In this document: one piece after another, positions 1 through 64,000 of the stretch | Layout of the letters: each line of letters begins with the position of its first letter | Numbering within the stretch: the first letter of the stretch is position 1 | IMG/VR virus record: IMGVR_UViG_3300042445_001485 | DNA from: a virus | Lineage: Duplodnaviria > Caudoviricetes | Length of the DNA stretch: 64,000 bases | Strand: one strand, 5' to 3' | Position numbers and translations under genes: made by a program | The notes under the pieces: generated by a model | Database searches by the model: none | Told to the model about the DNA's origin: nothing | What the model saw: only the letters and a program-made list of their open reading frames with translations

Positions 1-201
1 GATGGATTTGGATTAAACGAAAACTTTGCGGATGGCAAAAACCCTGGCCGCAAAGGACTTGCCAAGCGTTCAGGTGTCGACACCAAAGCAAGTGTAAGCA
101 GTCTAAGAAAAACTGCTAAAAATAGTTCAGGTGAAAAACAACGCATGGCACACTGGTTGGCCAACATGAAGGCTGGCCGTGCAAAGGCCAAGAAAAAATG
201 A
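1..201 (+). CDS. 3' end of a hypothetical, probably virion-associated protein (partial, runs off the window start)
   Basis: Frame 1 is open from base 1 (DGFGLNENFADGKNPGRKG...AKKK) to TGA at 199-201, which overlaps the ATG of the next gene (ATGA). Confidence 0.7.
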   Translation, partial: DGFGLNENFADGKNPGRKGLAKRSGVDTKASVSSLRKTAKNSSGEKQRMAHWLANMKAGRAKAKKK

Positions 202-836
202 AAATCTCCGAAGTCATTATAGAAGATTTAAAGCGTAGAGATTTCCTAGGCGGCACAGCAGCCACACTTGCAGGGTTAGCGACCACTGATGCTGAGGCTG
301 CCAAAAAGAAACCCGCTAAGCCACAAGATAAAAATGCACAAGCAATGAATACCAAGATTGATAGCAAGTATCAATTGTCACCAGGTGAAGACTTACCTGC
401 ATTGAGCAATAATCCTCGTGTGGAGATTGCTGTACAGAAAGCCGCACGGGCACATGGTATCACACACCCAGCAGAACTTGCACAGTTCATGGCACAAACC
501 AATCATGAGTCGTGGGACTTTACCAAACTGTACCAAGTGGGCGACAAACGAGTGTATGGTGGCAAGGGACTTATACAGTTGACTGGAAAACAAAACTATG
601 CCGCAGCCAGTAAATTTGCCGGGGTTGATTTGGTTCGGCATCCCAACGAAGCCGCCAAGTTAGATACTGCACTAAAAATAGCCATATGGTTCTGGAAGAA
701 CGAAGTCAGACGCTATGCTAAGTCTCCGGGGCAGTTTATGGATACTAGATTGATAACACGAATTGTGAACGGCCCGGACATGAATGGTTTAAAAGATCGT
801 CACGAGAAGTTCAAACGGTATCTGGATATACTATAA
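198..836 (+). CDS. Glycoside hydrolase family 19 (lysozyme-like muramidase/endolysin) with twin-arginine-like N-terminus
   Basis: GH19 motifs FMAQTNHES, YGGKGLIQLTGKQNY, AIWFW and ITRIVNG; N-terminus KRRDFLGGTAATLAGLATTDAEA. Confidence 0.85.
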   Translation: MKISEVIIEDLKRRDFLGGTAATLAGLATTDAEAAKKKPAKPQDKNAQAMNTKIDSKYQLSPGEDLPALSNNPRVEIAVQKAARAHGITHPAELAQFMAQTNHESWDFTKLYQVGDKRVYGGKGLIQLTGKQNYAAASKFAGVDLVRHPNEAAKLDTALKIAIWFWKNEVRRYAKSPGQFMDTRLITRIVNGPDMNGLKDRHEKFKRYLDIL

Positions 837-1976
837 TTACCAATAGAAGCTTCTAACAGCTTCTACCACTCGGTCAACTTCTTCGTCAGTCAGCTCAGGA
901 TATATAGGAAGGCTTAGGCATTCCCTGGTAAGGCGAGTTGCTTCCCAAAAACTACCTGTTACAGGATCCGGACCATAACATTCCCCCACCGGGTAATCAA
1001 ACAGGGTCTTGTTGTAATGAATCTTTGTTTCAATTCCGGCAATAGTCAAATGGTTTTGTAACTTACTGCGTTCTTTGCTCCTGATCACATACTTGTGCCA
1101 AGCATGAACAGCACCCGGGGTGGCTGTAGGCACATCGACAAACTTCAATAACTCTGTACTGTAGTATTCAGCAATACGAGTTCTACGCTCTTGCCAAGCA
1201 TCAAAGTATTGAAGTTTAACCAACATCTGAGCACAATCAGCTTCGCTCATTTTGCTATTGGTGCCTGAGTATTCGTGGTCTGATTCTTTGCCATTGTTGC
1301 GTTCGTTGCGTATGTTTGAGGCAACTCCGGCATCGTCAGTTAGAACCATTCCGCCTGATCCATAATTGTTTAGATTCTTAGTGGGATCAAAACTCAACAC
1401 ACTGATGTCACCCATCTTACCACTAGGGATACCTCGATAACTGGCACCAAAACTTTGTGCGGCATCTTCAATGACATTCAATTTCCGGCTAGTGAAGAAC
1501 TCTGTTTGCAGTCTAAATCTATCGTAGTCAATGGTGTTGCCATATAGGTTAACATACATGACAGTAGTGACATTGTCTTCGATGTGCGCCCGTTCTAGTG
1601 ATTCTAAATACATCAATCCCTGTAGATCAACATCGACCATGTGTGTGTTTTTAAATGCAGATTGTGCGGCCACATTTACTGTGGCAACAAAACTGACGGC
1701 AGGAATTATTAAAGCATCGTTGTCATCTTCAAACTCCTCCAATGCAAACTTTAGTCCCTGTGTGCCACTGTTGACTGCAATGGCATAGGTTCTGTCACAT
1801 CTACGGGCAATGGCTTCTTCAAAACGCATGGTGTACATGCCATCTAGTACTTGTCCAGACCGGTACACATCATCCGTGGCAGTCAACAGCTCTTCTCTAT
1901 GCAGAGCATACTGTCGACGAATACCAAAGAAAGGGATTAGATTCGAATTTTCCAATATGGGCTGGCCTTGAACCAT
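837..1976 (-). CDS. DegT/DnrJ/EryC1/StrS family PLP-dependent nucleotide-sugar aminotransferase
   Basis: Motifs NSGTQGL, IEDAAQSFGA and SFDPTKNLNNYGSGG (PLP lysine), ECLSLPIYPEL. The true start may be slightly downstream. Confidence 0.9.
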   Translation of the reverse strand: MVQGQPILENSNLIPFFGIRRQYALHREELLTATDDVYRSGQVLDGMYTMRFEEAIARRCDRTYAIAVNSGTQGLKFALEEFEDDNDALIIPAVSFVATVNVAAQSAFKNTHMVDVDLQGLMYLESLERAHIEDNVTTVMYVNLYGNTIDYDRFRLQTEFFTSRKLNVIEDAAQSFGASYRGIPSGKMGDISVLSFDPTKNLNNYGSGGMVLTDDAGVASNIRNERNNGKESDHEYSGTNSKMSEADCAQMLVKLQYFDAWQERRTRIAEYYSTELLKFVDVPTATPGAVHAWHKYVIRSKERSKLQNHLTIAGIETKIHYNKTLFDYPVGECYGPDPVTGSFWEATRLTRECLSLPIYPELTDEEVDRVVEAVRSFYW

Positions 1977-2905
1977 GCGTGATATCGTCTAAAGCCTTCT
2001 TCAACATCCACAGTGGGAGCGAATCCTAGATCCGTTCTTGCGGCTGTGATGTTCAATGCACCCCTACTAGGGAAATCTGCATCTTTATCGCGCACTTCTA
2101 CAGTACCTCGACCAGCAATCTTGATCGCCATCGTTGCGGCTTCTAACAAGGTGGTGCTGTGACTTTTTGTGATGTTGTAGGTTCGATTTGCAGCCGTAGG
2201 ATTTAGTGTGGCTTGTACAATGCCACGAGCCGCATCTTCCACATAGGTAAAGTCTAGTGTTTCGTTGGCTCCGTTGACTCGTAGTACTTCTCCGCGCATG
2301 GCCGACAGCATGAATTTGCTAACAACTCGGTCTTCAACATCAAGCTCACCGTATACAGCACTGGGGCGAATGATGGTATGTTCGAAGCAGGCACGACGAG
2401 TATAATCTCGAACAAGGTGTTCGCCCATGAGTTTCATGATACCGTATTGGCCTTGTGGACGACATGCATAGTCTTCAGTCACATCGTCATTAAAATCACC
2501 GTACACCATACTGCTACTAATATAAACAAACTTGGGAATTTTAAAGTTCTTTGCGAGTTCTAATAAATTAACTAATGCAGTACCCATGACTTCTGCACCC
2601 CATACCGGATTTGCACTAACAACTTTTTGTCTTGGAAAACTGGCAAGATGTATGACAGCATCACACCCAGTGCCAAATGTTCTAAAGAAGTTTTCTATTT
2701 GTTTATGTTCACGCAAGTCGATATAATGTATACCTGCCTTCATACGGGCCTTGCGTTCTTGTGTCAGGTATTCAAGTTCGGCCTTGTGTACAAATCCGTA
2801 ATTGGTATTGCTGTCCAATACAAAGCACTCGTGTCCCAGTGCTTCTAATTGTCTTACCACATTGTGACCAATAAAACCAGCACCACCTGTTACAATAAAT
2901 CTCAT
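1937..2905 (-). CDS. NAD-dependent epimerase/dehydratase (extended SDR)
   Basis: TGGAGFIG Rossmann motif, YISSSMVYG and the YGIMK catalytic YxxxK. Confidence 0.9.
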   Translation of the reverse strand: MRFIVTGGAGFIGHNVVRQLEALGHECFVLDSNTNYGFVHKAELEYLTQERKARMKAGIHYIDLREHKQIENFFRTFGTGCDAVIHLASFPRQKVVSANPVWGAEVMGTALVNLLELAKNFKIPKFVYISSSMVYGDFNDDVTEDYACRPQGQYGIMKLMGEHLVRDYTRRACFEHTIIRPSAVYGELDVEDRVVSKFMLSAMRGEVLRVNGANETLDFTYVEDAARGIVQATLNPTAANRTYNITKSHSTTLLEAATMAIKIAGRGTVEVRDKDADFPSRGALNITAARTDLGFAPTVDVEEGFRRYHAWFKASPYWKIRI

Positions 2906-3810
2906 ACTGCCATCTCCGCTTGAATAGCACCGTGGCTAGTATAGCCATCAAGTCTGATATCTTGCATGGTAAACCCTGTAATGTCTGTGATATCAGGGTT
3001 GAGCCAAAGAGTTGGTGCAGGTAATGGTTCACGAGTTAATTGTTCTTTTACCTGTTCAACATGATTTAGGTAGATGTGTGCATCGCCGAGTACATGAACG
3101 AACTCACCAACCGCTAGGCCGCACACTTGAGCTATCATCGCCGTAAGTAGCGAGTAACTTGCGATATTAAAAGGGACTCCTAAAAACATGTCACAACTTC
3201 TTTGATACATTTGGCAACTTAATCGTCCGTTGCTTACATAAAATTGAGCAAGCACATGACACGGTGGCAGGGCCATGGCATCTAATTCGCCTGGGTTCCA
3301 TGCAGAAAGTATATGTCGTCGTCCGTGTGGGTCTTGCTGAATACCGTTGATTAAATTGAGTAGTTGGTCAACTTCTTTAAAATGTATGCTACTTTGTCTG
3401 TTATATGTAGTACCAAAATCGTCTTTGAAACTCATTGCTTTGTGCTCAACCGGTGTACGCCAATGACGCCACTGTACTCCGTATACGCGACCTAAGTCAC
3501 CCTCAAACTTTGCCCGGGGCTTCCAGTAAGGAGCCAGAGCATTTGGTGTCCAAATAGTAACTGCACCTTCTCGATCATTATGTGTAATTTCTGCTAGTCT
3601 ACGCTCATCACCTGAGCCTTCAATCATCCATAGCAGTTCGCCCACACAAGCCCGCCAGGCTAATTTTTTAGTTGTTACTGCGGGGAATGATTCCGTAAGA
3701 TCGTAGCGTTGTTGCATACCGAAGAGACTAATAGTGCCTACCCCAGTTCGATCATCTCGGATTGTGCCTTTAGTTAGGACTTCCTTGAGCACGGCCAAAT
3801 ATTGGTTCAT
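2902..3810 (-). CDS. thyA: Thymidylate synthase ThyA
   Basis: DDRTGVGT, ELLWMIEG, GRVYGVQWR, ALPPCH, YQRSCDMFLGVPFNIASY and GDAHIY motifs. Confidence 0.97.
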   Translation of the reverse strand: MNQYLAVLKEVLTKGTIRDDRTGVGTISLFGMQQRYDLTESFPAVTTKKLAWRACVGELLWMIEGSGDERRLAEITHNDREGAVTIWTPNALAPYWKPRAKFEGDLGRVYGVQWRHWRTPVEHKAMSFKDDFGTTYNRQSSIHFKEVDQLLNLINGIQQDPHGRRHILSAWNPGELDAMALPPCHVLAQFYVSNGRLSCQMYQRSCDMFLGVPFNIASYSLLTAMIAQVCGLAVGEFVHVLGDAHIYLNHVEQVKEQLTREPLPAPTLWLNPDITDITGFTMQDIRLDGYTSHGAIQAEMAV

Positions 3811-4276
3811 ATCTAATAAATGTTGATTGTATATCTTCGGCTACACTGGCTGACTCTATAGTAAAGCCAGATAAGAATGATTTTAAGTCTATTCTAGTAT
3901 CTATTTTATACGAACCCTTGAAGTGTGTCAAGTGAATCTCGTCATACAAGTCACGGCATTCGTTCAAAATATCTGCACCACCTGCTATCCATATAGTTTT
4001 CTCAGGGTGCATCTTTTCTAATTTTAAAACTTCTTCTGCAATGTTACCGGATATGCGCCCGGCTGTTACTGGATGATGGGTGGCCACATATACTATGCGA
4101 CCAAGTAGGGGTTTATTTAATGCAGGATCATCCCATGACCGTCGTCCCATGACAACGACATGCCCCATGGTTAATTTTTGAAAATGTGCTAGATCGGCTC
4201 GGTTGTGTGGCCAAGGCAGCCCGCCGTTGTATCCCATTCCGCCAAACTGATCGACGGCAAATACTGCTTTTATCAT
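3770..4276 (-). CDS. folA: Dihydrofolate reductase
   Basis: GMGYNGGLPWP, DLAHFQKLT, VVMGRRSW and WIAGGA motifs; adjacent to thyA. Confidence 0.92.
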   Translation of the reverse strand: MIKAVFAVDQFGGMGYNGGLPWPHNRADLAHFQKLTMGHVVVMGRRSWDDPALNKPLLGRIVYVATHHPVTAGRISGNIAEEVLKLEKMHPEKTIWIAGGADILNECRDLYDEIHLTHFKGSYKIDTRIDLKSFLSGFTIESASVAEDIQSTFIRYEPIFGRAQGSPN

Positions 4277-4277
4277 A

Positions 4278-4619
4278 TTAAAGGTCTCTAAGAATGCTAT
4301 CGGTTATAGGTTGTACAGTTTTTGCCACTGAATCTACACTGATATAAAAATCGACATCGTCGATGATATGGTCAAGAGCTTTTAGTTTGCTGTTAACCAT
4401 ATACTCAACTAACTCGGGGTCTTGCCCGTCTGCTAGTAATTGTTTAATATCTACAATAACACTAGTCCCATCTCGTAAATTAACTTGAATGGATTCTAGA
4501 CAACCAATAGGAACTTCTTTTTTCTCTACATCTTTAAGGATGCGTTCCCATTGTTCTTTTTTGCTGACCTTAAGCCGCTTGCTTCTTGGTTGTCTTGGTT
4601 TTTTTGGTTGTTGTGACAT
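4278..4619 (-). CDS. Hypothetical protein
   Basis: 113 aa ORF in a tightly packed operon. Confidence 0.7.
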   Translation of the reverse strand: MSQQPKKPRQPRSKRLKVSKKEQWERILKDVEKKEVPIGCLESIQVNLRDGTSVIVDIKQLLADGQDPELVEYMVNSKLKALDHIIDDVDFYISVDSVAKTVQPITDSILRDL

Positions 4620-5235
4620 TGTGCGGTGCTAGTGATTGGGCTTCGGTTTCAAGGCGTTTGGCCTCTGCTAATAATTGTTCTGCCTGCTTCTTCATTTGAG
4701 CAGATTGTTCTAACCGTTGTGCGGCAAGATCCGCATCAGTTAGAAAACCGCTTTCAGGAAGAATCACTTCACCTGCACGACTGTTGGGAGGAACTCCAAC
4801 TTCTTTTTCTACTATTGTTTTTCTATTTTGTTTACCTGTTGCACCACGCGACGAATCTAGATCAGACATGCGCTTAACAGCCTCGTCACCTTTAGCCATT
4901 TCAGATAGTAACTTGTTTAGCTCATCTAAACGAATTGTTGTTTTATTATTTGGTGTAACGATAACCTGGTTAGTTGGAACTTTTTTCATCCAACCACTTT
5001 TGTGTAGGTTTGTTAATAATTTTCCACCTTCATTGTCCAGTGTGCGGAATAACACATCTGCCAGATCCGGGGTGTTTTGTCCTTCGGGACTTTCTACAGC
5101 TCTCATTAGATTGTCATGCACAGCACGGGGCAAAGCATCACTGTATACAATGAGTGCCATATGCTCTTCGCTAGGTACGCTACGATATACTACGACAGCT
5201 TTTTGTTGATTGTGTCTGGCGATATGTTTTAACAT
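4570..5235 (-). CDS. Hypothetical protein
   Basis: 221 aa ORF packed between its neighbours, with a C-terminal coiled-coil/basic tail. Confidence 0.75.
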   Translation of the reverse strand: MLKHIARHNQQKAVVVYRSVPSEEHMALIVYSDALPRAVHDNLMRAVESPEGQNTPDLADVLFRTLDNEGGKLLTNLHKSGWMKKVPTNQVIVTPNNKTTIRLDELNKLLSEMAKGDEAVKRMSDLDSSRGATGKQNRKTIVEKEVGVPPNSRAGEVILPESGFLTDADLAAQRLEQSAQMKKQAEQLLAEAKRLETEAQSLAPHNVTTTKKTKTTKKQAA

Positions 5236-5236
5236 A

Positions 5237-5512
5237 TTATTCTCCTTGAGTGTCTGTTATGGGTGCTATGCCATCTTCTTGAACTTCTGGTGTAGTTTCT
5301 TCAGTTGGTTTGAGTGCGCCTGATGCGGTTAAGAAAGCAATGATACGATCATACAAGCCGCCGATGTTGGTCATTTCTTCTGCACGAAATACTCCTCGTT
5401 GTGCCACAACTTGAATAGTTTGTGCAACAAGTAATAAGTCTTGTAAACTTAAATTGGCAGCCGGTGCTGTTGGTTGTTCTACAGTTTGCTCTATAGTTTG
5501 ATTTTCGTCCAT
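5237..5512 (-). CDS. Hypothetical acidic protein
   Basis: 91 aa ORF with GGAG SD upstream and a GTAAATA motif near 5549. Confidence 0.7.
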   Translation of the reverse strand: MDENQTIEQTVEQPTAPAANLSLQDLLLVAQTIQVVAQRGVFRAEEMTNIGGLYDRIIAFLTASGALKPTEETTPEVQEDGIAPITDTQGE

Positions 5513-5581
5513 TTAATTCTCCTAAGTTGAACAGTAATAACTATAGTTATTTACTCCTGTACAATCACTCGAGAATTTTTT

Positions 5582-5869
5582 TTAAAAATCTATAGACTTA
5601 TTAATTTGGTCCAATTGTAAAGCAAAGTAACTGGCTTCGCCAGGAATTTCGAAAGACACACATTTGGACATGAATATAGCATTATCCTCATTGATAGCGT
5701 ATCTGTCACCAATGAAAAATCGACCTTCTGTATTGGAATAAACCCAATCCGAAAGATCTTTTGCACTTACTTTGGAATCAAAAGTTACTTGTATAAAATG
5801 GGGAGGACAGTGATCGACTTTACGCAAGCCAAACACTGCCAGGGGATTAACCTCTCCGTATCGTAACAT
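5582..5869 (-). CDS. Hypothetical protein
   Basis: 95 aa ORF; start overlaps the upstream stop (TAATG). Confidence 0.7.
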   Translation of the reverse strand: MLRYGEVNPLAVFGLRKVDHCPPHFIQVTFDSKVSAKDLSDWVYSNTEGRFFIGDRYAINEDNAIFMSKCVSFEIPGEASYFALQLDQINKSIDF

Positions 5870-6564
5870 TATTCGTCTTTGTTGGGCATGACACCAATTA
5901 ACTGTAACAAGTGAATAAAGATGTTGATGAAATCCATGTACAAAGTCAATGCACCAATTATTTCCACAGGCTCATCACTTTCTACACTAACCATTTCTCG
6001 AATCTGTTGTGTGTCGTATGCAGTCAAGGCCATGAATATCACAATAGCGATGGCACTAATAACAGTTTGGAACACACTTGACCCAATCCAGATATTAATC
6101 AGGCTGGCAATGATGATTGCAATAAGAGCAACGAACATGTACTTGCCAACACTGTCAAGATTTCGTTTGGTAAAATATCCATACAGGCTCAAGGTACCAA
6201 ACAAGACTCCTGCACCCATAAATGCTGTAACAATACTGCCCATACTAAACACCACAAAGATACTGGCAAAACTTAGACCCATCAAGGCTGCAAAGGCATG
6301 TAGTAATGTCACTGCCACTTCTTTAGGCGGGTTGGCATTGAGAGCCATGCTGACTCCAAAGATAGCCACCAAGGGTGCAAAAATAGTTACCCATTTCATT
6401 GCCCCTGTAAAAAAGAATTGCATTAGTGTTGAATCGGTACCTACCCAGTAACTGACCAACATGCTGACAACAACAGCACACATCATGTGAAAGTACACAC
6501 GGCCCATTGCTTGATTAATTGCGGGGGCATCTCGGTAAGTGCCCAGTGTCATAGTATCATACAT
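5869..6564 (-). CDS. yccA: Bax inhibitor-1/YccA family membrane protein
   Basis: About 7 hydrophobic helices, AYDTQQIR and GALTLYMDFINIF signature. Start taken at ATG 6564, which overlaps the upstream stop. Confidence 0.88.
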   Translation of the reverse strand: MYDTMTLGTYRDAPAINQAMGRVYFHMMCAVVVSMLVSYWVGTDSTLMQFFFTGAMKWVTIFAPLVAIFGVSMALNANPPKEVAVTLLHAFAALMGLSFASIFVVFSMGSIVTAFMGAGVLFGTLSLYGYFTKRNLDSVGKYMFVALIAIIIASLINIWIGSSVFQTVISAIAIVIFMALTAYDTQQIREMVSVESDEPVEIIGALTLYMDFINIFIHLLQLIGVMPNKDE

Positions 6565-6889
6565 TTGCTTTTTCCTTTCGTTTTTTCTGTTTTTTTCCAT
6601 TGGTCAAAACAGTAATTTTCATTGGACCATAATCGGGTTGTTCGATTACAATCTTGCTTTGCAAACACTCGTCGGCCTGCGATTTAAAGCCTTCGAGTAT
6701 TTCAAACTGACGAGTAATTTGTGCAATCTCCACTGCCCGACTCAGGTCCTCTAAACGCATTTCCAATTCCATAATACGCTCAATTGCCGAAGGTACATCT
6801 TCGGGTGCATTGTGGTAAGTCGGCTCTGGCAATGCAGGAATGTCTTTCTCATCCACTGCTGTAGTATTTACACTATTGAGTACATTCAT
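6557..6889 (-). CDS. Hypothetical protein
   Basis: Start MNVLN at 6889 lies immediately after the VWA gene stop; 110 aa. Confidence 0.65.
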   Translation of the reverse strand: MNVLNSVNTTAVDEKDIPALPEPTYHNAPEDVPSAIERIMELEMRLEDLSRAVEIAQITRQFEILEGFKSQADECLQSKIVIEQPDYGPMKITVLTNGKKQKKRKEKANV

Positions 6890-6890
6890 T

Positions 6891-8138
6891 TTATTTTCCT
6901 TTTGCGGCTTCTTCGTAATGTGCCCATACACCAAACTCGGGTTCAGCACTGGAGTTACCTTTAATAATCCAAACGGTATCGCAATAGTTTTCAACTGTAC
7001 TAGGCTCCCAACCAAAGAAGCAATAGTCAGTAAACATGATCAACTTCTTGGGTTCAATGTTGTTCTCACGCAGGTACTGCCACACGCACATGGGATCAGT
7101 ACCGCCACCACCCAAGGGATCAAACTCGGTAATGTCTGCCATGTTGTCGCTAGTAAATTCACCAACACCACCAATTTCAGTGTCCCAACCCACAATGTGG
7201 ATCTTGTACTCAGTATAACTATCCATGATGCCTTTGATCTCGCTAAAGAAGATTTTCAAATCCTCTGGGCCAATACTGCCGGATGTGTCAATGCCAATAA
7301 AGATATCAATAGTTTCTCCGGGCTTCATCCCCGGCATGATGGCATCCATGTGCCAACCTTTGCGACTAGGACGGGCAAATGTAAAATCGTTCTTGATAGT
7401 ACTTTGGATTTGTTGTTCCAACAACTCTTTCCAACCAATCATGGGTTCTGTTAGGTCCTTGATCATGCGTCTAACGCCACCGGGCAAGTTGCCTGCACCG
7501 CTTGCTTGAGCGGCTTGTAGTACAGCCTCTTTGATCTCGTCTTTGATGGCTTTCTTTTCTGCATCACTTAGTTTAGGACGACCTTTACCATCCTTGCCCT
7601 CGCCTTCGCCTTCGCCATCCAAGTGTTCGTCTAAAACCATTTGAGTCAATTTGCTGATGTCGATTTTGTTGGCATTCTTCATCAAGTCATCATAGACTTC
7701 TTCCATGCTCCAACCTTTGTACTTGGGATCGTACAACATACCGCATACAGTAATCTTCTCACCAATGCGTTGATCAATCAAGTCTGCGTTTACACAATAG
7801 TCTGCCGCAATATTCATAATTTTTCGATCGCGATCTCCAGTACGACCCATGTGGTCATACACCGCATGTAGTACCTCGTGTCCCACAAGGAACTCCACCT
7901 GTTTGAGTGGCATCTTGTTTACAAATTCTGAATTATAATAAAACTTGCGTCCATCTGTTGCGGCAGTAGGACACCAATCATCTGCATTAACTAATGTCAT
8001 ACGAGTTGCAAGATTACCAAAGAACGGTGCTTTAAGCAAAAGTCCAATACGGGCAGTGATTAGTTTTTCTCGAACTGCGGCATCAGTCTTTGGATTAGTA
8101 ACTGTTACTGCTTTTTCTTTTTCTACTACATCTGACAT
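6891..8138 (-). CDS. Metallopeptidase-like + VWA domain protein (MoxR partner, DUF2201-like)
   Basis: TAATDG, HEVLH (HExxH), C-terminal MIDAS DTSGS, GGGGTD and MFTD. Confidence 0.85.
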   Translation of the reverse strand: MSDVVEKEKAVTVTNPKTDAAVREKLITARIGLLLKAPFFGNLATRMTLVNADDWCPTAATDGRKFYYNSEFVNKMPLKQVEFLVGHEVLHAVYDHMGRTGDRDRKIMNIAADYCVNADLIDQRIGEKITVCGMLYDPKYKGWSMEEVYDDLMKNANKIDISKLTQMVLDEHLDGEGEGEGKDGKGRPKLSDAEKKAIKDEIKEAVLQAAQASGAGNLPGGVRRMIKDLTEPMIGWKELLEQQIQSTIKNDFTFARPSRKGWHMDAIMPGMKPGETIDIFIGIDTSGSIGPEDLKIFFSEIKGIMDSYTEYKIHIVGWDTEIGGVGEFTSDNMADITEFDPLGGGGTDPMCVWQYLRENNIEPKKLIMFTDYCFFGWEPSTVENYCDTVWIIKGNSSAEPEFGVWAHYEEAAKGK

Positions 8139-8142
8139 ACAG

Positions 8143-8193
8143 ACTCCTTAGTTTCTATAATACAATTATACAATTGATATCTTTTTGTGTCAA
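8143..8193 (-). promoter_or_regulatory. Sigma70-type early promoter + conserved leader + SD
   Basis: Minus strand TTGACA-N17-TATAAT-TGTATTATAGAAACTAAGGAG. Confidence 0.85.
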
Positions 8194-8195
8194 TA

Positions 8196-8621
8196 TTATT
8201 CTCGTACAATGTAGGAAGCATTGGCCCTCATCATAATACGATCACCAAGTTTGGTCAATGACTCAGCAAAACATATCCTTCCGGTTTTGATAACATTGGT
8301 CTCAACTTCCAACCAAGCACCAACTGGTGGACTGGCAATAAAGTCTACATTTAAACTCACTGTAACCAACTTAATGCTATTAGCATCTCGTTCGATTCTA
8401 TCTTGCCACAATGTACGACAAACCACATGCCCCATTGCATAATCTGCAAGAGTTGCAGTTACTAGGCCCGCAACAAAACCTTTGCCCCGCACATGACGCT
8501 CAGACGTCATCATGGCAACAATCCATTTGTTATCTCGTTCGGTCAAGTAAAAAGGACCAATTGTTTTGTCAAAGTATGGACTGTTATTTGGGATTACCCA
8601 AAAACCTTCTGGAATAGCCAA
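8196..8621 (-). CDS. PaaI-like hotdog-fold thioesterase
   Basis: RHVRGKGFVAGLVTATLADYAMG, TVSLNVDFIA and KTGRICFAE resemble PaaI. The track ORF probably starts at TTG. Confidence 0.7.
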   Translation of the reverse strand: MAIPEGFWVIPNNSPYFDKTIGPFYLTERDNKWIVAMMTSERHVRGKGFVAGLVTATLADYAMGHVVCRTLWQDRIERDANSIKLVTVSLNVDFIASPPVGAWLEVETNVIKTGRICFAESLTKLGDRIMMRANASYIVRE

Positions 8622-8688
8622 TTTAATCTCCTAATTAAAATTGGGGGACTTATGATTTACATCTGCCCCCGCCCGCGACCAACGGAAC

Positions 8689-9789
8689 TTATTTGCCTGA
8701 CGCCGCGATAATGTACTTACCAAAACGCTTGTGGAACTCGTCAAAGTTCTTCATCTTGCCCGGCACCATGGGCAAGTTGTATGTGGTAAGTGCAACACGA
8801 GCACCCATAACAACCAATTCTGTAGTAAAATTAGCCATCATAAAGCCAAGGAAGTTGTCGGCTTGGGCATGCCAGTCTGCAAGTTTCTCTTTACCCAGCT
8901 TCTTGAAGCTGTCTTGAAGTTCATAACACAGGCTAATTGTCAAACTGTACATGGCACTGATTTCTTTTACCTTCAGGTCCTTGACCTTGCCACTCAAGAT
9001 TTCTTCTGGCTTGGGCATCTGGCCAGCAACCTTGCGGTGTGCCATAAACTTAAGAGCCAGGCCTTCACCCACAGTGCCAGCAATCAAGTCAGCCAATTCA
9101 GCGTCTGTTGCATCCTCGTCGTACAAGAACTGGCTTACAAAAGTCCATGTGCGTGGGGTAGCAAACGCACGACTTGCTGATTTTGGATCAAAGTCGAACA
9201 TGTCTTGTTTGGCAAAGCTGATGTAACCCACAACATCCTTGTGGATTTTTTGTCCCACAGCCCATTGTTGCCAAGACTCAAAGTCCGGACGCACTTCCAA
9301 GTGAACAAAGCGATTGGCCAGTGGACTGGGCATACGATAAGTAACACCCTTGTCGCTTTCACGATTACCTGCCGCAACAATTACAACATTGTCTGGCAAA
9401 TGATACTTGCCCACACGACGGTTCAAAATAAGTTGATAACCTGCGGCCTGTACAGCCGGTGCCGCACTATTCATTTCGTCTAGGAATAGTACAATAATAG
9501 GAAATTGCTTGGCCATCTCTGCATCAGGCAAGTCAATGGGAGGAGCCCAATCCATAACTTCTTTGTTCTTGTTAAAGAACGGGATACCACGAATGTCTGT
9601 GGGTTCCATTTGGCCCAGGCGTAGGTCAATCATGTGTCCACCCAAGTCTTCAGTAATGCCAGCAATCAATTCTGACTTACCAATTCCGGGAGGACCCCAC
9701 AAGAACACAGGACGTTTGTTTTTAAATGCACGAAGCACACGGCTACGGCATTCATTGGGGGTTACACTACGGTTTTCGGTCACGGACAT
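8689..9789 (-). CDS. MoxR-like AAA+ ATPase
   Basis: Walker A GPPGIGKS, Walker B LFLDEMN, AAGNR, PSPLANRF and TPRTW. Confidence 0.9.
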   Translation of the reverse strand: MSVTENRSVTPNECRSRVLRAFKNKRPVFLWGPPGIGKSELIAGITEDLGGHMIDLRLGQMEPTDIRGIPFFNKNKEVMDWAPPIDLPDAEMAKQFPIIVLFLDEMNSAAPAVQAAGYQLILNRRVGKYHLPDNVVIVAAGNRESDKGVTYRMPSPLANRFVHLEVRPDFESWQQWAVGQKIHKDVVGYISFAKQDMFDFDPKSASRAFATPRTWTFVSQFLYDEDATDAELADLIAGTVGEGLALKFMAHRKVAGQMPKPEEILSGKVKDLKVKEISAMYSLTISLCYELQDSFKKLGKEKLADWHAQADNFLGFMMANFTTELVVMGARVALTTYNLPMVPGKMKNFDEFHKRFGKYIIAASGK

Positions 9790-9857
9790 TACTTACTCCT
9801 TAAAAAATGTCGTTGTTACTAACACAGAATCTAGTTTACTAAAGATGTCTTTTGCAG

Positions 9858-10085
9858 TCAAATGTAGAAGGTTGTTTCAAAACCCAAAGCATCGTACACA
9901 ATTTCACGAACCATTGTGTCTGTACACTCACCGTAACCGGACACCGTTTGCAATTTGCAAAGCAGATTATAAGTCTCTGGCCAATTAAGACTGTTGGTCC
10001 GAGCATGTTCTACAATGACAGCAACTTCTTTGTTACCGGCATCTGTGAACATACCAAAATACGGAACTGCATTTACTTCTGACAT
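9858..10085 (-). CDS. Small early hypothetical protein
   Basis: Start MSEVN follows the promoter at 10116-10144. Confidence 0.65.
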   Translation of the reverse strand: MSEVNAVPYFGMFTDAGNKEVAVIVEHARTNSLNWPETYNLLCKLQTVSGYGECTDTMVREIVYDALGFETTFYI

Positions 10086-10115
10086 TTCCAACCCCTTTTT
10101 AGTTTCTATACAAGT

Positions 10116-10144
10116 ATTATACAAAAGATGCCTTTTCGGGTCAA
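10116..10144 (-). promoter_or_regulatory. Sigma70-type early promoter
   Basis: TTGACC-N17-TATAAT followed by ACTTGTATAGAAACTAAAA. Confidence 0.85.
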
Positions 10145-10150
10145 CCGTGT

Positions 10151-10426
10151 TCAACGGCTCAAGTTCATAACACGGGCGTCAAATTCCATAAAGCTGACTT
10201 CGAATGGAACTAAAATTTCTTTGCCAACACGACCGTGTATTTGTTTACCCTCGGTGTCCTCGTCCCAAGAATCATATGTGACTTCAATTACAAAGGCATC
10301 ATATAATTTTGTGTCAATTCGTTTAACAACACCTTCTACAAAACAATCTTCACGGCCTTTCATAGGCTTGAAATCGTATGCACGGATTGTATCTCCAACT
10401 TTAGCAATGTTTGCGAACTTTAACAT
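10151..10426 (-). CDS. Small early hypothetical protein
   Basis: 91 aa ORF with AGGAG SD, downstream of a promoter. Confidence 0.7.
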   Translation of the reverse strand: MLKFANIAKVGDTIRAYDFKPMKGREDCFVEGVVKRIDTKLYDAFVIEVTYDSWDEDTEGKQIHGRVGKEILVPFEVSFMEFDARVMNLSR

Positions 10427-10458
10427 TTTGGCTCCTGTTTATTAGTTTCAATACATGT

Positions 10459-10487
10459 ATTGTAATATAGATGCCATTATGGGTCAA
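10459..10487 (-). promoter_or_regulatory. Sigma70-type early promoter
   Basis: TTGACC-N17-TACAAT followed by ACATGTATTGAAACTAA. Confidence 0.8.
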
Positions 10488-10575
10488 ATTCTGGGCAAAA
10501 TACTTGTTGTTTTTAGGCAACAAAAAAGTAATACTCTAGTACTACTTTTTTTAGGGTATTACAAAGTACTACTTT

Positions 10576-11826
10576 TTACGGCTTTTCGAACAGCCACAAA
10601 TCTTCAAAATTCCCGCCCCGGGTTTTCTTGGCCTGTCTACTACCTGCAATGGCACTCCATTGCACTTTGTAATGTTGCTTCAATGGCATGTGGCGTTGAA
10701 CCACGTGCATCATGTCTTGACTAATGGCAACTTCTTGTTTATCTTTGTTTCTGTAGTTGCTAATTACAAATGCAAAACGGCCACCGGATCGTAAAACCTC
10801 AACTGCAATTTTTACAGTTTCGTTCCAATAACCTTCTAACCAATCTTGGTAGTTGGGAAAGCTGGAGAGGCTTTGTTCCTCACCGGGATATATTTCCAAA
10901 TCATAGTAGGGCGGGCTAAACAACACCGCATCAACTGAGTTGGCATACCTCTCAACAAATTCGTGTCTTGTATCAAGTTGTTCGCTGGGACACAGATACA
11001 GGTCTACTGTCTTGGTATCCATTTCCCATATACCTCGGTCGCTGTATTTTTTCCATTCTTCATGTAACAATCGACCGTTTTCAACTACCTCGGGAATTAC
11101 ATCCGTGGCAATCAGGTGCGTAAACTTACTGCTATAGAAACCAATTTGGTAAGCGTTCCACCCCATGCATGGAGCAAATAGTGTTTCACCTTCAAACAGT
11201 TCATCCACAATGCCACGATAAGTTGCAGGATTAAAAATACTGGCTCTGTTACAGCCAATCATAAAGTCTACCCACACTTGGTTGTAGTTCCCATCTATCT
11301 TGCAGATATGATCAAAGAACGCAGGTGCCGCTAGACTGTTGCGTATTTTAAAGTCCTCAAACATGGTCTTTAATAGGCCAAATGTGTACTCAAAATCGTT
11401 TGAATACAGCTTCTTGGTATTAAAGAAACTGTTGAAGTTGATGTTCTTGCACACACGACCGTATTTACTATTGGTACGACCAGCAAAAGTATTATCTACT
11501 AAAATGTCGGCGTCAGGTATATCAAAGTAAAAATCCAAGGGCTCTTTTAGGTCTGCTGTTTTGTTAAACCATTCTGCCAATGCCACCTCAGGCTCTTCAA
11601 CCAACATCTTGTACAGTTTGCGTTTATAAAGATCTAGTCGAGCTTCTCGATCGTCTCGCTTGGCCACCCGTTTGATAAAGGTATCCAAGTCACTACGCAC
11701 CACAAAGTTGCCAGACCGGTCACTGCCATTTAACACAGACACTTGGCGACTAAAGTCCTCAAATGTGGTATCGTGTTTGAAATCAAATAAGGATAAAAAG
11801 TGTTCTAGTGTATATGTCATGGTCAC
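10576..11826 (-). CDS. Putative amino-methyltransferase (N4-mC/N6-mA DNA MTase-like)
   Basis: SAM-binding-like LFAPCMGWNAY, LIATD, catalytic FSPPYYDLEIY, then LRSGGRFAFVISNY. Confidence 0.65.
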   Translation of the reverse strand: MTMTYTLEHFLSLFDFKHDTTFEDFSRQVSVLNGSDRSGNFVVRSDLDTFIKRVAKRDDREARLDLYKRKLYKMLVEEPEVALAEWFNKTADLKEPLDFYFDIPDADILVDNTFAGRTNSKYGRVCKNINFNSFFNTKKLYSNDFEYTFGLLKTMFEDFKIRNSLAAPAFFDHICKIDGNYNQVWVDFMIGCNRASIFNPATYRGIVDELFEGETLFAPCMGWNAYQIGFYSSKFTHLIATDVIPEVVENGRLLHEEWKKYSDRGIWEMDTKTVDLYLCPSEQLDTRHEFVERYANSVDAVLFSPPYYDLEIYPGEEQSLSSFPNYQDWLEGYWNETVKIAVEVLRSGGRFAFVISNYRNKDKQEVAISQDMMHVVQRHMPLKQHYKVQWSAIAGSRQAKKTRGGNFEDLWLFEKP

Positions 11827-11827
11827 G

Positions 11828-11834
11828 TATTTAT
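11828..11834 (-). promoter_or_regulatory. T4-late-like promoter motif ATAAATA
   Basis: ATAAATA just upstream of the MTase start. The same motif precedes genes at 13680, 28597, 47244, 55848, 58390 and 61424. Confidence 0.5.
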
Positions 11835-11835
11835 G

Positions 11836-12408
11836 TCAAGCTCTAACAACGGTACAATTACTGATGGTGGTAGTTGTTGATTTGGCGATATTACTGCGTA
11901 AAATGGATTCAGGAATAGATATTACATCTCGCTTCATGTACTTTTTATCTTGAGCACACCTCTGTTCCCATTCTGTTCGTTCTTTTAACAAATGTGCCTG
12001 CAATAGTGTTACATTAACGGGGTCACTAATGTCGTACAATTTAACAACTTCTAGCGTTACTTTGTCACGACATACCAAAATGTATCTGGGATAGATTAAA
12101 TCTCCCATGGCATGGAACTGAAATGCGGCTTCTGGATACTCACCAGACCGTTTCTTCTTTTCGATCCTACTGCATTTTTGCTCGATCATAACACCATTGG
12201 ATTCGGCATCTTCACCGTTACGGGCAAAGTTGATATTGTAATTGACATCGTATTGTTTGACAATTTGATATACAGCCAAGGAACTCAGGGTGTCAGTGTC
12301 TAGTACATCAATGCGGTGCTTACGGAAAATCTCTTCTCGTTCAGCAAAAATACGCTTACGCGATTCGTCTAATTCTTCTAATAGGTCTTTGTCAAGATAC
12401 CGGGCCAT
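11836..12408 (-). CDS. Hypothetical protein, possible PD-(D/E)XK endonuclease
   Basis: GEDAESNGVMIEQKC has D...ExK spacing; adjacent to the MTase. Confidence 0.45.
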   Translation of the reverse strand: MARYLDKDLLEELDESRKRIFAEREEIFRKHRIDVLDTDTLSSLAVYQIVKQYDVNYNINFARNGEDAESNGVMIEQKCSRIEKKKRSGEYPEAAFQFHAMGDLIYPRYILVCRDKVTLEVVKLYDISDPVNVTLLQAHLLKERTEWEQRCAQDKKYMKRDVISIPESILRSNIAKSTTTTISNCTVVRA

Positions 12409-12947
12409 TATTCAACTCCAAATAATTTAAAATGTTTTTCCAAGTTCCAGTTGGATGTATCGACTTCGATGCTGTTGTGTGTCTCAAAATTGGATTGTAA
12501 AATTTTATAACGATCAAAAAAGTTCCATACACTTGGTGTAGTAGATACAAGTCCTGCCTGTCTTAATGCACGATCGCCAGCATTGCTAATTTGACAAGTA
12601 GGCATGTTCATTGCCTGCACAGGAGTAAGTACTCCTGCTATCAGCATGTCTCTGATACGACTTGCTGGAACCACATGTTCAAAGATACCTTTTTCTTTTA
12701 ATCCAATTTGGTGATAGTGGGCTCCTATACTGCCTTGTATGGCATAGCCGTGGTACCTACGCAACCAATGGTCGATGGCATCTCGCACCAATCTTAGAGT
12801 TTGAGTGCCACCACCTGCATGATACATAACAACTAGTCTTTCTAGTTCACTGACGGTGATGGTTTCACTTTCAGCGTAACTGTCGGCACCACGGCTTACC
12901 CGTGTGTAGTTTGCAGGCTCGAAATTTTCAATCAACTGTTTAAGCAT
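12408..12947 (-). CDS. Hypothetical protein with HNH-like EHVVP motif
   Basis: IFEHVVPASR motif; translationally coupled to the downstream gene. Confidence 0.45.
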   Translation of the reverse strand: MLKQLIENFEPANYTRVSRGADSYAESETITVSELERLVVMYHAGGGTQTLRLVRDAIDHWLRRYHGYAIQGSIGAHYHQIGLKEKGIFEHVVPASRIRDMLIAGVLTPVQAMNMPTCQISNAGDRALRQAGLVSTTPSVWNFFDRYKILQSNFETHNSIEVDTSNWNLEKHFKLFGVE

Positions 12948-12979
12948 AATACCAATGGTTAGTTATTCAAACAGTTTGT

Positions 12980-13008
12980 ATTATACACGAATTGTTGGGA
13001 TTTGTCAA
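12980..13008 (-). promoter_or_regulatory. Sigma70-type promoter
   Basis: TTGACA-N17-TATAAT. Confidence 0.85.
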
Positions 13009-13015
13009 TTGATAC

Positions 13016-13387
13016 CTAAGTATTACTTTGTAAGTTGTCTAGGTATTGTGCAAGATCTCCGGCGTGTAACTGTAACATGACAGCATCAGTTTCGCTGGCA
13101 ACTATGAGATGTGTTAGATTTCGAATATAGTAAGGTTCTTGTAACAATCGTTCCAACTGTAGCAAGTGTTTGGTACCAATCTTATGAGATAACTTTACTT
13201 CGTGGTAAGGCCATTGGCTATGACGGGTAGTCCATAGATATCCGGTACTAGTTAATCGCATACTGTTGTGATTGGTAGGATTAAACCACCATTGATATTT
13301 TACACCTGTAAAACGCTCAACAGGATATCCGGCCGCGATAATAAATCGTTCTTGGAATTCCTGTTGTTTATGGGTAGATGCGTTCAC
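13016..13387 (-). CDS. Hypothetical protein
   Basis: 123 aa ORF in an operon. Confidence 0.7.
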   Translation of the reverse strand: MNASTHKQQEFQERFIIAAGYPVERFTGVKYQWWFNPTNHNSMRLTSTGYLWTTRHSQWPYHEVKLSHKIGTKHLLQLERLLQEPYYIRNLTHLIVASETDAVMLQLHAGDLAQYLDNLQSNT

Positions 13388-13655
13388 CTTCTTTTAACAA
13401 GACCACGGTGAACTTGTCGGTCTTGAACAGCACATTGAGTTTTTTACACAGGTTAATGGCATGACCTGAATTAGAAAAACTGACTTTTTTATATTTTGGT
13501 CCAGGGTATGCCACTAGTATATTATGAGTCTTTAGATTGATAGGCTTACCTTCGTAATGAACTGCCCAAATTCCGTCGCTGGCCAGCACTTGGTCTGCTT
13601 TATATGTTGTTTTATTAACATGCTCAACGAGCACGGTTGGCTTGGGTCTCGACAT
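13368..13655 (-). CDS. Hypothetical protein
   Basis: 95 aa ORF with an ATAAATA motif at 13680-13686 upstream. Confidence 0.75.
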   Translation of the reverse strand: MSRPKPTVLVEHVNKTTYKADQVLASDGIWAVHYEGKPINLKTHNILVAYPGPKYKKVSFSNSGHAINLCKKLNVLFKTDKFTVVLLKEGERIYP

Positions 13656-13703
13656 TTTTCAATTATTCCTTGATACTATTATTTATCTCAATAACTATGT
13701 AGT

Positions 13704-13922
13704 TTATTTGAAACCACCACCATCCATACTGATTTGAACAATTTGTTCTCCACCTGCTTCTAATTTGGCTGTCATTTCTGTTACCAATGCCAAAACAGCA
13801 AATATATCAGCATGAAGACTTCTTGCATCTTGTGCAGATAATACCAAATCTCTGCTGTGCGTTTGGTTCATTGCTTTAACTCGATCGTTAAAGTTTTTAA
13901 TGTGAATACTAACATTATCCAT
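13704..13922 (-). CDS. Hypothetical protein
   Basis: 72 aa ORF overlapping the upstream stop. Confidence 0.7.
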   Translation of the reverse strand: MDNVSIHIKNFNDRVKAMNQTHSRDLVLSAQDARSLHADIFAVLALVTEMTAKLEAGGEQIVQISMDGGGFK

Positions 13923-14373
13923 TTTGTTTCTCCTGTGCTTCTTGGGCTGTCTTAAACGGTCCCGTGTACTCGTATCTGTTTAGGGTAATTAATTTTGGGC
14001 AAAACTCTGAGACCCAATTGTTACTGTATTTGACAAGATAGTACCCACCACAAAAATAACTACGGCTCTTTGCGGACTTAGAAAAGATTGGCAACTTTCT
14101 GGCCACATCATATACTTGGTTATAACTCTTAGCAGTACATGGATAACCATATACATCATTGGTTGTTTCTGTTTTCAACTTGGATGTTTTATCAAATTTA
14201 ATGTTGTATTTTTTACTCAACATCTTGATGTTAGAAAACTTTTCTCTTTGTTGATCGTGTACATAAACAAAGCCACCTTCTTCAATGGCCTGTATGGTGG
14301 CCACCTTGTTTCCTGAATTTTCTACAATCCAGTATTTGTTTTTGACCACGGGTCTTGCGATTGTTTCACTCAT
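13915..14373 (-). CDS. Hypothetical protein
   Basis: 152 aa ORF in a packed operon. Confidence 0.75.
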   Translation of the reverse strand: MSETIARPVVKNKYWIVENSGNKVATIQAIEEGGFVYVHDQQREKFSNIKMLSKKYNIKFDKTSKLKTETTNDVYGYPCTAKSYNQVYDVARKLPIFSKSAKSRSYFCGGYYLVKYSNNWVSEFCPKLITLNRYEYTGPFKTAQEAQEKQNG

Positions 14374-14683
14374 GTTGTTGTTTCATCCTATGCATTGTAA
14401 TAATTTTACCCAACTCCTTGTCAAAGTCTTCTACACCGTCGGGGATAATGTAGAGATCTTCACGCTCGTAGTTACTGATTGAAATAGAGCCAAGAGTGTT
14501 TTCTCTGCGACTGTCATCAGTGACAGTGATGATACTGCCACCGTTAGCTGATGTGATTTTGAATGTTATGCCTGGTAAGTTCATTTTATTTGTTGAGTTG
14601 AATGTAAGTCCGCCTATGGGAACGGCACCGTAACCGCTTTGCATGCCTTGGCCTTGGAACACGTAGTTGCCACTACTACTCAT
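14366..14683 (-). CDS. Hypothetical protein
   Basis: 105 aa ORF with ATGA overlap. Confidence 0.7.
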   Translation of the reverse strand: MSSSGNYVFQGQGMQSGYGAVPIGGLTFNSTNKMNLPGITFKITSANGGSIITVTDDSRRENTLGSISISNYEREDLYIIPDGVEDFDKELGKIITMHRMKQQHE

Positions 14684-14943
14684 GCTTTCATTAATTCCAT
14701 GGCCACAATTTCCCCAATGCGACGAGCAACATCTTCGTCATCGTGTATCACATGCACAATCTCATTGTTGCGATCCTTTTGACGATCATAGTGTTTTGTG
14801 GTTACCACAATACCGCCTCGAGCAGGAGTGATACTGAGTCTAATGGGTGTATCAAACTCACTGCTGGCTATAGTAGTGTCTTGACGAACCTTAACGGCAT
14901 CATCATTGTGTAACCAATTTCTAAACCAATTCCTAAAACTCAT
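14680..14943 (-). CDS. Hypothetical protein
   Basis: 87 aa ORF; resembles its neighbour in a short beta-rich segment (ITITPARGG vs FKITSANGG). Confidence 0.7.
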   Translation of the reverse strand: MSFRNWFRNWLHNDDAVKVRQDTTIASSEFDTPIRLSITPARGGIVVTTKHYDRQKDRNNEIVHVIHDDEDVARRIGEIVAMELMKA

Positions 14944-15104
14944 ACTTGATCCTTTTTATTTAAATCACAATCACAGGGCAGTCGTCCCTGTTGACAATTG
15001 CCCGAACACCCCGGTCCTGATTTTACCACGGCCATGTAGTATACCCAAACAAAAAATACTGAAATTGAAACAATCATAAAAATTAAATCCCAATCTGGCA
15101 TCAT
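14940..15104 (-). CDS. Small membrane protein with Cys-rich tail (not in the ORF track)
   Basis: MMPDWDLIFMIVSISVFFVWVYYMAVVKSGPGCSGNCQQGRLPCDCDLNKKDQV; ATGA overlaps at both ends. Confidence 0.6.
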   Translation of the reverse strand: MMPDWDLIFMIVSISVFFVWVYYMAVVKSGPGCSGNCQQGRLPCDCDLNKKDQV

Positions 15105-15466
15105 GATTTTTCTTCCTCTACTAGTGCGGTAACAACTTGAAGTCGATCCTCAGCTTGTTGTAAATGTGCCACAGCGTCGGCCACAGCCGGATGTTTTTCA
15201 GCCAACTCTTTAAGACGCAACTCTTTGTGCATTTTCTCTTCGGCCCACATGATAGCACTAACAGCATTGTCAGTCATACTGACCATGGCCTGACCATTAC
15301 CGCCGATGCCATGCCAAGTAGTCCCATCATAAACTTCAAGGTGTCCGTTATTGTAGCGTACTATACCAGCACTGGGCATGGTGGCAGGAATATACGGAGT
15401 ATTGTAACTTGTACCAGTTCCTTCAATCTGTAAGAAAGGACCGTTGGCATAGATGTTTTTAATCAT
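15101..15466 (-). CDS. Hypothetical protein
   Basis: 121 aa ORF with a C-terminal coiled coil. Confidence 0.7.
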   Translation of the reverse strand: MIKNIYANGPFLQIEGTGTSYNTPYIPATMPSAGIVRYNNGHLEVYDGTTWHGIGGNGQAMVSMTDNAVSAIMWAEEKMHKELRLKELAEKHPAVADAVAHLQQAEDRLQVVTALVEEEKS

Positions 15467-15689
15467 ACTTTAATCTATCAAATGTTAGCTCGTAATCGTA
15501 TACATGCGCCACAGGCCGGAGCCAACCATGACCAATACATTCCTGAATCAAACTGCGATAATTTTCCGGACATCGTTGACTAATCTCAATGGCGGCTCTA
15601 GGAACCATGACTATATCGTCATGCAACATGAAATCAGCATCATTATGCCGTATGGTACGCAGACAACTCTGGTGTGTAGTAAAAGACAT
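15459..15689 (-). CDS. Hypothetical protein
   Basis: 76 aa ORF in an operon. Confidence 0.65.
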   Translation of the reverse strand: MSFTTHQSCLRTIRHNDADFMLHDDIVMVPRAAIEISQRCPENYRSLIQECIGHGWLRPVAHVYDYELTFDRLKYD

Positions 15690-15692
15690 TTG

Positions 15693-16277
15693 TTAGCCTA
15701 AACCTGCTACCGATTGTTTCTCTACATTTGCTACCGATTGTTTCCATAGACGCTCTTCGAAACTGTCTGTGTCTTGCGGTTTATCCATTGCTTGTTTTAG
15801 TATCAGTTCAACATATTGGTTAAGAGTAATGTCGCGATCATGTGCTTGCTTCATCATCTCAAACACCAACTCATCCTCTAAATCCAACGGAACATCTACA
15901 CGACTATCATAGTCTAGACCGGCCACAATGGCCTGGGCTTTGTCCAACCAGTCTGCGTCTGTTTCTAGATCAACATAGTCAACATCGTCCCATGCTTCTC
16001 GACGACTAACACCACGCCGCTTGGCTTCTTTTTTGTTGGCTTTGGCATAGTCTGCATTGATCAACCTATATGCTCTATTGTTGACATAGTCGTGTGCTTG
16101 CACTTCGTATACTGCCTGTGTATCAGTATCGAACACAATACTAAAACTATGACCATCTGGCTCACCATTCCATGAATCCAACATGTAGGCATTGGATCCG
16201 TAACATTGCCATCCATACTCACTACCTTCGGTGATACGGTAGTTTACAGTTTCCATAAATTGTTTAAGAGAGATCAT
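15693..16277 (-). CDS. Hypothetical protein, possible C-terminal ribbon-helix-helix
   Basis: 194 aa; the segment VPLDLEDELVFEMMKQAHDRDITLNQYVELIL is RHH-like. Confidence 0.65.
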   Translation of the reverse strand: MISLKQFMETVNYRITEGSEYGWQCYGSNAYMLDSWNGEPDGHSFSIVFDTDTQAVYEVQAHDYVNNRAYRLINADYAKANKKEAKRRGVSRREAWDDVDYVDLETDADWLDKAQAIVAGLDYDSRVDVPLDLEDELVFEMMKQAHDRDITLNQYVELILKQAMDKPQDTDSFEERLWKQSVANVEKQSVAGLG

Positions 16278-16434
16278 TGTTTGTTTCCTTGCGTTGATTT
16301 ACTACAATTTCAAGCCATCCCACTACAGCAATTAGCCATCCTGTGTTACCTAGCTGATCCCAAGTTGCCACAACCATAATAATAGACATTATTAAAATTG
16401 CAATTGATACTATTTCTTTAACTGTTTTCATCAT
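16264..16434 (-). CDS. Small two-TM membrane protein
   Basis: Start MMKTVK; two hydrophobic segments. Confidence 0.55.
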   Translation of the reverse strand: MMKTVKEIVSIAILIMSIIMVVATWDQLGNTGWLIAVVGWLEIVVNQRKETNNDLS

Positions 16435-16831
16435 TGTTCTTTCTGCCGCTATGGGCTTCACATACTGTTTTAATCCAACCACCACCCGTACTCTTACCAG
16501 GGTTACCGCATGTTTCGCAAGTAACACCCGACATAGATTGTGCCATACTAACAAGTCCGTCAATGTAGTCATCACCACCTGTGTAGTAAAAACGTAGTGT
16601 ACCAAACTTTTCTTTAACTTGATCTACAGTTACCTGTGTTACAATCTCACCTTTTCTATTCCGCCAATCAATGTGATGTTGTATATTGCCCATGAGTTGA
16701 TCAATGATATTGTACCAACCATCGCCACATTCAAATCCCCAATACATGGTGGTTTCCATCATGCTCTTGTTACGATTCACCATCATCTTGGGATACTTCT
16801 CACATAACAATGCGTCTAGTTCCAATTTCAT
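16418..16831 (-). CDS. Hypothetical phage protein
   Basis: 137 aa; GFECGDGW, QVKEKFGTLRFY and TCETCG motifs. Confidence 0.75.
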   Translation of the reverse strand: MKLELDALLCEKYPKMMVNRNKSMMETTMYWGFECGDGWYNIIDQLMGNIQHHIDWRNRKGEIVTQVTVDQVKEKFGTLRFYYTGGDDYIDGLVSMAQSMSGVTCETCGNPGKSTGGGWIKTVCEAHSGRKNNDENS

Positions 16832-17103
16832 TCTTCAACTCCGAAATGTTCTTTCATCTTCTTATCTTCCGCCAAGGCGCCAAAGATAATAGATGCAAAT
16901 GTCCAACATACTAATGCAGGTATCATTAACATGAACATTACTGCTAATCTTATGCCTCCTTCGCCGTCTGAGTATTTTAACCCAGTCCATGTTGTATTAG
17001 TCCAAAACCAATAAAACATATCAATAAATGATACCAAAAGGGGTGAGGCAAATAACAATGTAAATGCTGACAATATTGTGGCTAATAGTTTCCAAATCAT
17101 CAT
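16828..17103 (-). CDS. Membrane protein ending in the array junction (HFGVEE)
   Basis: Two hydrophobic helices; C-terminus KEHFGVEE encoded by the shared junction block. Confidence 0.7.
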   Translation of the reverse strand: MMIWKLLATILSAFTLLFASPLLVSFIDMFYWFWTNTTWTGLKYSDGEGGIRLAVMFMLMIPALVCWTFASIIFGALAEDKKMKEHFGVEE

Positions 17104-17312
17104 TCAACTCCAAAATGCGCTTTAATATGTTCATCAGGGGGCATATGATATTGATTATGATTTTTATACCAGTCAGCAGTGACCTCGGTACATTCCCGAA
17201 CAATCAACTCGGCGAACTTTTCTAATTCTTGTGACAATGAATTTCCATAGCGGTCTTGGTGTCCATTTTCAAAGCCGGCCTGTTCAGCAAGTTCTATGAT
17301 TCGTTCGTTCAT
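17100..17312 (-). CDS. MNERI-family array paralog
   Basis: MNERIIELAEQA...EKFAELIVREC...HFGVE. Confidence 0.85.
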   Translation of the reverse strand: MNERIIELAEQAGFENGHQDRYGNSLSQELEKFAELIVRECTEVTADWYKNHNQYHMPPDEHIKAHFGVE

Positions 17313-17608
17313 AGTTCAACTCCGAAATGATGTACAATTTCATTTACGATGGCATCTTCATCGGGAGCAAATCTACATTGTCTGACAATATCACAACATT
17401 CTTTCACAATCAACTCGGCGAACTTTTCCTGGTCTAATGCTTTGATTTCTGTATATCCACCATCAGTATATCCAACAACTTTTTGAGCCTGTAGAGCAAG
17501 TTGTTTAATCCGTTCGTTCATATCTTTTCGTCCTTTATGTACAACAGTGGCAGAATCCTGAATAGCATCAACTAGTATCTTGTGTTCGTCTGGTGTAAGT
17601 TCATTCAT
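17309..17608 (-). CDS. MNERI-family array paralog with a 29 aa N-terminal extension (internal start 17521)
   Basis: MNELTP...MNERIKQLALQA...EKFAELIVKEC...HHFGVEL. Confidence 0.8.
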   Translation of the reverse strand: MNELTPDEHKILVDAIQDSATVVHKGRKDMNERIKQLALQAQKVVGYTDGGYTEIKALDQEKFAELIVKECCDIVRQCRFAPDEDAIVNEIVHHFGVEL

Positions 17609-17865
17609 TCTTCAACTCCGAAACGATATGAGATATCTTCGTAAATAGTTTCTGCCCGTTTATCTGCCGCGGCACTTTCATCCGAGTAACTATAATTGTA
17701 TTCTCCTGCTGGACCGTAAGTATTTGACTTAACAATGCCCAAACATTCCCGCACAATCAACTCGGCGAACTTTTGTTCATCGAAGTCAGCTACCAACAGC
17801 TCACCATTTACTCCGTAAGTTTCAATTCGGCACGGTTCAGCAAGTTCTTTAATTCGTTCATTCAT
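17605..17865 (-). CDS. MNERI-family array paralog
   Basis: MNERIKELAE...QKFAELIVREC...RFGVEE. Confidence 0.85.
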   Translation of the reverse strand: MNERIKELAEPCRIETYGVNGELLVADFDEQKFAELIVRECLGIVKSNTYGPAGEYNYSYSDESAAADKRAETIYEDISYRFGVEE

Positions 17866-18113
17866 TCTTTAACTCCAAAATGTTTTCTAATCTTTCTAAC
17901 CGTATCCTTGTCATGTTCTTTCAACGCACGAACTCGTTCATTGGCAAATGGCTCATGTGGATTTAGTATCATGTACCGTTGATCCACAAACAAGTCGGCA
18001 CATTCTTTCACAATCAACTCGGCGAACTGTTCTACATCGAGTTCTCCATTGGAATACCCACTGGTTCCTAGTGTAAATGCCTGATCATAAAGTTCTTGCA
18101 TTCGTTCGTTCAT
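17862..18113 (-). CDS. MNERI-family array paralog
   Basis: MNERMQEL...EQFAELIVKEC...KHFGVKE. Confidence 0.85.
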   Translation of the reverse strand: MNERMQELYDQAFTLGTSGYSNGELDVEQFAELIVKECADLFVDQRYMILNPHEPFANERVRALKEHDKDTVRKIRKHFGVKE

Positions 18114-18331
18114 AGTTCAACTCCGAAAAAATGTCGCTTGACTGTAGCAAAATCTGGCCAGGGTTGATCGTCTAGTGTGGCATTAAGAATGTAAGCATAT
18201 ACTTCAACTAATACCAACTCAGCGAATTTCAAGTCCACAAATTGTTGATAATGGTCCAGTTTAAGTCCAGCGTTAACGCCGTCAACATAGTCCGTGGCCT
18301 GTTGTTTAAGTTCTTTAATTCGTGTGGTCAT
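18110..18331 (-). CDS. MNERI-family array paralog (divergent)
   Basis: MTTRIKELKQQA...LKFAELVLVEV...HFFGVEL. Confidence 0.8.
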   Translation of the reverse strand: MTTRIKELKQQATDYVDGVNAGLKLDHYQQFVDLKFAELVLVEVYAYILNATLDDQPWPDFATVKRHFFGVEL

Positions 18332-18423
18332 TTCTCTAACCCTTTAACAAAAAGACTGCCTACTATTGCCAACAGGAATAACATTCCAAGAGCAATAGCA
18401 TAAACTATTAAAAATTCAATCAT
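18328..18423 (-). CDS. 31 aa membrane peptide (not in the ORF track)
   Basis: MIEFLIVYAIALGMLFLLAIVGSLFVKGLEK; ATGA overlaps at both ends and a GGAG SD. Confidence 0.6.
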   Translation of the reverse strand: MIEFLIVYAIALGMLFLLAIVGSLFVKGLEK

Positions 18424-18551
18424 TCTTCAACTCCTTTAGTACAAGAGATTTTATCTGGGCTGTACATCAGCACAAAGTTACCAACATTCAATGTGCCCAG
18501 CACAGCCAGCAACACTACAAATCCACCAACCACGGCAAACAGTGTCTTCAT
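18420..18551 (-). CDS. 43 aa membrane peptide ending in GVEE (not in the ORF track)
   Basis: MKTLFAVVGGFVVLLAVLGTLNVGNFVLMYSPDKISCTKGVEE. Confidence 0.65.
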   Translation of the reverse strand: MKTLFAVVGGFVVLLAVLGTLNVGNFVLMYSPDKISCTKGVEE

Positions 18552-18748
18552 TCTTTAACTCCGAAATGTTGTTTAATATCATTTACTGCACTGCGAGCAT
18601 CATAATGATTACCTGCAAGTTCAATACAATCTGCCACAAGCAACTGGGCGAACTTGTTCAGTTCATATCCTGTAACATCTTTCAGTACAGTCCCGTCTTT
18701 GTTAAAGACCTCAGACTGGATCAACAGTTGTTTAATTCGTTCGTTCAT
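18548..18748 (-). CDS. MNERI-family array paralog
   Basis: MNERIKQL...NKFAQLLVADC...QHFGVKE. Confidence 0.85.
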   Translation of the reverse strand: MNERIKQLLIQSEVFNKDGTVLKDVTGYELNKFAQLLVADCIELAGNHYDARSAVNDIKQHFGVKE

Positions 18749-18981
18749 TCTTCAACTCCGAAATGTTTAAAAATTTTTGAACAGCACCAATCGCCATCGG
18801 CTTTCTCTCGGTCAATGATTTCTTCAACACATTCCCGCACAATCAACTCGGCGAACTTTTCGTTATACACTTCCCCAAACTTGATGGCATAATCTTCATC
18901 ACTTAAATCAAGGTAATCTATCATTAAGGTATTGGCGTATTTTGTAGCCTCTACAGCAAGTTCTTTAATTAGTTCGTTCAT
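18745..18981 (-). CDS. MNERI-family array paralog
   Basis: MNELIKELA...EKFAELIVREC...KHFGVEE. Confidence 0.85.
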   Translation of the reverse strand: MNELIKELAVEATKYANTLMIDYLDLSDEDYAIKFGEVYNEKFAELIVRECVEEIIDREKADGDWCCSKIFKHFGVEE

Positions 18982-19108
18982 TCTTCAACTCCTCACTCAA
19001 TTCTTCGATTCGTTCTGCCGCCATCAACAACAGCATCTGGAGGGCAATATTATCAGCCACGCTTTTGGCCGCTGTCTTCATTGTTTCTGATAATTCATAG
19101 TCTGTCAT
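18965..19108 (-). CDS. 47 aa hypothetical peptide reading the junction in another frame (not in the ORF track)
   Basis: MTDYELSETMKTAAKSVADNIALQMLLLMAAERIEELSEELKNERTN. Confidence 0.55.
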   Translation of the reverse strand: MTDYELSETMKTAAKSVADNIALQMLLLMAAERIEELSEELKNERTN

Positions 19109-19308
19109 TCTTTAACTCCGTAATGTTTGTTGAATCGCTCAGAGAAAGGTTCCAAGCCATATCCAGGCACAAAGTCAGCAGAGACCTGAGCACATTCCCG
19201 CACAATCAACTCGGCGAACTTGTGCAGTTCAGGAGTAAGACTACCATCTTCGTTAATAAAGGTGCGAGTATTAGCCTGTCTAACAAGTTGTTTAATTCGT
19301 TCGTTCAT
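19105..19308 (-). CDS. MNERI-family array paralog
   Basis: MNERIKQL...HKFAELIVREC...KHYGVKE; directly downstream of the promoter at 19338. Confidence 0.85.
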   Translation of the reverse strand: MNERIKQLVRQANTRTFINEDGSLTPELHKFAELIVRECAQVSADFVPGYGLEPFSERFNKHYGVKE

Positions 19309-19327
19309 TTTAGGCTCCTTTTAGTTT

Positions 19328-19504
19328 CTATACAAGTATTATAACAAATGGGTAATTATTGGTCAACCGCTTTTGCCCGCACATCTGTGTTGAGTGCAGG
19401 TCAACATTATCGGACAGCATAAGTTGTCCATCAGACAATTCAATGTATCCTTTTTCTAGGGTGGCACCAGCCTGTTTAGCAAGTTCTTTCAATCGTTCGT
19501 TCAT
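19328..19504 (-). pseudogene. Truncated MNERI-family paralog interrupted by a promoter cassette
   Basis: MNERLKELAKQAG...DNVDL lacks the KFAELIV and HFGVEE blocks and runs into the promoter sequence. Confidence 0.65.
19338..19366 (-). promoter_or_regulatory. Sigma70-type early promoter inside the array
   Basis: TTGACC-N17-TATAAT-ACTTGTATAGAAACTAAAAGGAG; nearly identical leader to the promoter at 10116. Confidence 0.85.
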
Positions 19505-19505
19505 G

Positions 19506-19697
19506 TCAATTACCCCAGCCAACGTTTTTGGATGCTTGCACATGATCCGCTGTTTGTTTCTTTTCAAACATGATCTTAGAATAATACTCGCCGGTGTCAC
19601 CTTGGAAACATGGATCGCCCAGTGCGGCATATCTCCATTTAGACAGCAACTGCTCGTATGTTGCGCCGTCAATCCATGCTTTGGTCTGTTCGTTCAT
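19506..19697 (-). CDS. Small hypothetical protein
   Basis: 63 aa ORF with GGAG SD and ATGA overlap. Confidence 0.65.
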   Translation of the reverse strand: MNEQTKAWIDGATYEQLLSKWRYAALGDPCFQGDTGEYYSKIMFEKKQTADHVQASKNVGWGN

Positions 19698-19900
19698 TTT
19701 ACTTCTCCGTGTAGGACTTCGTAATCTGCCACTCGCTGACGCATTTCAGCAATGGCTTTCTCTTGGGCAGCAGGATAACCACCGGCTGGACGATTGCGGT
19801 CAAGACCATCCAGCACTGACTTGTCCGAGGCAATTGTTGCGTGGTTGTTGATGCTGGGGTCAGTGCCACGACCGATAATCTTTAAGTTGAAAAACATCAT
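19694..19900 (-). CDS. Small hypothetical protein
   Basis: Start MMFFN after a GGAG SD, downstream of a promoter. Confidence 0.6.
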   Translation of the reverse strand: MMFFNLKIIGRGTDPSINNHATIASDKSVLDGLDRNRPAGGYPAAQEKAIAEMRQRVADYEVLHGEVK

Positions 19901-19932
19901 TGAACTCCTATTCACTATCAATCAATACATGT

Positions 19933-19961
19933 ATTATATACCCAAAATCATTTTCTGTCAA
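19933..19961 (-). promoter_or_regulatory. Sigma70-type early promoter inside the array
   Basis: TTGACA-N17-TATAAT-ACATGTATTGA. Confidence 0.85.
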
Positions 19962-19975
19962 TTCAGTAGAAAGTA

Positions 19976-20212
19976 TTACTTTTCTTCAACTCCGAAATGT
20001 TTTCCTATCCGCTTAGAACAATCATCTGCCCAAGCACTATATAATCCATCGTGATGTGTTCCTCTGTCAGCACAGACTTTAACACATTCTTCTACAATCA
20101 ACTCGGCGAACTGTTCAATGTCTATGTCTGTCATCAGTTCGATAACTTCACGGTCAGTTGGCCAGAAAACCATTTGAGATTGTTTTGCAAGTTCTTTAAT
20201 TCGTTTGTTCAT
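19976..20212 (-). CDS. MNERI-family array paralog
   Basis: MNKRIKELAKQ...EQFAELIVEEC...KHFGVEEK. Confidence 0.85.
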   Translation of the reverse strand: MNKRIKELAKQSQMVFWPTDREVIELMTDIDIEQFAELIVEECVKVCADRGTHHDGLYSAWADDCSKRIGKHFGVEEK

Positions 20213-20393
20213 TCTTTAACTCCAAATTTTTCCCATCAACCAACATCATATTCATGGCACACTTATGACAGATATAACAGAATTGTGTATCAAGGTCAGC
20301 ATAAGTTTCATACTCATGATTAAATGTATCACAATACGAACACAAAATCTTTACACGATTGTGATGATTAATTTTGACCTTTTCTATTATCAT
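20196..20393 (-). CDS. Small zinc-ribbon-like protein
   Basis: CSYC...CYICHKC; ends ELKNEQTN, which is the junction read in another frame. Confidence 0.6.
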   Translation of the reverse strand: MIIEKVKINHHNRVKILCSYCDTFNHEYETYADLDTQFCYICHKCAMNMMLVDGKNLELKNEQTN

Positions 20394-20519
20394 TCTTCAA
20401 CTCCAAAACAGTTTTTTAACATAACTGAAAATAATCATAAAAATGGTAAAGTAAGCAGCCGCACCCGCCATCAACAGATACACAACAGCCCACCAACCTG
20501 CTCGGTCACCTTCGGTCAT
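20390..20519 (-). CDS. 42 aa membrane peptide ending in FGVEE (not in the ORF track)
   Basis: MTEGDRAGWWAVVYLLMAGAAAYFTIFMIIFSYVKNCFGVEE. Confidence 0.6.
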
Positions 20520-20704
20520 TCTTTAACTCCGAAATGTTTCAACAAAAATTCTAAATCAGGGTGACCTTTATGAAAGGCAGTATCAATACATTCCCGCACA
20601 ATCAACTCGGCGAACCGTTCCATAAACTTTGTCTGTTCTTCCCAAGAATCACTTTGAGTTGTTTTAGCAGCCTCTTCCCAAATTTGTTTAATTCGTTCGT
20701 TCAT
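20516..20704 (-). CDS. MNERI-family array paralog
   Basis: MNERIKQI...ERFAELIVREC...KHFGVKE. Confidence 0.85.
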   Translation of the reverse strand: MNERIKQIWEEAAKTTQSDSWEEQTKFMERFAELIVRECIDTAFHKGHPDLEFLLKHFGVKE

Positions 20705-20961
20705 TCTTCAACTCCAAAATGGTTTTTAAACCTTGTTCGCCACTGATTCAACCATTCAATGTATTCAGTGGGTCTTTCGCTTGGTTCAAAACAATGATAG
20801 GCATCATCTTCGGCCTGTTCCATCATTCCACACATTTCCCTGACAATCAACTCGGCGAACTTTTCCGCTTCTTCTTGATTAAGAGAAAGTCCAACTGAGG
20901 CATCATAGCAAGGAACACCACCTATTGCCCGAATCATAAGTTGTTTGATTCGTTCGTTCAC
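20701..20961 (-). CDS. MNERI-family array paralog
   Basis: MNERIKQL...EKFAELIVREMC...NHFGVEE. Confidence 0.85.
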   Translation of the reverse strand: MNERIKQLMIRAIGGVPCYDASVGLSLNQEEAEKFAELIVREMCGMMEQAEDDAYHCFEPSERPTEYIEWLNQWRTRFKNHFGVEE

Positions 20962-21254
20962 GATTCAACTCCGAAATGTTCTTCCAACATATCCACAGCA
21001 TCTTCCTTCAAACGGTATGCGGCAAACAAAGCACCGCTGGCGTTGTGTGCTTGACCCTGTGGTGGATTACGACTAAACTGCTCCCAACTCTCGCCCGAAT
21101 CTTTTAGTAGTTCACAACATTCCCGCACAATCAACTCGGCGAACTTTGCCAAATTCTCATCAGTGAATGCCAATCCAGTGACGGCTCTCATAGGAGCACG
21201 ACTCCAAGTTTCGGCTCCAGCCTGTTCGGCAAGTTCTCTAATTCGTTCATTCAT
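20958..21254 (-). CDS. MNERI-family array paralog
   Basis: MNERIRELAEQA...AKFAELIVRECC...EHFGVES. Confidence 0.85.
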   Translation of the reverse strand: MNERIRELAEQAGAETWSRAPMRAVTGLAFTDENLAKFAELIVRECCELLKDSGESWEQFSRNPPQGQAHNASGALFAAYRLKEDAVDMLEEHFGVES

Positions 21255-21257
21255 TCT

Positions 21258-21476
21258 TCAACTCCGAAATGTTTTGTGTAGGGCTTCAAGATAATTGTCG
21301 GTGCCCATATGTAAATTGCCATTATCAATCTTATCATAAATTCCAGCACATTCACCGACAATCAACTCGGCGAACTTTTCCTTGAATGTTATTACATAAC
21401 CTACGCCATATAATTCATTTTGTTCATTGGCATATTCAGTAGCCTGTTCAGCAAGTTTTTGAATTCGTTCATTCAT
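21258..21476 (-). CDS. MNERI-family array paralog with the terminal block out of frame
   Basis: MNERIQKLAEQA...EKFAELIVGEC...LHKTFRS; the junction DNA is intact but read in a shifted frame after an A run. Confidence 0.8.
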   Translation of the reverse strand: MNERIQKLAEQATEYANEQNELYGVGYVITFKEKFAELIVGECAGIYDKIDNGNLHMGTDNYLEALHKTFRS

Positions 21477-21576
21477 ATCAAATACCCTATAATAAACGCT
21501 AATGCAAATCCTACTATACAAAAGTATAGAGTACCTATAGAGAATAAAAACGCATCATCCAAAATATCTTTTAGTT

Positions 21577-21789
21577 TCATACTGCACGACCTGTTCGCAT
21601 ATAGAGATATTCATCCAGTTCCCGTTCATAGGGTTTTCCTAGTCTCCGTAATTGAAAGATTTTATCAATCAGCTCATCACTATTACCCATAGTAGGAGAA
21701 TACTTACCACGGCTTTCCAATTCATCAATAAGTTCATCGTCATCAAAATCCGATAACTCAACTTCGACCTCAATCATTTTATATGTCAT
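21577..21789 (-). CDS. Small acidic hypothetical protein
   Basis: 70 aa ORF with ATGA overlap. Confidence 0.65.
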   Translation of the reverse strand: MTYKMIEVEVELSDFDDDELIDELESRGKYSPTMGNSDELIDKIFQLRRLGKPYERELDEYLYMRTGRAV

Positions 21790-22004
21790 TCTTCAGACTC
21801 CTGCATTCCAAAGTATTCCACGATGCTGTTGTAGACTTCATAATTGCCGTCAGCCTTGAGCGCACCGATATCAGCACATTTCTGCACAATCAGTTCGGCG
21901 AACTTCTCAATATCAAAGTGTTTGTCAATCATAAATCTTTTTTGATCATACACTTGATTCCATGCACCGCATTGTAGTGCAAGTTCTTTAAATCGTTTGT
22001 TCAT
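21786..22004 (-). CDS. MNERI-family array paralog
   Basis: MNKRFKELA...EKFAELIVQKC...EYFGMQE. Confidence 0.8.
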   Translation of the reverse strand: MNKRFKELALQCGAWNQVYDQKRFMIDKHFDIEKFAELIVQKCADIGALKADGNYEVYNSIVEYFGMQESEE

Positions 22005-22219
22005 TCTTCAATTCCAAAATGTTTCTTGATATGTTTGGCAACTGTATAGCCTTGCCCTAAAGTCAACTCATCAAATTTGTAAGCAATGTCTGCACATTCC
22101 AACACAATCAATCTAGCAAACTCTTTGTTGTAAGTTTCAATCCATTTGTCTACAGCAAGTATACCTTGTGGTACATTTTCTTTAGCCCGAGTGGCAAGAG
22201 CCTGTGTACGCTCATTCAC
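22001..22219 (-). CDS. MNERI-family array paralog (divergent)
   Basis: MNERTQALA...KEFARLIVLEC...KHFGIEE. Confidence 0.8.
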   Translation of the reverse strand: MNERTQALATRAKENVPQGILAVDKWIETYNKEFARLIVLECADIAYKFDELTLGQGYTVAKHIKKHFGIEE

Positions 22220-23205
22220 TCTGGATAACTCCTAGAAAGAAAGTCCACATGTGACTGTGCCTGTTCGCTGATGCGTTTCAAATCATACTTGCCACAGAAC
22301 TTTAGGAACAGAGTACCAATCTGCGGTATTGACTTGACTACACTATTTGTGGCAATGGTTTCTGCAATGATTGCTTTGATATTATCAGGCTGTGCAGAAA
22401 GATCCACCAACACACGATTGCGTTCATAGTCATCTAGTACACGGTGTTCTGCACCATTATGGTCTACCCAACGTTGCAACATCATATTGTTCCAAGAGAA
22501 ACCTTTATTTTCACGGTCTTGGAAGGCTTCCTCGAGCCCAATTCTTTTCGAAGAGCCCTTAGTGCGGACACCAGGGAATGCCGAGAAGATGTTGTCGGTG
22601 GGATCTCCGCGCATACACTTTTCGAACAGTATCCATTTAGGGTCTGGAATAGTTTTTGCTTCTTTAGTTTTTTTATCTTTAACTGGGGCACCTTTCTTGT
22701 CAAAGATGCCTGTGGTGGTATGGAGCTCATCTGATATTCCGTTATATTGTTTAACATTGTTGGCCAGCAGTTGATAAAAGTCTGTGTCAGAACTTACGAT
22801 TATGTGTTCATCTCCAGGGTGTGCTTGAATCCATCCTGCCACCAGGTCATCCGCTTCGAGTTGGCTGTGCTGGAGAACAGTACAATTGGACTTTTCGTAC
22901 AGGAACGTTTTGAGTTCATCAAAAGCGTCCCAAAATAGTTGATCTTCTTCTTGCTCTTTTTCAGTGAGTGCCGCACGGGCAACTGCTCGATTTTTCTTGT
23001 ACGGCTCATAGTAATCCTTACGCCACGAACGACCTTCTAAACAGAATATGACATGATCAGCCCGCTGATCGCGAAATGCTTTTGCAACACTACTCAGTGT
23101 GACATGGATTGCAAACCCAAGTCTATCCCAAGTGTCGCTCTGACGATGTGCCGCATGACGAGCACGGAAGAAAGTATTTGCGGTGTCTACAATAAGATAT
23201 TTCAT
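22216..23205 (-). CDS. rnh: 5'-3' exonuclease / T4 RNase H-like (FEN family)
   Basis: YLIVDTANTFFR, LEADDLV, IVSSDTDFYQL and GDPTDNIFS acidic clusters. Start at MKYLIVD after a promoter-like site (TTGACT-N17-TATTAT). Confidence 0.88.
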   Translation of the reverse strand: MKYLIVDTANTFFRARHAAHRQSDTWDRLGFAIHVTLSSVAKAFRDQRADHVIFCLEGRSWRKDYYEPYKKNRAVARAALTEKEQEEDQLFWDAFDELKTFLYEKSNCTVLQHSQLEADDLVAGWIQAHPGDEHIIVSSDTDFYQLLANNVKQYNGISDELHTTTGIFDKKGAPVKDKKTKEAKTIPDPKWILFEKCMRGDPTDNIFSAFPGVRTKGSSKRIGLEEAFQDRENKGFSWNNMMLQRWVDHNGAEHRVLDDYERNRVLVDLSAQPDNIKAIIAETIATNSVVKSIPQIGTLFLKFCGKYDLKRISEQAQSHVDFLSRSYPE

Positions 23206-23222
23206 GTAGTTATAATAGCATA

Positions 23223-23960
23223 TTATTCTATTTGAGTCAAATGCGTAACAAGATATTCTGCCCATTTTGCGTGAGCTTCTTTACCATAATGGTAATTTCC
23301 TTCAGCCACTGTTTGGAATCCTAAATTTTCGAGCCAGTAGTAATAAGTGGAATTTTGATTGTAGGGATCTATGTAGTTGTTGTGCCACTCGTACTGGCCC
23401 GGATTGATATGATTGGTTGAGATATGATCACGCTCGATTAGTGCAAAGTTTGAGTAGGTATTAAAAAATAGATGTCTAATTCCGCGAGACTTAAGACTCA
23501 TATGGAATTGGTGTATACGCTTGTGCCATTCAAGCATCTTGCGTTCTCGTTCAACTTCACCCTGCGCTACAACCCACTGTTTGTATTTATCCCGTAATTC
23601 TGGGGGAACTTGGTCCTTGCCACTTGCATTAACTTGATAATAAACATCGTTATGCAACCATTCTTCTCGTTCCCATGTACTCCAACCTATCAATATTACC
23701 AGATCATTGATGCTGGCTGTTTCGAGGAAAATCTCTGTAGTGCGTACGATCCGATCATTGGAACTACCACTTTCAGCTTGATTAATCCAATCCCATCCTA
23801 ATTTTTTAGCCGCAACGACACCAAAAGATGATGGCAAGTTTTGTGCATGACCGTGCCTATGTGGCCTAGCATAATGACGATCGCCATCGTTGGCAAAACT
23901 ATAAGGAACTACTGCTTCTGCCCCGACACTATGACTGTCGCCATTGATGTACAAGATCAT
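23223..23960 (-). CDS. SGNH/GDSL-like hydrolase-fold protein
   Basis: N-terminal NGDSH, GSSND, IGWST and C-terminal HY..EAH; start at MILYIN (ATGA overlap). Confidence 0.55.
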   Translation of the reverse strand: MILYINGDSHSVGAEAVVPYSFANDGDRHYARPHRHGHAQNLPSSFGVVAAKKLGWDWINQAESGSSNDRIVRTTEIFLETASINDLVILIGWSTWEREEWLHNDVYYQVNASGKDQVPPELRDKYKQWVVAQGEVERERKMLEWHKRIHQFHMSLKSRGIRHLFFNTYSNFALIERDHISTNHINPGQYEWHNNYIDPYNQNSTYYYWLENLGFQTVAEGNYHYGKEAHAKWAEYLVTHLTQIE

Positions 23961-24424
23961 TTGATTTCCATCCAAGTGTGGTCGCCCATGTACTTGACCT
24001 GCATTAAGTATTCGTAACTGTCCGGAGCTCCGGTGTTCCAATCCGTGGGACCGGTCATAACCAATAGTGTTTTTTGTTTTCTAGTTTCCCACACCAACCA
24101 ATACAAATTACCCATCACCACTTGGAACTGATACTCTGCGGCATGTACAGCATCTGCAACATCTAGCCTGCGTCGAATATCGTCTGCTTGCTTTTGTAGC
24201 ACAGCGACCAGTTCCATGATACGATCATACTCTTGCTGAGCATACATCCTAGCATGGTTGATCATTAGATCTTTTTGTCGTTCTACAGGCACTAGATCAA
24301 ACTTAGGACCCAGTGTACTGGTGGCGTAGGGAGTTATGTTCCTATTAAAAAAGTTAACTACAGTATTGCCAGTGACAATGTCAAAGCTGTCTCGGCCTTT
24401 GGCGCTGTTTAGTTCGTCGGTCAT
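23957..24424 (-). CDS. DUF2452-like hypothetical protein
   Basis: Coiled coil followed by AAEYQFQVVMGNLYWL...GDHTW. Confidence 0.55.
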   Translation of the reverse strand: MTDELNSAKGRDSFDIVTGNTVVNFFNRNITPYATSTLGPKFDLVPVERQKDLMINHARMYAQQEYDRIMELVAVLQKQADDIRRRLDVADAVHAAEYQFQVVMGNLYWLVWETRKQKTLLVMTGPTDWNTGAPDSYEYLMQVKYMGDHTWMEIK

Positions 24425-24817
24425 TTAACTCACTGAAGTTTTGCCGCCACCGAGGTCTTCTTTGTTATTTGTTCTGCCAGCATTGGGTTGGTTAACTACC
24501 CATTGCTCATAATTTTCTGCTAGAACATTGCGGCAAACATCTTGGAACCATTGGTCTACCATTTGCACATCATCCTTGCCTTTGTAGCCTGCTCGTACCA
24601 AATTGGTAATAAATTTGTCATTCCAATCTAATTCAAATGCACCGTTGCCAATGTTGTCGGGATCTAGTTCCACACTAAGGACACTGACCCAAGGTTCATT
24701 TTTTTCAGTAGCAATATCTTTGGGCGTCTTATCCGCTGGTGCCGATTTGGTTGCAGTTTTCTTGGCCACAGGCTTTTTAGCCACCGTCTTTTTTACTGGT
24801 GTTTTCTTTTCTACCAT
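24425..24817 (-). CDS. Hypothetical protein with Lys/Ala-rich N-terminus
   Basis: 130 aa ORF in an operon. Confidence 0.75.
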   Translation of the reverse strand: MVEKKTPVKKTVAKKPVAKKTATKSAPADKTPKDIATEKNEPWVSVLSVELDPDNIGNGAFELDWNDKFITNLVRAGYKGKDDVQMVDQWFQDVCRNVLAENYEQWVVNQPNAGRTNNKEDLGGGKTSVS

Positions 24818-24818
24818 A

Positions 24819-25070
24819 TCAGTTTCCTTTAATTTTCCAAATAAGATGTTCTATCTTATTGTGCCAACGATGCTCTACAATCGGATCGCCGGGACCTGTT
24901 AATACAGAGGTACCTCGATAGGCAAACTCTAGCCATATGAGATGATTGGTAATATCGCATCGTCTGGGCCAAACGGCAAAACTCAAATACCATCCAAGAC
25001 AATTGCGATAGAACCAATCATCACGACCTTGGGCCATTGCTCGTTTACTGTAGTAACCGGAGCCCATCAC
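24819..25070 (-). CDS. Hypothetical protein
   Basis: 83 aa ORF starting immediately after the queE stop. Confidence 0.6.
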   Translation of the reverse strand: MMGSGYYSKRAMAQGRDDWFYRNCLGWYLSFAVWPRRCDITNHLIWLEFAYRGTSVLTGPGDPIVEHRWHNKIEHLIWKIKGN

Positions 25071-25922
25071 TCAGGTGCCCCATTCGTTCTTGAAGAGTGG
25101 CACTTGTAGTCTATCACTGTACCGCCATCCTTTTCGCATTGCCATTTCTGCCACTGCACGATTGTTAAGGGTATACACCCGCTCAACACCACCGACAGGC
25201 ATGACATACACAGGACCCATAAACCCTGCTGTACGATATTCTTCAACTGCTCGTTCTGCATCTATTAGATCCTGTTCTGTTGCCACCACCAGTTTCAAGT
25301 AAGTATAACCAACTTCTTCGTATGCACATACCACTTCGGGAACGATTGCTTCTTCCCACCGCTCGCCACTGCAAGGAAGTTTGGCACTTACACTGAATGT
25401 CAATGCATTGCGTCCACGCTCTTTATTGCCCAAACTCCAGTTCAACAGATACTGTCTAAACTTTGGATCAAAGGGTTGAGTGCCGTTTGTTTCGAATGTG
25501 ATCTCTTTAAGTCCCTGCATTGTGGGATGATCTAGCAAGTCTGGATAAGCTCGTTGCCAACCTAGTAAGGGTTCACCTCCGGTGATTACGAGATGTTCGT
25601 CGCGCCATTCCTCGTACGGTAACGTATCCATAATACCAAGGGCAATTGAATCGCTAGAAAGAACGGGAGATAGATGGCGAAAGCGAGGATCCCAACTAGC
25701 GTAACTGTCACAACCTGTACTAACAAGAGGAAGGGATTTGTAGTCGGTATAGTTAGCAGGGTCAATATTGGTAGCTTCATTGCTGAGTTCTCCTTGGGGC
25801 ATGCCGAATCCGGCACATTTAAAGTTACATCCAAACACACGCAAGAACACACTGGGTACACCCATGTAGCGTCCTTCGCCTTGTATTGAATAAAATAGTT
25901 CTGCGATTTTAAGTTTTGACAT
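25071..25922 (-). CDS. queE: 7-carboxy-7-deazaguanine synthase QueE (radical SAM)
   Basis: ELFYSIQGEGRYMGVPSVFLRVFGCNFKC...GCDS, VITGGEPLL, FETNGT, VSAKL and RLQVPL. Confidence 0.9.
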   Translation of the reverse strand: MSKLKIAELFYSIQGEGRYMGVPSVFLRVFGCNFKCAGFGMPQGELSNEATNIDPANYTDYKSLPLVSTGCDSYASWDPRFRHLSPVLSSDSIALGIMDTLPYEEWRDEHLVITGGEPLLGWQRAYPDLLDHPTMQGLKEITFETNGTQPFDPKFRQYLLNWSLGNKERGRNALTFSVSAKLPCSGERWEEAIVPEVVCAYEEVGYTYLKLVVATEQDLIDAERAVEEYRTAGFMGPVYVMPVGGVERVYTLNNRAVAEMAMRKGWRYSDRLQVPLFKNEWGT

Positions 25923-25928
25923 AGTTAT

Positions 25929-25957
25929 ATTATAGAGTTATTCAGATGGTTAGTCAA
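25929..25957 (-). promoter_or_regulatory. Sigma70-type promoter for queE
   Basis: TTGACT-N17-TATAAT; transcript would be nearly leaderless. Confidence 0.75.
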
Positions 25958-26754
25958 TTGATTTTAAACCATTTTTTGATTACCCAAGCAGTTAGATCAA
26001 ACTCACCTGGCTTTTTTGCAGTATCATAGTCGAATGGAAATTTATGATGATTATTATGTAGCCCTTCTCCTAAATTCCAGGCCAATATCCAGCGATTGTT
26101 GTGACTGTTGTCGGGGGTATCGTAGTTCCTATATGAGCCGGGAAATTTCATGTGCAGTATTGTGCCAGAAAGTATGCCCGTATTCAGGATGGCAATACCA
26201 GCTGGCATTAGGACAAAGAATAGACAAACTTTCCAAGAGATTAAAAATGAAACTGCAATTAACATATACCAGATGTAAAAGTAGTTTTTATTTATGAACA
26301 TTACCAATGGATCTTTGGTCAAGCGTACAACACCGGATGTGGTGATTTGGATATGTTTTTCTAAAAACCAACGAGTTGGCTTAAAGATAAAACCCAGACT
26401 GCTGTGTAACCAACCATCAACGGTTGGACTGTGTATGTCCTTGGGCTGATCGCTGTATTTGTGATGATGTACATGTGTTTTTGACCATGCCAATGGATCC
26501 CCTTCGCCGCCTATAATACTCATACAGCATAGAAATATATGTCTAAGTTTACCAGTACGAAATTGTCCGTGTGCAAAATATCTATGTAGACCAATTTGTA
26601 TACTGACCAGTGTTACAGCAATTCTAGAATACACAAACCCGCATATAAACCATAGCCACAGATTGTAGTGTATGGTAACTGCAATAGACACAGGAACAGA
26701 TACTACAAATAAAAGTTGTAGAGAGACTCTTTTGAGTCTATCCAAGTTAATCAT
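25954..26754 (-). CDS. Membrane fatty acid (delta-9-like) desaturase
   Basis: His boxes HRYFAH, HVHHH and HNNHH, GEGLHNNHH, TM helices. Confidence 0.88.
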   Translation of the reverse strand: MINLDRLKRVSLQLLFVVSVPVSIAVTIHYNLWLWFICGFVYSRIAVTLVSIQIGLHRYFAHGQFRTGKLRHIFLCCMSIIGGEGDPLAWSKTHVHHHKYSDQPKDIHSPTVDGWLHSSLGFIFKPTRWFLEKHIQITTSGVVRLTKDPLVMFINKNYFYIWYMLIAVSFLISWKVCLFFVLMPAGIAILNTGILSGTILHMKFPGSYRNYDTPDNSHNNRWILAWNLGEGLHNNHHKFPFDYDTAKKPGEFDLTAWVIKKWFKIN

Positions 26755-26758
26755 ATGT

Positions 26759-27046
26759 TTATTCCTTAAAAATATTAGACCAAATTTTTAGTTTGGAAAT
26801 TTTATTATCAGCGGCAATGCTGACCTGCTCACTACCTACCAAGTTAAACTGAATACACAAATCAATCATAGCCTGTAAATCACCTAGTTCTTCTGCCAAA
26901 TGTTCTCTATTTGTTTTAGGTTTGCCGGGTTTAAAATTGTCTAGGCCAAAGCGATAGCACTTACTGATGGCCTGTGTTACTTCTGCACATTCCTCTTGAG
27001 TGATAAGTAGAATTTCATTTTCTCTTGTATTCATATTTAGTTCCAA
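26759..27046 (-). CDS. MazG-like nucleotide pyrophosphohydrolase
   Basis: QEECAEVTQAISK...LAEELGDLQA pattern. Confidence 0.75.
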   Translation of the reverse strand: MELNMNTRENEILLITQEECAEVTQAISKCYRFGLDNFKPGKPKTNREHLAEELGDLQAMIDLCIQFNLVGSEQVSIAADNKISKLKIWSNIFKE

Positions 27047-27225
27047 TGTCTAATAACACCTGCTACGATAAAGCAGTTAGTTACAATATATGTTAACACA
27101 ATCACAGTGCGAATGCAAGCAATACGGTCCGATTCACGATCTGTATCGCCTGACTTTTCGCCCAGGGCCTTGGCCCATAGCCTCCAAATTTGTTTCATGA
27201 ACCACAATCTATACGCCATGGGCAA
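27037..27225 (-). CDS. Small membrane protein
   Basis: WAKALGEK...C-terminal TM segment. Confidence 0.6.
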   Translation of the reverse strand: MPMAYRLWFMKQIWRLWAKALGEKSGDTDRESDRIACIRTVIVLTYIVTNCFIVAGVIRHWN

Positions 27226-27392
27226 TGTACCAGTGTGTCAATGGAGCAGTCATCATCACCAAAACAGGTGGGGGGCGGATTGAATCTTTTCAATCTAATC
27301 ATGGTGTGTATCTGTTTCCGTTCTTCACCGTCGGCTTTGCCTTCATTGGCAAGTATGGCTTCTCTGTTTAATAATTCTTGTATGTGGCTCAT
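27195..27392 (-). CDS. Small hypothetical protein with Cys-rich tail
   Basis: 65 aa ORF with ATGA overlap. Confidence 0.6.
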   Translation of the reverse strand: MSHIQELLNREAILANEGKADGEERKQIHTMIRLKRFNPPPTCFGDDDCSIDTLVHCPWRIDCGS

Positions 27393-28009
27393 CGCACCCC
27401 GGATGCCAACACTATCTTACAGATGTGTTCTAATCGTTCAATGTGTTCAAAAGCTCTCCACGGGCTTGTGTCAATGGCAACAACTCCGTGGCCTTTAATG
27501 CCTACAATATCGTAGGCAATATTACCACGATCATCCAATTCTAATCTATAGTGACACTGGTCAGCAAGTTCTTGACTAATTGGTTTCACATCTCCCACAT
27601 TGGGTGCTACTTTGGTATAGCGACTGAGTTCAGGAAATGCATCAACAATGGTTCCAAGATCAATGCCGGCATGCATGGCCGCAACACAATAAGTAGGATG
27701 CAAATGTACGACCACACGAACATCCGTGCTGTGCTGTCCCATCTTCTTTTGTAGTCCGAAATGCAATGGAATCTCACCGCTGGGCTTTAGATTAGCACTG
27801 ATGTCGGTATAATAGTCCTCTTGCCAAAGTAATCCATGTATGCCGATCTTTTTAAATTGATCAGGTTGCATAGTCTGCTTACGCACACCACTGGGTGTGA
27901 TATAAAAGTGATCACGGTCGTGATGGCGAATACTCACATTGCCATCACGACTGGTAATCCAGTTTCTATTATATGCTTCGACTAAGGTCTCACAAATAGT
28001 TTCTAACAT
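27389..28009 (-). CDS. Class II aldolase/adducin family protein
   Basis: SRDGNVS, ITPSG, KPSGEIPLH, VVHLHP and GHGVV. Confidence 0.85.
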   Translation of the reverse strand: MLETICETLVEAYNRNWITSRDGNVSIRHHDRDHFYITPSGVRKQTMQPDQFKKIGIHGLLWQEDYYTDISANLKPSGEIPLHFGLQKKMGQHSTDVRVVVHLHPTYCVAAMHAGIDLGTIVDAFPELSRYTKVAPNVGDVKPISQELADQCHYRLELDDRGNIAYDIVGIKGHGVVAIDTSPWRAFEHIERLEHICKIVLASGVR

Positions 28010-28515
28010 TATGCAAACAAGTCCTCATTCCATTCACGATGTCCTTCACGGAACGCCATGTTGGCCTGTGTTTCGCGAACTTCTACACGATAGCACCAAA
28101 GTCTTGCGGCCTCACCCGGACCCCACATTTCGGGAATGTAAACACCATTAACATACTTGTACAGCATGTCACTGAGTCCTTCACAACCCAGTCGGGGCAA
28201 TACCACAACCTTGGCCATGTTCCGCTCCTGTAGCAACTTAAATGTTGCCATTTCAGGATCATCTTGTGCCACAATAAGTGTGTGGTCAAATTGATCTTCT
28301 AATGTTTTCTTTAGTTCTTTGAGTCCGCCATAATCGGCGGCCCAGTTACGCACATCCAGTTCGTTAGTTCCAAAATAGAACTTCATTGAGAATGAATATC
28401 CGTGTATCAAATTACAATGGCTATCGCTCCTCCACTGTCTATACGCACATGGAAATGCGTCGTGATACTCTTTGGTACTGGTATATTTGTATACCACGGG
28501 ATTTAATGTTGTCAT
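28009..28515 (-). CDS. queD: 6-carboxy-5,6,7,8-tetrahydropterin synthase QueD
   Basis: SHCNLIHGYS (CxxxHG), DYGGLK, FDHTLIV and VEVRET. Confidence 0.88.
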   Translation of the reverse strand: MTTLNPVVYKYTSTKEYHDAFPCAYRQWRSDSHCNLIHGYSFSMKFYFGTNELDVRNWAADYGGLKELKKTLEDQFDHTLIVAQDDPEMATFKLLQERNMAKVVVLPRLGCEGLSDMLYKYVNGVYIPEMWGPGEAARLWCYRVEVRETQANMAFREGHREWNEDLFA

Positions 28516-28524
28516 GCTGTTTCT

Positions 28525-28585
28525 CCTATGTTAATTATAGCATAGGCTGGCAGAGTTTGTAAAGCGGGATGAAGCCAAGGCCGCC
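28525..28585 (-). ncRNA. Candidate preQ1-I-like pseudoknot riboswitch plus SD-sequestering hairpin in the queD leader
   Basis: P1 GGCGG/CCGCU, loop CCUUGGCUUCAUC, A-rich UUACAAACUCU, P2 UUGGC/GCCAG; then CCUAUG/CAUAGG covering the AGGAGA SD. Confidence 0.5.
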
Positions 28586-28599
28586 GGTTGATTATGTAT

Positions 28600-29112
28600 T
28601 TATCTCCACCATTCTTCCCAGGGAAAAACACACCAAATGTCCTTCTCTAGTTTGTTGATGGAGGTACCTACATAGTCAGCATCTTTGAACGTACTGGCTT
28701 GGTTATTGACCATCACCGCAAAGCGAACATTGCTGTGCCAAATGTCTTGCCAAGCAGGATCACTGGGCATACACGAAGCAGGCCAATCATTTTTGATCCA
28801 TTCAAGTGTGGCACCCGAATCGTTGATGTCATCTACAACTAATATATTTTTACGATGAAACACACGGCCGCCACCATAGGCATCTTCTGCCATACCGCAG
28901 TTACTGGTTGGTCCAACTGTGCTGTCACGCAGGCTGACATCAAGTGTTTGCATGGGCACATTCATGTAATGACTCAACATGGTAGCAGGAATCAATCCAC
29001 CTCGACCAATGCCCACAATGTAGTCGGGTCGCCAGTTGTGTGCGGTCATGTCTCTGATGATGTTGTGTAACCAATACCGAACATCTTCGGGGGTGTAATA
29101 TGCTTTATGCAA
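28600..29112 (-). CDS. Purine phosphoribosyltransferase (Gpt/HPRT-like type I PRTase)
   Basis: IGRGGLIPA, PRPP loop ILVVDDINDSGATL and VFPWE. Confidence 0.85.
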   Translation of the reverse strand: MHKAYYTPEDVRYWLHNIIRDMTAHNWRPDYIVGIGRGGLIPATMLSHYMNVPMQTLDVSLRDSTVGPTSNCGMAEDAYGGGRVFHRKNILVVDDINDSGATLEWIKNDWPASCMPSDPAWQDIWHSNVRFAVMVNNQASTFKDADYVGTSINKLEKDIWCVFPWEEWWR

Positions 29113-29425
29113 AGTGTACCTCTCTTAAATTGTGTTGTTGAACATGTTCCATGAATTTCAATATAAACATACTGGCCGCACTGGCATCATCACCGTGGAA
29201 ATTTAGACGCACACCGCCTGATCCATCCTGTCTATAGTAACTGGGCTTGCCTTGGCCGTATTGCACAACGGGCAAATCAACAGTACTACCGCTTCTGGTC
29301 CATTTGAGCTCACGACCAACCTTGCCGCCGATGATTTCAAACCATTCAACCATTTCTTCGGTCAAACGGTCAATCTCAATAGCAATAAAGTAGTTGACTG
29401 TGACCCCGGGTGGTAGTTGCATCAT
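29105..29425 (-). CDS. Hypothetical protein
   Basis: 106 aa ORF with ATGA overlap. Confidence 0.7.
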   Translation of the reverse strand: MMQLPPGVTVNYFIAIEIDRLTEEMVEWFEIIGGKVGRELKWTRSGSTVDLPVVQYGQGKPSYYRQDGSGGVRLNFHGDDASAASMFILKFMEHVQQHNLREVHFA

Positions 29426-29877
29426 TTAGCGGCCCTGGCATCTAAATACTCGTCATGCGGTATCCAACCCCGGCGGGTCAGGAATCCCCAATCCCGTGTC
29501 TGTGGTCCAGGCATGAACAAGGTCCAACATTCTACACTGGGATCAAGTTCAATACGGTGATAACTGTTGGCACTACAAATACGAAAATGGCCGGGGCCAC
29601 GCCAGTTGGCAATTTCATTGCACTTTTCGCCGGCACTATTAAACTGCGGGATCCATTCCCAATACCCACCTTTAAGAATAACTGTGGCATAGGGCCAAGG
29701 ATGGTCATGCACATCATCTGGATCTGATTTTAAAAACTTGTGTAAAAACACATTAAAGGGAAAACGCTGTCTATCCTTGAGAAAAAGATAGTAGCGTTCC
29801 AAGTAAGGCTCGTTGTTGACACGATCCATAACAATGCGTCGACGACCATACCGTTCCAAAAAATTCAACAACCACAT
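29422..29877 (-). CDS. Cupin-like hypothetical protein
   Basis: HDHPW...GGYWE...YHRIEL...WTLF pattern. Confidence 0.6.
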   Translation of the reverse strand: MWLLNFLERYGRRRIVMDRVNNEPYLERYYLFLKDRQRFPFNVFLHKFLKSDPDDVHDHPWPYATVILKGGYWEWIPQFNSAGEKCNEIANWRGPGHFRICSANSYHRIELDPSVECWTLFMPGPQTRDWGFLTRRGWIPHDEYLDARAAK

Positions 29878-29933
29878 TCTTGCATATCCTTTAACAGATT
29901 AATTATAACACAATGCCAGCATATTTCCTACTC

Positions 29934-30716
29934 TTACGGTAATTTAGATACGATACTTTGTACTGTTTCTGTATAAGCATCGTTATACATGTGATAACCG
30001 CTATAACATGGGTGAGTTGATTGGCTATTCCCACCGGTAATGGTTAAGAAAGTAGTTGGTCCCTGATTAAATGATTTTACTTTGTTGTAGGTGTTTGTTG
30101 CATCTTGATATGTAGTCCACGGCACACATCCGTCCTTTTCGTGATGTACAAATACAATATTAATATCCAGTGGACTTTGAAACTTTACAAGATCGCGTGT
30201 ACCTGACAGTATTATGCCACTAATTTCTTTCATCCTGTTTTCTTTTTGTAATCGTCGAACAAATGCACTGGCTGTAAACGATCCGTTGCTGTGACCCATT
30301 AGCCAGATTGGTAAATTTTGTCCTTGATGATGTTTTAGTACAGAATCTATTCTGTCTAAATGATCACCGGAGTCCCGCATTGCTGGATAACCCGTTGGTC
30401 CAGAATCTTTCAATGGATATGGGCTATCTACAAAAACTACATTATAACCTGCATCAGCAATCATCTGTAGCATACGCGGTTGGTTTCTGCTATGCTTTAT
30501 ATTTTCATTTATTTTAAAACTGCCCTCACCGCCAGGGAAGAATATTATCGTAGCCCGAGCAATTGGGTTACTAAAAGTATAAATGGTAGTGGGATCTTTA
30601 CTACCAAAAAAACTTTTTGGTGCATCGATAAATTGTAAACTGCCACAATGCCCTATGTTACATAGGGTAAACGAAAGTATTACAAAGCCGGTTTTGAGTA
30701 AATTTGTTAAGTTCAT
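29934..30716 (-). CDS. Secreted alpha/beta hydrolase
   Basis: Signal-like N-terminus, nucleophile elbow GHSNG, HHEKDGC and GYHMY; own promoter at 30723-30751. Confidence 0.75.
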   Translation of the reverse strand: MNLTNLLKTGFVILSFTLCNIGHCGSLQFIDAPKSFFGSKDPTTIYTFSNPIARATIIFFPGGEGSFKINENIKHSRNQPRMLQMIADAGYNVVFVDSPYPLKDSGPTGYPAMRDSGDHLDRIDSVLKHHQGQNLPIWLMGHSNGSFTASAFVRRLQKENRMKEISGIILSGTRDLVKFQSPLDINIVFVHHEKDGCVPWTTYQDATNTYNKVKSFNQGPTTFLTITGGNSQSTHPCYSGYHMYNDAYTETVQSIVSKLP

Positions 30717-30722
30717 GCAAGC

Positions 30723-30751
30723 ATTATACTAATGATTGCCTTTTACGCCAA
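30723..30751 (-). promoter_or_regulatory. Sigma70-type promoter
   Basis: TTGGCG-N17-TATAAT. Confidence 0.6.
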
Positions 30752-30752
30752 A

Positions 30753-31487
30753 TTAGCGGGGGGCAAAGTCTTGTTGTAGTTTGATGTTGTCAAAGAATTC
30801 CTTCTTTGTACTTTGGTCTGTTTGGAAAGCGCCATGTAATACTGTGGTTTGGGTCAAACTACTATGAGCCATAATACCCCTGTTCTCACAGCAACCATGT
30901 GTGGCTTGTATGTATACACCAACATCCGACGACCCGGTTGCATACTCAATTTCACGAGCAATGTCCATGCACAGTTCTTCTTGTAAGGTACCTCTACGGG
31001 CACACCATTGTGCAATCCTGGTGTACTTGGAGAGTCCAATTAGTTTTGGTCCTGCAATGATACCAATGTATGCCACCCCCGACACAGGCTGATGATGGTG
31101 ACTACACATTGATTTGAGCTCACTGCGTACTACCAACATGCCCTCATACTTGCCATCTGTATCATTGGGAAAGGCTGTGGCATTTGGACTTGGTTCATAT
31201 CGCCCTGCCATTACTTCATTAAAGTACATTTTGGCCAGGCGTCGTGCTGTATCTTGGCTATTGGGATCTGTTTCACGATCTATTAACAATGCATCAAGTA
31301 CACCTTCGAATGCTTCTGTGGCATCGTCGATTAGTTGTTCTTTGTCAGCTTCACTGACATAGTCACTGATGTTGTCGCCAGCCCAAAATCTTTTGCCGTC
31401 ACGCTTCATTCGAAAACGAATAGCGTCGCCTAGGTAACCTTCTTCATAGCCCTTGTCGTCTATGGTATCAATCCAATTTTCGTTCAA
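30753..31487 (-). CDS. folE: GTP cyclohydrolase I FolE
   Basis: DTARRLAKMY, SMCSHHHQP, GLSKYTRI, LQEEL and ATHGCCENRG. Confidence 0.95.
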   Translation of the reverse strand: MNENWIDTIDDKGYEEGYLGDAIRFRMKRDGKRFWAGDNISDYVSEADKEQLIDDATEAFEGVLDALLIDRETDPNSQDTARRLAKMYFNEVMAGRYEPSPNATAFPNDTDGKYEGMLVVRSELKSMCSHHHQPVSGVAYIGIIAGPKLIGLSKYTRIAQWCARRGTLQEELCMDIAREIEYATGSSDVGVYIQATHGCCENRGIMAHSSLTQTTVLHGAFQTDQSTKKEFFDNIKLQQDFAPR

Positions 31488-31528
31488 TTCTATTCTCCGA
31501 GTTAGTAAGACGAGGATGTCTTTGTTGT

Positions 31529-31557
31529 ATTGTAATATCTTTAACTTGTAAAGTCAA
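31529..31557 (-). promoter_or_regulatory. Sigma70-type promoter for folE
   Basis: TTGACT-N17-TACAAT. Confidence 0.7.
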
Positions 31558-32125
31558 CGGTTCTCAAGTCCGGATATTGATGATATTTAGGTTCCGGGTC
31601 AACCATGGGTAATTTTTCTATGCCCACGGCGCAGGTTTCTAGTGTGGGGCAATAGTGATAACCTTCACCAAAAGTCTGTTGTCGTTCCCATGGCGAGATC
31701 AACAAGTCTCTACCATCGCTACGCATTAGGCTCAGTTCGCGATATTGTGCATACGAGTCTGTTAGGATAGCTCCGGCCCGACCTATGCTCAATGGCTTGC
31801 CATGACCAAAACTCAGACATTGCATCTGTCCTGGTCTATACATGCCCCGACGCAGTAACCTGGCACTATCCCAAATGTTGGTGCCTACAAAATTATACTC
31901 TCCAATAGAGTTCCAATAGTCAGACCTTAAGGTATAGTGTACACCTAGTTGTCGCATTAATTGTGGAATACTGATGTAGGTAAATGCAGAGAACTCACAG
32001 GAAGTAATCCTGTTGAATCTAAAGCATAACTCTATAGCATGAGTGCATCCGTCTGTGACAACCACATAAGGTGCGCCGGTATATTCTGCCAACGCAGATT
32101 CAAATTTAAACAGGTCGTGAAACAT
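31541..32125 (-). CDS. Short DegT-like PLP-dependent aminotransferase homolog
   Basis: TDGCTHAIEL, IWDSA and LSFGHGKPL...GAILTD; only 194 aa. Confidence 0.65.
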   Translation of the reverse strand: MFHDLFKFESALAEYTGAPYVVVTDGCTHAIELCFRFNRITSCEFSAFTYISIPQLMRQLGVHYTLRSDYWNSIGEYNFVGTNIWDSARLLRRGMYRPGQMQCLSFGHGKPLSIGRAGAILTDSYAQYRELSLMRSDGRDLLISPWERQQTFGEGYHYCPTLETCAVGIEKLPMVDPEPKYHQYPDLRTVDFTS

Positions 32126-32951
32126 CGGGGTTTACCTTGATCCAATCTTTGATTGACATCCAATTTTGTGGACCGATAGCCTCGTACAACTTGTTAGTGT
32201 TGGCACAAGTATAGACTTGATAATTGCCTTTTAATACTTCTGGCATATCTATATATTCTATGTTGGCGTGAGTTAGTCTAACAATTTGATCAGCTACATG
32301 TTTGAAACTTACAGCAGTACCAGTACCCACATTCCAGATTCCTGAATTGATTACTTGCTGTATGAATTGTATATGTGTCCAGGCAACATCTTCAACACAA
32401 ACAAAATCTCGCAAATAATAATCACTATTATGAAATAGTTTTATGGTATTTGTAGCATTGGCCTGTAATCTAAATTGGGTGACAGGACTTGCTTGTGATC
32501 CTTTATGTTCTTCATGATTACCATAAACATTAAAGTATCTAAATCCTTGCACAATGATTTTTCCGGTGGGATTTTGTTCTACATGTCGATCAAACAGGTA
32601 CTTGCTCCAAGCATAGGGGTTGCGAGGATCGGGCGGACTATCTTCTCGAAAATCAGATACAAGTCCGTACACACTGGCACTACTGGCATACTGTAAGTTA
32701 ATGCCTTCTTCACAACAGCGTTGATACAGCCAACGACTAAAGTCGTAGTTGGTACGCAGTATGCTATCAACATCACGCTCTACTGTACTTGAGTTTGCCC
32801 CCAAGTGTACGATCCAATCATAATCATTGAACAACAGATCGAGTTCATCTGTACTATCCCATCCGTCAACATGCCAGTCGGTATGTTGTTTAAAATAGGC
32901 AATTAGATTTCGACCAATGAACCCTTGACTGCCGGTGACCATTATTCTCAT
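32106..32951 (-). CDS. hldD: ADP-L-glycero-D-manno-heptose 6-epimerase (HldD/RfaD)-like
   Basis: TGSQGFIG, HLGANSST, YASSASVYG, PRNPYAWSKYLFD and RYFNVYGNHEEHKGSQAS. Confidence 0.85.
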   Translation of the reverse strand: MRIMVTGSQGFIGRNLIAYFKQHTDWHVDGWDSTDELDLLFNDYDWIVHLGANSSTVERDVDSILRTNYDFSRWLYQRCCEEGINLQYASSASVYGLVSDFREDSPPDPRNPYAWSKYLFDRHVEQNPTGKIIVQGFRYFNVYGNHEEHKGSQASPVTQFRLQANATNTIKLFHNSDYYLRDFVCVEDVAWTHIQFIQQVINSGIWNVGTGTAVSFKHVADQIVRLTHANIEYIDMPEVLKGNYQVYTCANTNKLYEAIGPQNWMSIKDWIKVNPDVSRPV

Positions 32952-33718
32952 ACAACCTCATCTACACTGGGTGCATAGTTACCGATGTGTTGTACAGTGA
33001 CAGCACTGGCACGGATGGCAAAGTTTATAGCAGGAGCCATGTTATCTTCTATTAGATATTTGTATGTCAATGCCGCTAAAAATGTATCTCCGGCACCGCA
33101 CACATCGGCAACTTCCACACGCCTAGTAGTAAAATGTATGTCATTCCATACGGCACCTTTATCACCTTGTGTGACAATTAGATCTGTACACCGACTGGTG
33201 ATACGACTCAATTCAAGTTGATTAATTTTTACTATACAGCCTTCAAGTCTTGCTAGATCTGTTTTCTTTGTGTCAACAAAAATAGGTCCTGTAAATCTTT
33301 GTTGTAATTCAGCAATTAACTTGTAAGTCACAGTGCCCTTGTTATAGTCACTGATAACAATAGCATCAAATTTTTCTGGCATGGCATGTAAGAACGCCAA
33401 GTTAAATTCTGGCCAATTTTCAAGTGGTGTACACTTACTATCGCTGTCGATGCGTACAATTTGTTGTTTACTGCGACTGTCAATCAGTCTAGTTTTTGTT
33501 GATTTTTCACAATGCAAGTAAAGAACTTCGCATCCTAGCATTTGTAAGTTTTTTAATACATTACCTGCCATGCCAGGTTTGCGTTCTTCGTGTGTGCATT
33601 CAAACACCGGCACAGGAGCCTCGGGACTGATACGATCCACAGTTCCAAACTGGTAAACATCAACGCAGTCGTCGCCGATTAGTAATATCTTGAATTGTCT
33701 TGGTTGTTGAGTATTCAT
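32948..33718 (-). CDS. Heptose-7-phosphate kinase-like (HldE/RfaE domain I, PfkB family)
   Basis: RISPEAPVPV, PGMAGNV, ISDYNKG and DVCGAGDTF. Confidence 0.88.
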   Translation of the reverse strand: MNTQQPRQFKILLIGDDCVDVYQFGTVDRISPEAPVPVFECTHEERKPGMAGNVLKNLQMLGCEVLYLHCEKSTKTRLIDSRSKQQIVRIDSDSKCTPLENWPEFNLAFLHAMPEKFDAIVISDYNKGTVTYKLIAELQQRFTGPIFVDTKKTDLARLEGCIVKINQLELSRITSRCTDLIVTQGDKGAVWNDIHFTTRRVEVADVCGAGDTFLAALTYKYLIEDNMAPAINFAIRASAVTVQHIGNYAPSVDEVV

Positions 33719-34070
33719 CTTTTAATTTGAAAAATTCTATTTGCTTGCAATATTCTTGTCCAATAATTGGATAGCCTTTGTAGTCACTGCCCTTGACCAT
33801 GATATCAACACCGTACTGCTTGATCGTGTCAACTAATTCTTGATCAGAATCAAAAATACAAACCTTGTCAACATATTTTAAACTCTCTAGCATAAATTGT
33901 CTATCAATTTGGTTATTGATAGGTCTAGCACTACCTTTTAGTTCTTGAACTCGTCTATCTGAGTCTATAGCAACTAATACTTCATCACCAAGACTACAAG
34001 CATATTCTAGCATTTCGAGATGACCTCGATGAACGATATCAAAGGTGCCGTTAACAAATACTCGGGTCAT
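33660..34070 (-). CDS. Heptose-1-phosphate adenylyltransferase-like (HldE/RfaE domain II)
   Basis: NGTFDIVHRGH, KGSARPIN, VKGSDY and YSTTKTI. Confidence 0.88.
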   Translation of the reverse strand: MTRVFVNGTFDIVHRGHLEMLEYACSLGDEVLVAIDSDRRVQELKGSARPINNQIDRQFMLESLKYVDKVCIFDSDQELVDTIKQYGVDIMVKGSDYKGYPIIGQEYCKQIEFFKLKDEYSTTKTIQDITNRRRLR

Positions 34071-34426
34071 CGTTGGCTATCACCTTTGCCCACACGATAG
34101 TTGTCTTCCACACTGTCTGGTGTACTAACTTCGATTACCGTACCAGCTTCAACGCATTCTAGTTGATGCGGCTTGCAAGGTTCATTGTGCCAGACTGCAC
34201 CGTCACGCAATTCTGTTTCGTGTTGTTCAGCGGTGGCAGTATCAATCCACCGAACAATAAATTTACCTGATTGTACATACCAAGTTTCTTCTTTGTCTCT
34301 ATGAAAGTGCATACTGAACTTGGCACCGGTGTTGAAGTTCATGAATTTGCCGCAGTATCGGTCGTTCGTGGCCCAGATAAATTCTGATCCCCAACCTTTT
34401 GGAACTAGGCCTTTTAGTTGTGTCAT
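34067..34426 (-). CDS. Cupin, sugar-phosphate isomerase-like
   Basis: KGWGSEFIWA, SMHFHRDKEETWYV, PHQL and EVST. Confidence 0.75.
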   Translation of the reverse strand: MTQLKGLVPKGWGSEFIWATNDRYCGKFMNFNTGAKFSMHFHRDKEETWYVQSGKFIVRWIDTATAEQHETELRDGAVWHNEPCKPHQLECVEAGTVIEVSTPDSVEDNYRVGKGDSQR

Positions 34427-35394
34427 TTAGTGTACCATTTGTGTGCTGAGTCGATAATAGTTTCGATGTTGCTGTATTTGGGAACCCATCCTAATAGGTT
34501 CTTTGCCTGTGTGGCGTCTGCTACTAGTATATCTGGATCGCCAGGGCGTCTTGTTCCGTAATTGACAAATGGTAGTCCGTATTTGTTAAACACATAATCA
34601 ACAATTTGTTTATTACTTATACCCTCCCGAGTGCCAAGATTTAAAACATAAGCACCTGGTTGCGGATAGTCATCTAACAGGTAGTTGACACCCAATATGT
34701 GCGCTTGTGCCAAATCCCATACGTGTACATAGTCTCGAACACAAGTACCATCATCTGTGTCGTAATCGTCACCGTTGATGGTAAACGCACGATCAGCAAT
34801 GCTGGCTTCTAATGCACGAGCAACAATATGTGTAGCGCCCGGTTCTTGACCTAGATCCGAGTTAAAGGGCTCGGCACCTGCCGCATTGAAGTACCTAAAA
34901 CACATGCTATGAATATCGTATGCTCGGAAGTAATCATCCAGTATGCGTTCAGTCATGGCCTTGGTGGCACCATAGGGACTGATAGGTTGTATGTCACTGC
35001 CTTCATCGGTGGGCCAAGTGTCGGGCACACCATAAACACTGGCACTGCTACTAAACAAGATCACAGGCCGTTTGGACATGTGTCTAACAACATTCAACAA
35101 GGCAATGGTCTTAACTATGTTGTTGGTGTAGTATTCAGCGGGGTCAGTCATGCTGGGTCCAACCAAGCTGGTACCAGCACAATGCACAACAACATCAGGT
35201 TCTAAATTAACAATCAGTGACAATGCCTCGTCACTGGCAAAATCGGCAATCAGATATCCATCAATGTCTTTGAGAGTATGATCTCGTTTGATTTGATCAA
35301 TGATGTTTACAGTATCATTGTTTTGTTTAAATGCTCGCGCAACATGGCTACCTATGTAGCCACATCCACCTGTTACAACAACAGTTCTGTTCAT
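34423..35394 (-). CDS. galE: UDP-glucose 4-epimerase GalE
   Basis: TGGCGYIGSH, YGATK, RYFNAAGA and DGTCVRDYVHVWDLAQAH. Confidence 0.9.
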   Translation of the reverse strand: MNRTVVVTGGCGYIGSHVARAFKQNNDTVNIIDQIKRDHTLKDIDGYLIADFASDEALSLIVNLEPDVVVHCAGTSLVGPSMTDPAEYYTNNIVKTIALLNVVRHMSKRPVILFSSSASVYGVPDTWPTDEGSDIQPISPYGATKAMTERILDDYFRAYDIHSMCFRYFNAAGAEPFNSDLGQEPGATHIVARALEASIADRAFTINGDDYDTDDGTCVRDYVHVWDLAQAHILGVNYLLDDYPQPGAYVLNLGTREGISNKQIVDYVFNKYGLPFVNYGTRRPGDPDILVADATQAKNLLGWVPKYSNIETIIDSAHKWYTK

Positions 35395-35576
35395 TATTTT
35401 GCTTTGGCAGCTACTCTCGCATTTTTAGTTTCGGTAATTTCGTTACGGCGTGCCTTGACTGCTTTACCTAGTTCTACCAGGGCCTTGCGAGCACGAGTGC
35501 CTGCGGCATTGTTACCGGCTTCAAACTTTGCACTCTCTGCTAGATATGCGTCAAAATGTTCTTGTAAATTTGTCAT
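35394..35576 (-). CDS. Small basic histone-like (Hc1-like) protein
   Basis: GNNAAGTRARKALVELGKAVKARR motif. Confidence 0.65.
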   Translation of the reverse strand: MTNLQEHFDAYLAESAKFEAGNNAAGTRARKALVELGKAVKARRNEITETKNARVAAKAK

Positions 35577-35605
35577 TTTATTTTCCTTTGTTAAATGATT
35601 ATTGA

Positions 35606-36112
35606 TCAACTATTCAATACTTTTGCCACTGAATTCATCACACTGGCAATACGGCCGATGTCACGAAGTTGTTCTACTGTGTAGCCTTCTTGCTTCAATG
35701 TTTCATAATGTGCTTTCACACAGAAGTGACACTTGCCCACAATACTTGCTGCCAAACTAAATGCTTCAAAGTTTGACTTGGTAGTTCCACCGTGGCTGGC
35801 AATGGCATTCATGCGTAACTGTGCTGGTAATCCTTTCAATGCTGGATCATCTGCCATCTCAACATAGGGATACCATACATTGTTCTGGGCCATAATACTT
35901 GCGGCGGTCATTGCTGACTCTGCGTGTACCGGAGCATCTGCTAAAATTACACTTAGTATTTTACCGTTACCAGTTGCGGCAAGTGCGGCCACGGCGCAAC
36001 CCATGGCAACATCTGCATCCAATGTGCTACGCAAAAGAACAGCATCAAGATTCAACTTGGTGTCTTTTGCGTAGTCTGGCAACGCCGATTTAACTGCATC
36101 AATGAATGCCAT
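35606..36112 (-). CDS. ahpD: Alkyl hydroperoxide reductase AhpD
   Basis: LPDYAKDTKLNL, MAQNNVWY and GKCHFCVKAH (CxxC). Confidence 0.9.
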   Translation of the reverse strand: MAFIDAVKSALPDYAKDTKLNLDAVLLRSTLDADVAMGCAVAALAATGNGKILSVILADAPVHAESAMTAASIMAQNNVWYPYVEMADDPALKGLPAQLRMNAIASHGGTTKSNFEAFSLAASIVGKCHFCVKAHYETLKQEGYTVEQLRDIGRIASVMNSVAKVLNS

Positions 36113-36669
36113 TATAAAGTCTCACCACCAACGGTGCGGTTACATGCACATAGTTCGCCAGTTTGAAGAGCATCTAAAATACGTAGAGTTTCTTCTGGAT
36201 TACGACCAACATTCAAGTTGTTAACTGTTACATGTTGAATAACATTGTCTGGGTCAACAATAAATGTTGCACGAAGTGCGGCACCTGCTGGAGTATAAAA
36301 TACACCCAACTGTTCAATCAAACTTAGATTTTCATTTGTTTCTGGGTTCCAACGCTGTGTGTCAGCAAATTGGTTGTGTGTGATTTTGATTAGATCACTG
36401 TGACTCTTTTGCCATGCCACCTTGCAGAACTCGTTGTCTGTGCTACCTGTGAGCAATACAGCGTCACGATCCGCAAAGTCACCTGTTAACTTGTCATAGG
36501 CCACAATTTCTGTGGGGCATACAAATGTAAAGTCTTTTGGATAGTAAACGATGATTTTCCACTTGCCTTCAAATGACTCATCTGTGATGTCAAAGAACGC
36601 ATCTTCTGGTTGTCCTGGCTTGACGCCCGTGACTACGAATTTTTCTAACTTATTGCCAACTGTTTTCAT
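36112..36669 (-). CDS. ahpC: Peroxiredoxin AhpC
   Basis: YPKDFTFVCPTE, RATFIVDP, VGRNPEETLRILDALQ and resolving Cys. Confidence 0.93.
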   Translation of the reverse strand: MKTVGNKLEKFVVTGVKPGQPEDAFFDITDESFEGKWKIIVYYPKDFTFVCPTEIVAYDKLTGDFADRDAVLLTGSTDNEFCKVAWQKSHSDLIKITHNQFADTQRWNPETNENLSLIEQLGVFYTPAGAALRATFIVDPDNVIQHVTVNNLNVGRNPEETLRILDALQTGELCACNRTVGGETL

Positions 36670-36695
36670 TATATTTTTTCCTTTATATTAAACGA

Positions 36696-37922
36696 TTAAT
36701 TTTCTTCTAAACTTTGCTCTGTTGCAGTAGCAACGATACGCTCCAATGCCAGAGTAGGATCCCACTCTCGACAATACTTCTTGCGATTAGCACGACCCTT
36801 GGCAGAGTCTGGATCATATTCAATCCAAGTAAACTCGGTACCGTCACAGTCGGGACAATGGTCGTTATAGTCTGCATCGGTATGCCGGTCTTCCCCCATT
36901 CCTACCCAACCACATTTCTTATTATCACACGAAATATCTACAGGTTCTGGTGGTTGGTTGACCCATGAACCGGTGTCCCAGTTGTATCCTGACCAGGTAA
37001 CAATCTCTCCTGTGATAGGATTGAACTTGCCGTATTCCCATTCACCAAACTGTGTGCCATCCCAGTATGCTGTGCCATATGTTGTACCATAGTGTCGCCA
37101 TGTACAACTGTAATAGCCTGGGAGAGTGGGTTGGACTTTTGTAAATTTAAATGTCTCAGACCGTTCCCAAGTGCTGGGACTTGATCCATGTGGAGGATGT
37201 CCCCAGTTTTTTTCTTCGGGTGTATAGGTTTCCCACGAATTACTATCCTTTACAAGATACATTCCAAAGTCGCTACTCTTGCCATCTGTGCTACCACCCC
37301 AGTTATCAATGTCTTCATCGTCGTAAGTAACACCATTGACCAGTTCTTCTCCATCAATTTCATCGTAGCACAAGGTTAATTTGGTAATGTCAAACGGTTG
37401 TGTAAGTTCGATGTGGCCTTCGAAGAATGTGCCTTTTTCGTTACTGCTACCGACAAACACCACAGTACCCACAGGTTTACTACCAATCCATGCTTCGTCA
37501 CCACATGACCATTCAGGGCTGTCGTCACTGCCGCCATCGCAATCGTCTAGACTTTTCTGAAAAACGGTGTCACCTTTTTCATCTTCGATCTGTAGTGTAC
37601 CAGCATTACGGCTAACACCATTGACATGTGCCATGTCATCACATTCATACCACGAACCCGGAGGAAATGGCAGCCGGTCAACATCAAGGTTCATGTCATC
37701 TTGTACAGTTTCCTCATCGCTCCAGGCAATCTCAGACAAGTCAACTTGATGCTCCATGCAGTAGTCCCATACTGATCGGTCCACTGTGCCCATGACTTTT
37801 TCGCCACCGTAGCCCCACATGCTGACTTTGTAGGTTCTTGGTGTGAACTTGAGAGTCGCCATTAACTGCTCATACTCGGCGTTGACTGCTTCCGCTTGTT
37901 GGGTTTTATTCTTCTTTGCCAT
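36696..37922 (-). CDS. Acidic, Trp/Gly-rich hypothetical protein with Cys motifs
   Basis: 408 aa ORF; CDNKKCGW...HCPDC near the C-terminus. Confidence 0.75.
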   Translation of the reverse strand: MAKKNKTQQAEAVNAEYEQLMATLKFTPRTYKVSMWGYGGEKVMGTVDRSVWDYCMEHQVDLSEIAWSDEETVQDDMNLDVDRLPFPPGSWYECDDMAHVNGVSRNAGTLQIEDEKGDTVFQKSLDDCDGGSDDSPEWSCGDEAWIGSKPVGTVVFVGSSNEKGTFFEGHIELTQPFDITKLTLCYDEIDGEELVNGVTYDDEDIDNWGGSTDGKSSDFGMYLVKDSNSWETYTPEEKNWGHPPHGSSPSTWERSETFKFTKVQPTLPGYYSCTWRHYGTTYGTAYWDGTQFGEWEYGKFNPITGEIVTWSGYNWDTGSWVNQPPEPVDISCDNKKCGWVGMGEDRHTDADYNDHCPDCDGTEFTWIEYDPDSAKGRANRKKYCREWDPTLALERIVATATEQSLEEN

Positions 37923-37931
37923 TGTGATTCC

Positions 37932-39128
37932 TTAATACTTTGACTCATGTGTGTATCGGCGATAGTCTGTGCTCATACGCTGCCAAGACTCGCCCCGGCC
38001 TTCCATAATATCGCAGACGCGATCAATAGTGCCATCAGTCCAGTTGCTAATACTACCCATGTTGGCATGCGGCTTGACCAATAATGGCATCAACTTACGG
38101 ATGGCATCGTCTATGCTCCAAGGGACATAAAGTCGGTCAGGATCATTAGCAAAGGTTTCTGGGAAACTACGATAAGCAGGGTAAAGCACATTGCAACCCA
38201 GAGTATCAGCCTCAGATACAGTGTTTGAAACCCAATCTTGTAAAGCACAATTAAATAACACCCTAGTATCGTTAAGTAAAGCATAGTAGTCATTTTTATC
38301 CAAGTCCTCATATAGCGTCAACAGTCCGCGAGCCTGTAGATCTCTTGTACGAGCCATATAACTGTTATTGTTGCTCTTTAGTCGGGCACCCGAGAAGATA
38401 GCAAACTCCACACGATTCGTGGGATCTAGTCCCATTGCATCATGTCTACGATTCCATTCTTCAATCAAGTCCATGTAGAAGTCTGGTTGCTTTTCTTGAT
38501 CCCAGCGGGCCGCAAAGCCCACTCGCATTTTACGGTGATCAAATGATTTCAATTCGCCTGGTACTCTTGCACGGACTTCATCTTTACCGAAAGCTAGTCC
38601 GGAGATGTTGTATATAGGGGCTTCCCAGCCGGCAATTTTCATGTGCATGACCATTTCTTCATTACTGGCCAACACACCAGTTACAAAGCTATCAACCATC
38701 TTTTCATACAAGCCCATCCACTTGCCCATACCCCATACATGAACAAAATCATCAGGATCAATGCTCTGTGCAAGACAACGAACATAAATCCTAGGTCTAA
38801 GATGTTCTGGCACTTGATTAATAATGTACGGTAATGATTCAATGCCTGGCTGAAACATGTCTTCAAAGTACACAACATCTTCATTGGTGACTACCCCTTC
38901 TTTCATCCACTTGATTAGATTCATAAGTTGACTCATACCAAAGTATGTGCGTCCATGTGCGTCCAGAACTTGTCCTGTTACAATGGCTTGATCATTACTT
39001 AATGTATCACCGGGCACCAACACATAGTCGATGCCACGGCGTTCAAAGACTGCTTCATTCCAGTCTTGTAACTGTAGTGTATATCTTGCTTTGTAGGGCT
39101 CTAGGCCCATGTAGAATAACTTACGCAT
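37932..39128 (-). CDS. GT-B fold (family 4-like) glycosyltransferase
   Basis: FAARWDQEKQPD and LFNCALQDWVSNTVSEADTLGCNVLYP (GT4 E-x7-E-like region). Start MRKLFY overlaps the upstream stop (TAATG). Confidence 0.7.
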   Translation of the reverse strand: MRKLFYMGLEPYKARYTLQLQDWNEAVFERRGIDYVLVPGDTLSNDQAIVTGQVLDAHGRTYFGMSQLMNLIKWMKEGVVTNEDVVYFEDMFQPGIESLPYIINQVPEHLRPRIYVRCLAQSIDPDDFVHVWGMGKWMGLYEKMVDSFVTGVLASNEEMVMHMKIAGWEAPIYNISGLAFGKDEVRARVPGELKSFDHRKMRVGFAARWDQEKQPDFYMDLIEEWNRRHDAMGLDPTNRVEFAIFSGARLKSNNNSYMARTRDLQARGLLTLYEDLDKNDYYALLNDTRVLFNCALQDWVSNTVSEADTLGCNVLYPAYRSFPETFANDPDRLYVPWSIDDAIRKLMPLLVKPHANMGSISNWTDGTIDRVCDIMEGRGESWQRMSTDYRRYTHESKY

Positions 39129-39394
39129 TAACGATACTTCCAATTGGTATTGGTATTGCGAGGCTTCCACTCCTTTCGTGGTTCTTTGGGATATGGACTC
39201 CAATTGTCCTTGGGAATCTTGCCTGCTTTGACTCGTTGCCATTCTCCCCATGGAGTCTTCTCGTTACCTAGATGACCTTCATCGTACACATAGCCCTGTT
39301 TCTTACAGAACTCTAAGTACTCATCGAGCTCATTGAAGAGAAAGTCAACTTCGGGTTTCATACGAAGATATTTTTTAAGCCAATCTTGTGACAT
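39128..39394 (-). CDS. Hypothetical protein
   Basis: 88 aa ORF with GGA SD. Confidence 0.7.
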   Translation of the reverse strand: MSQDWLKKYLRMKPEVDFLFNELDEYLEFCKKQGYVYDEGHLGNEKTPWGEWQRVKAGKIPKDNWSPYPKEPRKEWKPRNTNTNWKYR

Positions 39395-39403
39395 TATATT
39401 TCC

Positions 39404-39847
39404 TTAAATTACAATTGAAAGGTTTGGACGGGTAAGGTTGTAGTGTATGACGCATCCGTTTTCACCGTCCTCGGATACTTCAATTGTGACATCACGACTG
39501 GGGTAACGCCCTGCAATTTGTATGTACAAGTCATCAGCAATCATCTCACATGACTTGTGATCTAATGCTAGTATAGCATCTTTATATAAATTTTCCAACC
39601 AGCGTTTGAATTGAATAAACTCAATATCGCGATCATTATGGAACACATCTATGCCTACTCTAAAGTGGAATATATGTCTATGTGGGTTGGCTAAAAACGA
39701 TACATCATATTCATCGCCGGTGGCCAGCATGGGATCGGTTGCGGCAGCAGGATAAAAATGAATGCCTTCCTTTTGAAATGTCACAAATATTGTGCGTTGT
39801 GCGGCCGCTTTGATTCGTTCTACAGTTTCTCTTGCTTCTTGATTCAT
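39404..39847 (-). CDS. T-fold QueD paralog, DpdL-like (putative 7-carboxy-7-deazaguanine decarboxylase)
   Basis: LANPHRHIF (LxxxHRHxF), DRDIEFIQFK, SCEMIA and EVSEDGEN. Confidence 0.6.
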   Translation of the reverse strand: MNQEARETVERIKAAAQRTIFVTFQKEGIHFYPAAATDPMLATGDEYDVSFLANPHRHIFHFRVGIDVFHNDRDIEFIQFKRWLENLYKDAILALDHKSCEMIADDLYIQIAGRYPSRDVTIEVSEDGENGCVIHYNLTRPNLSIVI

Positions 39848-40371
39848 AGTACTTGATCTTTGGTATATTTAGACCAATCAGTAAAAACTTTTCGATCTAA
39901 TAGGTTGTGAAGTTGGTGGCACCAAACTCCGGGGTTGGTTGATTTGAAGTCTCGATCGTCCAGCTTGATTGTAGCATTATATCCCAACTGAAATATATAG
40001 GGCAATTTGACCGAAATCATGGGAATAAAGTTATGGTATTCAACAAAACCTGCTTCAAGCAAGCCTTCCGTACAAGTGACATCAATGTCTAGTGTGCAAA
40101 GGTGTTCCTTCTCCAGGAAGTGATAAATCATCATTTCCCATTTGGCCCATTCAGCACCGTCATTGACTGCTAGGTTAGGGAAACTTTGGTTGGCACCAAA
40201 ATAGATATGTTCCACAGGTTGACTGCCTGAGTCCAGTGCTTGTGCAATATCCGCAACACTTTGTACACCAACAACAAACATTGTGTATTTGCCGTAAGCA
40301 GGTGTATGCTCTACCTCTGTGCCATAGAAAAAGTTAACACCCTTGTGTCCCTCTCTAATCATTTGATTCAT
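39844..40371 (-). CDS. Hypothetical protein in the deazaguanine cluster
   Basis: VEHIYFGANQSF and TNPGVW; start may be MIREG at 40362. Confidence 0.7.
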   Translation of the reverse strand: MNQMIREGHKGVNFFYGTEVEHTPAYGKYTMFVVGVQSVADIAQALDSGSQPVEHIYFGANQSFPNLAVNDGAEWAKWEMMIYHFLEKEHLCTLDIDVTCTEGLLEAGFVEYHNFIPMISVKLPYIFQLGYNATIKLDDRDFKSTNPGVWCHQLHNLLDRKVFTDWSKYTKDQVL

Positions 40372-40540
40372 CCTGAAGTTGTTGCTTTAGTTTAGCAATT
40401 TCGTCTTTGAAATGCAACCTCTTTTTCTTCAATTCAGCAATCTGTTTGTCCGAAAAGTTTCCTGTGCGTTCCATTTGATCAACTTGCTTGTCCAGTGCAT
40501 GGTGCATTTCTTCTAGGTGTGCAATTCGGTTTTTAATCAT
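40355..40540 (-). CDS. DUF465/YdcH-like small coiled-coil protein
   Basis: HHALDKQV...LKKKRLHFKDEI. Confidence 0.7.
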   Translation of the reverse strand: MIKNRIAHLEEMHHALDKQVDQMERTGNFSDKQIAELKKKRLHFKDEIAKLKQQLQDESND

Positions 40541-42144
40541 TGTGATCCTTCCAAGTTGTCTAGTGCTGTTGGGTCAAATTCAATTTCATCATCGTCGGCT
40601 TCTGGTTCGTCCACTGAGAATAATGAGTTAAACATGGTGTTGGAGTTTTTGGCTTTTTTGCCTTTGAATCCACGGGTACCAACAATCTCCATCCAATATG
40701 TATCATACATCTCAATGATGTCTAGAGAATCTTGACGAGTGGGAGCCGCAAAGATTGCATCCACAATGTCTTCAAATTTGGCATAGTCTCCGCCCTGGCG
40801 TTGCATCATACCGGGACGCTCGCCTGCATCAAAGCGTCGATTAGCTTCTTGTACCGCGGTAATGTGCATCCAAACATTGTGTCCCATTAGCAATGCATAC
40901 GAGAAACTATCCCACGATGTCTTGCCCCATTTGCCGTTCTTATTGACATCTGGTAGCACATCATACAGGGCTGGATCTTGGAAATTTTCTTCCGTGAGCA
41001 CAACACCTGCTTTGACCACACCTGGATTGTAGATACAGATGTCTTTCATTTTGAACATGTTGCTTAATGGACTGTCTTCCCAGCGAGGATAGATGCCATC
41101 TGCTACCACGCCGTCACTCCACTTGCGTGTGTCTACTGCATACTTCTTATCATCTGCGCTAGGAGCCATACGATAACTCCATTTGCTTTGATCTTCAAAT
41201 ACATTTTCAAAATATACCTGTCCGTTGGCTGTTGCAAGGAACGGACTGGCACAGTCGAATGAGATAGTAAATTGTGGATTAATGTACTTGCGTACTGCTC
41301 GTTGAATTACTGTGAGTAACACAGCCCACTCTAGTTTACTTGTGCCTAAGAAGTGCATCCAATCGTGTACACCTTCTTGTAATAAATTATCATACCGGAG
41401 TGCAATCAGTCGCCTGAGAATCAAATGCACATCACACATGTTCTGTCCACCCATGCCCCAACCATCAAAGTGGCGTCCTGGATACCGCACAGGATCGCAG
41501 TATTCTTTCATAAGTTCGTACCATGCATCTGCATTGGTATGATTGTCACCTTGTAGCACATTTAAAAATCGAGCACCACCTGCATCTTTACCTTTACGGT
41601 GTTTGATAAAGTATTCATTGTTGAACTTGGTGGCTTCCACGGCTTGATCCAATGTTTTAATTTGACAAGCATCACTGGCTTTTTTATCATGTATAACCCA
41701 GGTGGGAATATCTAATCCCATGCCATAGTTACTGATGCTATCCAGCCAAGTTAAAACAGCTTCCCGTTTCTTCTGTGCCTTCAAGCATCCTGAACCAGCC
41801 TTCCAGTCGCCTTCCCATAATCCTTTGGCAATCTGGAATCCACCAGAGTCACCTAGCATCAGTGTGTTGGGATCACGACCTCGAACCATGTCCTCACTAG
41901 CGTCGGGCTTTGTGAGATCTAGGTTAGCATGGCCGCCGGAGTAAAGCGACCATTTATATGGGAACAGACCCTGTTGACTATTAAGCCAATTCATCTGTTC
42001 CATATCCGTTATGCCCTGCGGAAAGCGGGCAGGGTCTACATAATCATTGTTGACTCGTTGTTTGCCTACAAATGTGGCGTAGAAGCCACTAATAGCAGGC
42101 AAGAATACAGCATAGTCTTTTTGTTTACTGGTTAAATCATCCAC
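40537..42144 (-). CDS. TGT-family guanine transglycosylase, DpdA-like
   Basis: TGT catalytic motifs in order: DSGGFQ, LDIP, VLQG, GWGMGG, HFLG and FDCASP. No CxCxxC zinc site. Confidence 0.8.
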   Translation of the reverse strand: MDDLTSKQKDYAVFLPAISGFYATFVGKQRVNNDYVDPARFPQGITDMEQMNWLNSQQGLFPYKWSLYSGGHANLDLTKPDASEDMVRGRDPNTLMLGDSGGFQIAKGLWEGDWKAGSGCLKAQKKREAVLTWLDSISNYGMGLDIPTWVIHDKKASDACQIKTLDQAVEATKFNNEYFIKHRKGKDAGGARFLNVLQGDNHTNADAWYELMKEYCDPVRYPGRHFDGWGMGGQNMCDVHLILRRLIALRYDNLLQEGVHDWMHFLGTSKLEWAVLLTVIQRAVRKYINPQFTISFDCASPFLATANGQVYFENVFEDQSKWSYRMAPSADDKKYAVDTRKWSDGVVADGIYPRWEDSPLSNMFKMKDICIYNPGVVKAGVVLTEENFQDPALYDVLPDVNKNGKWGKTSWDSFSYALLMGHNVWMHITAVQEANRRFDAGERPGMMQRQGGDYAKFEDIVDAIFAAPTRQDSLDIIEMYDTYWMEIVGTRGFKGKKAKNSNTMFNSLFSVDEPEADDDEIEFDPTALDNLEGSQ

Positions 42145-42781
42145 GCCAAAATTTCACTTTACTTATTAATTTGTAGTCTGGAGCATAATGCTGTTTGATT
42201 TTTTCAAGATAAACAGGATTGTCTACTAGGTGTTTAAATATAGTTTTAAATATACTTCTACGAGTATCACCATCGAGACGATCTTCTGTGGTATGTTGAA
42301 AGTCATAATTTGCATATCTAGCGGCTCCGGGAATACCTTGGTTACGCAAGAACTGACTAAAGTGTAGTCGATAATCTTTATCACACCAAAAGAAAGTTGT
42401 TTTACTGGGATCTAACCCCTCAATAAAGTATACTTGTTTTTCTGTATGATCGTCAAATGTAATTTGTTCTATCAGCAGATCGTAAAATGCTTGAGTAAAC
42501 TGACTAGTATCTATGTCACGGTGATATATTGTGAAGTATTCACATATACCACTAAGCCAACGCTCCACAGGATTTCGTAACACAACCATTACATGTTTGT
42601 GATGGAACTGATCCTGGTGATAATTATAAAATTCCCAGTGTTGATCCAGTAAATTATTTTTAGTCCACGAACTGGCATTCTTAGGTATGTTAACATACAT
42701 AAGGTCGAGATTAGGCTTGCTCATGCAAGTACCGAATACATGACCTCTTGGTTCCCAGTATTGGTGGAAAGAAAATGGCAT
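42137..42781 (-). CDS. Sulfotransferase family protein
   Basis: 5'-PSB YVNIPKNASSWTK, 3'-PB VVLRNPVERWLSG and C-terminal YAPDY. Confidence 0.75.
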   Translation of the reverse strand: MPFSFHQYWEPRGHVFGTCMSKPNLDLMYVNIPKNASSWTKNNLLDQHWEFYNYHQDQFHHKHVMVVLRNPVERWLSGICEYFTIYHRDIDTSQFTQAFYDLLIEQITFDDHTEKQVYFIEGLDPSKTTFFWCDKDYRLHFSQFLRNQGIPGAARYANYDFQHTTEDRLDGDTRRSIFKTIFKHLVDNPVYLEKIKQHYAPDYKLISKVKFWRG

Positions 42782-43512
42782 TACTTGGTCTGTGCTGGTA
42801 ATGTATAGTTCCAAACAGCAACCCCAGAGTCCACAGTAATCTGTGCGGCACCCTCATCACTGATTCTAAATGCCTTGTCTCCGGGCAGGGCCAAGATAGC
42901 CATAACAGCCGAGACTGGCCATGACCATGCCTTGCTCAGTGTGCCTGTGACTCCGGCCTGGAACACAAAGTTACCAGCGTGACTGGCATGATCACCAAAG
43001 AAGAATTTCAAGTCGCCGTTTTCTGTTCGAGCAGTAAAAGTGGTTTCGTCACTGTTAGCACTGGCTTGAAAACGCAGGCGCTGAATGTTTTGTACAGTGG
43101 GCGCAAAGTCCACATTCCATTTAACTGGACGCATCTTTTGATTCTTTAACTTGTCGTTGATGATTTCCGCCGACATAAAACGATAATCGTTTTTAAAGTC
43201 GCCGGCTTTGTTTTCAAAGTGAATACCAACTGGAACCGACTCGCCGTTGCGATCTTGTTTGGTGATTGTGAGCTTGGCATCTTCCTTGTATTCTGGAATA
43301 CCCAATATAGTGTTCAACTTGGCCAAGTTTGGCATACCAAAAGTGCCAACAAAGTCTGGGTGTGCGCCTTTAAATACTGCGTCCACCACAACTGTTTTGT
43401 CTTCGGCCAGAGCAATAACTCGAGTTTCGGCATCTGTGCCTGTGACCTTGACCAAGTCAATAGTGCCTAGTCCGTGTGTGTGCTGTACAATGTCTTTCAA
43501 ATAGTCTTGCAT
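42781..43512 (-). CDS. Probable DNA polymerase sliding clamp (gp45-like)
   Basis: 243 aa with an alternating helix/strand pattern in two halves, near the DNA polymerase. No diagnostic motif. Confidence 0.5.
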   Translation of the reverse strand: MQDYLKDIVQHTHGLGTIDLVKVTGTDAETRVIALAEDKTVVVDAVFKGAHPDFVGTFGMPNLAKLNTILGIPEYKEDAKLTITKQDRNGESVPVGIHFENKAGDFKNDYRFMSAEIINDKLKNQKMRPVKWNVDFAPTVQNIQRLRFQASANSDETTFTARTENGDLKFFFGDHASHAGNFVFQAGVTGTLSKAWSWPVSAVMAILALPGDKAFRISDEGAAQITVDSGVAVWNYTLPAQTK

Positions 43513-43534
43513 TGAGTTTCTCCTGTTAATGTGT

Positions 43535-43564
43535 ATTATAGATGATTGTATTTAGACCTGTCAA
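43535..43564 (-). promoter_or_regulatory. Sigma70-type promoter
   Basis: TTGACA-N18-TATAAT, AGGAG SD. Confidence 0.7.
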
Positions 43565-43565
43565 C

Positions 43566-44498
43566 TTATTTGACAGTTTTTTCTTTGATGATGCCCAGAG
43601 CCTGATGTCCTTTTACAGTAAACAATTCTCCCGGTTTCTTGAGTTCAAGCCAACTAACAGCAGGCTCATAGTCTCGGGCATAAGTTATTTCAAAGCCTAA
43701 TTGTTGACATACCGGCACCAACATACTTTTGGGAACATAACTCATAAAGTAGCTTTCAGCATAGGCCGCACCATCAGGCAAATCGCCGTTGTTGTAACTA
43801 AACATGAAAACACCACCTGGGCGCAGTAAATTGTAAACTTGTCGTAGTATTTTCTTAATTGAATCTAGACTTTTGTAATTAAAATGATTCCATGAAAACA
43901 CAAGATTAAATTGTTTTTGTGGAAGTATGCCATACTCATCATTGGTAATTACATATGGTCGCATTCGGCGTTGATACTCTGCGGCATAATTACCTATGGT
44001 TGCATCCAGGAATTCTTGATGTTCGTCTGCCAAGTATAACGGATCGCTTGCCACTAAGAAGTTAGTCCATTCTCCATCTCTGCAACCGATTTCCAGTGCT
44101 GGGTATTTCCAAGACGAGTATAACGCAATTCTGCTTTCTATCTCTTGTTGTATTTGGCCGGGAATGTACATCACACGAACTTTACGAATACTGGCAGGAC
44201 CGTCGTATTGCAGTTCTAGTTCGTAGTTGTCTAAAAAGAACAATGAGCTTTTGGCATTGATCTCTGCATTGATCTCATCAATGATTTGTTGTACACGCTC
44301 TGTGGGAGCCAATACCGCTGTGCGAATATCTCTATAGTCTTTGATCAACTCGTTGAGCATACCACTATACGTGTCAGATGCACCCTGGCTGGCCAGACCT
44401 ATGTTTAATCGCAGGTTATCAACACTGGCCAGTACAGGGTCCAGAAAGAAAGATGCTTTTAGTCTTTCTCTTAGGGAAACAAGTTCACTTAATTTCAT
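43566..44498 (-). CDS. Class I SAM-dependent methyltransferase with N-terminal coiled coil
   Basis: ALEIGCRDG, FNLVFSWNHF and LLRPGGVFMF; start MKLSEL. Confidence 0.75.
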   Translation of the reverse strand: MKLSELVSLRERLKASFFLDPVLASVDNLRLNIGLASQGASDTYSGMLNELIKDYRDIRTAVLAPTERVQQIIDEINAEINAKSSLFFLDNYELELQYDGPASIRKVRVMYIPGQIQQEIESRIALYSSWKYPALEIGCRDGEWTNFLVASDPLYLADEHQEFLDATIGNYAAEYQRRMRPYVITNDEYGILPQKQFNLVFSWNHFNYKSLDSIKKILRQVYNLLRPGGVFMFSYNNGDLPDGAAYAESYFMSYVPKSMLVPVCQQLGFEITYARDYEPAVSWLELKKPGELFTVKGHQALGIIKEKTVK

Positions 44499-44505
44499 AA
44501 TTGTA

Positions 44506-47169
44506 TTACTCAAATGTAAATAGACTATCAAATGTTGATTTGGTGTCAGTGCTAGATAAAATATCCCAATCCAACACACCCAATAGGTTTTCTATCTTTT
44601 GATCTACAATACCTGTTTCCATCAAGTTCTGATCAAACGGCAAATCTTTAAACCATTGTGGTATGTGTGTTTCATCTGTGGGATAACCAACGCTGGTATA
44701 ACCTAATGGATTATCTTTTAGTTTACACACAACAGTTTTCATTCCATCGATGATTTGCAACGAATAGTTATCCCCGTGCATCCTTCTCAGGTTGTTCCAG
44801 TTCATTGCGGCTCTTACATGTCCCGGCATGTTGGCTCGACCTAATCTAGCTTCTTCTGCTGTATATTTGGTTAAATTGTTTACACGCTTGGGAGTACCCT
44901 TTTCCCAGGCTGGTCTTTCTTGGAACGCATACTTGAATTCTTTAATTTTTTCAATTACTTTTTCTCTGGCATCATCGCTGGTTAGCACATCCATGAGAAT
45001 TTCACTTAGGAACTCTTGTACAATTTTAGGAGTGTCACTGCGTTTCAAATCAAGTCCCATGGCTTTTACTTTGCCCGGTTTACCATTCACATCCAAGCGA
45101 TTGTTTTCCATATCGTAGATCAATACAGCATAACGCTTCTTCTTGATAAACAGGCCTTTGCGAGCCACAAGCTCGCGACCACCCATGATGATTGCACCCA
45201 TTTCTCGGGGGCAATGGCAGGCCCGTTCCATAAACCCCGGAAACGATTCGTTCACACCATCAGCGATGGTGTCGTACAGTTGTACAGCAATGTCTTTGTT
45301 CCATTCCATTGCACCTGCGGCTACTTCCGCTTGGACCGCTGGCCACGCTGTAAAGTATACCGAGTCTGTGTCGCCATAGATAATGCTCGAACCAACGTGG
45401 TCGTAGTTGCCTGTAATTGCTTGGTTAACTGTGGCGTCCATGTGCTTGGCAATGATCCTACCAGTAAGTGTCGTACTTTGGCCAATTCGTTGGTCAAAGA
45501 ACCTGCAATGTGGGTTGAGGATAGCCCCGTAGAGCGAATTAAGATTGATCTTTTTAACGAGTTGGCGTTTATCCCAGAATGCTTTGTCTTCAGTAGCTTC
45601 TGCGGTTTTCTTTTTTGCTTGCATTTCTTGTCTTTCTGCATACCACCTTTCTAGCAGTCCGGGAATAATACCCTTCATGTCATATCTAAATATAGTACCA
45701 TTGGCACTGAGTGTCCACGGCTGATTACCATTGAATATTAATCGCCAAACTTCAGCGGCACTATGAATTGTCTCTTCACCGCTTTCCCAATCTATGGTTA
45801 TTTCTGCGCCAAGTTCATTGGCCATCACGGATTGATATTCCAAGGTACCAAACATGTTTTCCCACGCATCAGCAAAAGATGAACCTGCTGCCATCTTTTC
45901 CTTGATGTAGTGGTCGGTCATTGTGGTCCGGAGTTGACCAACGATGGTTTCTGGGCCCATGTTAAGGGCTCTAATAGCCGAGGGGTAGAGACTGTTGATG
46001 TCGATTGCGCCAATGTATTCATGGACGCCTTTTTTGGGATAAGCAACATAGGCACCTGCGGCTTGCGTTTCTCTTGGATCATCTTTGCTCTTTCTATTAG
46101 GAACAATCATACCACGCTGGTGAGCTTCATTAATGATAGCCTGCTCTGTTACTGCAACCGCACCCATTGTGGTTGGTAACAACACCGTGTTGTCGTGAGC
46201 AAGTTCATTGGCCAAGTCCAGGAAGCGAAGCTTCTTGTCCAGTTTGGCCAATAGCATGGTATCTTGTCTGTTATAGTCAATGAACTTGGGAAAGTCCTTG
46301 TTGTACAATTGATCCAGGGTGCCTTCGTAAGCAACCTTACTACCACATTCTTCATACTCACCAATTGCGTCTAGACTATAACTGTGTCGTTCCTCGTAGG
46401 TGTACTTGCGGTACAGTTGCATATAATCCATATGCACCCGACCAGCCAAGTCAAAAGTCAAATTTTCAGCACCAAAGCGTTCAAAGGTTCTTTGCTTGGG
46501 TAATTGTCCCCATAGACAAAAGCGTCTTGTATCATCCTTGCTGAGCACACGAGTGATACGCATCACAGTATAGGGAATATCAAAACCTTCCGAGTTCCAT
46601 CCGCTAAGGATATCGGCATCTTCGATCAAGTCAAGGAATGTGTTTAACATATCCTCTTCTCTTTCAAACAAATAGCAATTGTCGTATCTGTTGCAAATCT
46701 CTTCGGCGGTTTCCCACGAATAGCTTTTTGGTGGAACTACAAGTGTTACTAACTTGTCCATCCAATCCAAGTATATAGATATTGCTGTCACAGGATTAAA
46801 TGGGTCTTCGGGCTTTGAAAAGCCACGCTGGGGATCAAAGTCTACCTCAATGTCAAAAAATGCAGTCTGTAACTTGGGACTGTTTACACCCGAGTAGTTT
46901 CCTTCAAGGCAACGAAATATGGGATTGATATCACTTTCCCACAGTCTCTTACCTGAATTAATTTTCAACTCTTTTTGGAATTCTTTGCTGTTACGACTAC
47001 TAAACCTGCTGACAGGGGTATCGTAAATTGTACGGAATTTGCCACGCGGATCATCATAGTAAAAAATATAATCAGCCGGGTACTCACGATATACTCGTTC
47101 TCCGTTGACTCGCTCAACTATGTGTATCCGATCTTTTGCTCTATCAAATAGAGCATCTACATAACTCAT
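44506..47169 (-). CDS. Family B DNA polymerase (gp43-like)
   Basis: Exo I FFDIEV, Exo II GWNSEGFDIPY, YNRQD, DINSLYPS, KINLNSLYG, YGDTDS and KKRY. Confidence 0.97.
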   Translation of the reverse strand: MSYVDALFDRAKDRIHIVERVNGERVYREYPADYIFYYDDPRGKFRTIYDTPVSRFSSRNSKEFQKELKINSGKRLWESDINPIFRCLEGNYSGVNSPKLQTAFFDIEVDFDPQRGFSKPEDPFNPVTAISIYLDWMDKLVTLVVPPKSYSWETAEEICNRYDNCYLFEREEDMLNTFLDLIEDADILSGWNSEGFDIPYTVMRITRVLSKDDTRRFCLWGQLPKQRTFERFGAENLTFDLAGRVHMDYMQLYRKYTYEERHSYSLDAIGEYEECGSKVAYEGTLDQLYNKDFPKFIDYNRQDTMLLAKLDKKLRFLDLANELAHDNTVLLPTTMGAVAVTEQAIINEAHQRGMIVPNRKSKDDPRETQAAGAYVAYPKKGVHEYIGAIDINSLYPSAIRALNMGPETIVGQLRTTMTDHYIKEKMAAGSSFADAWENMFGTLEYQSVMANELGAEITIDWESGEETIHSAAEVWRLIFNGNQPWTLSANGTIFRYDMKGIIPGLLERWYAERQEMQAKKKTAEATEDKAFWDKRQLVKKINLNSLYGAILNPHCRFFDQRIGQSTTLTGRIIAKHMDATVNQAITGNYDHVGSSIIYGDTDSVYFTAWPAVQAEVAAGAMEWNKDIAVQLYDTIADGVNESFPGFMERACHCPREMGAIIMGGRELVARKGLFIKKKRYAVLIYDMENNRLDVNGKPGKVKAMGLDLKRSDTPKIVQEFLSEILMDVLTSDDAREKVIEKIKEFKYAFQERPAWEKGTPKRVNNLTKYTAEEARLGRANMPGHVRAAMNWNNLRRMHGDNYSLQIIDGMKTVVCKLKDNPLGYTSVGYPTDETHIPQWFKDLPFDQNLMETGIVDQKIENLLGVLDWDILSSTDTKSTFDSLFTFE

Positions 47170-47252
47170 TCATCTGTCCTTTGTGTAACTTTGAGCTTAC
47201 ACAACTCTGCATGCCGTTTCAAGTCCGGCGAGACTAGTAACAATATTTATCT

Positions 47253-47543
47253 TCATTGAGTGAGCATACGCACAAGTCCAACGGTGTCGATAGTGACTAG
47301 CAGGATATAATTAGCCAGCATACCAAAGGAACGACGACTATAAGCGCACCAAGCATATATAGCACAACCTGTAATCCAAATTGGGTACATGGTGAGAAGG
47401 GGAGGATTAGGCACGGTGAGTGCCATGGTGATACTACACCCAATAGATATAGCCCAAGCTAAAACCTCAAAACAAAAACGAAGTCTATCGCTTTTATAAT
47501 CTTCTCGGATCCAGTTAGCGGTTCCACTAAGGATGGCATTCAT
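47253..47543 (-). CDS. Small membrane protein
   Basis: Three hydrophobic segments; TAATG coupling. Confidence 0.7.
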   Translation of the reverse strand: MNAILSGTANWIREDYKSDRLRFCFEVLAWAISIGCSITMALTVPNPPLLTMYPIWITGCAIYAWCAYSRRSFGMLANYILLVTIDTVGLVRMLTQ

Positions 47544-47809
47544 TACAGCCTTTTGCCAGCAACTTCAAGAATAGTGTTTAGTTCATCGTGATCACGATTT
47601 GTTTCGCCGAGCTTGGCCTTATGTGCAATACGGATTGCCTTCTTTAGTGTGGCCGGTTTGATTTCTAATTCTTCACCAATGGCCTTGATAGTTTCACTAA
47701 GACCAGTGTTGAGATCTTCAACTTCTTGCATGACCTGCATGCCTTCATTGATCAATTGTGTGAGTTTGATTTTGGCCTCGCCGTTGAAGCTACGATTATA
47801 GTCTGACAT
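47543..47809 (-). CDS. DsbA/GapR-like dsDNA-binding protein
   Basis: IKAIGEELEIKPATLKKAIRIAHK pattern; AGGAG SD. Confidence 0.55.
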   Translation of the reverse strand: MSDYNRSFNGEAKIKLTQLINEGMQVMQEVEDLNTGLSETIKAIGEELEIKPATLKKAIRIAHKAKLGETNRDHDELNTILEVAGKRL

Positions 47810-47865
47810 GTTTTCTCCTGATTAAAAAGTTATTATACACTAATTGCTAACAAATGCAACAAGTG

Positions 47866-49047
47866 TTATCCCCTAAATTTTTCTAATTGTAAAATACAAG
47901 ACTCGGTTAGATCTGGATATTCGCTATGATATCCAATCCAATCTTTATCCCACAACAACGGTCTTTTAGTCGAAACATATGCGTTATCATCGTACACTGG
48001 TACACTTTCAATTTTAGTTTTATGAGTTCGGTATGTATCGTTACCATCTAGGTCGTAGATGTAATCTTTGGCCTGTTTTTTATGATTCTTCCTATCATTT
48101 CCGACATGATATGGTAAGTTACTGTAGCTCCATTGCTGAAATCGAGCTGTGTTAAAGAATGAATTTTCACAATAACTTTGTATATTTTCTCTAGTGGTTG
48201 CTGCCAATTCAGATCCATTGGTCTTTCTTCTAAAAAACGGACGCATAAGACTATATTGCCATTTAAAGTTTATGTAATGCCACCACCACCAATCGGCCAC
48301 ATTCTTAATACCGTCGGGGGCTACTTCTTCTAGATTAGCAGTAATTCTTTCCGAATACCATTTACCTATTCCGGGAACATTAAATTGAAGAACTGCTTCC
48401 TTGTTTCTTTCTTCGATTGTTTTTGCAATATAATCTAAATGATTTTTATATGATTCAAGGTGCTTACGATCATGCATTAATGATTCGTACATAGATATGC
48501 TAGGACCGAATAAACAATCTCCAGGATCTCCGTGTAGTATAATATTTTTTTCGAAAAACTCATTTGTAAAATTAACTGTTAACCAAGACACACAATTTAT
48601 TTTTTTAGAAATTTGAGTTTGGAAAAAATTATAATTTTCCATAATGCTGTTTAATGTAAGAACCACTGTGACATTTTGTAAATCAGCGGCACTAAGATTT
48701 TTAATAAACGAAGACACAACTAAGGTACTATCAATACCACCCGACCACATGATCAGTATGCGTTTGTTTTGATCTTTGGCAATTTGATTTAATTCTATTG
48801 CTCTATGATCTACAATATCACTTAGACTATCTGTGATATGAATCAATGGTGGTAATTTAAATAATGGATCAGTTGGTGTATGCCATGGTGTTTCGAATGT
48901 GCCGGACCTGGCTCGTAAATCTGACACGGCCATTACAATATATCGTTGTGCCACCCAAAATCTACCCTTTGGGTTTCTAATTTTGGTATTGGGTTTTATC
49001 ATGATACAGGAGTTATTCTTTATTAATTCAGTAACATCTACGGTCAT
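47866..49047 (-). CDS. Adenine nucleotide alpha-hydrolase / asparagine synthetase-like protein
   Basis: PP-loop WSGGIDST, HGDPGDCLFG, SFFNTARFQQW and KKQAKDYI; AT-rich. Confidence 0.65.
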   Translation of the reverse strand: MTVDVTELIKNNSCIMIKPNTKIRNPKGRFWVAQRYIVMAVSDLRARSGTFETPWHTPTDPLFKLPPLIHITDSLSDIVDHRAIELNQIAKDQNKRILIMWSGGIDSTLVVSSFIKNLSAADLQNVTVVLTLNSIMENYNFFQTQISKKINCVSWLTVNFTNEFFEKNIILHGDPGDCLFGPSISMYESLMHDRKHLESYKNHLDYIAKTIEERNKEAVLQFNVPGIGKWYSERITANLEEVAPDGIKNVADWWWWHYINFKWQYSLMRPFFRRKTNGSELAATTRENIQSYCENSFFNTARFQQWSYSNLPYHVGNDRKNHKKQAKDYIYDLDGNDTYRTHKTKIESVPVYDDNAYVSTKRPLLWDKDWIGYHSEYPDLTESCILQLEKFRG

Positions 49048-49586
49048 AATTTTTCCTTTACCAACTCAGCGGTTAGATGATATGCTGTGGTAGAATAATC
49101 AATGGGATATTGATCTAACTCGTTAAAAAACCAATCGCTTATCTCTTCTACAGATTTGGTGTAGTTTGCGCTTAGTAATTTATTGAAAACAAATGATTTG
49201 TGTGCCTGACAACTGGGTATATGGTTAGTTAAACTATCAAACTCGAGTTTATACAATTCTTCAACAATCAAATTGTTACAACCAACTGTGTCTAAGAAAT
49301 CTTTAGTGATTGTTAATAAGTCCAATTGGAAGTTTGTTAATTCTTTTTTCTCCATTAGAATTTTGATACTAAGCAATTCAGCTTCTACTATATTAAGAAT
49401 CCATTGTAGTTTTCTTTCTATATCTGTGCCCATAGGCCTATGAGTTCTATCAAGCGGACGAACTTCAAACAAAAAATACCGACTTATCAATAGTTGTGTA
49501 AACTTTAATGCTTCTAAATTGGGTGAAGCCAATAGAATTTTGTTAGAAGCCTGGGCCGATAGCCCCCATTTTCGATTATCATTCAT
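49044..49586 (-). CDS. Hypothetical protein (AT-rich), coupled to the PP-loop gene
   Basis: Start MNDNRK after the promoter at 49593-49621 (TTGCTT-N17-TATAAT); ATGA overlap. Confidence 0.65.
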   Translation of the reverse strand: MNDNRKWGLSAQASNKILLASPNLEALKFTQLLISRYFLFEVRPLDRTHRPMGTDIERKLQWILNIVEAELLSIKILMEKKELTNFQLDLLTITKDFLDTVGCNNLIVEELYKLEFDSLTNHIPSCQAHKSFVFNKLLSANYTKSVEEISDWFFNELDQYPIDYSTTAYHLTAELVKEKL

Positions 49587-49644
49587 AGATGTATTATAAC
49601 ATAGTTTAAGTTGAAAAGCAAGATTAAAAATGCTCACTTCACCA

Positions 49645-49728
49645 AATGCTTGATGGGGCACGACTCCCACATTTGGAACCCAGCAGCCGGGTCACCCACG
49701 CAACCTAAGTCGCGGTCCTAAGGGTGTT
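49645..49728 (-). ncRNA. Candidate structured RNA element
   Basis: Hairpin CGCGAC/GUUGCG, then stem GGGU-GAC/GUC-GU-GCCC enclosing CCCGG/CUGGG and UUCC/GGGA hairpins; GC-rich in an AT-rich context. Confidence 0.4.
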
Positions 49729-50428
49729 CTTTTAACTTGACTAGGCCAAGCGATTTAAAAATATTTATATACATCCAGCCTATATCAAATTCATACCAGT
49801 TCTTAGAGAGGCGGGCACTCGCTGGGTCCAGGTGGTGGTTGTTGTGCAACTCTTCACCGCCAATAACAATACCCCAAGGCACAATATTACGACTATGATC
49901 TTTAGTTTCGCCATTTCTATATCCTATCCAATGACCCACACCGTTTATGACTCCTGCCGCCCAGAACGGAATCCATATCATTTGGATGCCCCACATCACG
50001 ATGCCCCACCCGCCAAATATCAAGGTGTTTAACACAAGGAGAGTGCCAATGCCAAGTCTAGAGTGACGAGTGTATATGTTGTGCTCCATCCAATCAGCAG
50101 GAGTACCAGCACCGTATGTATTAACCATGTCCTTATCTTTGCTTGCTTCATGATATAATACTGCTCCTTTGAAGAATACTTGTCCAATTCCGTAAACATG
50201 GGGACTATGTGGGTCACCCTCTTGCTCAGTGAATCTATGATGCTTGCGGTGTACTGCCACCCATTGTTTTGTGACCATTCCGGTTGTTAGCCAAAGCCAG
50301 GCTCGCATAAAGTGACTGAGTATGGGATGAAATATCAATCCTCGATGTGCTTGTCCACGATGTAGGAAAACTGTGACACATATGATAGTGATATGTGTCA
50401 TCACTAGAACATATATTGTTTCAATCAT
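49718..50428 (-). CDS. Membrane fatty acid desaturase (second copy)
   Basis: HRGQAH, HRKHH, GEELHNNHH and FDIGW. Confidence 0.9.
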   Translation of the reverse strand: MIETIYVLVMTHITIICVTVFLHRGQAHRGLIFHPILSHFMRAWLWLTTGMVTKQWVAVHRKHHRFTEQEGDPHSPHVYGIGQVFFKGAVLYHEASKDKDMVNTYGAGTPADWMEHNIYTRHSRLGIGTLLVLNTLIFGGWGIVMWGIQMIWIPFWAAGVINGVGHWIGYRNGETKDHSRNIVPWGIVIGGEELHNNHHLDPASARLSKNWYEFDIGWMYINIFKSLGLVKLKEHP

Positions 50429-50544
50429 ACCGGACTGTATGGATTACGAAATCTATCATATCCATTGTCTTCCGGATATACTGGGTACTCGTTATTTCTT
50501 TCACTCATAATATGCCATGACCTATGTTGTTATGATGGATACCA

Positions 50545-50976
50545 TTATTTTAGACTTGCTCTCAACATCCAACCGTGCTTGCGGTGTGCATCCAGGCGCT
50601 CGGCCAAGAAGTTTGAAAATCCATGCTCACCGGCTTGTTCGGCTGCATCATATGCCATCTTTAGTACCAACAGCATTTTTTCATTGTCTTGCGACAATTC
50701 ATGCAACATGGCACCGGGACTGAGTATGTCGGTCTCGTCGCCGATTTGACTCAGTTGACTGAATCTGGTGTAGCTGGCTGGCACATAACTGCCAATGCCG
50801 CGAATCTTTTCCGCAAAGTCATCAATGGCACCGTATACTTCTTCGTAGATCATGCCAAACAATTGATGATGCTCTAGGAAGTCAGCACCTTCCACATTCC
50901 AGTGAAAGTTGTGCGCTTTCAAGTAGAAGGTGTATTCGCTGGCAAATGCTATTTTTGTAGTTTCTGATAGTGTCAT
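50545..50976 (-). CDS. dps: Dps family ferritin-like protein
   Basis: KAHNFHWNVEG, HHQLF, DDFAEKIR and HRKHGWML. Confidence 0.9.
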   Translation of the reverse strand: MTLSETTKIAFASEYTFYLKAHNFHWNVEGADFLEHHQLFGMIYEEVYGAIDDFAEKIRGIGSYVPASYTRFSQLSQIGDETDILSPGAMLHELSQDNEKMLLVLKMAYDAAEQAGEHGFSNFLAERLDAHRKHGWMLRASLK

Positions 50977-53900
50977 AGATCGTATCCTGCCTTACGCATC
51001 ATATTTAAACGAGTTTCCATCACATCGTTTTCTTTTTCTGCGTGTCTGCGAGCATCATTATCACCTTGGCGAACAGTTGCTCGGTTGATTTTTTTAAAGT
51101 ATTCGTGACCTTTATCAAAGTTGCCTGCTCGATCTGCGGCACTAGCACGGATACCTAGTTCTTTTTTGTAACGACCCAACAACTCATTGCTGAGTTCGCT
51201 GAGTTCAACATCATCATGCACCACACGCATGTGATTGGGATTCTTTGGAAGATCGTTAGTTCTTACATATTTTGCAACTTTTTCATCTTCTTGTTTGCTC
51301 ATGTCTCGTATCTGACTCAATGTAAACTTGGGCTTTTTAACCGCAGGCTTGTCTGGTTCGTTTGACATAAAACCAAATACACCGGCTTCCTCTACTGATT
51401 CAGGATACCAAATGCGTCCCAGGCCAAATGCACGGTCAGCAGTCTGCTGTGCATGTCTGTTGCCTGTACGCAAATACCACTTGCCTGCACGAGTTTGTTT
51501 GAGTCCTAGTTGTTGTGCTAGTTCGGCGTCGTCAACCTTGTAGAAGATCATGCCAGTTTGTCTACGCTGGCGATCATCAAATTCAGGATTGCCTTCGTCA
51601 TCTTTTCTACGACTGCCACCTAGACTGGGTGCTGTAGGATCTGCGAAACCATGTTGGTAGCCACCCTCCGTCATGCCTTTTTTGTCTTTTTGTGCTTTTC
51701 TTTCAGCGGCTCTGCGGGCAGTTTCTTGCGGCGTCACTTTTGAACCGTCGGCGTAATACTTGGCACCGGCACCGTCTTTGGCTTTGTTGATAGCACTTTG
51801 TGCTTTTAAGCCTGCTATGGCGTTTTTGAACTGTCTGGTTGTTTCTATATCATCAGTATAGCCCTCCGCCACACCTTGCTCTTGCCAAGTGTTATTTTTG
51901 ATTCGTTGATTTTTGATTCTTTCGTAATTCATTAAAGAACCACGAATACGATGCTGGTCACCGGTATTTCCTGATAAGAGATGTTTCTTATAATAGTCAA
52001 TCTGACTTTGAACAAACTTGTTTGAGTAACTATCTTCTTCGGAGCCTTCCGCCATGCCTTGTTGCTTTTGCTGATACGCAAGTTCAGTATTGTTGGCCAT
52101 CTGTTGTTTAAAGTTGTCTACTGCACCGCCATCGCCAGAAATTGGGGCGCCTTCCGCCACACCTTGTTCTTTGGTTAAACGATTAACTGCTTTTTCAACA
52201 CCTTTGATGCGATTTTTAAATTCATGTTTCACGGATTTAACAATAGCTGGCGAATCTTTATATTTGCCCGGTCTTGCTTTTATGTCACCTAGCCCATATC
52301 CCAACGTACCAACATCTTTATTTGCTTTATTGATATATGATCCAAGAGTTTTTGGACTTAGTTCATTCAATGATCCTGGATCAAACCACTGGTGCTCACC
52401 AATGTTTACACCTTGTGAAGGATGGAACGGATCGGTGATCTGTCTTTCATCATCCTGTTTAGATTTGCTTTTTGATTTTTCTGTGTAATCGTAATCGCTT
52501 TTCATCTTATTAACCATGGCTCTCATTGGATCAGTTTTTTCCAACTCTTTCTGAGCCCGTAGTTTGTCCATATGGCGATCAAATGCTGCGGAATCAAAGT
52601 CGGAGCCTTCCTCCACACCTTGCTCTTTCTTTGCTTTTTCTATAGCGTCCCACTCGGCACCGGTCTTTTCGCCACGCTTTTTCTTTGCTGGTGGCTTTGA
52701 TGTGCGAACACCAGTGTGACTGTTTTGGTAATCACCGCTTGGTAGTTTAGTCCAGCCTTCCGCCATGCCTTGCTTATTTTCTGATGTGCTTTTAGTTTTT
52801 AACTCTTTTGTATCATGCGTTTTGGGATGATATATTTCTACTCCGATATTACCATCATGATCCTGTTTAAGACCAGCAAGTTCATATCCTGGATATTTTT
52901 TATCAACTATACCTTTAATTCTCATGTAATCACTGTCAGAAATGTCAGCAACATCGGAGTTATCGTCCTCCGCCACACCTTGTTCTTTACTATTGTCTTT
53001 GATAGTGCCACCAAATTTAGCAGCATAGTCTTTGGCCTTTGCCACTGAATCAAAACTCTTTGTCACTTTGCCGTTCTTAACAACAGAATATCTTTGACCT
53101 TCTGAGCCTTCCGCCACACCTTGCTCTTTAACTGGCTCTGCTGGCGAAGCCAGCGTCATCTTGTTCATGCCTATTCCAGACTGTCGCCATACCTTGTACA
53201 TCTTACCATCAGCACCCTTTAGCACCATAGCATTGCCGGGAATACGACTGGAATCATATTGCACAATCATAGCATTTTGTCCACCAACTTGCACATGAGG
53301 TTTTTGGCGATCATAGTGTTGAGCACCGACTGCCATAGCACCTGCTATTACCGGAACGCCAAGCAAGGTTGCAGTATCTTTCCAGCCTTCCTCCACACCT
53401 TGCTTGTTAATCAAATCAATATTACCAAACTGTCGAAGATGTTTTATCGTGTTACCGAGATGATGGTGATAATCTGGATCGTCTTTATTGACACCATTTT
53501 GTGCTAATAATTTTTCAGCATGACGATGTAGTGGCATTTCTTTCTTCAATAGTTCCGGTGCGCCTTCCGCCACACCTTGCTCGCCATGTCTAATGCTGCC
53601 ATCCTTCATCAACTTCAAGTTGAGATTGTATTGTTTATTGTCGTGATTGACTTTATTCATACGACCTTCTTTGAAGCCTTTAGCAAAGTATTGTTTATAC
53701 ATGCCACCATGCTGACTATGCCAGTGGTTAATGGTCATTGCTCGTTCTAGTGTTGCGCCATCAGCGAGGCTTACACCTTTAGTGAAACCATCTTCTTGTG
53801 CCATCTTGGCAATTTCTGGACTGAATCCTTCATCGTCATCACCACCGTTAAATCCGTCTGGTGCAAATTCGTTCAAGCCTTCCGCCACACCTTCATCTGT

Positions 53901-54710
53901 TCCTTTTCTTGAGTCTGGCATATTCATTTGACGATATTCATCAGGCCAATCAAATACAATTTCTTCGTAGCATCTAAAAACCTTCATTAGTTCTGCTGCC
54001 TTGGGATCGTGCTTGGCTGCATCTTCTAGTTCTTCTGCCGCTGGTCTTCCAAAAGGATCTACAAAGTCTTTTGGTCCCCATGGATTGGAGGGATCGACAT
54101 TGTCGCCAAACCATACCAAGGCATCATTTACATTTGTAAATTTATTTCTTCTAGCCCATTGAGCAAAATACTCATGGTAGGGTTTGTTGTTTCTACCTGC
54201 CCACTGTATCAATTCAGAGACGCTTGTGGGCGGCATATCCTGATCAGGATACTTTGGTTCAGCAGTCATTTGGCTCATCATTGAGTCAAACTTTTGATCG
54301 CCTGTGGCTTCATCCAGTTGATCATCTGAGAACTCCATATGGTCATATGGCCCCCATTTTTGTCCTGTGCGACTGTCTATGGTGTCATCGTGATCACCAT
54401 GTTCATAGTAGTCATCACTAAAGATTTCCACACCGTTAAAGTCACTATTGTAATCAATATGCAGTTTACGGGTAACACCATCAGGACAAACAATACCACG
54501 ATTCAACAAGCGTTCTACATCTTGTTGGCTTTTAATGCCTTTTTCGAGACTGCCAGTGTCAAAGGTGCCATTGTACCAGGCACTGGCCAAGGCTTGGAAA
54601 TAATTACCTGAGTCACCACCGCCGTCAGCGGCAAATTCAGCCAGGCGGCTTTCCATGGCTAGTTGTTGTTTTTTCTTTTTGCTAGGTTGAGATAGGTCGT
54701 ATAAGTTCAT
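50973..54710 (-). CDS. Large modular protein with repeated QGVAEG linkers (putative head-internal polyprotein)
   Basis: About 1245 aa from MNLYDL, with 11 G(V/M)(A/E/T)E(G/D) linkers separating unrelated segments. Confidence 0.75.
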   Translation of the reverse strand: MNLYDLSQPSKKKKQQLAMESRLAEFAADGGGDSGNYFQALASAWYNGTFDTGSLEKGIKSQQDVERLLNRGIVCPDGVTRKLHIDYNSDFNGVEIFSDDYYEHGDHDDTIDSRTGQKWGPYDHMEFSDDQLDEATGDQKFDSMMSQMTAEPKYPDQDMPPTSVSELIQWAGRNNKPYHEYFAQWARRNKFTNVNDALVWFGDNVDPSNPWGPKDFVDPFGRPAAEELEDAAKHDPKAAELMKVFRCYEEIVFDWPDEYRQMNMPDSRKGTDEGVAEGLNEFAPDGFNGGDDDEGFSPEIAKMAQEDGFTKGVSLADGATLERAMTINHWHSQHGGMYKQYFAKGFKEGRMNKVNHDNKQYNLNLKLMKDGSIRHGEQGVAEGAPELLKKEMPLHRHAEKLLAQNGVNKDDPDYHHHLGNTIKHLRQFGNIDLINKQGVEEGWKDTATLLGVPVIAGAMAVGAQHYDRQKPHVQVGGQNAMIVQYDSSRIPGNAMVLKGADGKMYKVWRQSGIGMNKMTLASPAEPVKEQGVAEGSEGQRYSVVKNGKVTKSFDSVAKAKDYAAKFGGTIKDNSKEQGVAEDDNSDVADISDSDYMRIKGIVDKKYPGYELAGLKQDHDGNIGVEIYHPKTHDTKELKTKSTSENKQGMAEGWTKLPSGDYQNSHTGVRTSKPPAKKKRGEKTGAEWDAIEKAKKEQGVEEGSDFDSAAFDRHMDKLRAQKELEKTDPMRAMVNKMKSDYDYTEKSKSKSKQDDERQITDPFHPSQGVNIGEHQWFDPGSLNELSPKTLGSYINKANKDVGTLGYGLGDIKARPGKYKDSPAIVKSVKHEFKNRIKGVEKAVNRLTKEQGVAEGAPISGDGGAVDNFKQQMANNTELAYQQKQQGMAEGSEEDSYSNKFVQSQIDYYKKHLLSGNTGDQHRIRGSLMNYERIKNQRIKNNTWQEQGVAEGYTDDIETTRQFKNAIAGLKAQSAINKAKDGAGAKYYADGSKVTPQETARRAAERKAQKDKKGMTEGGYQHGFADPTAPSLGGSRRKDDEGNPEFDDRQRRQTGMIFYKVDDAELAQQLGLKQTRAGKWYLRTGNRHAQQTADRAFGLGRIWYPESVEEAGVFGFMSNEPDKPAVKKPKFTLSQIRDMSKQEDEKVAKYVRTNDLPKNPNHMRVVHDDVELSELSNELLGRYKKELGIRASAADRAGNFDKGHEYFKKINRATVRQGDNDARRHAEKENDVMETRLNMMRKAGYDL
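51660..53895 (-). repeat. Dispersed in-frame repeat encoding (E/K)QGVAEG
   Basis: + strand ccttccgccacaccttg and variants near 51865, 52045, 52150, 52605, 52755, 52968, 53106, 53385, 53562 and 53878. Confidence 0.85.
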
Positions 54711-54711
54711 A

Positions 54712-55338
54712 TTATTTCTGTCCTGGAACTGGTGCGCCAACAGCACCTGCGGGCACGGCAGTCTGTTGTGCTTGTTGTTGTTTCTTTTGCTCGGCATTGG
54801 CCTGTTTGATTAATTCTTGGAATTTGCCTTGTAGCTGTGGGTTGCTCATGATGGGTGCTAATACCGGCGCTAGATCATTGTTTTTGTCATTCATGGTCTG
54901 CATGTCAACATCAGCACCAGCTGATTTTAATTTAGAGATACCTTGTTGCAATGCGGCATCTTGTTTTGTTTTTTGTTGTTGTGCAAGTTTGGCCTGTGCG
55001 GCTAAAATTGCTGGATCTTGATTTGGTTGATTGAGATTGGGATTTTGCTGTTGACCTGCTGGCGCGGGCATCGGAGGAACAGGAGCCTCGTTAACAAAAT
55101 CTCTATACTCACGCATCAAGTCTCTGGCGGGTGTTTCGTGTAGTGCGGCTTCTAAATCACGCAGAATGCTTTCACCACCAACCAGGCGGTTTTGAAATGG
55201 ATGTTGACCTTTTTTACCCACAGCCCGATCTGTACCACGAACTTGATCACCGGGCCGTTGTTTGGGCTCGCCAGCAAACTTGACCTTGGAACCTTCTTCC
55301 AGTGCCGACAGCTGTCTTAGTAGGTCACGCATACTCAT
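54712..55338 (-). CDS. Gln/Pro-rich hypothetical (putative virion) protein
   Basis: 208 aa; N-terminus MSMRDLLRQLSALEE. Confidence 0.7.
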   Translation of the reverse strand: MSMRDLLRQLSALEEGSKVKFAGEPKQRPGDQVRGTDRAVGKKGQHPFQNRLVGGESILRDLEAALHETPARDLMREYRDFVNEAPVPPMPAPAGQQQNPNLNQPNQDPAILAAQAKLAQQQKTKQDAALQQGISKLKSAGADVDMQTMNDKNNDLAPVLAPIMSNPQLQGKFQELIKQANAEQKKQQQAQQTAVPAGAVGAPVPGQK

Positions 55339-55826
55339 TAATAAACGCCTTTACCAATCTTTGGCTGTTTTGTTTTCATTGCATTACCATATTTTTTAAC
55401 AGCGGCTGATTCTTGTTTGATACGGCGTTGCACAGGAGTTGTGGATCCTATTGCACCGATGGCCATACCACCTGCGGTACTGGCACCAACACTGGCAGAC
55501 TCTGCTACAACTTCTTCGAATCGACGATCAGCAGATTCATAAGCAAACGCAGGCATTGCGCCCGATTCTTGTTCTTTATGCTCGTAACTCAAATACTCAT
55601 AAACAGTACGCAAGTAATCATTGGCCAGGGTGATCTTTTCACTAACCCATCCTTCCAGTTGTCCTGTCTCTTTTATACCTTGCAAAATTTTGTGCAGTTT
55701 GATGGCATAGTCTGCGGCATTGTAGCAGTCAGCACGGGCCATTTGTACTTCATGGTCGCCATGCATTTCATTGGCATCTTGTGCTATAAATGGGTTGTGT
55801 TCTACAATAAAATCTGTTGGTTTCAT
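55338..55826 (-). CDS. Hypothetical (putative virion) protein
   Basis: N-terminus MKPTDFIVE; ATAAATA at 55848-55854 upstream. Confidence 0.7.
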   Translation of the reverse strand: MKPTDFIVEHNPFIAQDANEMHGDHEVQMARADCYNAADYAIKLHKILQGIKETGQLEGWVSEKITLANDYLRTVYEYLSYEHKEQESGAMPAFAYESADRRFEEVVAESASVGASTAGGMAIGAIGSTTPVQRRIKQESAAVKKYGNAMKTKQPKIGKGVY

Positions 55827-55855
55827 ATCCTGATCCTGGTTATGCTATATTTATG

Positions 55856-56137
55856 TTATACTATTTCGAATACTGTATTCCCAGCAGGGGTAACCCCGTC
55901 TACCATTATACGATCCACAGTAAATGTACCTAAATGCGGATCTATATTTTCTATCCGTAATTTATGAGTTCCAACCGGTGCTTCTATTATAACTGTTTCT
56001 TCAATGTATTGATCTTCTCGCCAAACAAATGTTCGCTCTGTCATTAAATCATCATCAACATATACTCTATATCTAGGACTTTGATTATCGTAATAGCAAT
56101 GAACATCAAATTTTAATTCGGCATAGCGTAATAACAT
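55856..56137 (-). CDS. Hypothetical beta-rich protein
   Basis: 93 aa; pattern resembles 56792-57265. Confidence 0.65.
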   Translation of the reverse strand: MLLRYAELKFDVHCYYDNQSPRYRVYVDDDLMTERTFVWREDQYIEETVIIEAPVGTHKLRIENIDPHLGTFTVDRIMVDGVTPAGNTVFEIV

Positions 56138-56140
56138 ATA

Positions 56141-56746
56141 TTATCCTAGGTATTTGTCTAGTATTTGATGTGCGGCCCGGGGATTCTTTGGATATAGATC
56201 GTTGACAATTTGAGATTTTTGTTCCGGACTTGCTTTGGGCCACATTGTACGAATTTGCGTAGCACTAGTAACGCCACTGGGACCTGCAGGGAATTCCACT
56301 GTGGGCAAGTAGGCCATATAACCATGCTGACTCATTGGAGCAGGTGTTTTGCTGTAAGGTTGGAGGTATGCTGGATTACCATCCTTCTTAACACCACCGG
56401 CGTATGGTGGTTCATCCTGGTCTTTAACACTACGGGCAAATACTAATACAGTTGTAGCCGGATCGTAATTGGCGGTAATTTCTTTGGCCTGGAATGGACT
56501 TTTAACTTGTACAAATCGTCCTGCAGGAACACCGGCAATTTGTGCTAGCCGTGCCTTATCTGCAATATCAAATGGTCTGTTGGCTTTGTCATTGGTGGCC
56601 GCATAGTAAATATCAGCACCAGGGAACATCTTCTGTGCAGAAGTGTACAGGCTTAGATGCCCGGGATGAAAGGGATGGAACCCACCGGGTAATATAACCA
56701 CAGTCTTTTCGGCTGGTTTTGCTTCAAACAGTTCAAAAATTAACAT
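56141..56746 (-). CDS. HIGH-motif nucleotidyltransferase (cytidylyltransferase-like)
   Basis: PGGFHPFHPGH and SATQIR; start MLIFELFE. Confidence 0.7.
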   Translation of the reverse strand: MLIFELFEAKPAEKTVVILPGGFHPFHPGHLSLYTSAQKMFPGADIYYAATNDKANRPFDIADKARLAQIAGVPAGRFVQVKSPFQAKEITANYDPATTVLVFARSVKDQDEPPYAGGVKKDGNPAYLQPYSKTPAPMSQHGYMAYLPTVEFPAGPSGVTSATQIRTMWPKASPEQKSQIVNDLYPKNPRAAHQILDKYLG

Positions 56747-56768
56747 AGTATTATATTTAGCAGGAAAC

Positions 56769-56788
56769 AAAAAAGGCCCTTGCGGGCC
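56769..56788 (-). terminator. Rho-independent terminator
   Basis: Minus strand GGCCC-GCAA-GGGCC followed by TTTTTT. Confidence 0.8.
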
Positions 56789-56791
56789 AAT

Positions 56792-57265
56792 TTAAATGTT
56801 TTCCAATAGCCAAATGTAAAATGGACTACTAAAAGGCAGTTCGTAAGTACCGTTAAAACCAAGATTTATACAGTTGGCCCATTCTGTGCTATTGGGCTCA
56901 GGCCAATCATGCGGAGTATCGTACTTGAAGGTGCTTTTCATTTGCACCAAGGTGCCCAGTTCAATGTCATCTACTTCAATTTCCTCAATGTTTAACAACA
57001 TGTCCTTGACAATCACATGATTATCGGGATCTGATATATCTGTGACAGTATCGGTTACTTGTTTGTTATCAAGTCTGATACGCAATACATGGGCGGCGTC
57101 TTCGTTGATTTCGCAATCAAATTCTACATACTCCGATTTTCCACTGTCCTTGGAAATTTCAGCATTGATATACTCCGTATCATCAATGCTGATAGTGTAG
57201 TGGGGTCGCTTGTCCCAATAAGTACCGCTTAATTTGATTTTAAAGTGTATTTTTTCTGTAGACAT
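56792..57265 (-). CDS. Hypothetical beta-sandwich-like protein
   Basis: 157 aa ORF; C-terminus FSSPFYIWLLENI. Confidence 0.7.
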   Translation of the reverse strand: MSTEKIHFKIKLSGTYWDKRPHYTISIDDTEYINAEISKDSGKSEYVEFDCEINEDAAHVLRIRLDNKQVTDTVTDISDPDNHVIVKDMLLNIEEIEVDDIELGTLVQMKSTFKYDTPHDWPEPNSTEWANCINLGFNGTYELPFSSPFYIWLLENI

Positions 57266-57274
57266 TTGATCACC

Positions 57275-58180
57275 TTATGTTGCAGTTGCAGTTTCAACTT
57301 TTTGGTTGCCTTTGGCAGCCATGTCAATGGCGTCTCGTAGTGCGGCAGGTGCTCCACCTGGCAATGCGCTACTGGCTTCATTGCCAAATTTTGGCATCTT
57401 GCTCAAGTCTCCGGCAAACTCGTAGTGTCCGATGTGGTTCAACAACACTTTACCGTGTGCCCAAATCTCGCCACCAATGGCAGCCCAGCGTCTGCAGAAC
57501 AACCAATCTTCACTTAGATAGTGTCCGCGAGCATCAATATTACAATCAAAGATACTATACATCATTGGCTCGTATTGTTTGCCCAAGCCAACATCATCTA
57601 CATACTTGCACTCTGGGTGAGCCTCAATTAGTTTCTCGTATACATGACGCTTGAACAACAAGAAGCCTGTACCCATTGTATCAACTGTAAAGATGTCACC
57701 TTGAATCTTAGTTTCTGGACGCAAGTTAATCACATAGTTAACTGGCAGGGCCTTCTTAGGATACAGGCCACCAATGACATCCTTGTCACAGGCAATCATT
57801 TTAAGAATAGCATCTGGTTCAAAGCGAATGTCTGCGTCAATAAACAAGAAATGTGTGGCTTCTTTGTTGGTCATCATCTTGGCCATCAGGTTGTTACGAG
57901 CGCGAGTAACCAAGCTCTCATTAACCATAGTGTCTAAGCTCCAATTTAAGCCTGCCTGTTGTGCCAACAAGATAAAACGCAAAAAGCTGGTCATGGTAGG
58001 TTCACTGACCATACCGCCGTAGCAGGGAATGCCAATGTGCAAATGTGTTTTACTAAAATCAAACGGTGCACCCGGACCTTGTTGTACAGGTGCTTGTGTT
58101 TGTTGCTGTGCCCTAGCGGCCGCGGCTTTTTTGATCAACTCTACAGCGGCAGATTGATTAATCTTTTTTTCTTTACTCAT
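57275..58180 (-). CDS. GT-A fold glycosyltransferase-like protein
   Basis: IGIPCYGG, ESLVTRARN, FIDADI (DxD), GTGFLL and SEDWLFCRRW. Confidence 0.75.
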   Translation of the reverse strand: MSKEKKINQSAAVELIKKAAAARAQQQTQAPVQQGPGAPFDFSKTHLHIGIPCYGGMVSEPTMTSFLRFILLAQQAGLNWSLDTMVNESLVTRARNNLMAKMMTNKEATHFLFIDADIRFEPDAILKMIACDKDVIGGLYPKKALPVNYVINLRPETKIQGDIFTVDTMGTGFLLFKRHVYEKLIEAHPECKYVDDVGLGKQYEPMMYSIFDCNIDARGHYLSEDWLFCRRWAAIGGEIWAHGKVLLNHIGHYEFAGDLSKMPKFGNEASSALPGGAPAALRDAIDMAAKGNQKVETATAT

Positions 58181-58201
58181 TGATTACTTTCTTAGGTTTG
58201 T

Positions 58202-58366
58202 TTATGCTTTGCTAACTTCAACTACCACGCCCGTGCCCAACAGCTCTTCGGCTACTGATGCTAGTGCTACAAGTGTATCTGTATCTACAATATCTTGTGT
58301 TTGTTCATCGTTTTTTACTAATCGACTAACTGTAATGACGATTGCTTCTTCTTGAATTTTAGCCAT
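58202..58366 (-). CDS. 54 aa hypothetical protein (not in the ORF track)
   Basis: MAKIQEEAIVITVSRLVK...VVVEVSKA; GGAG SD and ATAAATA at 58390-58396. Confidence 0.65.
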   Translation of the reverse strand: MAKIQEEAIVITVSRLVKNDEQTQDIVDTDTLVALASVAEELLGTGVVVEVSKA

Positions 58367-58396
58367 TGGGCTTCTCCTTGATATGCAAGTATTTAT

Positions 58397-59113
58397 TTAG
58401 GCAATGACCACTGGATGAATATTTAATACGCAACCCGGATGTATCAGTTCCAAAAAGGTAGTTATCCGCGTATCGTTGGCATAAAACCAAATACTCCAAA
58501 AACCATTATATTTTGAATCTAACATTCGTTTAACACCCGGAGAAACTTTAACTTCGTCTGTGCCCATACTCTCTAAATAGTTAAGAATTTGTTGTTTAGT
58601 AGCAACATCACAGCGACCGTCGCGCAGTACAACTTTATATTGATACCCAAATTCTTTCTTGCGTATAATTACACCGTTTTTAAGCAATTCTTGTGTGGCA
58701 TCATCAGCAGGACCCGACACAGATAATAATATAGTTGAGTACTTTGTTTCAATTTGGTCAACCATGTCTTTTAACTCGGTTTCAGTTTCTGTATAAAACT
58801 GTACTTCGGGTTCTTCAATACGCATCTTAATGTGCGGATTGGCATCTTTTAATTCACGAATAATGTGTAGTAATTCTACATCTATAATATCGTTTAAAGA
58901 AGCACCCTTGCCCCAATAACCTCCGGGATTGAATTGCCGGAAATGCCGTCTTGATTCAACAGCTTCAGCATAGTCTCTGTTTTCGTATATAATACGCCCG
59001 CCAGGCACAGACAATTTTATTCGATATAGATATTTTCCAAAAAACTGTTTGGTAGTTTCTTCGAATTGAATCGAATAGTTTTTATTTTTCCAGTACAATA
59101 TATCCATGCTCAT
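58397..59113 (-). CDS. Hypothetical protein
   Basis: About 238 aa ORF following clpA. Confidence 0.7.
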   Translation of the reverse strand: MSMDILYWKNKNYSIQFEETTKQFFGKYLYRIKLSVPGGRIIYENRDYAEAVESRRHFRQFNPGGYWGKGASLNDIIDVELLHIIRELKDANPHIKMRIEEPEVQFYTETETELKDMVDQIETKYSTILLSVSGPADDATQELLKNGVIIRKKEFGYQYKVVLRDGRCDVATKQQILNYLESMGTDEVKVSPGVKRMLDSKYNGFWSIWFYANDTRITTFLELIHPGCVLNIHPVVIA

Positions 59114-61376
59114 CCACAATAGGGGGTGCTTCGATTACCAGTCTGCTGTCAAAGGTAAATTCTGTTTTGTTCCAGTCTACTGTAATGCTACTGTTGGCAG
59201 GCACACGCTCAAACAAGATCTTTTTACTCAGTGGCACTTTGATCAAATCGTTGATTTTCCTTGCAATAGGTCTAGCACCCATTTTATCATCATATCCAAT
59301 TTCACTCAGATAGTTGATTGCATTTTCTGTAAGTCGTATACGGATATGTTTGTCTTCAAGTAGTTCATTGACTTCGTTAATAAACTTTGCCACCACTTTC
59401 TTAATGCTTAACTTATCTAGTTTATTAAATTTACAGATAGCATCTAGACGATTGCGGAACTCAGGTTTGAAGAAATCTTTAACAGCCTTGTCGTCTTCGT
59501 CTGTTTTATCAACACTACCAAAACCAATTGATTTGCGTTCGTTGTCAGCGGCACCCAAATTACTAGTCAGTATAACAATGCTGTTACGGGCGTCTGCTTT
59601 TTTACCGTTACTACTGGTTACATTACCCTCGTCCATTAATTGTAATAATATATTACTGACATCTGGGTGTGCTTTTTCAATTTCGTCAAACAAAATAACA
59701 GCATTGGGACTCTTTTCTAAATCACTAATTAGCAGTCCGCCACCCAAGTTACTGTCCTCGTAGCCTACATACCCCGGGGGTGCACCGATCAGTTTACTGG
59801 CCGAATGCCGTTCTTGGTACTCACTCATGTCGTATCTTAATAGTTTCATCCCAAGGTTCTCAGCTAACAGTTTAGCAAATTCAGTTTTACCTGTGCCTGT
59901 TGGTCCCAGAAATAAGAAGCTACCAATTGGTTTATTAATGGCTTTTAATCCTGCACGACTGACATAGATTCTTTCTAACACAGAATCTACTACATTATCT
60001 TGTCCGTATAGTTTGGTTTTTACATTGCCTTCTAAGTTATCTAGACTCTTAACTGTCTCTGCACCAATTTGATCTGCTGGTATTTTTGTAAACTTACTAA
60101 TGGTGTTAATAATATCAGCTCTAGTAATAGTCCAATCGTTTTTAATTAATTTAATAGATGCACAGGCAGTATCTATTAAGTCGATTGCTTTATCAGGCAG
60201 TTTTTTATCTGTTTGATATCTAACACTTAGATCAACAGCACTATCTATTGCAGAAGCGTCAATGGTACCACCATGAAACTCTTCAAAGTATTCTTTTAGT
60301 CCACGCAAAATATCTTTGGCAACCGCAGGGGTCGGTTCTTCAACTGTTAATCGATAGAAACGACGCATCAATGCACGATCCTTTTCAAAGCTCTGTGTAT
60401 ATTCAGCCCAAGTTGTGCTGGCAATAACTTTTAATTGTCCTTTGCCCAATGCAGGTTTGATCATGTTGCTAAAATCTACTGAACTTTGTGATCCAGATCC
60501 TGCGCCTTGCATTTGATGAGCTTCGTCAATGAACAAAATACATCGACCTTCTTCAATTAAGGCATCAATGACTTCTCGTACTTTTTCTTCAAACTCGCCG
60601 CGGTACTTACTACCCGCTAGAATAGTTCCTATATCTAGATTATATACTGAATAGTCTTTGAGATAGTTGGGCACTTCACCGTTAACAATGTTTCTTGCCA
60701 GTCCCTCGGCTATTGCAGTTTTACCAACACCAGCATCACCCACCAATAATACATTGCTTTTATTTCGTTTGGCCAATACTTGAGCTATTTCATCTAATTC
60801 AAATTCACGGCCAATGACAGGATCAATTTTGCCCAACTTTGCCAACTCAGTTAAGTTTGTACAATACTCGGCTAATACTCCATTTGATTTAATTTTCCTA
60901 GCCGCTTTCTTCCCATGTGTTTCTTTATAATTTTCGTTATAGAACTCTACTAATGCGTTTCGATCTAAGCCATACTTGATCATAAAATATGCGGCATGGC
61001 TATTTGTTTCAGTGGTCATACTTAAAAATATGTCTACTACTTGTATATGTGTACGACCGCTAAACAATACTTGAGTGAGTGCATGATTAAACATACGCTC
61101 TAGAGCATGTGTTTTTTTAGGCTCACATCCATGTTCTCTACTTATTAGATATTTTTGTGTTTCTAGATAGTTGCCAATATCATCCAGCATTGCATCTATA
61201 TCACAGCCAAATGCCACTAGTAAATCATAAAATGGTTTAAAAGATACCATGCCTTTGAGCAGGTGTTCTAAAGTGACATACTCGTGATTATGTTCTTTGG
61301 CAGAACTAATTGCAGAATTAACAATTACTTCAATTTCGGGATTGGGTTGTATGGTCATCTTGTCGTTGTGAATCAT
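59082..61376 (-). CDS. clpA: ClpA-like Hsp100 AAA+ chaperone
   Basis: HEYVTLEHLL, GKIDPVIGR, GDAGVGKT, FIDEAH, GPTGTGKT, APPGYVGY, LFDEIEKAH and PEFRNRLD; no M-domain. Confidence 0.92.
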   Translation of the reverse strand: MIHNDKMTIQPNPEIEVIVNSAISSAKEHNHEYVTLEHLLKGMVSFKPFYDLLVAFGCDIDAMLDDIGNYLETQKYLISREHGCEPKKTHALERMFNHALTQVLFSGRTHIQVVDIFLSMTTETNSHAAYFMIKYGLDRNALVEFYNENYKETHGKKAARKIKSNGVLAEYCTNLTELAKLGKIDPVIGREFELDEIAQVLAKRNKSNVLLVGDAGVGKTAIAEGLARNIVNGEVPNYLKDYSVYNLDIGTILAGSKYRGEFEEKVREVIDALIEEGRCILFIDEAHQMQGAGSGSQSSVDFSNMIKPALGKGQLKVIASTTWAEYTQSFEKDRALMRRFYRLTVEEPTPAVAKDILRGLKEYFEEFHGGTIDASAIDSAVDLSVRYQTDKKLPDKAIDLIDTACASIKLIKNDWTITRADIINTISKFTKIPADQIGAETVKSLDNLEGNVKTKLYGQDNVVDSVLERIYVSRAGLKAINKPIGSFLFLGPTGTGKTEFAKLLAENLGMKLLRYDMSEYQERHSASKLIGAPPGYVGYEDSNLGGGLLISDLEKSPNAVILFDEIEKAHPDVSNILLQLMDEGNVTSSNGKKADARNSIVILTSNLGAADNERKSIGFGSVDKTDEDDKAVKDFFKPEFRNRLDAICKFNKLDKLSIKKVVAKFINEVNELLEDKHIRIRLTENAINYLSEIGYDDKMGARPIARKINDLIKVPLSKKILFERVPANSSITVDWNKTEFTFDSRLVIEAPPIVDEHGYIVLEK

Positions 61377-61385
61377 TGTAACGCA

Positions 61386-61414
61386 ATTATATAGTGTAAC
61401 CTACATAATTGCAA
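61386..61414 (-). promoter_or_regulatory. Sigma70-type promoter for clpA
   Basis: TTGCAA-N17-TATAAT. Confidence 0.7.
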
Positions 61415-61426
61415 CCTTTAAAATAT

Positions 61427-62281
61427 TTATTGGTTAAGTTGAATTTGTCGGATTAAATCCAACTGCTGATTTGTTAGAGTCTGTGGTATACTAACCGTAA
61501 TTTCTACAAGTAAGTTGCCCCGTATCGTTTGTCCAAGATGATATAGCCCTTGGTCACGCACACGCATCATAGTACCAGGTTGTGTTCCGGCTGGTATTTG
61601 TAGTTCAAACACACGACCATCTAATCCAGTGATTTCAGTAACTCCACCTGTTATGGCATCTAGGCAGTTAATACTAACCTTTGAAATTAAATCAATACCG
61701 TCAATTCTGAATCTAGGATCAGGTGTTACATTAAACACAACATAAAGGTCTCCGCGTTGTAATGTATTAAACATGTTATCGCCAAGTCCTGCATATTTTA
61801 TTTGTGCTCCGTGGTGTATGCCACGCGGCACTGTTACCTCTACTGTTTCTCTATGCCCTGTTGTTGTTTGTACACTGAGTGTTTTCTTTTGCTCTTGCAA
61901 TGCCTCTATCAACGGTATATGCAACTCAACTCTTAGATCTTTGTTCTTTCTAGGATGCCGTTGCCCAAACGGACTACCCTGCCCAAATGCTCCACCAGGA
62001 AAACCAAAGTTTTTTAGTATGTCTTCCATGCCGGGTGGCATACCATTGAAGTCTTGACCGTTAACAGTAAACCTCATGCCTCCAGGATTACGACGCTCTT
62101 GATCATACTGTGCCCGCCGGTTGGGATCTTCCAGCACAGCGTATGCGGCCTGTATTTCTTGGAACCGTTGTGTATCGCCACCTTTGTCTGGGTGATGCTT
62201 GCTCGCGAGACCGCGATATGCTCGTTTGATTTCGTCAGCGGTTGCTGTTTCGGCAACACCTAATGTGGCATAATGAGTCAT
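61427..62281 (-). CDS. dnaJ: DnaJ/CbpA-type co-chaperone (no zinc finger)
   Basis: J domain HYATLG...HHPDKGG; C-terminal GDLYV, IPAGTQPG and GNLLV. Confidence 0.9.
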   Translation of the reverse strand: MTHYATLGVAETATADEIKRAYRGLASKHHPDKGGDTQRFQEIQAAYAVLEDPNRRAQYDQERRNPGGMRFTVNGQDFNGMPPGMEDILKNFGFPGGAFGQGSPFGQRHPRKNKDLRVELHIPLIEALQEQKKTLSVQTTTGHRETVEVTVPRGIHHGAQIKYAGLGDNMFNTLQRGDLYVVFNVTPDPRFRIDGIDLISKVSINCLDAITGGVTEITGLDGRVFELQIPAGTQPGTMMRVRDQGLYHLGQTIRGNLLVEITVSIPQTLTNQQLDLIRQIQLNQ

Positions 62282-62287
62282 TGATAT

Positions 62288-62327
62288 ATTATAAACGAGA
62301 AACCGGACGGAGTCAACCGGTCCGGTT
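62288..62327 (-). terminator. Hairpin terminator overlapping the dnaJ promoter
   Basis: AACCGGAC/GTCCGGTT stem with TTGACT in the loop, then N17-TATAAT. Confidence 0.6.
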
Positions 62328-62343
62328 CGGGCATAGTTCCAAT

Positions 62344-62547
62344 TTACTTGGCAGGAACTTTTTCGCCTTCAACCTTTTTGTGCACCTTGATGGTTTTACA
62401 GGTCTGTTGTGGCTTGCCGTCTTTGCCTGTTATGACTTTACCGGCTTTGTCTTTTTTGTCTTCACATACTTTTTTTTCTTCTCCGCCAGCATATGCAGTT
62501 GATGCCACCGCTAAACATAATCCTGCTACAAATATATAATTTTTCAT
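62344..62547 (-). CDS. Small secreted protein
   Basis: Signal peptide MKNYIFVAGLCLAVASTAYA, then a Lys-rich region with two Cys. Confidence 0.65.
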   Translation of the reverse strand: MKNYIFVAGLCLAVASTAYAGGEEKKVCEDKKDKAGKVITGKDGKPQQTCKTIKVHKKVEGEKVPAK

Positions 62548-62557
62548 ATCAATTTCC

Positions 62558-62770
62558 TTATTTGGCCGCAAACCGTTCGCTGGCTGTGAATCCTAGGCCA
62601 CCAATGACCATGTACATAAGACTGTTGAACAATCCTGCGTCTATCTTTGTGTCAAACCATGAGTTGCTGATAAACCCAGCCGCGCACAATAAAAATGACA
62701 AGAATGTAATTGTGCGTTTACTACTAATTGCACCAGTTTCGTCGCCTAACATACTCTTTAATGCATTCAT
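62558..62770 (-). CDS. Small two-TM holin-like protein
   Basis: SSKR + two TM helices + ERF basic tail. Confidence 0.55.
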   Translation of the reverse strand: MNALKSMLGDETGAISSKRTITFLSFLLCAAGFISNSWFDTKIDAGLFNSLMYMVIGGLGFTASERFAAK

Positions 62771-62772
62771 AA

Positions 62773-62916
62773 TTATCTCCAAAAGAACAATATTGTTTTT
62801 AACTTGTCGATGTACTTTTGCAAGTACCGGGTTTGTATGCTTTTTGCAAACTCAGGTTGTGGGAAATTCCATCCTACAAATGCTCCTACTGCTATCCAAA
62901 ATAATGTTTCTAACAT
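62773..62916 (-). CDS. 47 aa membrane peptide (not in the ORF track)
   Basis: MLETLFWIAVGAFVGWNFPQP...; AGGA SD. Confidence 0.6.
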   Translation of the reverse strand: MLETLFWIAVGAFVGWNFPQPEFAKSIQTRYLQKYIDKLKTILFFWR

Positions 62917-62925
62917 TGTGTTTCC

Positions 62926-63489
62926 TTAAATTAATGGTTGATCAAATCCAGGAACTATTTTTTTTCCCGAAGCTGTTGTTGCAGGTGCGCTTCCAAAGCT
63001 GCCTGAGTCAAAGCCGCCTGGTGCGGATCCAAACGATGCCGCTCCAGTGCTTGGACTGCTGTTAAAGCCTCCTGTTGCAGGTGCGCTAGGCGCTGTAAAT
63101 CCGCTGGGTGTGTTGGTTGTTGCATTTGTTGTTCCTCCAAATCCTGAACCAGCAACAGGTGCTGGTGGTGTATAACTTGTGCCTGCTCCTAGGTTAATGC
63201 CACCGTTGTTGGCACCGCCTAGTTTTTCTTGTGTACGACCGTATGCCGCTAGTCCCAGTACTGCACCCATTGCTATGTGAAATAATCCTGCACCTTGTAG
63301 AGTTAAGGGTTGCCACTGTACATTTACAGCACCCTTGCTCATGGCCTGTAGCAGACTCCATAGCACAGGAAAGCCAACAAAGTCCATGGTACACACCAGC
63401 ATGTACATCCAACCCATCATGGGACGCCACTTGCTGTTCATCCAATCTTCTTTTTTCTGTTCGCTTGCGCTTTTTACTTCTTCACTCAT
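62926..63489 (-). CDS. Holin-like membrane protein with Gly/Ser/Thr-rich tail
   Basis: SKWRPMMGWMY, TM segments and LGLAAYGRTQEK. Confidence 0.6.
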   Translation of the reverse strand: MSEEVKSASEQKKEDWMNSKWRPMMGWMYMLVCTMDFVGFPVLWSLLQAMSKGAVNVQWQPLTLQGAGLFHIAMGAVLGLAAYGRTQEKLGGANNGGINLGAGTSYTPPAPVAGSGFGGTTNATTNTPSGFTAPSAPATGGFNSSPSTGAASFGSAPGGFDSGSFGSAPATTASGKKIVPGFDQPLI

Positions 63490-63521
63490 GTCTGGCTCCT
63501 AAATGATATTGATATTTACCT

Positions 63522-64000
63522 TTAAAACCACAAATATAACCCATTGGCTGACAATAGAATTCCTATGGCCGCTACTGCAAAACTGCCCCAAAACATTGGC
63601 ATACTAACTGCAAGAATACTTGCAGATAACACAACAATGGCTAATTGGTATGCAGTATTGGCATAAGCAATCCATGGTGATCCTTTTTTGGCTTCTTCAC
63701 GGACAGCTTCCATGGCTTTTGCTTTAGTAGCAAGTTCTTTCTTGTCATAGTCCATGCGTTCTTTCTCTGCTATGAACTCTGCTTTAATTTTTGGATCACT
63801 TGCTGTCTTAGCGGCAATCTCATAGCTAACACCACGACCTGCTTTGGCTTGATACTGTGCCCATGTGTTATTAGCACCTAGTGTATTGTTTAATACTGTG
63901 CTGGATAGTTTGCCACCATACCAAGAATTTACTGCCAATAACAGTGCAAACACAGAAATAACCATACCTGCTCGGTCTTTGATCCGTGCTTCACGCTCGG
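63522..64000 (-). CDS. DUF4337-like membrane protein (5' end beyond the window)
   Basis: NNTWAQYQAK and FQ/YQLAIVVLSASIL; the frame stays open to the window edge. Confidence 0.65.
   Translation of the reverse strand, partial: EREARIKDRAGMVISVFALLLAVNSWYGGKLSSTVLNNTLGANNTWAQYQAKAGRGVSYEIAAKTASDPKIKAEFIAEKERMDYDKKELATKAKAMEAVREEAKKGSPWIAYANTAYQLAIVVLSASILAVSMPMFWGSFAVAAIGILLSANGLYLWF

Follow-up and report, generated by a model that had tools for sequence, protein, structure and literature searches.

A lysin gene of a giant lake-water phage of the T4 type, a jumbo phage of the T4 superfamily, encodes a GH19 domain behind an N-terminus composed of a capsid-targeting-like leader, a prohead-protease-type site and a segment resembling a twin-arginine (Tat) signal peptide. 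The gene lies at the start of the 64,000-nucleotide stretch of DNA that was analysed, referred to in its entirety as the window (Table 1). Our preferred reading, to which we give a probability of roughly 0.45, is that the lysin is cargo packaged in the phage head, with the leader and protease site followed by a Tat signal that would be unmasked by cleavage, a linker and the GH19 domain. More generally, we tentatively suggest that leader, head-protease site and Tat signal make up a portable three-part address, by which giant lake phages may pre-load envelope enzymes into their capsids, to be injected and exported by the host Tat system before phage gene expression.

Table 1. Positions in the window of the lysin gene, its parts and the other ORFs discussed in the text
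Feature	Position (nt)	Strand	Remarks
Whole lysin ORF	198..836	+	ATG start, 212 aa + stop
Leader MKISEVIIE, residues 1-9	198..224	+	T4-CTS-like tag, ends in I-I-E site
Twin-arginine signal-like segment, residues 10-34	225..299	+	DLK-RR-DFLGG, Gly/Ala/Thr-rich h-region, A-E-A
RR pair of lysin (R13-R14)	234-239	+	
Linker, residues 35-70, AKKKPAKPQDK...	300..407	+	Basic, low-complexity, predicted disordered (pLDDT below 60)
GH19 catalytic domain, residues 71-212	408..833	+	
E104 of lysin, conserved	507-509	+	
Q113 of lysin, at position of second catalytic Glu	534-536	+	
Upstream ORF, 3' end, small basic NFADG... domain	1..201	+	5' end outside window
1274-aa polyprotein-like ORF	50973..54797	-	About 10 (E)QGVAEG sites
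Second leader ORF (MKPTDFIVE)	55338..55826	-	ATAAATA 28 nt upstream

The lysin ORF encodes the N-terminus MKISEVIIE-DLKRRDFLGGTAATLAGLATTDAEA-AKKK... on a GH19 domain, exactly as quoted in the first-pass annotation. Its start codon overlaps the stop codon of the upstream ORF (ATGA), and the NFADG... domain of that ORF begins directly after an L-N-E site. No holin or spanin gene was seen adjoining the lysin gene. Megablast of the first 6 kb of the window against deposited phages gave no match, and tblastn with the lysin protein returned matches to the GH19 domain only, at 31-39% identity, in which residues 1-53 were never covered. The window and the complete 352-kb relative G001 have 49 of 87 ORFs in common, and their polymerases are 58.5% identical.

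The leader belongs to a nine-residue consensus, M[KR]xx[DE]F[ILV]xE, that marks a small set of clustered genes. The strict pattern is found in seven ORFs of G001 and in none of the reversed control, the G001 lysin being the last of four consecutive leader-tagged genes. A further complete relative, G005, has five matches against none in the control, and a second ORF with a leader is present in the window. Because of these counts, the leader is not a chance resemblance, and the capsid-targeting-like leader claimed in the first-pass annotation is real in that the pattern recurs on several unrelated proteins. In the relatives L109 and L002, neighbouring genes carry the leader, whereas it is missing from those for Dps, dCMP deaminase and DNA polymerase. 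An apparently leaderless "MSRRNF" clade (L042-L045) was rejected, as the reading frame has a GTG start and the leader RAIEFLVE.

In T4, ten residues suffice for packaging, the gp21-type prohead protease cuts after [LI]-x-E (sites ITE-6, LTE-619 and LIE-9), and GFP fused to the CTS enters the next host, where it folds (PMC9026906, PMC5694885). The tag string MKTYQEFIAE of T4 IPIII was not found verbatim in PMC9026906. The window leader is similarly about ten residues long, ends in the same kind of site (I-I-E-9) and is common to unrelated phage proteins. A protease of the Peptidase_S77 (T4 gp21) family is encoded in all three complete relatives (G001, where it is ORF 5674-6309, G003 and G005; 94-96 bits), and is thus known here from their genomes and not from the window's own. 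Gene order in G001 is as in T4 (portal-core-protease-scaffold-MCP), and the G001 scaffold has 6.8 [ILV]xE motifs per 100 aa, against about 1-2 in neighbouring proteins. A late-type TATAAATA stands upstream of the operon in L109; since this sequence is not enriched across the G001 genome (25 seen against about 35 expected), evidence of late promoters is confined to single cases. The leader and the GH19 domain are absent from the nearest cultured relatives (Phosso, Atu_ph07, Vibrio 2.275.O and CBB), so that no virion proteome is applicable. A paper describing a "moraphage" (PMC12619734) was set aside as concerning a different lineage.

The segment behind the leader has sequence features of a Tat signal as defined in PMC7317946, and the features of the lysin family agree with the description given there. 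The motif is K-R-R-D-F-L-G-G in the window and [ST]-R-R-G-F-L-G-G in relatives, both of the S/T-R-R-x-F-L-K type. The window segment has a weakly hydrophobic, Gly-rich h-region (FLGGTAATLAGLATT, mean KD 1.16), then A-E-A and KKK, thus placing basic residues close to an A-x-A. Over the whole family, Ala, Gly and Leu account for 31%, 28% and 18% of the h-region, 76 of the 87 distinct segments have A-x-A, and the uncharged run averages about 12 residues (15 in the window). The RR pair is retained in 79 of these segments, maintained across seven different pairs of Arg codons, and in true members of the module both Arg residues are invariant and never Lys, with S/T at -1, F at +2 and L at +3 also kept. 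On its own, the window lysin scores just under the cut-offs of the profile models (16.5 against a curated 16.7 for TIGR01409, 17.5 against 22.7 for the Pfam TAT_signal, PF10518); TIGR01409 is matched singly by 18 of 27 aligned homologues (E up to 0.1, best 3.3e-4). Given these matches, the retention of RR and the variety of codons behind it, the Tat-like motif is not due to chance. The RRxFL, h-region and AxA proposed in the first-pass annotation are therefore all found, and RRxFL, the loss of which from homologues would have counted against the proposal, is conserved. No natural phage lysin with a Tat signal and no Tat-routed virion protein was found in the searchable literature, where absence is not proof. 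The reading of the protein as a SAR endolysin was ruled out by the short hydrophobic run and the conserved A-x-A; in the window lysin, moreover, an acidic leader precedes the hydrophobic run.

Across 30 distinct RR-type homologues the consensus is [VIL]-x-E/D-[LIM]-[ST]-R-R-G-F-L-G-G ... A-x-A, where the slash marks the junction. The Glu is at -4 relative to the first Arg in 29 of these lysins and at -3 in the remaining one, and P3 is V, I or L in 74 of the 87 segments. The first Arg itself is at residue 12-13 in 13 of the 30, and anywhere from residue 17 to residue 395 in the other 17. In L002, for example, whose lysin domain is 81% identical, the junction ...KPGVAE/DISRRGFLGG is at residue ~316 of a 518-aa protein. 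Only a cut at the junction would turn such an internal motif into an N-terminal signal; the motif is close to the N-terminus of the window lysin (R13-R14), while in 17 of 30 relatives it would be so only after cleavage. Between clades, at identities of 37-97%, the leader, the Glu site and the RR module are all retained. The conservation of the E-D junction partly reflects shared ancestry of one module and not many independent events.

The same type of site precedes other modules. The NFADG domain, which is fused N-terminally to the group C lysins, begins after [ILVM]-x-E in ten distinct contexts, and the boundaries of the NFADG, GWKDW and RR modules all follow an [ILV]xE site. The GWKDW module defines a sister set of 13 lysins, which have E/GWKDW and a Gly/Ala h-region in place of RR, some with the same DAEAAKKK tail. 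Since these lysins have no RR, the Gly/Ala segment may work without Tat. One module of the 1274-aa ORF in the window is of this GWKDW-lysin type, beginning with GWKDTATLLGVPVIAGAMAVGA directly after E.

The RR module is not limited to lysins. It also precedes an M48 peptidase in G003 (PF01435 was found there but not in G001 or G005) and, in L001, L056 and L057, a small domain of unknown type; in the last two of these relatives the module lies behind a cytidylyltransferase-like domain without an N-terminal leader. For the three-part address suggested above, the putative cargos seen would be the GH19 wall enzyme, this M48 peptidase and the small domain. The envelope is where both enzyme families, GH19 and M48, act. 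Each complete relative also encodes a separate GH19 protein of 206-207 aa, leaderless and signal-less, with an intact E-x8-E and next to a tail-fibre-like gene, which is a candidate for the canonical endolysin. In addition, G001 has a 920-aa ORF with a T4-lysozyme domain (PF00959), resembling the gp5 tail lysozyme; among the complete relatives, PF00959 was found in G001 only.

The assignment of the catalytic domain to GH19 is well founded. Pfam PF00182 matches with 31.1 bits (gathering score 25.5), PHROG 181 "endolysin" with 1.4e-30, and PDB sequence matches are to the phage GH19 lysins 7r6s and 4ok7. Residues 70-212 of the AF2 model have a pLDDT of 84-95 and adopt the alpha-helical GH19 fold of the lysozyme superfamily; the best Foldseek matches are all GH19 (4ok7, 7r6s and 9ms7, each with probability 1.00). 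Besides these, 3csq is a weak fold match. The catalytic pair Glu-x8-Glu is, however, incomplete: E104 is present, and position 113 is Gln in the window lysin and in all four clade members, where nearly all other homologues have Glu. A loop of ~28 residues after Q113 is also deleted in the window lysin. Of the "GH19 muramidase" in the first-pass annotation, the family and fold hold, while the term muramidase is uncertain because the second catalytic Glu is missing. The equivalent substitution in PaGH19Lys, E60Q, leaves the enzyme nearly inactive, with activity abolished at 1 nM (PMC12329726). From the change of Glu to Gln, weak or altered chemistry is to be expected instead of a lytic burst, and the domain might be a very slow muramidase, lytic-transglycosylase-like or mainly a binding module. 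With a dN/dS of about 0.03, indicating strong purifying selection, it is in any case functional in some way.

In the reading we prefer, the lysin would be synthesised late and brought into the prohead core by its leader MKISEVIIE, which the gp21-type prohead protease would remove at I-I-E during head maturation. DLKRRDFLGG...AEA would then form the new N-terminus, a twin-arginine signal peptide. Ejected with the DNA into the cytoplasm of the next host, the lysin would refold, pass into the periplasm through the host's Tat system and be cleaved by signal peptidase after A-E-A. The linker and GH19 domain so released would bind or cleave peptidoglycan, and the lysin may thus act on the cell wall early in infection. 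The advantage of an early periplasmic wall enzyme that is probably weak is not obvious.

The first-pass annotation had left two possibilities side by side, a Tat-exported endolysin and a head-packaged enzyme, and the comparative evidence favours the latter, because the RR motif is internal in over half of the RR-type homologues and always directly behind an [ILV]-x-E site, and because the leader is found on clustered genes in a family whose complete relatives have a gp21-type protease and a separate endolysin candidate. The former is possible for the 212-aa form, in which RR is N-terminal even in the uncut protein. According to this alternative, which we consider unlikely, the lysin is made and used in the producing cell without entering the head, the folded GH19 domain reaching the periplasm late and independently of a holin. 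In the 212-aa lysin the RR segment would function as an N-terminal signal, and in longer relatives as a loop-type signal or signal-anchor within the chain, and the MRxxEFIxE start would be, for example, a shared translation-initiation or recombination cassette. Residues 13-14 are at the normal distance for a Tat n-region, and the Tat-type features of the segment (the 18/27 TIGR01409 matches, RR, h-region and A-x-A) suit this export as well, as do the presence of the module without an N-terminal leader in L056 and L057 and the late-type TATAAATA before the L109 operon. Dual Sec-Tat membrane proteins offer natural cases of an internal RR motif in use (PMC5449189), and an endolysin-like enzyme fused to a Tat signal has been functionally exported in Serratia (PMC9527704). 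Export in the producing cell nevertheless leaves unexplained the Glu, and the V/I/L two residues before it, fixed directly upstream of RR in all 30 lysins, the [ILV]xE before every module boundary (NFADG, GWKDW and RR) and the restriction of the leader to a clustered subset of genes in genomes with a gp21-type protease. The relatives already have a canonical endolysin candidate, and the internal Tat signals known so far come after helices inserted by Sec and not after soluble domains of 80-390 residues.

It is also conceivable, though rather improbable, that the lysin is packaged and ejected but that its Gly/Ala-rich segment inserts into or anchors in the membrane after cleavage instead of engaging Tat, with RR or WKDW as a flanking determinant. 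While the DNA enters, the wall domain would be held at the inner membrane or in the periplasm, much as for ejected muralytic proteins of other phages such as T7 gp16 and T5 Pb2. The 13 homologous lysins with E/GWKDW, a similar h-region and no RR would fit such an anchor, as would the polyprotein module of the window that starts with E and GWKDTATLLGVPVIAGAMAVGA; so would the GH19 domains of many jumbo phages, which reside in very large virion-type proteins. Set against this, the invariant Arg pair with S/T at -1, F at +2 and L at +3 is a Tat consensus and not a generic positive flank, Tat models match 18 of 27 members, A-x-A is conserved, and an uncharged run of ~12-15 residues is too short for a stable transmembrane helix. 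A gp5-like tail lysozyme, found in G001, would moreover already serve entry. That the protein is simply a cytoplasmic, holin-dependent GH19 endolysin with a leader and Tat motif that are fortuitous or non-functional is very improbable: the PHROG "endolysin" matches and the single-sequence Tat scores below cut-off agree with it, while against it stand the leader, Glu site and RR module, which are kept between clades 37-97% identical and recur on other cargos, the missing second Glu, the canonical candidate elsewhere in relatives and the lack of a holin or spanin seen beside the gene.

To our knowledge, the phage head proteins that are injected all work in the cytoplasm, anti-restriction and ADP-ribosylation being examples, and all exported lysins so far rely on Sec or a holin. 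If our preferred reading is true, phages would send ready-made proteins to the periplasm of a newly infected cell by way of that cell's exporter of folded proteins ("inject, then re-export"). Such proteins would constitute a new class of envelope effectors of the immediate-early kind, which might function in superinfection exclusion, wall remodelling or counter-defence, and would offer a clean and testable example in which a viral protease unmasks a signal peptide. The nine-residue tag and the signal could serve as a delivery tool alongside T4 CTS vectors, and the natural E-to-Q GH19 domain as a probe of the role of the second catalytic Glu in peptidoglycan-active GH19 enzymes.

Among known systems, the T4 internal proteins IPI, IPII and IPIII and Alt are alike in carrying an N-terminal tag of ~10 residues ending in [LI]-x-E on unrelated, clustered cargos, and a gp21-family (Peptidase_S77) protease is present both in T4 and in relatives of the window phage. 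The window leader is one residue shorter than the T4 tag and specific to an uncultured lake clade. The lysin, as a putative packaged cargo, differs from T4 internal proteins in its second address, a putative Tat signal immediately following the proposed cut site, for which no counterpart is described among the T4 proteins, and protease-type sites here also separate modules inside long polyproteins. The GH19 phage endolysins (SPN1S of Salmonella, 4ok7; PaGH19Lys, 9eoi; 7r6s) share with the lysin their family and fold, the HES motif with the first catalytic Glu and the G-x-G-x-I-Q-L-T-G core. They are plain cytoplasmic enzymes, whereas the lysin has Q113 for the second Glu of E-x8-E, lacks the loop of ~28 residues and carries leader, signal and basic linker at its N-terminus.

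SAR endolysins (P1 Lyz, phage 21 R) and Sec signal-peptide endolysins (Lys44 of Oenococcus phage fOg44) use Sec. Like these, the lysin is a muralytic-type enzyme with an N-terminal Gly/Ala-rich hydrophobic segment that might cross the membrane without a holin; unlike them, it shows the twin-arginine consensus, has only ~15 uncharged residues in a row, and has A-x-A with Lys-Lys-Lys right after the predicted cleavage site. The ejected muralytic proteins (T7 gp16, T5 Pb2 and phi29 gp13) have a wall-degrading domain in the virion that is released at infection, as is proposed for the lysin, but they act from the outside or periplasm without an export signal, while the proposed route of the lysin is through the cytoplasm and host Tat. 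Finally, bacterial Tat substrates (SufI, TorA) and dual Sec-Tat proteins have in common with the lysin S/T-R-R-x-F-L, a weakly hydrophobic, Gly-rich h-region, A-x-A and basic residues close to the c-region (PMC7317946, PMC5449189). In dual Sec-Tat proteins the internal RR follows Sec-inserted helices, whereas in relatives of the lysin it lies behind soluble domains, and, in contrast to bacterial Tat substrates, the lysin is phage-encoded and carries its motif after a protease-type site and a capsid-targeting-type leader.

The window, from lake metagenomes, is part of the genome of a giant phage in the T4 superfamily; among its genes are those for ThyA, DHFR, a Clp-type ATPase and a DNA polymerase of family B. 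No nucleotide match to the window's first 6 kb was found among deposited phages; polymerase identity places it closest, among cultured phages, to Sinorhizobium phage Phosso (51.5%), followed by Agrobacterium phage Atu_ph07 (47.4%) and Vibrio phage 2.275.O (46.5%), with the Rak2/GAP32/CBB group at ~41-42%. Forty-nine of the 87 window ORFs of at least 100 aa are common to G001, a complete 352-kb IMG/VR genome whose polymerase is 58.5% identical to that of the window. On the plus strand are the lysin gene and, upstream of it, a truncated ORF; nearly all other ORFs lie on the minus strand. The stop of the upstream ORF and the lysin start overlap as ATGA within an A-rich run (window 195-201, AAGAAAAAATGAAAA), and in group C relatives the two frames form a single fused protein. 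At its other end, the lysin stop codon (834-836) directly adjoins the stop of the convergent DegT-like gene (window 834-839); with zero intergenic space, the two transcription units leave no place for a terminator.

Coordinates of features in the window and in loci of its relatives
Feature	Position	Strand	Remarks
Lysin ORF	198-836	+	ATG start, 212 residues, N-terminus MKISEVIIEDLKRRDFLGGTAATLAGLATTDAEAAKKKPAKPQDK
DegT-like aminotransferase gene	837-1976	-	convergent with lysin
Polyprotein-like ORF, 1274 aa	50973-54797	-	~10 (E)QGVAEG linkers
Second leader-bearing ORF	55338-55826	-	MKPTDFIVE, strict pattern match
Stand-alone cytidylyltransferase-like ORF	56141-56770	-	GGFHPFHPGH
Two membrane-protein-like ORFs	62926-63489, 63522-63965	-	hydrophobic helices; adjoining DnaJ-like gene; one with long Gly/Ser/Thr-rich tail
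Canonical GH19, 206-207 aa	L107 1387-2010 (G001), L106 1390-2010 (G005)		HESGGFN..E; immediately downstream of long repeat-rich tail-fibre-like ORF
G003 four-part ORF	L115 7-2052		Pol-beta-type nucleotidyltransferase; L002-precursor domain; PVDE↓DISRRGFLKG...AKA; M48 peptidase (HECGH)

Translation of the lysin ORF opens identically to the N-terminus quoted in the first-pass annotation, which named the protein a GH19 muramidase. The GH19 assignment holds for the C-terminal 140 residues (PF00182, 31.1 bits, cut-off 25.5; PHROG 181 “endolysin”, 1.4e-30), with the solved phage GH19 lysins 7r6s, 4ok7 and 9eoi as sequence matches, and with GH19 enzymes as all the top structural matches of an AlphaFold model that is confident for residues 70-212 and not for residues 1-51. 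The muramidase part is put in doubt by the catalytic pair: where these solved lysins read HES-x7-E (4ok7 GHESGGFTRLQE), the window lysin reads NHESWDFTKLYQ, with Gln-113 for the second Glu and ~28 residues deleted thereafter. Gln at this position is found only in the window's clade (four distinct members among the loci, plus all of the homologous proteins P0002-P0031). The equivalent substitution in PaGH19Lys, E60Q, left no observable activity at 1 nM and residual activity only at 1 uM (PMC12329726). The domain is nevertheless under strong purifying selection (dN/dS ~0.03, versus 0.2-0.4 for leader and signal), and we take it to be functional but probably weak or altered in its chemistry; it may act as a lytic-transglycosylase-like enzyme, as a muramidase of low rate or mainly by binding.

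All three complete relatives encode another GH19 of 206-207 aa with an intact HESGGFN...E pair and without leader or signal, just downstream of a tail-fibre-like gene, and this is likely to be the true endolysin of the phage family. A T4-lysozyme domain also occurs in G001, within a 920-aa ORF resembling the tail lysozyme gp5 of T4. The leader-plus-Tat GH19 would therefore be an extra wall enzyme.

The leader resembling the T4 capsid targeting sequence (CTS) is not confined to the lysin. With the strict pattern M-[KR]-x-x-[DE]-F-[ILV]-x-E, it is found on six ORFs of G001 (seven with a looser pattern) and on none in the reversed sequence used as control; four of these ORFs are consecutive genes, the lysin being the last among them. 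In locus L109 (lysin 75% identical), genes of 461, 753, 170 and 212 aa carry it, and those for Dps, dCMP deaminase and DNA polymerase lying among them lack it. In locus L002, where the lysin domain is 81% identical, leader-bearing genes are likewise clustered. A search at the DNA level, with a degenerate pattern of the tag for which ~0.02 matches per genome are expected, gave five sites in the complete relative G005 and none in the genomes of Phosso, Atu_ph07, Vibrio 2.275.O and CBB. Given its presence in the window, G001, L109, L002 and G005 and its absence from those four phages, the tag is specific to this uncultured clade. Directly upstream of the G001 lysin is a 792-aa leader-bearing gene (L093 16615-18990; G001 196615-198993) with an Amidoligase_2 domain (PF12224, 7e-10), which may be a further enzyme carried as head cargo. 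At L044 (1045-1683), the lysin start is a GTG overlapping the stop of the preceding gene; read from its first ATG, the leader is hidden and the protein resembles a plain N-terminal Tat substrate (MSRRNF...), an error that automatic annotation could likewise make. A putative late-promoter sequence (TATAAATA) lies 28 nt before the L109 operon and ATAAATA 28 nt before the window ORF starting at 55826, which is thin evidence for late promoters.

Taken alone, the window lysin scores just below the curated cut-offs of Tat models (TIGR01409, 16.5 vs 16.7; Pfam TAT_signal, 17.5 vs 22.7). Its homologues are plentiful, and 18 of 27 aligned match TIGR01409 individually, eight of them also matching the formate-dehydrogenase Tat target and MelC1 models. 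Two clades keep the motif E-D-L-[STK]-R-R-[DGN]-F-L-G-G: the window's own (60-97% identical) and one of ~290 aa (~40% identical), where it lies ~86 residues in, after an extra domain. The expected conservation of RRxFL is thus confirmed: among 87 distinct segments from all proteins compared, 79 carry RR and 76 a subsequent A-x-A, with Glu at P1 in 76 and V/I/L at P3 in 74. Of 58 distinct GH19 ORFs, obtained by reading each frame from stop to stop, 30 have the twin-arginine module (RR type); the N-terminus is visible in 27 of these, 24 of which start with a strict leader and two with a near-leader. Glu stands at -4 from the first Arg in 29 of the 30 and at -3 in one, with this Arg at residue 12-13 in 13 proteins and at residues 17-395 in 17. 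The L002 lysin forms the final third of a 518-aa protein starting MRATEFVTE, in which the junction KPGVAE↓DISRRGFLGG has the V-A-E site also present in the ~10 (E)QGVAEG repeats of the 1274-aa window ORF. Other boundaries between modules are of this kind too: the small basic NFADG domain, encoded in the window by the ORF directly before the lysin gene, starts after [ILVM]-x-E in ten contexts. The Arg pair is retained through seven codon pairs. Ala makes up 31% of the h-region, Gly 28% and Leu 18%; Tat signals are described as having an h-region that is rich in Gly, poor in Leu and of lower hydrophobicity, together with S-R-R-x-F-L-K and a basic residue for Sec avoidance (PMC7317946). The conservation of the junction largely reflects common descent of one mobile module.

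The module E↓D-I-S-R-R-G-F-L-[RK]-G also precedes two further cargo types. One is a small alpha/beta-looking domain, which ends a 655-aa polyprotein-like ORF at L001. At L056 (5318-6364) and L057 (5419-6921), a fused homologue of the window's cytidylyltransferase-like ORF, without N-terminal leader, is followed by V/I-D-E↓DISRRGFLRG and the small domain. The other is an M48 zinc peptidase in the 524-kb genome G003, in a protein whose upstream domain is homologous to that before the lysin in L002. GH19 and M48 enzymes act at the cell envelope, which fits with an export signal. One module of the 1274-aa ORF opens QGVEE↓GWKDTATLLGVPVIAGAMAVGA, with the GWKD plus Gly/Ala segment that 13 lysins have in place of the RR motif; the C-terminus of this ORF (...RLNMMRKAGYDL) is similar to that of the L001 protein.

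In T4, the first 10 residues of IPIII are enough for head packaging, with residues 8 and 10 governing processing, gp21 cleaves after Glu (ITE-6 and LTE-619 in Alt, LIE-9 within gp21 itself), and CTS-GFP reaches the next host and turns fluorescent there (PMC9026906, PMC5694885). The window leader ends comparably, in I-I-E-9. Peptidase_S77, the family of gp21, was found in all three complete relatives (G001, G003 and G005; 94-96 bits), the protease observations coming from relatives only, and G001 has the T4 head-gene order of portal, acidic core protein, protease, scaffold and major capsid protein. Its scaffold-position ORF adjoining the protease (G001 4562-5662, minus strand) has 6.8 [ILV]-x-E per 100 residues, versus ~1-2 in neighbours. 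The G001 protease N-terminus, MALYLKE, is comparable to LIE-9 of gp21.

Of the two options in the first-pass annotation, the head-packaged enzyme with a Tat signal exposed by cleavage is the best supported, at a probability of roughly 0.45, the decisive argument being that, in over half of the relatives of RR type, only cleavage at the conserved Glu site can bring the signal to the N-terminus. The leader would bring the lysin into the prohead, where a gp21-type protease would trim it at I-I-E-9 to leave the Tat signal as the new N-terminus; the enzyme would then be injected into the next host and refold, and the Tat system of that host would export it, with a cut after A-E-A to follow. The other option, a holin-independent endolysin exported by Tat in the producing cell without head packaging, is feasible in that dual Sec-Tat proteins function with RR motifs placed internally (PMC5449189) and RR is at residue 13 in the window's short form, but it accounts for neither the Glu site nor the tag and ranks lower, as unlikely. 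We are similarly doubtful that the lysin is packaged and ejected with its Gly/Ala segment serving as a Tat-independent membrane segment, a reading that the 13 sister lysins with E↓GWKDW in place of RR support and the exact Tat consensus opposes. A plain endolysin bearing these motifs by chance is highly improbable.

A literature search found no natural phage lysin with a Tat signal and no Tat-routed virion protein, the single related case being an engineered Tat-fused endolysin-like enzyme in Serratia (PMC9527704). The chance that the arrangement of leader, site and Tat signal represents a new delivery route is substantial, though less than even. Its parts, the T4 CTS, gp21 sites, Tat signals and GH19, are already known; what is new is their serial arrangement and the route that this implies.

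Follow-up and report, generated by a model that had tools for sequence, protein, structure and literature searches.

Organization of the mini-gene array

The window analyzed here, a stretch of 64,000 nt of viral DNA (IMGVR_UViG_3300042445_001485), comes from a giant lake-water phage and carries an array of tiny two-half genes. As had been stated in the initial annotation of this DNA, 15 complete ORFs of 62-99 aa with shared blocks and one truncated copy were recovered, all complete ones on the minus strand between 17100 and 22219, and they are accompanied by a membrane mini-gene that has the C block only and by approximately eight unrelated mini-genes scattered among the family genes (Table 1). 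The gene layout consists of the junction with the N block, a variable part (V1), the mid block, a second variable part (V2), and the C block/junction. A repeat search of the array gave two DNA repeat families, the junction/N block in 14-16 copies and the mid block in 13. The 18-mer CAATCAACTCGGCGAACT, previously reported as exact in 10 copies, was indeed exact in 10 and had 1-2 mismatches in three more (0.02 expected by chance), and the junction GGAGTTGAAGAATGA occurred 17 times in the array at ≤2 mismatches (0.18 expected). The dissimilarity of the inserts was also evident, the maximum pairwise identity within the array being 27% for V1 and 25% for V2. Each of the 15 products is acidic (pI 4.4-6.1).

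Only two strong promoter-like sites were found in the 5.4-kb array, none of them in the 14-17 repeated junctions or the 13 mid blocks, and the minus strand of 16828-22219 showed no hairpin resembling a terminator. Judging from these two sigma-70 consensus sites, the array is probably transcribed early.

Table 1. Features of the array, with positions counted from the first nucleotide of the window
Feature	Position	Strand	Remarks
Family gene 1	22001-22219	-	72 aa; GTG start, coupled by overlap (GTGA) with the stop codon of the 5'-3' exonuclease gene lying upstream (22216-23265)
Family gene 2	21786-22004	-	72 aa; V1 similar to V1 of the L001/P0029 copy
Family gene 3	21258-21476	-	72 aa; retains junction DNA, read in a different frame (end ..TFRS); V1 paired with other V2 types in 21 database proteins
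Family gene 4	20958-21254	-	98 aa; used for AlphaFold model and dimer prediction; V1 common to the L064 copy and P0013, both with different V2
Family gene 5	20701-20961	-	86 aa; GTG start
Family gene 6	20516-20704	-	62 aa; V2 88% (aa) and 92% (nt) identical to the L041 copy, whose V1 is unrelated
Family gene 7	19976-20212	-	78 aa; V2 with other V1 types in 34 database proteins (e.g., L057 copy, P0035)
Truncated family copy	19328-19504	-	N block and V1, without mid block; promoter-like site where the mid block would be
Family gene 8	19105-19308	-	67 aa; first gene past the second promoter-like site
Family gene 9	18745-18981	-	78 aa; third junction frame (..ELKNERTN) used by the unrelated 47-aa ORF upstream (18965-19108)
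Family gene 10	18548-18748	-	66 aa
Family gene 11	18110-18331	-	73 aa; most diverged member (MTTRIKEL.., FAELVLVEV)
Family gene 12	17862-18113	-	83 aa
Family gene 13	17605-17865	-	86 aa; exact protein on 15 contigs from JGI, ENA, and NCBI samples
Family gene 14	17309-17608	-	99 aa; 29-aa N-terminal extension opening with an N-block remnant; full family unit from internal ATG at 17521; V1 identical to that of P0002, whose V2 differs
Family gene 15	17100-17312	-	70 aa; clearest mosaic
Membrane mini-gene (non-family)	16828-17103	-	91 aa; ends in C block/junction (..KEHFGVEE), serving the next gene (16418-16831)
Promoter-like site, sigma-70 consensus	19933-19961	-	TTGACA-17-TATAAT (12/12); in array gap
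Second promoter-like site	19338-19366	-	TTGACC-17-TATAAT and upstream TG; in truncated copy
Mid-block core	17201-17218	+	Reverse complement of AAGTTCGCCGAGTTGATTG; encodes KFAELI; one of 13
Other 12 mid-block cores (starts)	17407, 17754, 18011, 18637, 18840, 19203, 20095, 20599, 20844, 21128, 21359, 21887		
Non-family cassette	20196-20393	-	65-aa four-Cys protein; same junction precedes
Non-family cassette	20397-20519	-	40-aa membrane peptide; same junction precedes
Further non-family mini-genes	18420-18551, 18965-19108, 19506-19697, ORF within 19694-19921, 21577-21789		

Conservation of the blocks at the DNA level

The junction (approximately 45 nt) combines the terminal codons of the preceding gene, a ribosome-binding site (GGAG) located 9 nt ahead of the ATG, an ATGA stop/start overlap, and the first codons of the following gene (MNERIKELA). 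It is probably a nucleic-acid signal, as it is translated by the upstream ORFs in three frames (ending in HFGVEE, TFRS, or ELKNERTN) and also stands ahead of unrelated genes. All three blocks described in the initial annotation are present, but the one given as KHFGVEE is mostly the Shine-Dalgarno site and ATGA overlap of the next gene. The mid block, approximately 30 nt long, encodes KFAELIVREC.

Synonymous sites of the blocks were found to be fixed in 60-73 unrelated viral contigs, as expected from the proposed conservation at DNA level including wobble positions, and the blocks are exact across 23-27 nt in scores of phages. Non-preferred codons dominate in them, with shares far from the background (given in parentheses) for CGA (0.93; 0.14), GCC (0.88; 0.22), GAG (0.89; 0.26), TTG (0.90; 0.23), and GGA (1.00; 0.23), which excludes codon bias as the source of block identity; because such codons are fixed across unrelated contigs, purely local gene conversion is insufficient as well. 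The synonymous conservation is a family-wide property across unrelated phages rather than a peculiarity of one array. Recombination alone may not fully account for it, and the mid block may have a direct nucleic-acid function. In a folding test, pairing between the initiation region and the mid block was slightly in excess of that after synonymous recoding (9.2 vs 6.2 expected pairs); no consistent helix was found between the two (highest mean pair probability 0.16), and an Rfam search gave no match.

Mosaic half-genes and selection on the variable modules

The clearest evidence for exchange comes from family gene 15, whose V1 half (from junction to mid block) is approximately 99% identical in nucleotides to the L004 copy while its V2 half (from mid block to next junction) is 100% identical to the L001 copy, other homologous genes of the same phages being just 65-80% identical; the breakpoints are located in the mid block and junctions. 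Among its best 120 database matches, 86 matched the V1 half only, 30 the V2 half only, and two both, and its V1 was joined to at least 58 V2 clusters and its V2 to at least 15 V1 clusters. For 12 of the 15 array genes, a module recurs elsewhere, joined to another partner. V1 and V2 assort almost independently. Among 52 pairs in which V1 identity was at least 70%, only 13 shared V2 and 38 had V2 identity below 30%, and 18 converse pairs (V2 alike, V1 not) were detected. DNA alignments pass from 99-100% identity to unrelated sequence within the blocks, with right and left breakpoints at 9-31 nt within the mid block and, around the ATG, at -18 to +35. Mosaic pairs are also present within single genomes (L037 and L060), P0013 carries a duplicated mid block that looks like a recombination scar, and P0001 consists of two copies fused in frame. 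The chimeric copies that the initial annotation had suggested searching for in related contigs do exist, and their switch points support its central proposal, in which recombination at the blocks exchanges the variable parts of a small helical scaffold.

Purifying selection acts on V1 (pN/pS 0.13) as well as on V2 (pN/pS 0.21). The pS values obtained from the same pairs were 0.21 in the N block vs 0.72 in V1, in line with the earlier statement that synonymous-site identity in the blocks adjoins diverged inserts. The inserts are discrete conserved module types which are reassorted; the idea of shuffled variable loops holds for the shuffling, but not for loops that keep mutating.

Population structure and family distribution

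All data were metagenomic. The array of the window was found in eight independent assemblies (JGI, ENA, and NCBI), which were 98.5-100% identical, collinear, and free of indels in aligned stretches, and no recombinant array was seen across these eight contigs of its own phage population. Only three anomalies, switches at the ends of short contigs, were detected, and these could be assembly tips. The exchange previously described as ongoing is therefore documented between phages, but not inside the phage's own population. Mosaic partners are located in the interior of 143-234 kb contigs and were recovered from more than one sample; for example, P0029 was found in three ENA samples, in one case on a 234-kb contig with 55x coverage. 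In the relative L008, two family genes are present between the DHFR and thymidylate synthase genes, which overlap directly in the window.

At 50% identity, the family falls into 9,535 clusters, and 50,697 GenBank phages lack it. It is a very large, unstudied, combinatorial family from uncultured freshwater phages, and as phages swap halves at DNA-identical linkers, the array samples a very large combinatorial protein repertoire.

Predicted fold and dimerization

Two AlphaFold models (pLDDT 79 and 86) showed the same three-helix layout, namely an N helix, a long central helix that spans the mid block, and a C helix, which fits the small helical scaffold proposed earlier. The conserved blocks are predicted to form a three-helix core that dimerizes. 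For family gene 4, ESMFold2 gave an ipSAE of 0.82 vs 0.01 for the best control, a mark reached by 20 of 30 proteins solved as one-chain pairs and by one of 23 solved as single chains, counts that are only roughly valid here since our own alignment was used; contact agreement between runs was ≥98% and partner pLDDT was ≥88. Among the contributors to the predicted interface are the mid block, with I42, V43, and C46, the C block, with H93 and F94, and the N block; C46 touches C46' of the partner chain. In these models, V1 and V2 would provide most of the variable residues and also contacts at the interface.

Searches for known relatives gave no match in Pfam for eight members (just two stray weak matches among 92) and none in PHROGs. 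A PDB profile search returned designed helical repeats only (E=0.003), Foldseek returned nothing at E≤0.001, and VIA-align returned generic helical hairpins (Z≤6.8).

Interpretation and alternative explanations

The preferred reading, with a probability of about 0.8, is a coupled mini-gene cluster from a very large freshwater phage family with half-gene exchange at DNA-identical blocks. The genes would be translationally coupled through the ATGA overlaps, and the junction and mid block, nearly identical in DNA across many unrelated phages, would serve as crossover places for homologous recombination, probably of the general kind acting on short homologies. A crossover at the blocks would reassort V1 and V2 half-genes into new chimeric proteins and would also bring entire cassettes, unrelated mini-genes with the same junction among them, to new sites and new phages. 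The products would be small acidic proteins with a block-built three-helix core, predicted to be dimers, and we infer that their most likely role is a repertoire of early host-directed binders for takeover or counter-defence.

It is possible, although clearly less probable, that the blocks are functional nucleic-acid signals, with the junction as a tuned translation-initiation/coupling region and the mid block as a binding site for a regulator, nuclease, or structure, and that the mosaics are a passive by-product. The position of GGAG before the ATG, the ATGA overlap, the three-frame reading, the unrelated genes preceded by the junction, the family-wide rather than genome-specific conservation, and the small pairing excess with real over recoded mid-block codons all agree with such signals, and for the junction the idea is probably true and compatible with the preferred reading. 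For the mid block, however, neither a consistent helix with the initiation region nor an Rfam match nor a candidate binding factor was found, and it encodes the best-conserved residues of the predicted dimer core, so that part of its conservation lies at the protein level. The sharp confinement of breakpoints to blocks that are exact over 23-27 nt in scores of phages might instead reflect a dedicated enzyme, such as a homing-type nuclease or site-specific recombinase, which recognizes the mid block or junction and drives break-induced gene conversion. An HNH endonuclease is encoded in the window (6891-8138), but approximately 9 kb away from the array; no nuclease or recombinase gene stands beside the arrays in the loci inspected, inverted repeats or attC-like sites were not found, and the breakpoints scatter over approximately 30 nt instead of falling at a single position, all of which makes this explanation unlikely.

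Very unlikely is the proposal that the products are packaged head-internal proteins, in which MNERIKELAE would be a T4-type capsid-targeting leader (it presumably resembles MKTYQEFIAE of T4) and the hydrophobic-x-Glu motifs of the three blocks (LAE, FAE, and VEE) would be prohead-protease sites freeing the V1 and V2 peptides. Leaders of this type have about 10 aa, end in (L/I)-x-E, and are cut by the prohead protease. A 1274-aa protein of the same window does have repeated QGVAEG and QGVEEG linkers, but these lack junction DNA; the N block, which ends in L-A-E at residues 8-10, and the mid block are modeled as well-ordered helices inside the predicted dimer core, and the array contains sites of the sigma-70 type but lacks a TATAAATA late-promoter motif. 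Even less credible are mosaics created by metagenome assemblers joining different phages at shared 25-45-nt blocks. Logan contigs from four lake runs do end exactly at blocks, and the three short contigs mentioned above have switches at their ends; however, typical reads and the k-mers of final assembly exceed such blocks in length, the array is the same in the eight independent assemblies, the mosaic partners are embedded in the 143-234 kb contigs from several samples, and intragenomic pairs exist.

A more far-reaching extension of the preferred reading, which we consider rather doubtful, is a community-wide combinatorial repertoire of linker-exchangeable V1/V2 modules on a common dimer core. 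Thousands of modules would then stay exchangeable through nucleotide-identical linkers, which selection might favour directly, or an enzyme might target, as sites of exchange, and co-expressed paralogs would also pair among themselves, with the near-invariant Cys and His as a possible bridge, so that the 15 genes of one phage could yield over a hundred binder species. The phage community of a lake would jointly keep the library, which would correspond in phages to a recognition repertoire built by recombination and directed against host defences or host factors.

Comparison with known systems

Several known systems share some features with the array. In T4-type phages, promoter-early stem-loop (PeSL) cassettes are intergenic promoter-plus-terminator units whose short repeats among small early ORFs act as crossover points, by which small genes are inserted, deleted, or replaced, and a transfer of genes from phage to phage has been proposed for them (Arbiol et al. 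2010, PMC2839356; Comeau et al. 2014, PMC4122927). Like the array junction, PeSL repeats end in a Shine-Dalgarno site and start codon, and the array repeats also host recombination between phages, as suggested by the mosaics and the two extra cassettes of L008. In contrast, the array repeats lie inside coding sequence with ATGA overlaps and no intergenic space, and a second, mid-gene repeat swaps half-genes in frame to give chimeric proteins. The array was not classified as PeSL cassettes, its repeats being coding and having neither a sigma-70-like promoter nor a stem-loop terminator.

Integron arrays consist of small promoterless mobile cassettes behind an upstream promoter, and their content is highly variable between relatives. 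Here, the exchange points are in-frame coding blocks, and no integrase was found beside the arrays in the loci inspected; an integron cassette array was rejected because attC-like inverted repeats are missing, the sole inverted repeat in 16500-22500 being one pair 2.7 kb apart. A diversity-generating retroelement also appears unlikely, as no template/variable repeat pair differing at adenines was found, the variable parts are at most 27% identical, and the modules are under purifying selection; no reverse transcriptase was found among the selected window ORFs scanned.

In T-even phages, the gp38 tail-fibre adhesins have conserved glycine-rich motifs between hypervariable segments (Trojet et al. 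2011, PMC3157838). In both cases, the structural core of a single protein is made of conserved segments, and the variable segments that these keep apart can be exchanged independently; however, gp38, a virion adhesin present in single copy, has four variable segments, whereas the array encodes tandem multi-copy, non-structural acidic proteins of 60-100 aa with two modules, its linkers are conserved at nucleotide level across phages, and there is no sequence relation to gp38. Neisseria pilE/pilS and Borrelia vlsE, which undergo mini-cassette gene conversion in bacterial antigenic variation, are tandem stores of variable segments in which short conserved flanking DNA guides recombination into chimeric coding sequences, with one expression site and silent donor copies in a single genome. 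The array likewise has variable segments flanked by short conserved DNA blocks that appear to guide recombination, but all of its copies are complete genes that have starts of their own, and the documented exchange occurs mainly between phages.

Organization of the array and its junction

Every long ORF in the window is encoded on the minus strand. One specifies a T4-type DNA polymerase with 51% identity to its counterpart in Sinorhizobium phage Phosso and 47% to the one in Agrobacterium phage Atu_ph07; others encode a Lon-like protease, an ATPase and an HNH endonuclease. Megablast against 50,697 GenBank phage records found no close phage for the region, the window sequence was present in at least 24 lake-water metagenome runs, and the longest contig with the proteins of the array was 210 kb; the source is therefore an uncultured freshwater jumbo phage.

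Between 17100 and 22219, 15 ORFs of 62-99 aa align as a single family, in which two variable halves (V1 and V2) are separated by a mid block (KFAELIVREC, with F, A, L and V near-invariant) and flanked by an N block (near-invariant M1, N2, R4 and L8) and a C block (HFGVEE, near-invariant F and G). The inserts are mutually unrelated, as the initial annotation had stated, identity being at most 27% among the 15 V1 and at most 25% among the 15 V2. The 18-mer to which it had drawn attention occurs in 10 exact and three nearly exact copies (0.02 expected), and a DNA repeat search returned two repeat families, one covering the junction and N block (14-16 copies) and the other the mid block (13 copies). 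About eight unrelated mini-genes are interspersed among the family genes, and two of the three genes for membrane peptides also have the GVEE ending.

Features within the array
Feature	Position	Strand	Remark
Membrane-peptide gene, 91 aa	16828-17103	-	embedded in array, same junction
Membrane-peptide gene, 43 aa	18420-18551	-	embedded in array, same junction
Truncated family copy	19328-19504	-	runs into promoter-like site
Promoter-like site, near-perfect sigma-70	19338-19366	-	stands in place of mid block of truncated family copy
Promoter-like site, near-perfect sigma-70	19933-19961	-	consensus match
Membrane-peptide gene, 40 aa	20397-20519	-	embedded in array, same junction

Nearly every family start is preceded by the same junction, CATTTCGGAGTTGAAGA followed by ATGA, in which GGAG lies nine bases before the ATG and the stop of the upstream gene overlaps the start; the C block is mostly a translation signal. 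Within the array 17 copies were counted against 0.18 expected, and the junction also lies ahead of unrelated genes and of family genes with an unrelated upstream neighbour. The upstream ORFs read it in three frames, ending in HFGVEE, in TFRS (gene 21258-21476) or in ELKNERTN (18965-19108 and 20196-20393), from which it follows that the junction is conserved as nucleic acid.

The two promoter-like sites, both in gaps of the array, match the sigma-70 consensus at 12 of 12 positions and at 11 of 12 with an upstream TG, and the position of one of them within the truncated copy suggests that a promoter may have been inserted at, or recombined into, a cassette. No T4-type late-promoter motif was found within the array, and its first gene is coupled to a 5'-3' exonuclease gene. 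At the level of motifs, early or middle transcription would fit; no RNA dataset was among the runs listed for the array.

Conservation at synonymous sites

Codon usage was compared at conserved residues in copies from 60-73 different loci, with the codon use of those loci as background. The same non-preferred codons were fixed across loci, which excludes codon bias alone, the explanation that would have undone the initial reading of the blocks, and indicates that the effect is not peculiar to this genome. Among pairs whose V1 was still recognisably homologous, the proportion of synonymous differences was 0.21 in the N block versus 0.72 in the adjoining V1, in line with the contrast between blocks and inserts drawn from the sequence at first sight. 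The pN/pS ratios were 0.13 for V1 and 0.21 for V2, implying that both halves encode proteins under purifying selection.

Codons fixed at conserved residues of the family
Codon	Share of synonymous codons	Background
CGA	0.93	0.14
GCC	0.88	0.22
GAG	0.89	0.26
TTG	0.90	0.23
GGA	1.00	0.23
AAC	0.96	0.39

The synonymous fixation of the mid block may reflect either homogenisation through constant exchange or a direct role of the nucleic acid. With regard to an RNA-based explanation, Rfam gave no match and pairing prediction gave no consistent helix joining the initiation region to the mid block; a folding test of the same two regions showed a modest pairing excess, of which the GC content of the natural codons may be the source.

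Half-gene mosaics among lake phages

Chimeric copies, which the initial annotation had suggested looking for in related contigs, were found in number. V1 was at least 70% identical in 52 of 21,115 copy pairs, of which 13 also had V2 in common and 38 had a V2 less than 30% identical; the converse pattern (V2 in common, V1 not) occurred in 18 pairs. The clearest case is the gene at 17100-17312. It shares about 99% DNA identity with a copy on one viral contig (L004) over the stretch that begins at the junction and ends at GAGTTGATTGT within the mid block, and is unrelated to it thereafter; compared with a copy on another contig (L001), it is unrelated until the mid block, after which the DNA is 100% identical as far as the following junction. 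Elsewhere, homologous genes of these two phages share only 65-80% DNA identity with those of the window, so the shared halves are far younger than the genomes in which they reside. In pairs from different phages, the inner breakpoints lie 9-31 nt into the mid block or no more than 7-9 nt from its first base, and the outer ones from -18 to +35 relative to the ATG or 3 nt beyond the stop. The proposal of recombination at the blocks is thus borne out. Intragenomic mosaics were also seen in two loci (L037 and L060). As a check against artefacts, the mosaic partners were found to lie inside long contigs and to recur in independent samples, and the window's own module combination was assembled identically eight times.

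The same picture emerged from proteins. The best 120 matches of the gene at 17100-17312 comprised 86 to V1 only, 30 to V2 only and two to both. At least 58 different V2 clusters were seen paired with its V1, and the V1 partners of its V2 fell into at least 15 clusters. For 12 of the 15 array genes, a module was found elsewhere with another partner in a sample of 660 proteins. What had been pictured as loops diversifying in place are instead discrete, conserved half-gene modules under purifying selection, reassorted across a metapopulation of lake phages. In addition, a tandem duplication of the mid block (KFAELIVREFAELIVREC) occurs in one database protein (P0013), and another (P0001, 150 aa) consists of two family units fused in-frame; by their sequences, both resemble the outcome of exchange at the blocks that was unequal or imprecise.

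The initial annotation also called the exchange ongoing, which holds between phages and over evolutionary time but not for contigs of the same population. Eight contigs from JGI, ENA and NCBI samples are 98.5-100% identical to the array with unchanged gene order, and no indels were found in their aligned stretches. Anomalies in same-phage contigs occur at contig ends only: V2 of no known kind directly after the mid block (L089), a leader (19734-19697) joined to the N block of gene 20958-21254 (L086), and 15 mismatches in the first 110 nt (L091). They could be real recombinants or assembly tips and were set aside as evidence. Logan contigs of four lake runs break at the blocks; nearly all sides of the joints listed are shorter than 31 nt and a few are 31-36 nt, and joints this short may stem from other organisms or repeats.

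Family size, distribution and mobility of cassettes

At least 7,995 of the 8,000 candidates listed in a profile search were significant, and HMMER, run exhaustively on 1.84 billion representatives, yielded 9,535 clusters at 50% identity (E<=0.001). Members are named hypothetical or unnamed, except for one stray automatic JGI label, and neither Pfam nor PHROG had a match to the family. A scan with an HMM, covering 80 IMG/VR loci and the other loci retrieved, detected 304 copies in 82 sources, often as tandem arrays with as many as 14 copies within 16 kb. The contigs that carry arrays measure 25-375 kb, and the genes next to the arrays differ between them. No cultured relatives were found among the 50,697 GenBank phage records by tblastn of one member or with the junction and mid block as blastn queries, the only match being a chance-level one of 28 nt. 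In lake metagenome contigs, block-containing bins of the interval 16000-23000 were several-fold deeper than flanking phage sequence, with a summed depth of up to roughly 5-80 times the flanks (runs X1, X7, X13 and X17), which indicates that block k-mers are common to many other family members in the same waters; the family is abundant in lake metagenomes.

Whole cassettes also differ in position. A related viral contig of 191 kb (L008) is collinear with the window around 2.9-9.8 kb, and at 9342-11300 its DHFR and thymidylate synthase genes are separated by two ATGA-chained family genes, whereas those of the window overlap each other directly (2902-4276). The DHFR of this contig has a Cys-rich extension of about 50 aa, which is not present in the window's DHFR and looks like a fused zinc-ribbon mini-gene. 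In L001, a DNA ligase gene lies about 300 nt upstream of the half-sharing copy, and a single small ORF occupies the interval.

Predicted structure of the proteins

Two AlphaFold models (pLDDT 79 and 86) agree in layout: the N block forms an N-terminal helix and V1 a loop or hairpin, a long helix then runs across the mid block, and V2 follows, with a C-terminal helix that leads to HFGVEE. For the member at 20958-21254, homodimer prediction gave an ipSAE of 0.82 (best of three controls, 0.01), with contact agreement of at least 98% between runs and partner pLDDT of at least 88. Among proteins of solved structure, 20 of 30 pairs of one chain and one of 23 single chains attained this mark, counts that hold only roughly here as the run used a custom alignment. 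The predicted interface draws on the N block, three mid-block residues (I42, V43 and C46), two C-block residues (H93 and F94) and portions of both variable halves, and the near-invariant Cys contacts the Cys of the other chain. The prediction supports a putative homodimeric state. All 15 array proteins are acidic. Searches of Pfam, PHROGs, a PDB sequence profile, Foldseek PDB, VIA-align and the ESM Atlas gave no functional lead, returning only viral hypothetical clusters or generic helical hairpins; possibly, the modules target host defence or takeover factors.

Relation to known systems

The closest described mechanism is found in T4-type phages, where short conserved sequences, the promoter-early stem-loop (PeSL) cassettes, shuffle whole genes modularly (PMC2839356, PMC4122927), and the closest analogue in design is gp38, the tail-fibre adhesin of T-even phages, with conserved motifs between variable segments (PMC3157838). 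Unlike either, the array has in-frame coding linkers, exchanges half-genes, uses its junction additionally as a coupling signal and belongs to a very large family. Two coding linkers, wobble-conserved across many unrelated lake phages, would let half-genes recombine into new proteins and could also let whole cassettes reach new positions. The family offers a natural, easily traced system for measuring environmental recombination between phages, and a compact scaffold with thousands of natural variable modules.

Other observations in the window

The 1274-aa protein encoded at 50973-54797 (minus strand) is composed of dissimilar segments with repeated linkers between them (EQGVAEG, KQGVEEG, KQGMAEG), and the linker peptide resembles the GVEE ending of the mini-genes. 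Derivation of the QGVEEG linkers from junction DNA was rejected, no match being found within two mismatches. A 74-nt stretch (28513-28584) is 93% identical to 17241-17313 of an otherwise diverged phage contig (L041), in which the neighbouring protein is only about 53% identical to that of the window; from the sequence comparison, this conservation would fit a structured RNA.

Follow-up and report, generated by a model that had tools for sequence, protein, structure and literature searches.

Comparison of related phages points to insertion, deletion and swapping of small genes at a short stop/Shine-Dalgarno/start junction

Why do unrelated small genes of a phage end in the same short block of DNA, and does this block take part in their exchange? 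The question is raised by an array of small genes (16828..22219) in a 64,000 nt stretch of viral DNA (IMG/VR record IMGVR_UViG_3300042445_001485), hereafter the window. The array and all features located below lie on the minus strand. It consists of 16 family paralogs (F1 to F16) with the signature MNERIKELA..KFAELIVREC..HFGVEE and 10 non-family mini-genes, followed by N11, which makes 27 genes. The upstream anchor of this hot spot is the conserved gene of a 5′-3′ exonuclease (RNase H/FEN-like; 22216..23265; PF02739, phrog_107; 597 relatives found), and its downstream anchor is N11 (16418..16831), encoding a conserved protein of 137 aa. A preliminary description had noticed that a block combining Shine-Dalgarno sequence, stop and start is shared by family and unrelated genes, and had interpreted it as the portable junction of an integron-like cassette array. 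Our analysis, based on metagenomic assemblies and their comparison throughout, confirmed the observation and partly supported the interpretation.

The 15-mer GGAGTTRAAGAATGA has 14 matches in the window (13 exact and one with a single mismatch), all on the minus strand and confined to 16828-22015; the chance expectation was 0.01, and 14 matches were reached in 0 of 100 shuffles. It directly precedes and overlaps the downstream start codon: GGAG is followed by a 7 nt spacer and the ATG, and the upstream stop lies within ATGA. Six copies join family genes, namely F1 to F2 (22001..22015; the mismatched form GGAATTGAAGAATGA), F3 to F4 (21251..21265), F5 to F6 (20701..20715), F10 to F11 (18745..18759), F13 to F14 (17862..17876) and F14 to F15 (17605..17619). 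Five join a family gene and a non-family gene (F6 to N3m, 20516..20530; N4zn to F7, 20209..20223; F9 to N7, 19105..19119; N7 to F10, 18978..18992; F11 to N8m, 18548..18562), and three lie between N3m and N4zn, both non-family (20390..20404), between the non-family membrane mini-genes N8m and N9m (18420..18434) and between N10m and N11 (16828..16842). Variants occupy five further boundaries within the array: GGAGTTGAACTATGA at F12 to F13 (18110..18124) and F15 to F16 (17309..17323), GGAGTTGAATCGTGA with a GTG start at F4 to F5 (20958..20972), GGAGTTGAATGATGA at F16 to N10m (17097..17111) and GGAGTCTGAAGAATGA at F2 to N1 (21786..21801). The variant form GGAGTTATCCAGAGTGA is found at the exonuclease 3′ end, where F1 begins. 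Overlaps of 4 nt (ATGA/GTGA) account for 20/27 array boundaries. In the remaining ~58 kb of the window there are seven GGAG-N5-9-ATGA junctions, all with different spacers and none with the 15-mer, so the motif is not equally common at ordinary gene boundaries.

The block is read in three frames. As had been described, two membrane proteins end in it in frame: N10m (91 aa; 16828..17103), whose last eight codons (KEHFGVEE) are the family 3′ block, and the cassette N8m (43 aa; 18420..18551), which ends in TKGVEE. Likewise as described, N7 (a 47 aa cassette; 18965..19108; ELKNERTN*) and N4zn (a 65 aa CxxC..CxxC mini-gene; 20196..20393; ELKNEQTN*) use another frame, +1, and N4zn overlaps F7 by 17 nt. 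The membrane mini-gene N3m (40 aa) had been given as 20390-20519 and in frame; its actual ORF is 20397..20519, which reads the junction in frame +2 (FWS*) and ends in KKLFWS*, its stop being the TGA inside GTTGAAG. The family gene F3 (21258-21476) had been missed: it, too, is out of frame with the block (+2; TFRS*). F3 is a frameshifted family copy, and F8t (19328-19504) is a truncated one.

Among 389 junctions collected from 200 loci, the upstream gene reads the block in frame 0 in 333 cases, in frame +2 in 27 and in frame +1 in ~19; where the upstream gene is non-family, the counts are 43/18/18 (frames 0/+2/+1). Unrelated proteins in related arrays finish in just GVEE, and many out-of-frame junctions retain the upstream ACATTTC. 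Synonymous sites are fixed far beyond the background in the 3′ block (G70 GGA, 95% vs 25%; V71 GTT, 94% vs 41%), in the 5′ block (R4 CGA, 91% vs 17%) and in the central block (A36 GCC, 84% vs 20%; E37 GAG, 90% vs 22%). Reading in three frames and the fixation of synonymous sites together show that the block is conserved as DNA and not as a peptide, which bears out the earlier proposal of a portable nucleic-acid junction. The last five residues of the family protein form a coil in the predicted model, and GVEE may plausibly be a mere by-product of the junction.

What, then, is conserved? Between two non-family neighbours the common tract is the 15-mer alone, beginning exactly at GGAG, whereas at family-to-family junctions it extends to ~45-58 nt, as the 15-mer is followed there by the MNERIKELA start block. 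Judged on its sequence, the junction has the features of a translationally coupled gene boundary: a Shine-Dalgarno sequence 5-9 nt ahead of the start, the ATGA overlap and unstructured RNA. At six junctions folded in a 61 nt context, z ranged from -0.5 to +1.6 against shuffled sequence, with no significant fold, inverted repeat or hairpin. The block carries TGA in two frames, and where a family gene follows, its N-terminal block adds TAA in the third. Whatever the frame of fusion, the upstream ORF thus ends within 27 nt, and the start of the downstream gene is preserved. No promoter lies within the junction. The array has only two intergenic gaps, and both strong promoters are located there: a perfect sigma70-type promoter (TTGACA-17-TATAAT; 19933..19961) and another with 11/12 positions and a TG (19338..19366), inside the 3′ end of F8t. 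The coding strand of the array has no terminator-like site. The non-family genes N5 and N6 (19506..19900), which do not use the junction, are predicted to be transcribed from an internal promoter.

These features raise the alternative that function alone conserves the 15-mer, as a good or regulated initiation or coupling signal together with the family C-terminus; homology would play no role, and breakpoints would fall at gene boundaries merely because other illegitimate recombinants are inviable. The start of conservation exactly at the Shine-Dalgarno GGAG at non-family junctions, the lack of structure expected of a good start site and the placement of the array in early, sigma70-driven operons all agree with it. 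Since the 15-mer tract coincides with the initiation region, functional selection could indeed explain part of its conservation; against the reading that we prefer below, the same tract between non-family genes is also short for T4-type homologous recombination. Yet there is no known need for the 7 nt spacer to be fixed; the other coupled junctions of the window use seven different spacers, and ACATTTC is retained upstream in many out-of-frame cases although it has no role in initiation. In one version of this alternative a phage factor would read the whole block, either a RegB-like nuclease cutting GGAG or a RegA-like repressor; searches run without a positive control found no RegA or RegB homologs.

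The motif is not private to the window. More than 120 IMG/VR stretches contain an identical 25-mer across the junction, and at loci picked solely by the central block the exact 15-mer ends 78/167 family genes (94/167 with at most one mismatch). Comparison indicates that the small-gene arrays of uncultured jumbo phages from lake water share a linker conserved at the DNA level, with the 15-mer as its core. The DNA polymerase of these phages has 47-51% identity to its counterparts in Sinorhizobium phage Phosso and Agrobacterium phage Atu_ph07. The junction had been called universal. It does join unrelated genes, but it is confined to the arrays of one family: 43/47 junctions with non-family genes on both sides have a family gene within 1 kb.

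We then asked where related phages differ. The closest relatives lack the array (16828..22219). In L001, whose exonuclease is 97% identical, the order is exonuclease, F1 and N11, and 5.17 kb of array is missing; the switch in homology to the window is located inside AACATTTYGGARTTGAMGAATGAA, i.e. within the junction. The left and right breakpoints of this indel are the F1 to F2 and N10m to N11 copies. The same site holds 0-2 inserted genes in L005, L003/L004 and L002, all with gene-precise boundaries, and in L005 N11 directly follows the exonuclease. Some boundaries of hot-spot indels in L003 and L005 carry no motif on one side and are nevertheless gene-precise, a point in favor of conservation by function alone. 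When the array was aligned with other phage contigs, 49/54 homology endpoints were at most 5 nt away from a constant block (19.8 ± 3.5 expected; 49 reached in 0/2000 randomisations); as BLAST alignments run through shared blocks by construction, this result shows block-bounded units of exchange, not the position of crossovers. The breakpoints do not share one fixed position but differ from case to case, inside the block or close to it. The expectation that indels between related genomes would fall on the junction was thus borne out.

The non-family mini-genes recur beside different neighbours. Homologs of N3m are found in L148, L125, L194, L106 and L284, each time in other company, and those of N4zn lie between other genes in L179 and L208. 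The N7 homolog in L119 is flanked by two different family genes and the N8m homolog in L160 by two unrelated genes, while N9m (a 31 aa membrane cassette; 18328..18423) has homologs with 84-94% aa identity and other neighbours in L090 and L085. The acidic N1 (70 aa; 21577..21789) has homologs in 10 other loci; beside it lies the membrane mini-gene N2m (35 aa; 21473..21580). A comparison of cassette content, which had been suggested as a check, therefore found the same mini-genes with different neighbours. The family genes are shuffled as well: 446 of them give 299 V1 clusters, 320 V2 clusters and 404 combinations of the two, and pairs sharing V2 have the same downstream neighbour in just 21%. 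Linkage across the central KFAELIVREC block is similarly low (17-22%). Taken together, the comparisons indicate that the junction is a site at which related phages gain, lose and exchange genes.

The central block bears on two readings at once. KFAELIVREC breaks linkage as often as the junction does, which fits general homologous recombination; the junction is but one among the constant blocks. Since KFAELIVREC has no role at a start site yet shows equal synonymous fixation and loss of linkage, we regard conservation by function alone as unlikely.

Could the array have grown locally instead, by tandem duplication and divergence, with the junction inherited by descent and the non-family genes being decayed or overprinted family genes? 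Tandem paralogs with common ends would be expected, some genes called non-family elsewhere are frameshifted family genes (L088, L103 and L147), and the window itself has a frameshifted copy (F3) and a truncated one (F8t). However, the variable segments of the 16 paralogs have no mutual similarity at the DNA level, self-matches being restricted to blocks of at most 58 nt, while each segment is matched in other phage contigs by copies with 80-96% identity; these matches point to paralogs that group with the copies of other phages and not with each other. The closest relatives hold only 0-2 genes at the site, the exact motif is absent from the five related fragments of 93-220 kb that were examined, and intact copies of the membrane and zinc-ribbon-like mini-genes are found elsewhere. 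Local birth and death is accordingly quite improbable. A diversity-generating retroelement was also considered for the variable segments and rejected, as they are unalignable and differ in length, and the variation consists of whole-segment replacement rather than adenine-only changes.

Repeated blocks might also mislead assemblers into jumping between strains, producing false mosaics and false changes of neighbour. Logan short-k contigs of public runs do break at every constant block, where depth is 4-8x that of unique DNA, and in L205 a variant switch lies within 95 nt of the contig end. Against this, the blocks of at most 58 nt are shorter than the reads and large k values (one supporting contig is k141), and cassette contexts recur in pairs of contigs (L148 with L125, L184 with L190). 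F14 was found in at least 15 contigs; seven of these, compared from JGI, ENA and NCBI, come from different samples and pipelines and are 99.8-100% identical to the window, with the array structure unchanged. This agreement shows the array to be real, and we hold an assembly artefact to be very improbable. The invariance among the seven contigs also implies that exchange is not frequent on a scale of a few years.

The integron-like mechanism of the preliminary description would require a dedicated recombinase that treats the junction as an attC/attI-like site and moves circular cassettes. As in integron arrays (IntI, attI, attC), short and mostly promoterless genes lie on one strand with a repeated boundary element, and the same cassette is present in different arrays; the authors who described the PeSLs drew the same analogy (PMC2839356). 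Five related junction-carrying records, of which two are 100% complete, gave no match to tyrosine or serine recombinases (PF00589, PF00239), and a scan of 30 window ORFs gave none either. The inverted repeat and hairpin of attC are lacking in the junction; there is no single crossover point, breakpoints being scattered in and around the block, and exchange takes place equally at a coding block within genes. We therefore consider this mechanism extremely improbable.

We favor, with a probability of roughly 0.65, a translation-coupling junction that doubles as a homology linker for general recombination, in the manner of PeSLs and the glycine-rich motifs of gp38. In its first role it would be a standard translation-coupling signal, with GGAG as the Shine-Dalgarno sequence, TTRAAGA as an unstructured 7 nt spacer, ATG starting the next gene and ATGA stopping the previous one. 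Its second role, as a homology patch, emerges from the comparison of phages and would be shared with the ~30-50 nt KFAELIVREC block inside each family gene. A phage RecA/UvsX-type enzyme, whose gene is present as a RecA-like gene in both complete relatives and one fragment, would carry out general homologous recombination with crossovers at the constant blocks. Such crossovers could insert, delete and swap whole genes and half-genes among co-infecting phages, and non-family mini-genes that acquired the junction would travel as cassettes; a dedicated site-specific recombinase would not be required.

Promoter-early stem-loops (PeSLs) of T4-type phages are intergenic elements in which a sigma70-like promoter and a stable stem-loop terminator precede the Shine-Dalgarno sequence and start, and mini-circles have been demonstrated for them (Arbiol et al., 2010, PMC2839356; Comeau et al., 2014, PMC4122927). 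Both elements are short regulatory repeats between small ORFans, PeSLs lying in the hyperplastic regions of T4-related phages; in both, indels between close relatives map to the element in a hyperplastic region beside ORFans, and both are proposed as integrase-free homology linkers for general phage recombination that would secure expression of the incoming gene. In contrast to PeSLs, the junction has neither promoter nor stem-loop; it is a 15 nt stop/Shine-Dalgarno/start overlap inside coding sequence, probably acts at the level of translation and is readable in three frames. The gp38 adhesins of T2/T6-type phages carry glycine-rich motifs (Trojet et al., 2011, PMC3157838), and there too conserved blocks alternate with hypervariable segments that are swapped by recombination at the blocks, as KFAELIVREC behaves here; the gp38 motifs, however, serve a structural purpose and are confined to one structural gene, whereas the blocks described here span gene boundaries and join unrelated genes. 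The Botstein-Campbell linkers of modular phage evolution (discussed in PMC2839356) likewise are conserved flanking sequences that direct the exchange of modules while keeping placement and regulation correct. Theirs is a general concept derived from lambdoid phages; here the linker is a concrete translational one of 15 nt, of known sequence and with hundreds of copies.

The 5′-3′ exonuclease gene (22216-23265, minus strand; PF02739) is followed by 27 short genes, 16 of which belong to one family (alignment MNERIKELAEQ..KFAELIVREC..HFGVEE). The other 11 are unrelated and include five membrane mini-proteins and one CxxC..CxxC protein. Neighbouring genes overlap by four nucleotides, ATGA or GTGA, at 20 of the 27 boundaries. 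The sequence GGAGTTRAAGAATGA occurs in 14 copies (13 exact and one with a mismatch; 0.01 expected by chance), all on the minus strand and within 16828-22015, which bears out the repeated stop/Shine-Dalgarno/start junction reported in the preliminary description. GGAG is located 7 nt ahead of the ATG that starts the downstream gene, and the TGA within ATGA serves as the stop codon of the upstream gene. Variants of this block are found at five further boundaries of the array and between the exonuclease gene and F1, the first family gene. The motif is not equally common at ordinary gene boundaries: the rest of the window contains just seven GGAG-N5-9-ATGA junctions, all of which differ in their spacers. 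The 15-mer provides TGA in two frames and the start block of a following family gene provides TAA in the third, so that an upstream ORF of any frame would terminate after at most 27 nt and the start of the next gene would be preserved. RNA folding predicted no more structure for the junction than for shuffled sequence.

The two strong sigma70-type promoters of the array lie in its only two intergenic gaps, at 19933-19961 (minus strand; 12 of 12 positions) and at 19338-19366 (minus strand; 11 of 12 positions), the latter within F8t (19328-19504), a truncated family gene whose 3′ half, where the promoter lies, has been replaced. This arrangement points to three operon segments that are transcribed early, and both promoters may be insertions similar to the promoter-early stem-loops (PeSLs) of T4-type phages that divide the array into three early operons. 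The family gene F15 has an extra 29-residue module between the junction and its internal MNERIK start block (17522-17608, minus strand), which is 94-96% identical in three other loci (L033, L123 and L155) and may mark either an additional slot for cassettes or an alternative start. The end of the non-family gene N11 is overlapped by a gene for a small membrane protein (MMKTVKEIV..; 16264-16435, minus strand), which ORF lists give only within a longer ORF with a TTG start; this small gene is directly downstream of the exonuclease gene in L003 and L004 and of the second of the two family genes in L002.

Non-family ORFs had been reported to end in the same block. The listed ORFs do so, except that the one at 20397-20519, thought to be in frame, reads the block in another frame and ends in KKLFWS*. 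The family gene at 21258-21476, absent from the earlier list, is likewise out of frame (TFRS*). In 389 junctions from 200 loci, the upstream gene crosses the block in frame 0 (GVEE*) in 333 cases, in frame +2 (..RS*/..WS*) in 27 and in frame +1 (ELKNERTN* and similar) in about 19; when only non-family upstream genes are counted, the corresponding numbers are 43, 18 and 18. Synonymous codons are fixed in the blocks far beyond the level of codon usage in the variable regions of these genes (Gly70 GGA, 95% vs 25%; Val71 GTT, 94% vs 41%; Arg4 CGA, 91% vs 17%). As an unbiased sample, we took loci retrieved by DNA pattern scans with the internal KFAELIVREC block only, without selection for the junction; the exact 15-mer ends 78 of 167 family genes, and 94 end in it within one mismatch. 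Reading frames, synonymous codons and the unbiased sample together indicate that the block is kept as nucleic acid. The internal block, which has no start-site role, is equally fixed at synonymous sites. An internal GTG start in this central block was rejected, as the codon is GTG in only 44% of copies.

The C-terminal HFGVEE is retained in 83 of the best 120 family relatives. In related arrays, unrelated proteins terminate in just GVEE, the exact coding content of the 15-mer, and an AlphaFold model (pLDDT 82) computed for a member of the family has coil at its last five residues. It is therefore plausible that GVEE is a by-product of the junction. This model had no match in the PDB, and its ESM Atlas matches were viral hypothetical clusters only. 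The family is very large: a profile search retained 7,979 of 8,000 candidate metagenomic proteins at an E-value of 0.001 or better. Pfam and PHROGs provided no annotation for the family or the mini-genes, and literature searches found no description of the family or the junction.

To locate breakpoints, we compared the window with 80 loci fetched via the flanking exonuclease. The closest locus (L001; 97% protein identity) has the gene order exonuclease, F1, N11 and lacks the 5.17 kb that lie between the window junctions 22001-22015 and 16828-16842; the left and right homologies change over inside AACATTTYGGARTTGAMGAATGAA. The same site is also gene-precise in other loci: the exonuclease gene is followed by N11 in L005, L003 and L004 have no insert, and L002 has two family genes. 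Between the window array and all other contigs, we found 31 shared segments of 110-257 nt with 80-96% identity, scattered over many contigs. Forty-nine of their 54 internal endpoints are no further than 5 nt from a constant block, i.e. the junction with its start block or the internal block (19.8 ± 3.5 expected; none of 2000 randomisations reached 49), and a single endpoint reaches further than 15 nt into variable DNA. Thus, insertion and deletion breakpoints between related genomes do map to the junction, as had been predicted. An earlier megablast test over all loci (300 nt or longer) gave weak enrichment of endpoints at the blocks because most endpoints were outside arrays. The variable parts of the window paralogs are unrelated to one another, which indicates that the array was assembled from a shared pool and not by recent local duplication.

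The junction was also mapped through five related IMG/VR records. A complete 374-kb relative carries 17 copies on one strand in three clusters, and no exact copy was found in five related fragments of 93-220 kb. In the complete relative, G001, three separate arrays (C1:180000-184000, 201500-205000 and 235000-239500; L300-L302) show family and unrelated genes alternating, nearly all joined by ggagttgaaga|ATG, and several of the unrelated proteins end in just GVEE.

Five mini-genes of the window were found elsewhere with other neighbours and the junction at the boundary: N3m (20397-20519) in L148, L125, L194 and L106, N4zn (20196-20393) in L179, N7 (18965-19108) in L119, N8m (18420-18551) in L160, and N9m (18328-18423) in L090 and L085. 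Together with its three reading frames and fixed synonymous codons, this supports the proposal that the junction is portable. The 392 junctions outside the window join family to family genes (134), family to other (177), other to family (37) and other to other (44). Including three from the window, 47 junctions join two non-family genes, and 43 of them have a family gene at a distance of no more than 1 kb; such gene pairs are guests in family arrays. Junctions between two non-family genes share no more than the 15 nt that start precisely at GGAG. Part of the junction's conservation could be explained by selection acting on the start signal alone.

Exchange is also visible within family genes. 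The 446 family genes analyzed comprise 299 clusters of the first variable segment and 320 of the second in 404 combinations. Among pairs sharing one segment, only 17-22% have the partner segment in common, and for 21% of pairs with the same second segment the downstream neighbour is also the same; hence the junction and the internal block break linkage equally. Metagenomic family proteins contain recombination scars: P0022 has a duplicated internal block (KFAELIVREFAELIVREC), P0004 has two internal blocks, and P0001 and P0002 are fused double genes. One contig (L205:1495-1711 vs window 17100-17312) is identical to the window over 1,616 nt and then has another, unrelated second half. The switch is exactly at the KFAELIVREC block of F16, and the new half ends in TFRS* and the junction. 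This point is near the contig end, and L205 represents either recombination at the strain level or a chimeric contig end.

All of this evidence is comparative and comes from metagenomic assemblies. F14 is present in at least 15 contigs (JGI, ENA and NCBI), seven of which have fetched DNA matching the window at 99.8-100%; this argues against chimeras and for an array that is stable across the sampled years. We found 24 lake-water runs, and in 17 of these half or more of the sampled words were present. The data of all runs are short-k contigs. When aligned to the array, the run contigs break at every constant block, and what look like joints come from further members of the family in the same community. 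In four runs (X1, X7, X13 and X18), the summed contig depth of the constant blocks within 15800-23300 was 4-8 times that of unique array DNA, indicating that many other family copies coexist in the same lake samples.

The preliminary description likened the array to an integron. Neither tyrosine nor serine recombinases were detected in five related records (two complete) or among 30 window ORFs scanned, and by this gene content the array is not an integron. Both complete relatives have a RecA/UvsX-type gene. Searches for RegB (PF10715) and RegA (PF01818) gave no matches, nor did their controls. PeSLs of T4-type phages are conserved regulatory cassettes that provide homology for general recombination, said to need <50 bp, and no integrase was found for them (PMC2839356). 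The junction is similar in that a conserved repeated element would serve as homology without an integrase. However, PeSLs are defined by a sigma70 promoter and a stem-loop, both of which are absent from the junction, and it is thus a functional analogue rather than a member. By analogy, it may represent a variant of the PeSL type of system or of that of the glycine-rich motifs of gp38 adhesins. We propose, with a probability of roughly 0.65, that the junction, predicted from its sequence to be a translation-coupling signal, also acts as a homology linker in general recombination. A broader and distinctly more tentative scheme is a population-level combinatorial system, in which the frame-tolerant junction and the internal block would be standardised linkers under evolvability selection. 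Early small-protein cassettes (half or whole genes, with >7,900 relatives) would be re-assorted continually among co-infecting phages and foreign ORFs captured in any frame, possibly with a block-specific nuclease or binding protein stimulating exchange. Under this scheme, the family would probably comprise early small proteins acting as host-takeover or anti-defence factors.

Linker-driven module shuffling in large lytic phages has been documented mainly for promoter-terminator PeSLs in a few cultured T4-type phages. The element described here is a 15-nt translational linker of known sequence that lies within coding DNA and is read in three frames. Hundreds of contigs from uncultured freshwater jumbo phages carry it, and measurable breakpoints, cassette re-use and half-gene re-assortment are visible in them. 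It thereby offers a sequence-defined handle for tracking environmental phage gene flow and for testing the minimum homology of a T4-type recombination system, and its boundaries a means to find accessory or ORFan cassettes. With stops in its two frames, the third from the following family gene, and then a restart, it resembles a natural standard part for operon assembly.

Cultured phages had neither DNA matches to the array or the family nor protein matches. The window is part of the genome of an uncultured giant phage of lake water, whose DNA polymerase shares 51% identity with its counterpart in Sinorhizobium phage Phosso and 47% with the one in Agrobacterium phage Atu_ph07. Almost all window genes are on the minus strand. 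Lake-water metagenome runs were the only source of DNA near-identical to the window, and the genotype was seen again in lake samples dated 2020-2024 (X1, X7, X13 and X18). The phage also encodes two unusual auxiliary genes on the minus strand, for a Bax-inhibitor-1 family membrane protein (5869-6600; PF01027, E 3e-50) and a fatty-acid desaturase-like protein (25954-26754; PF00487).
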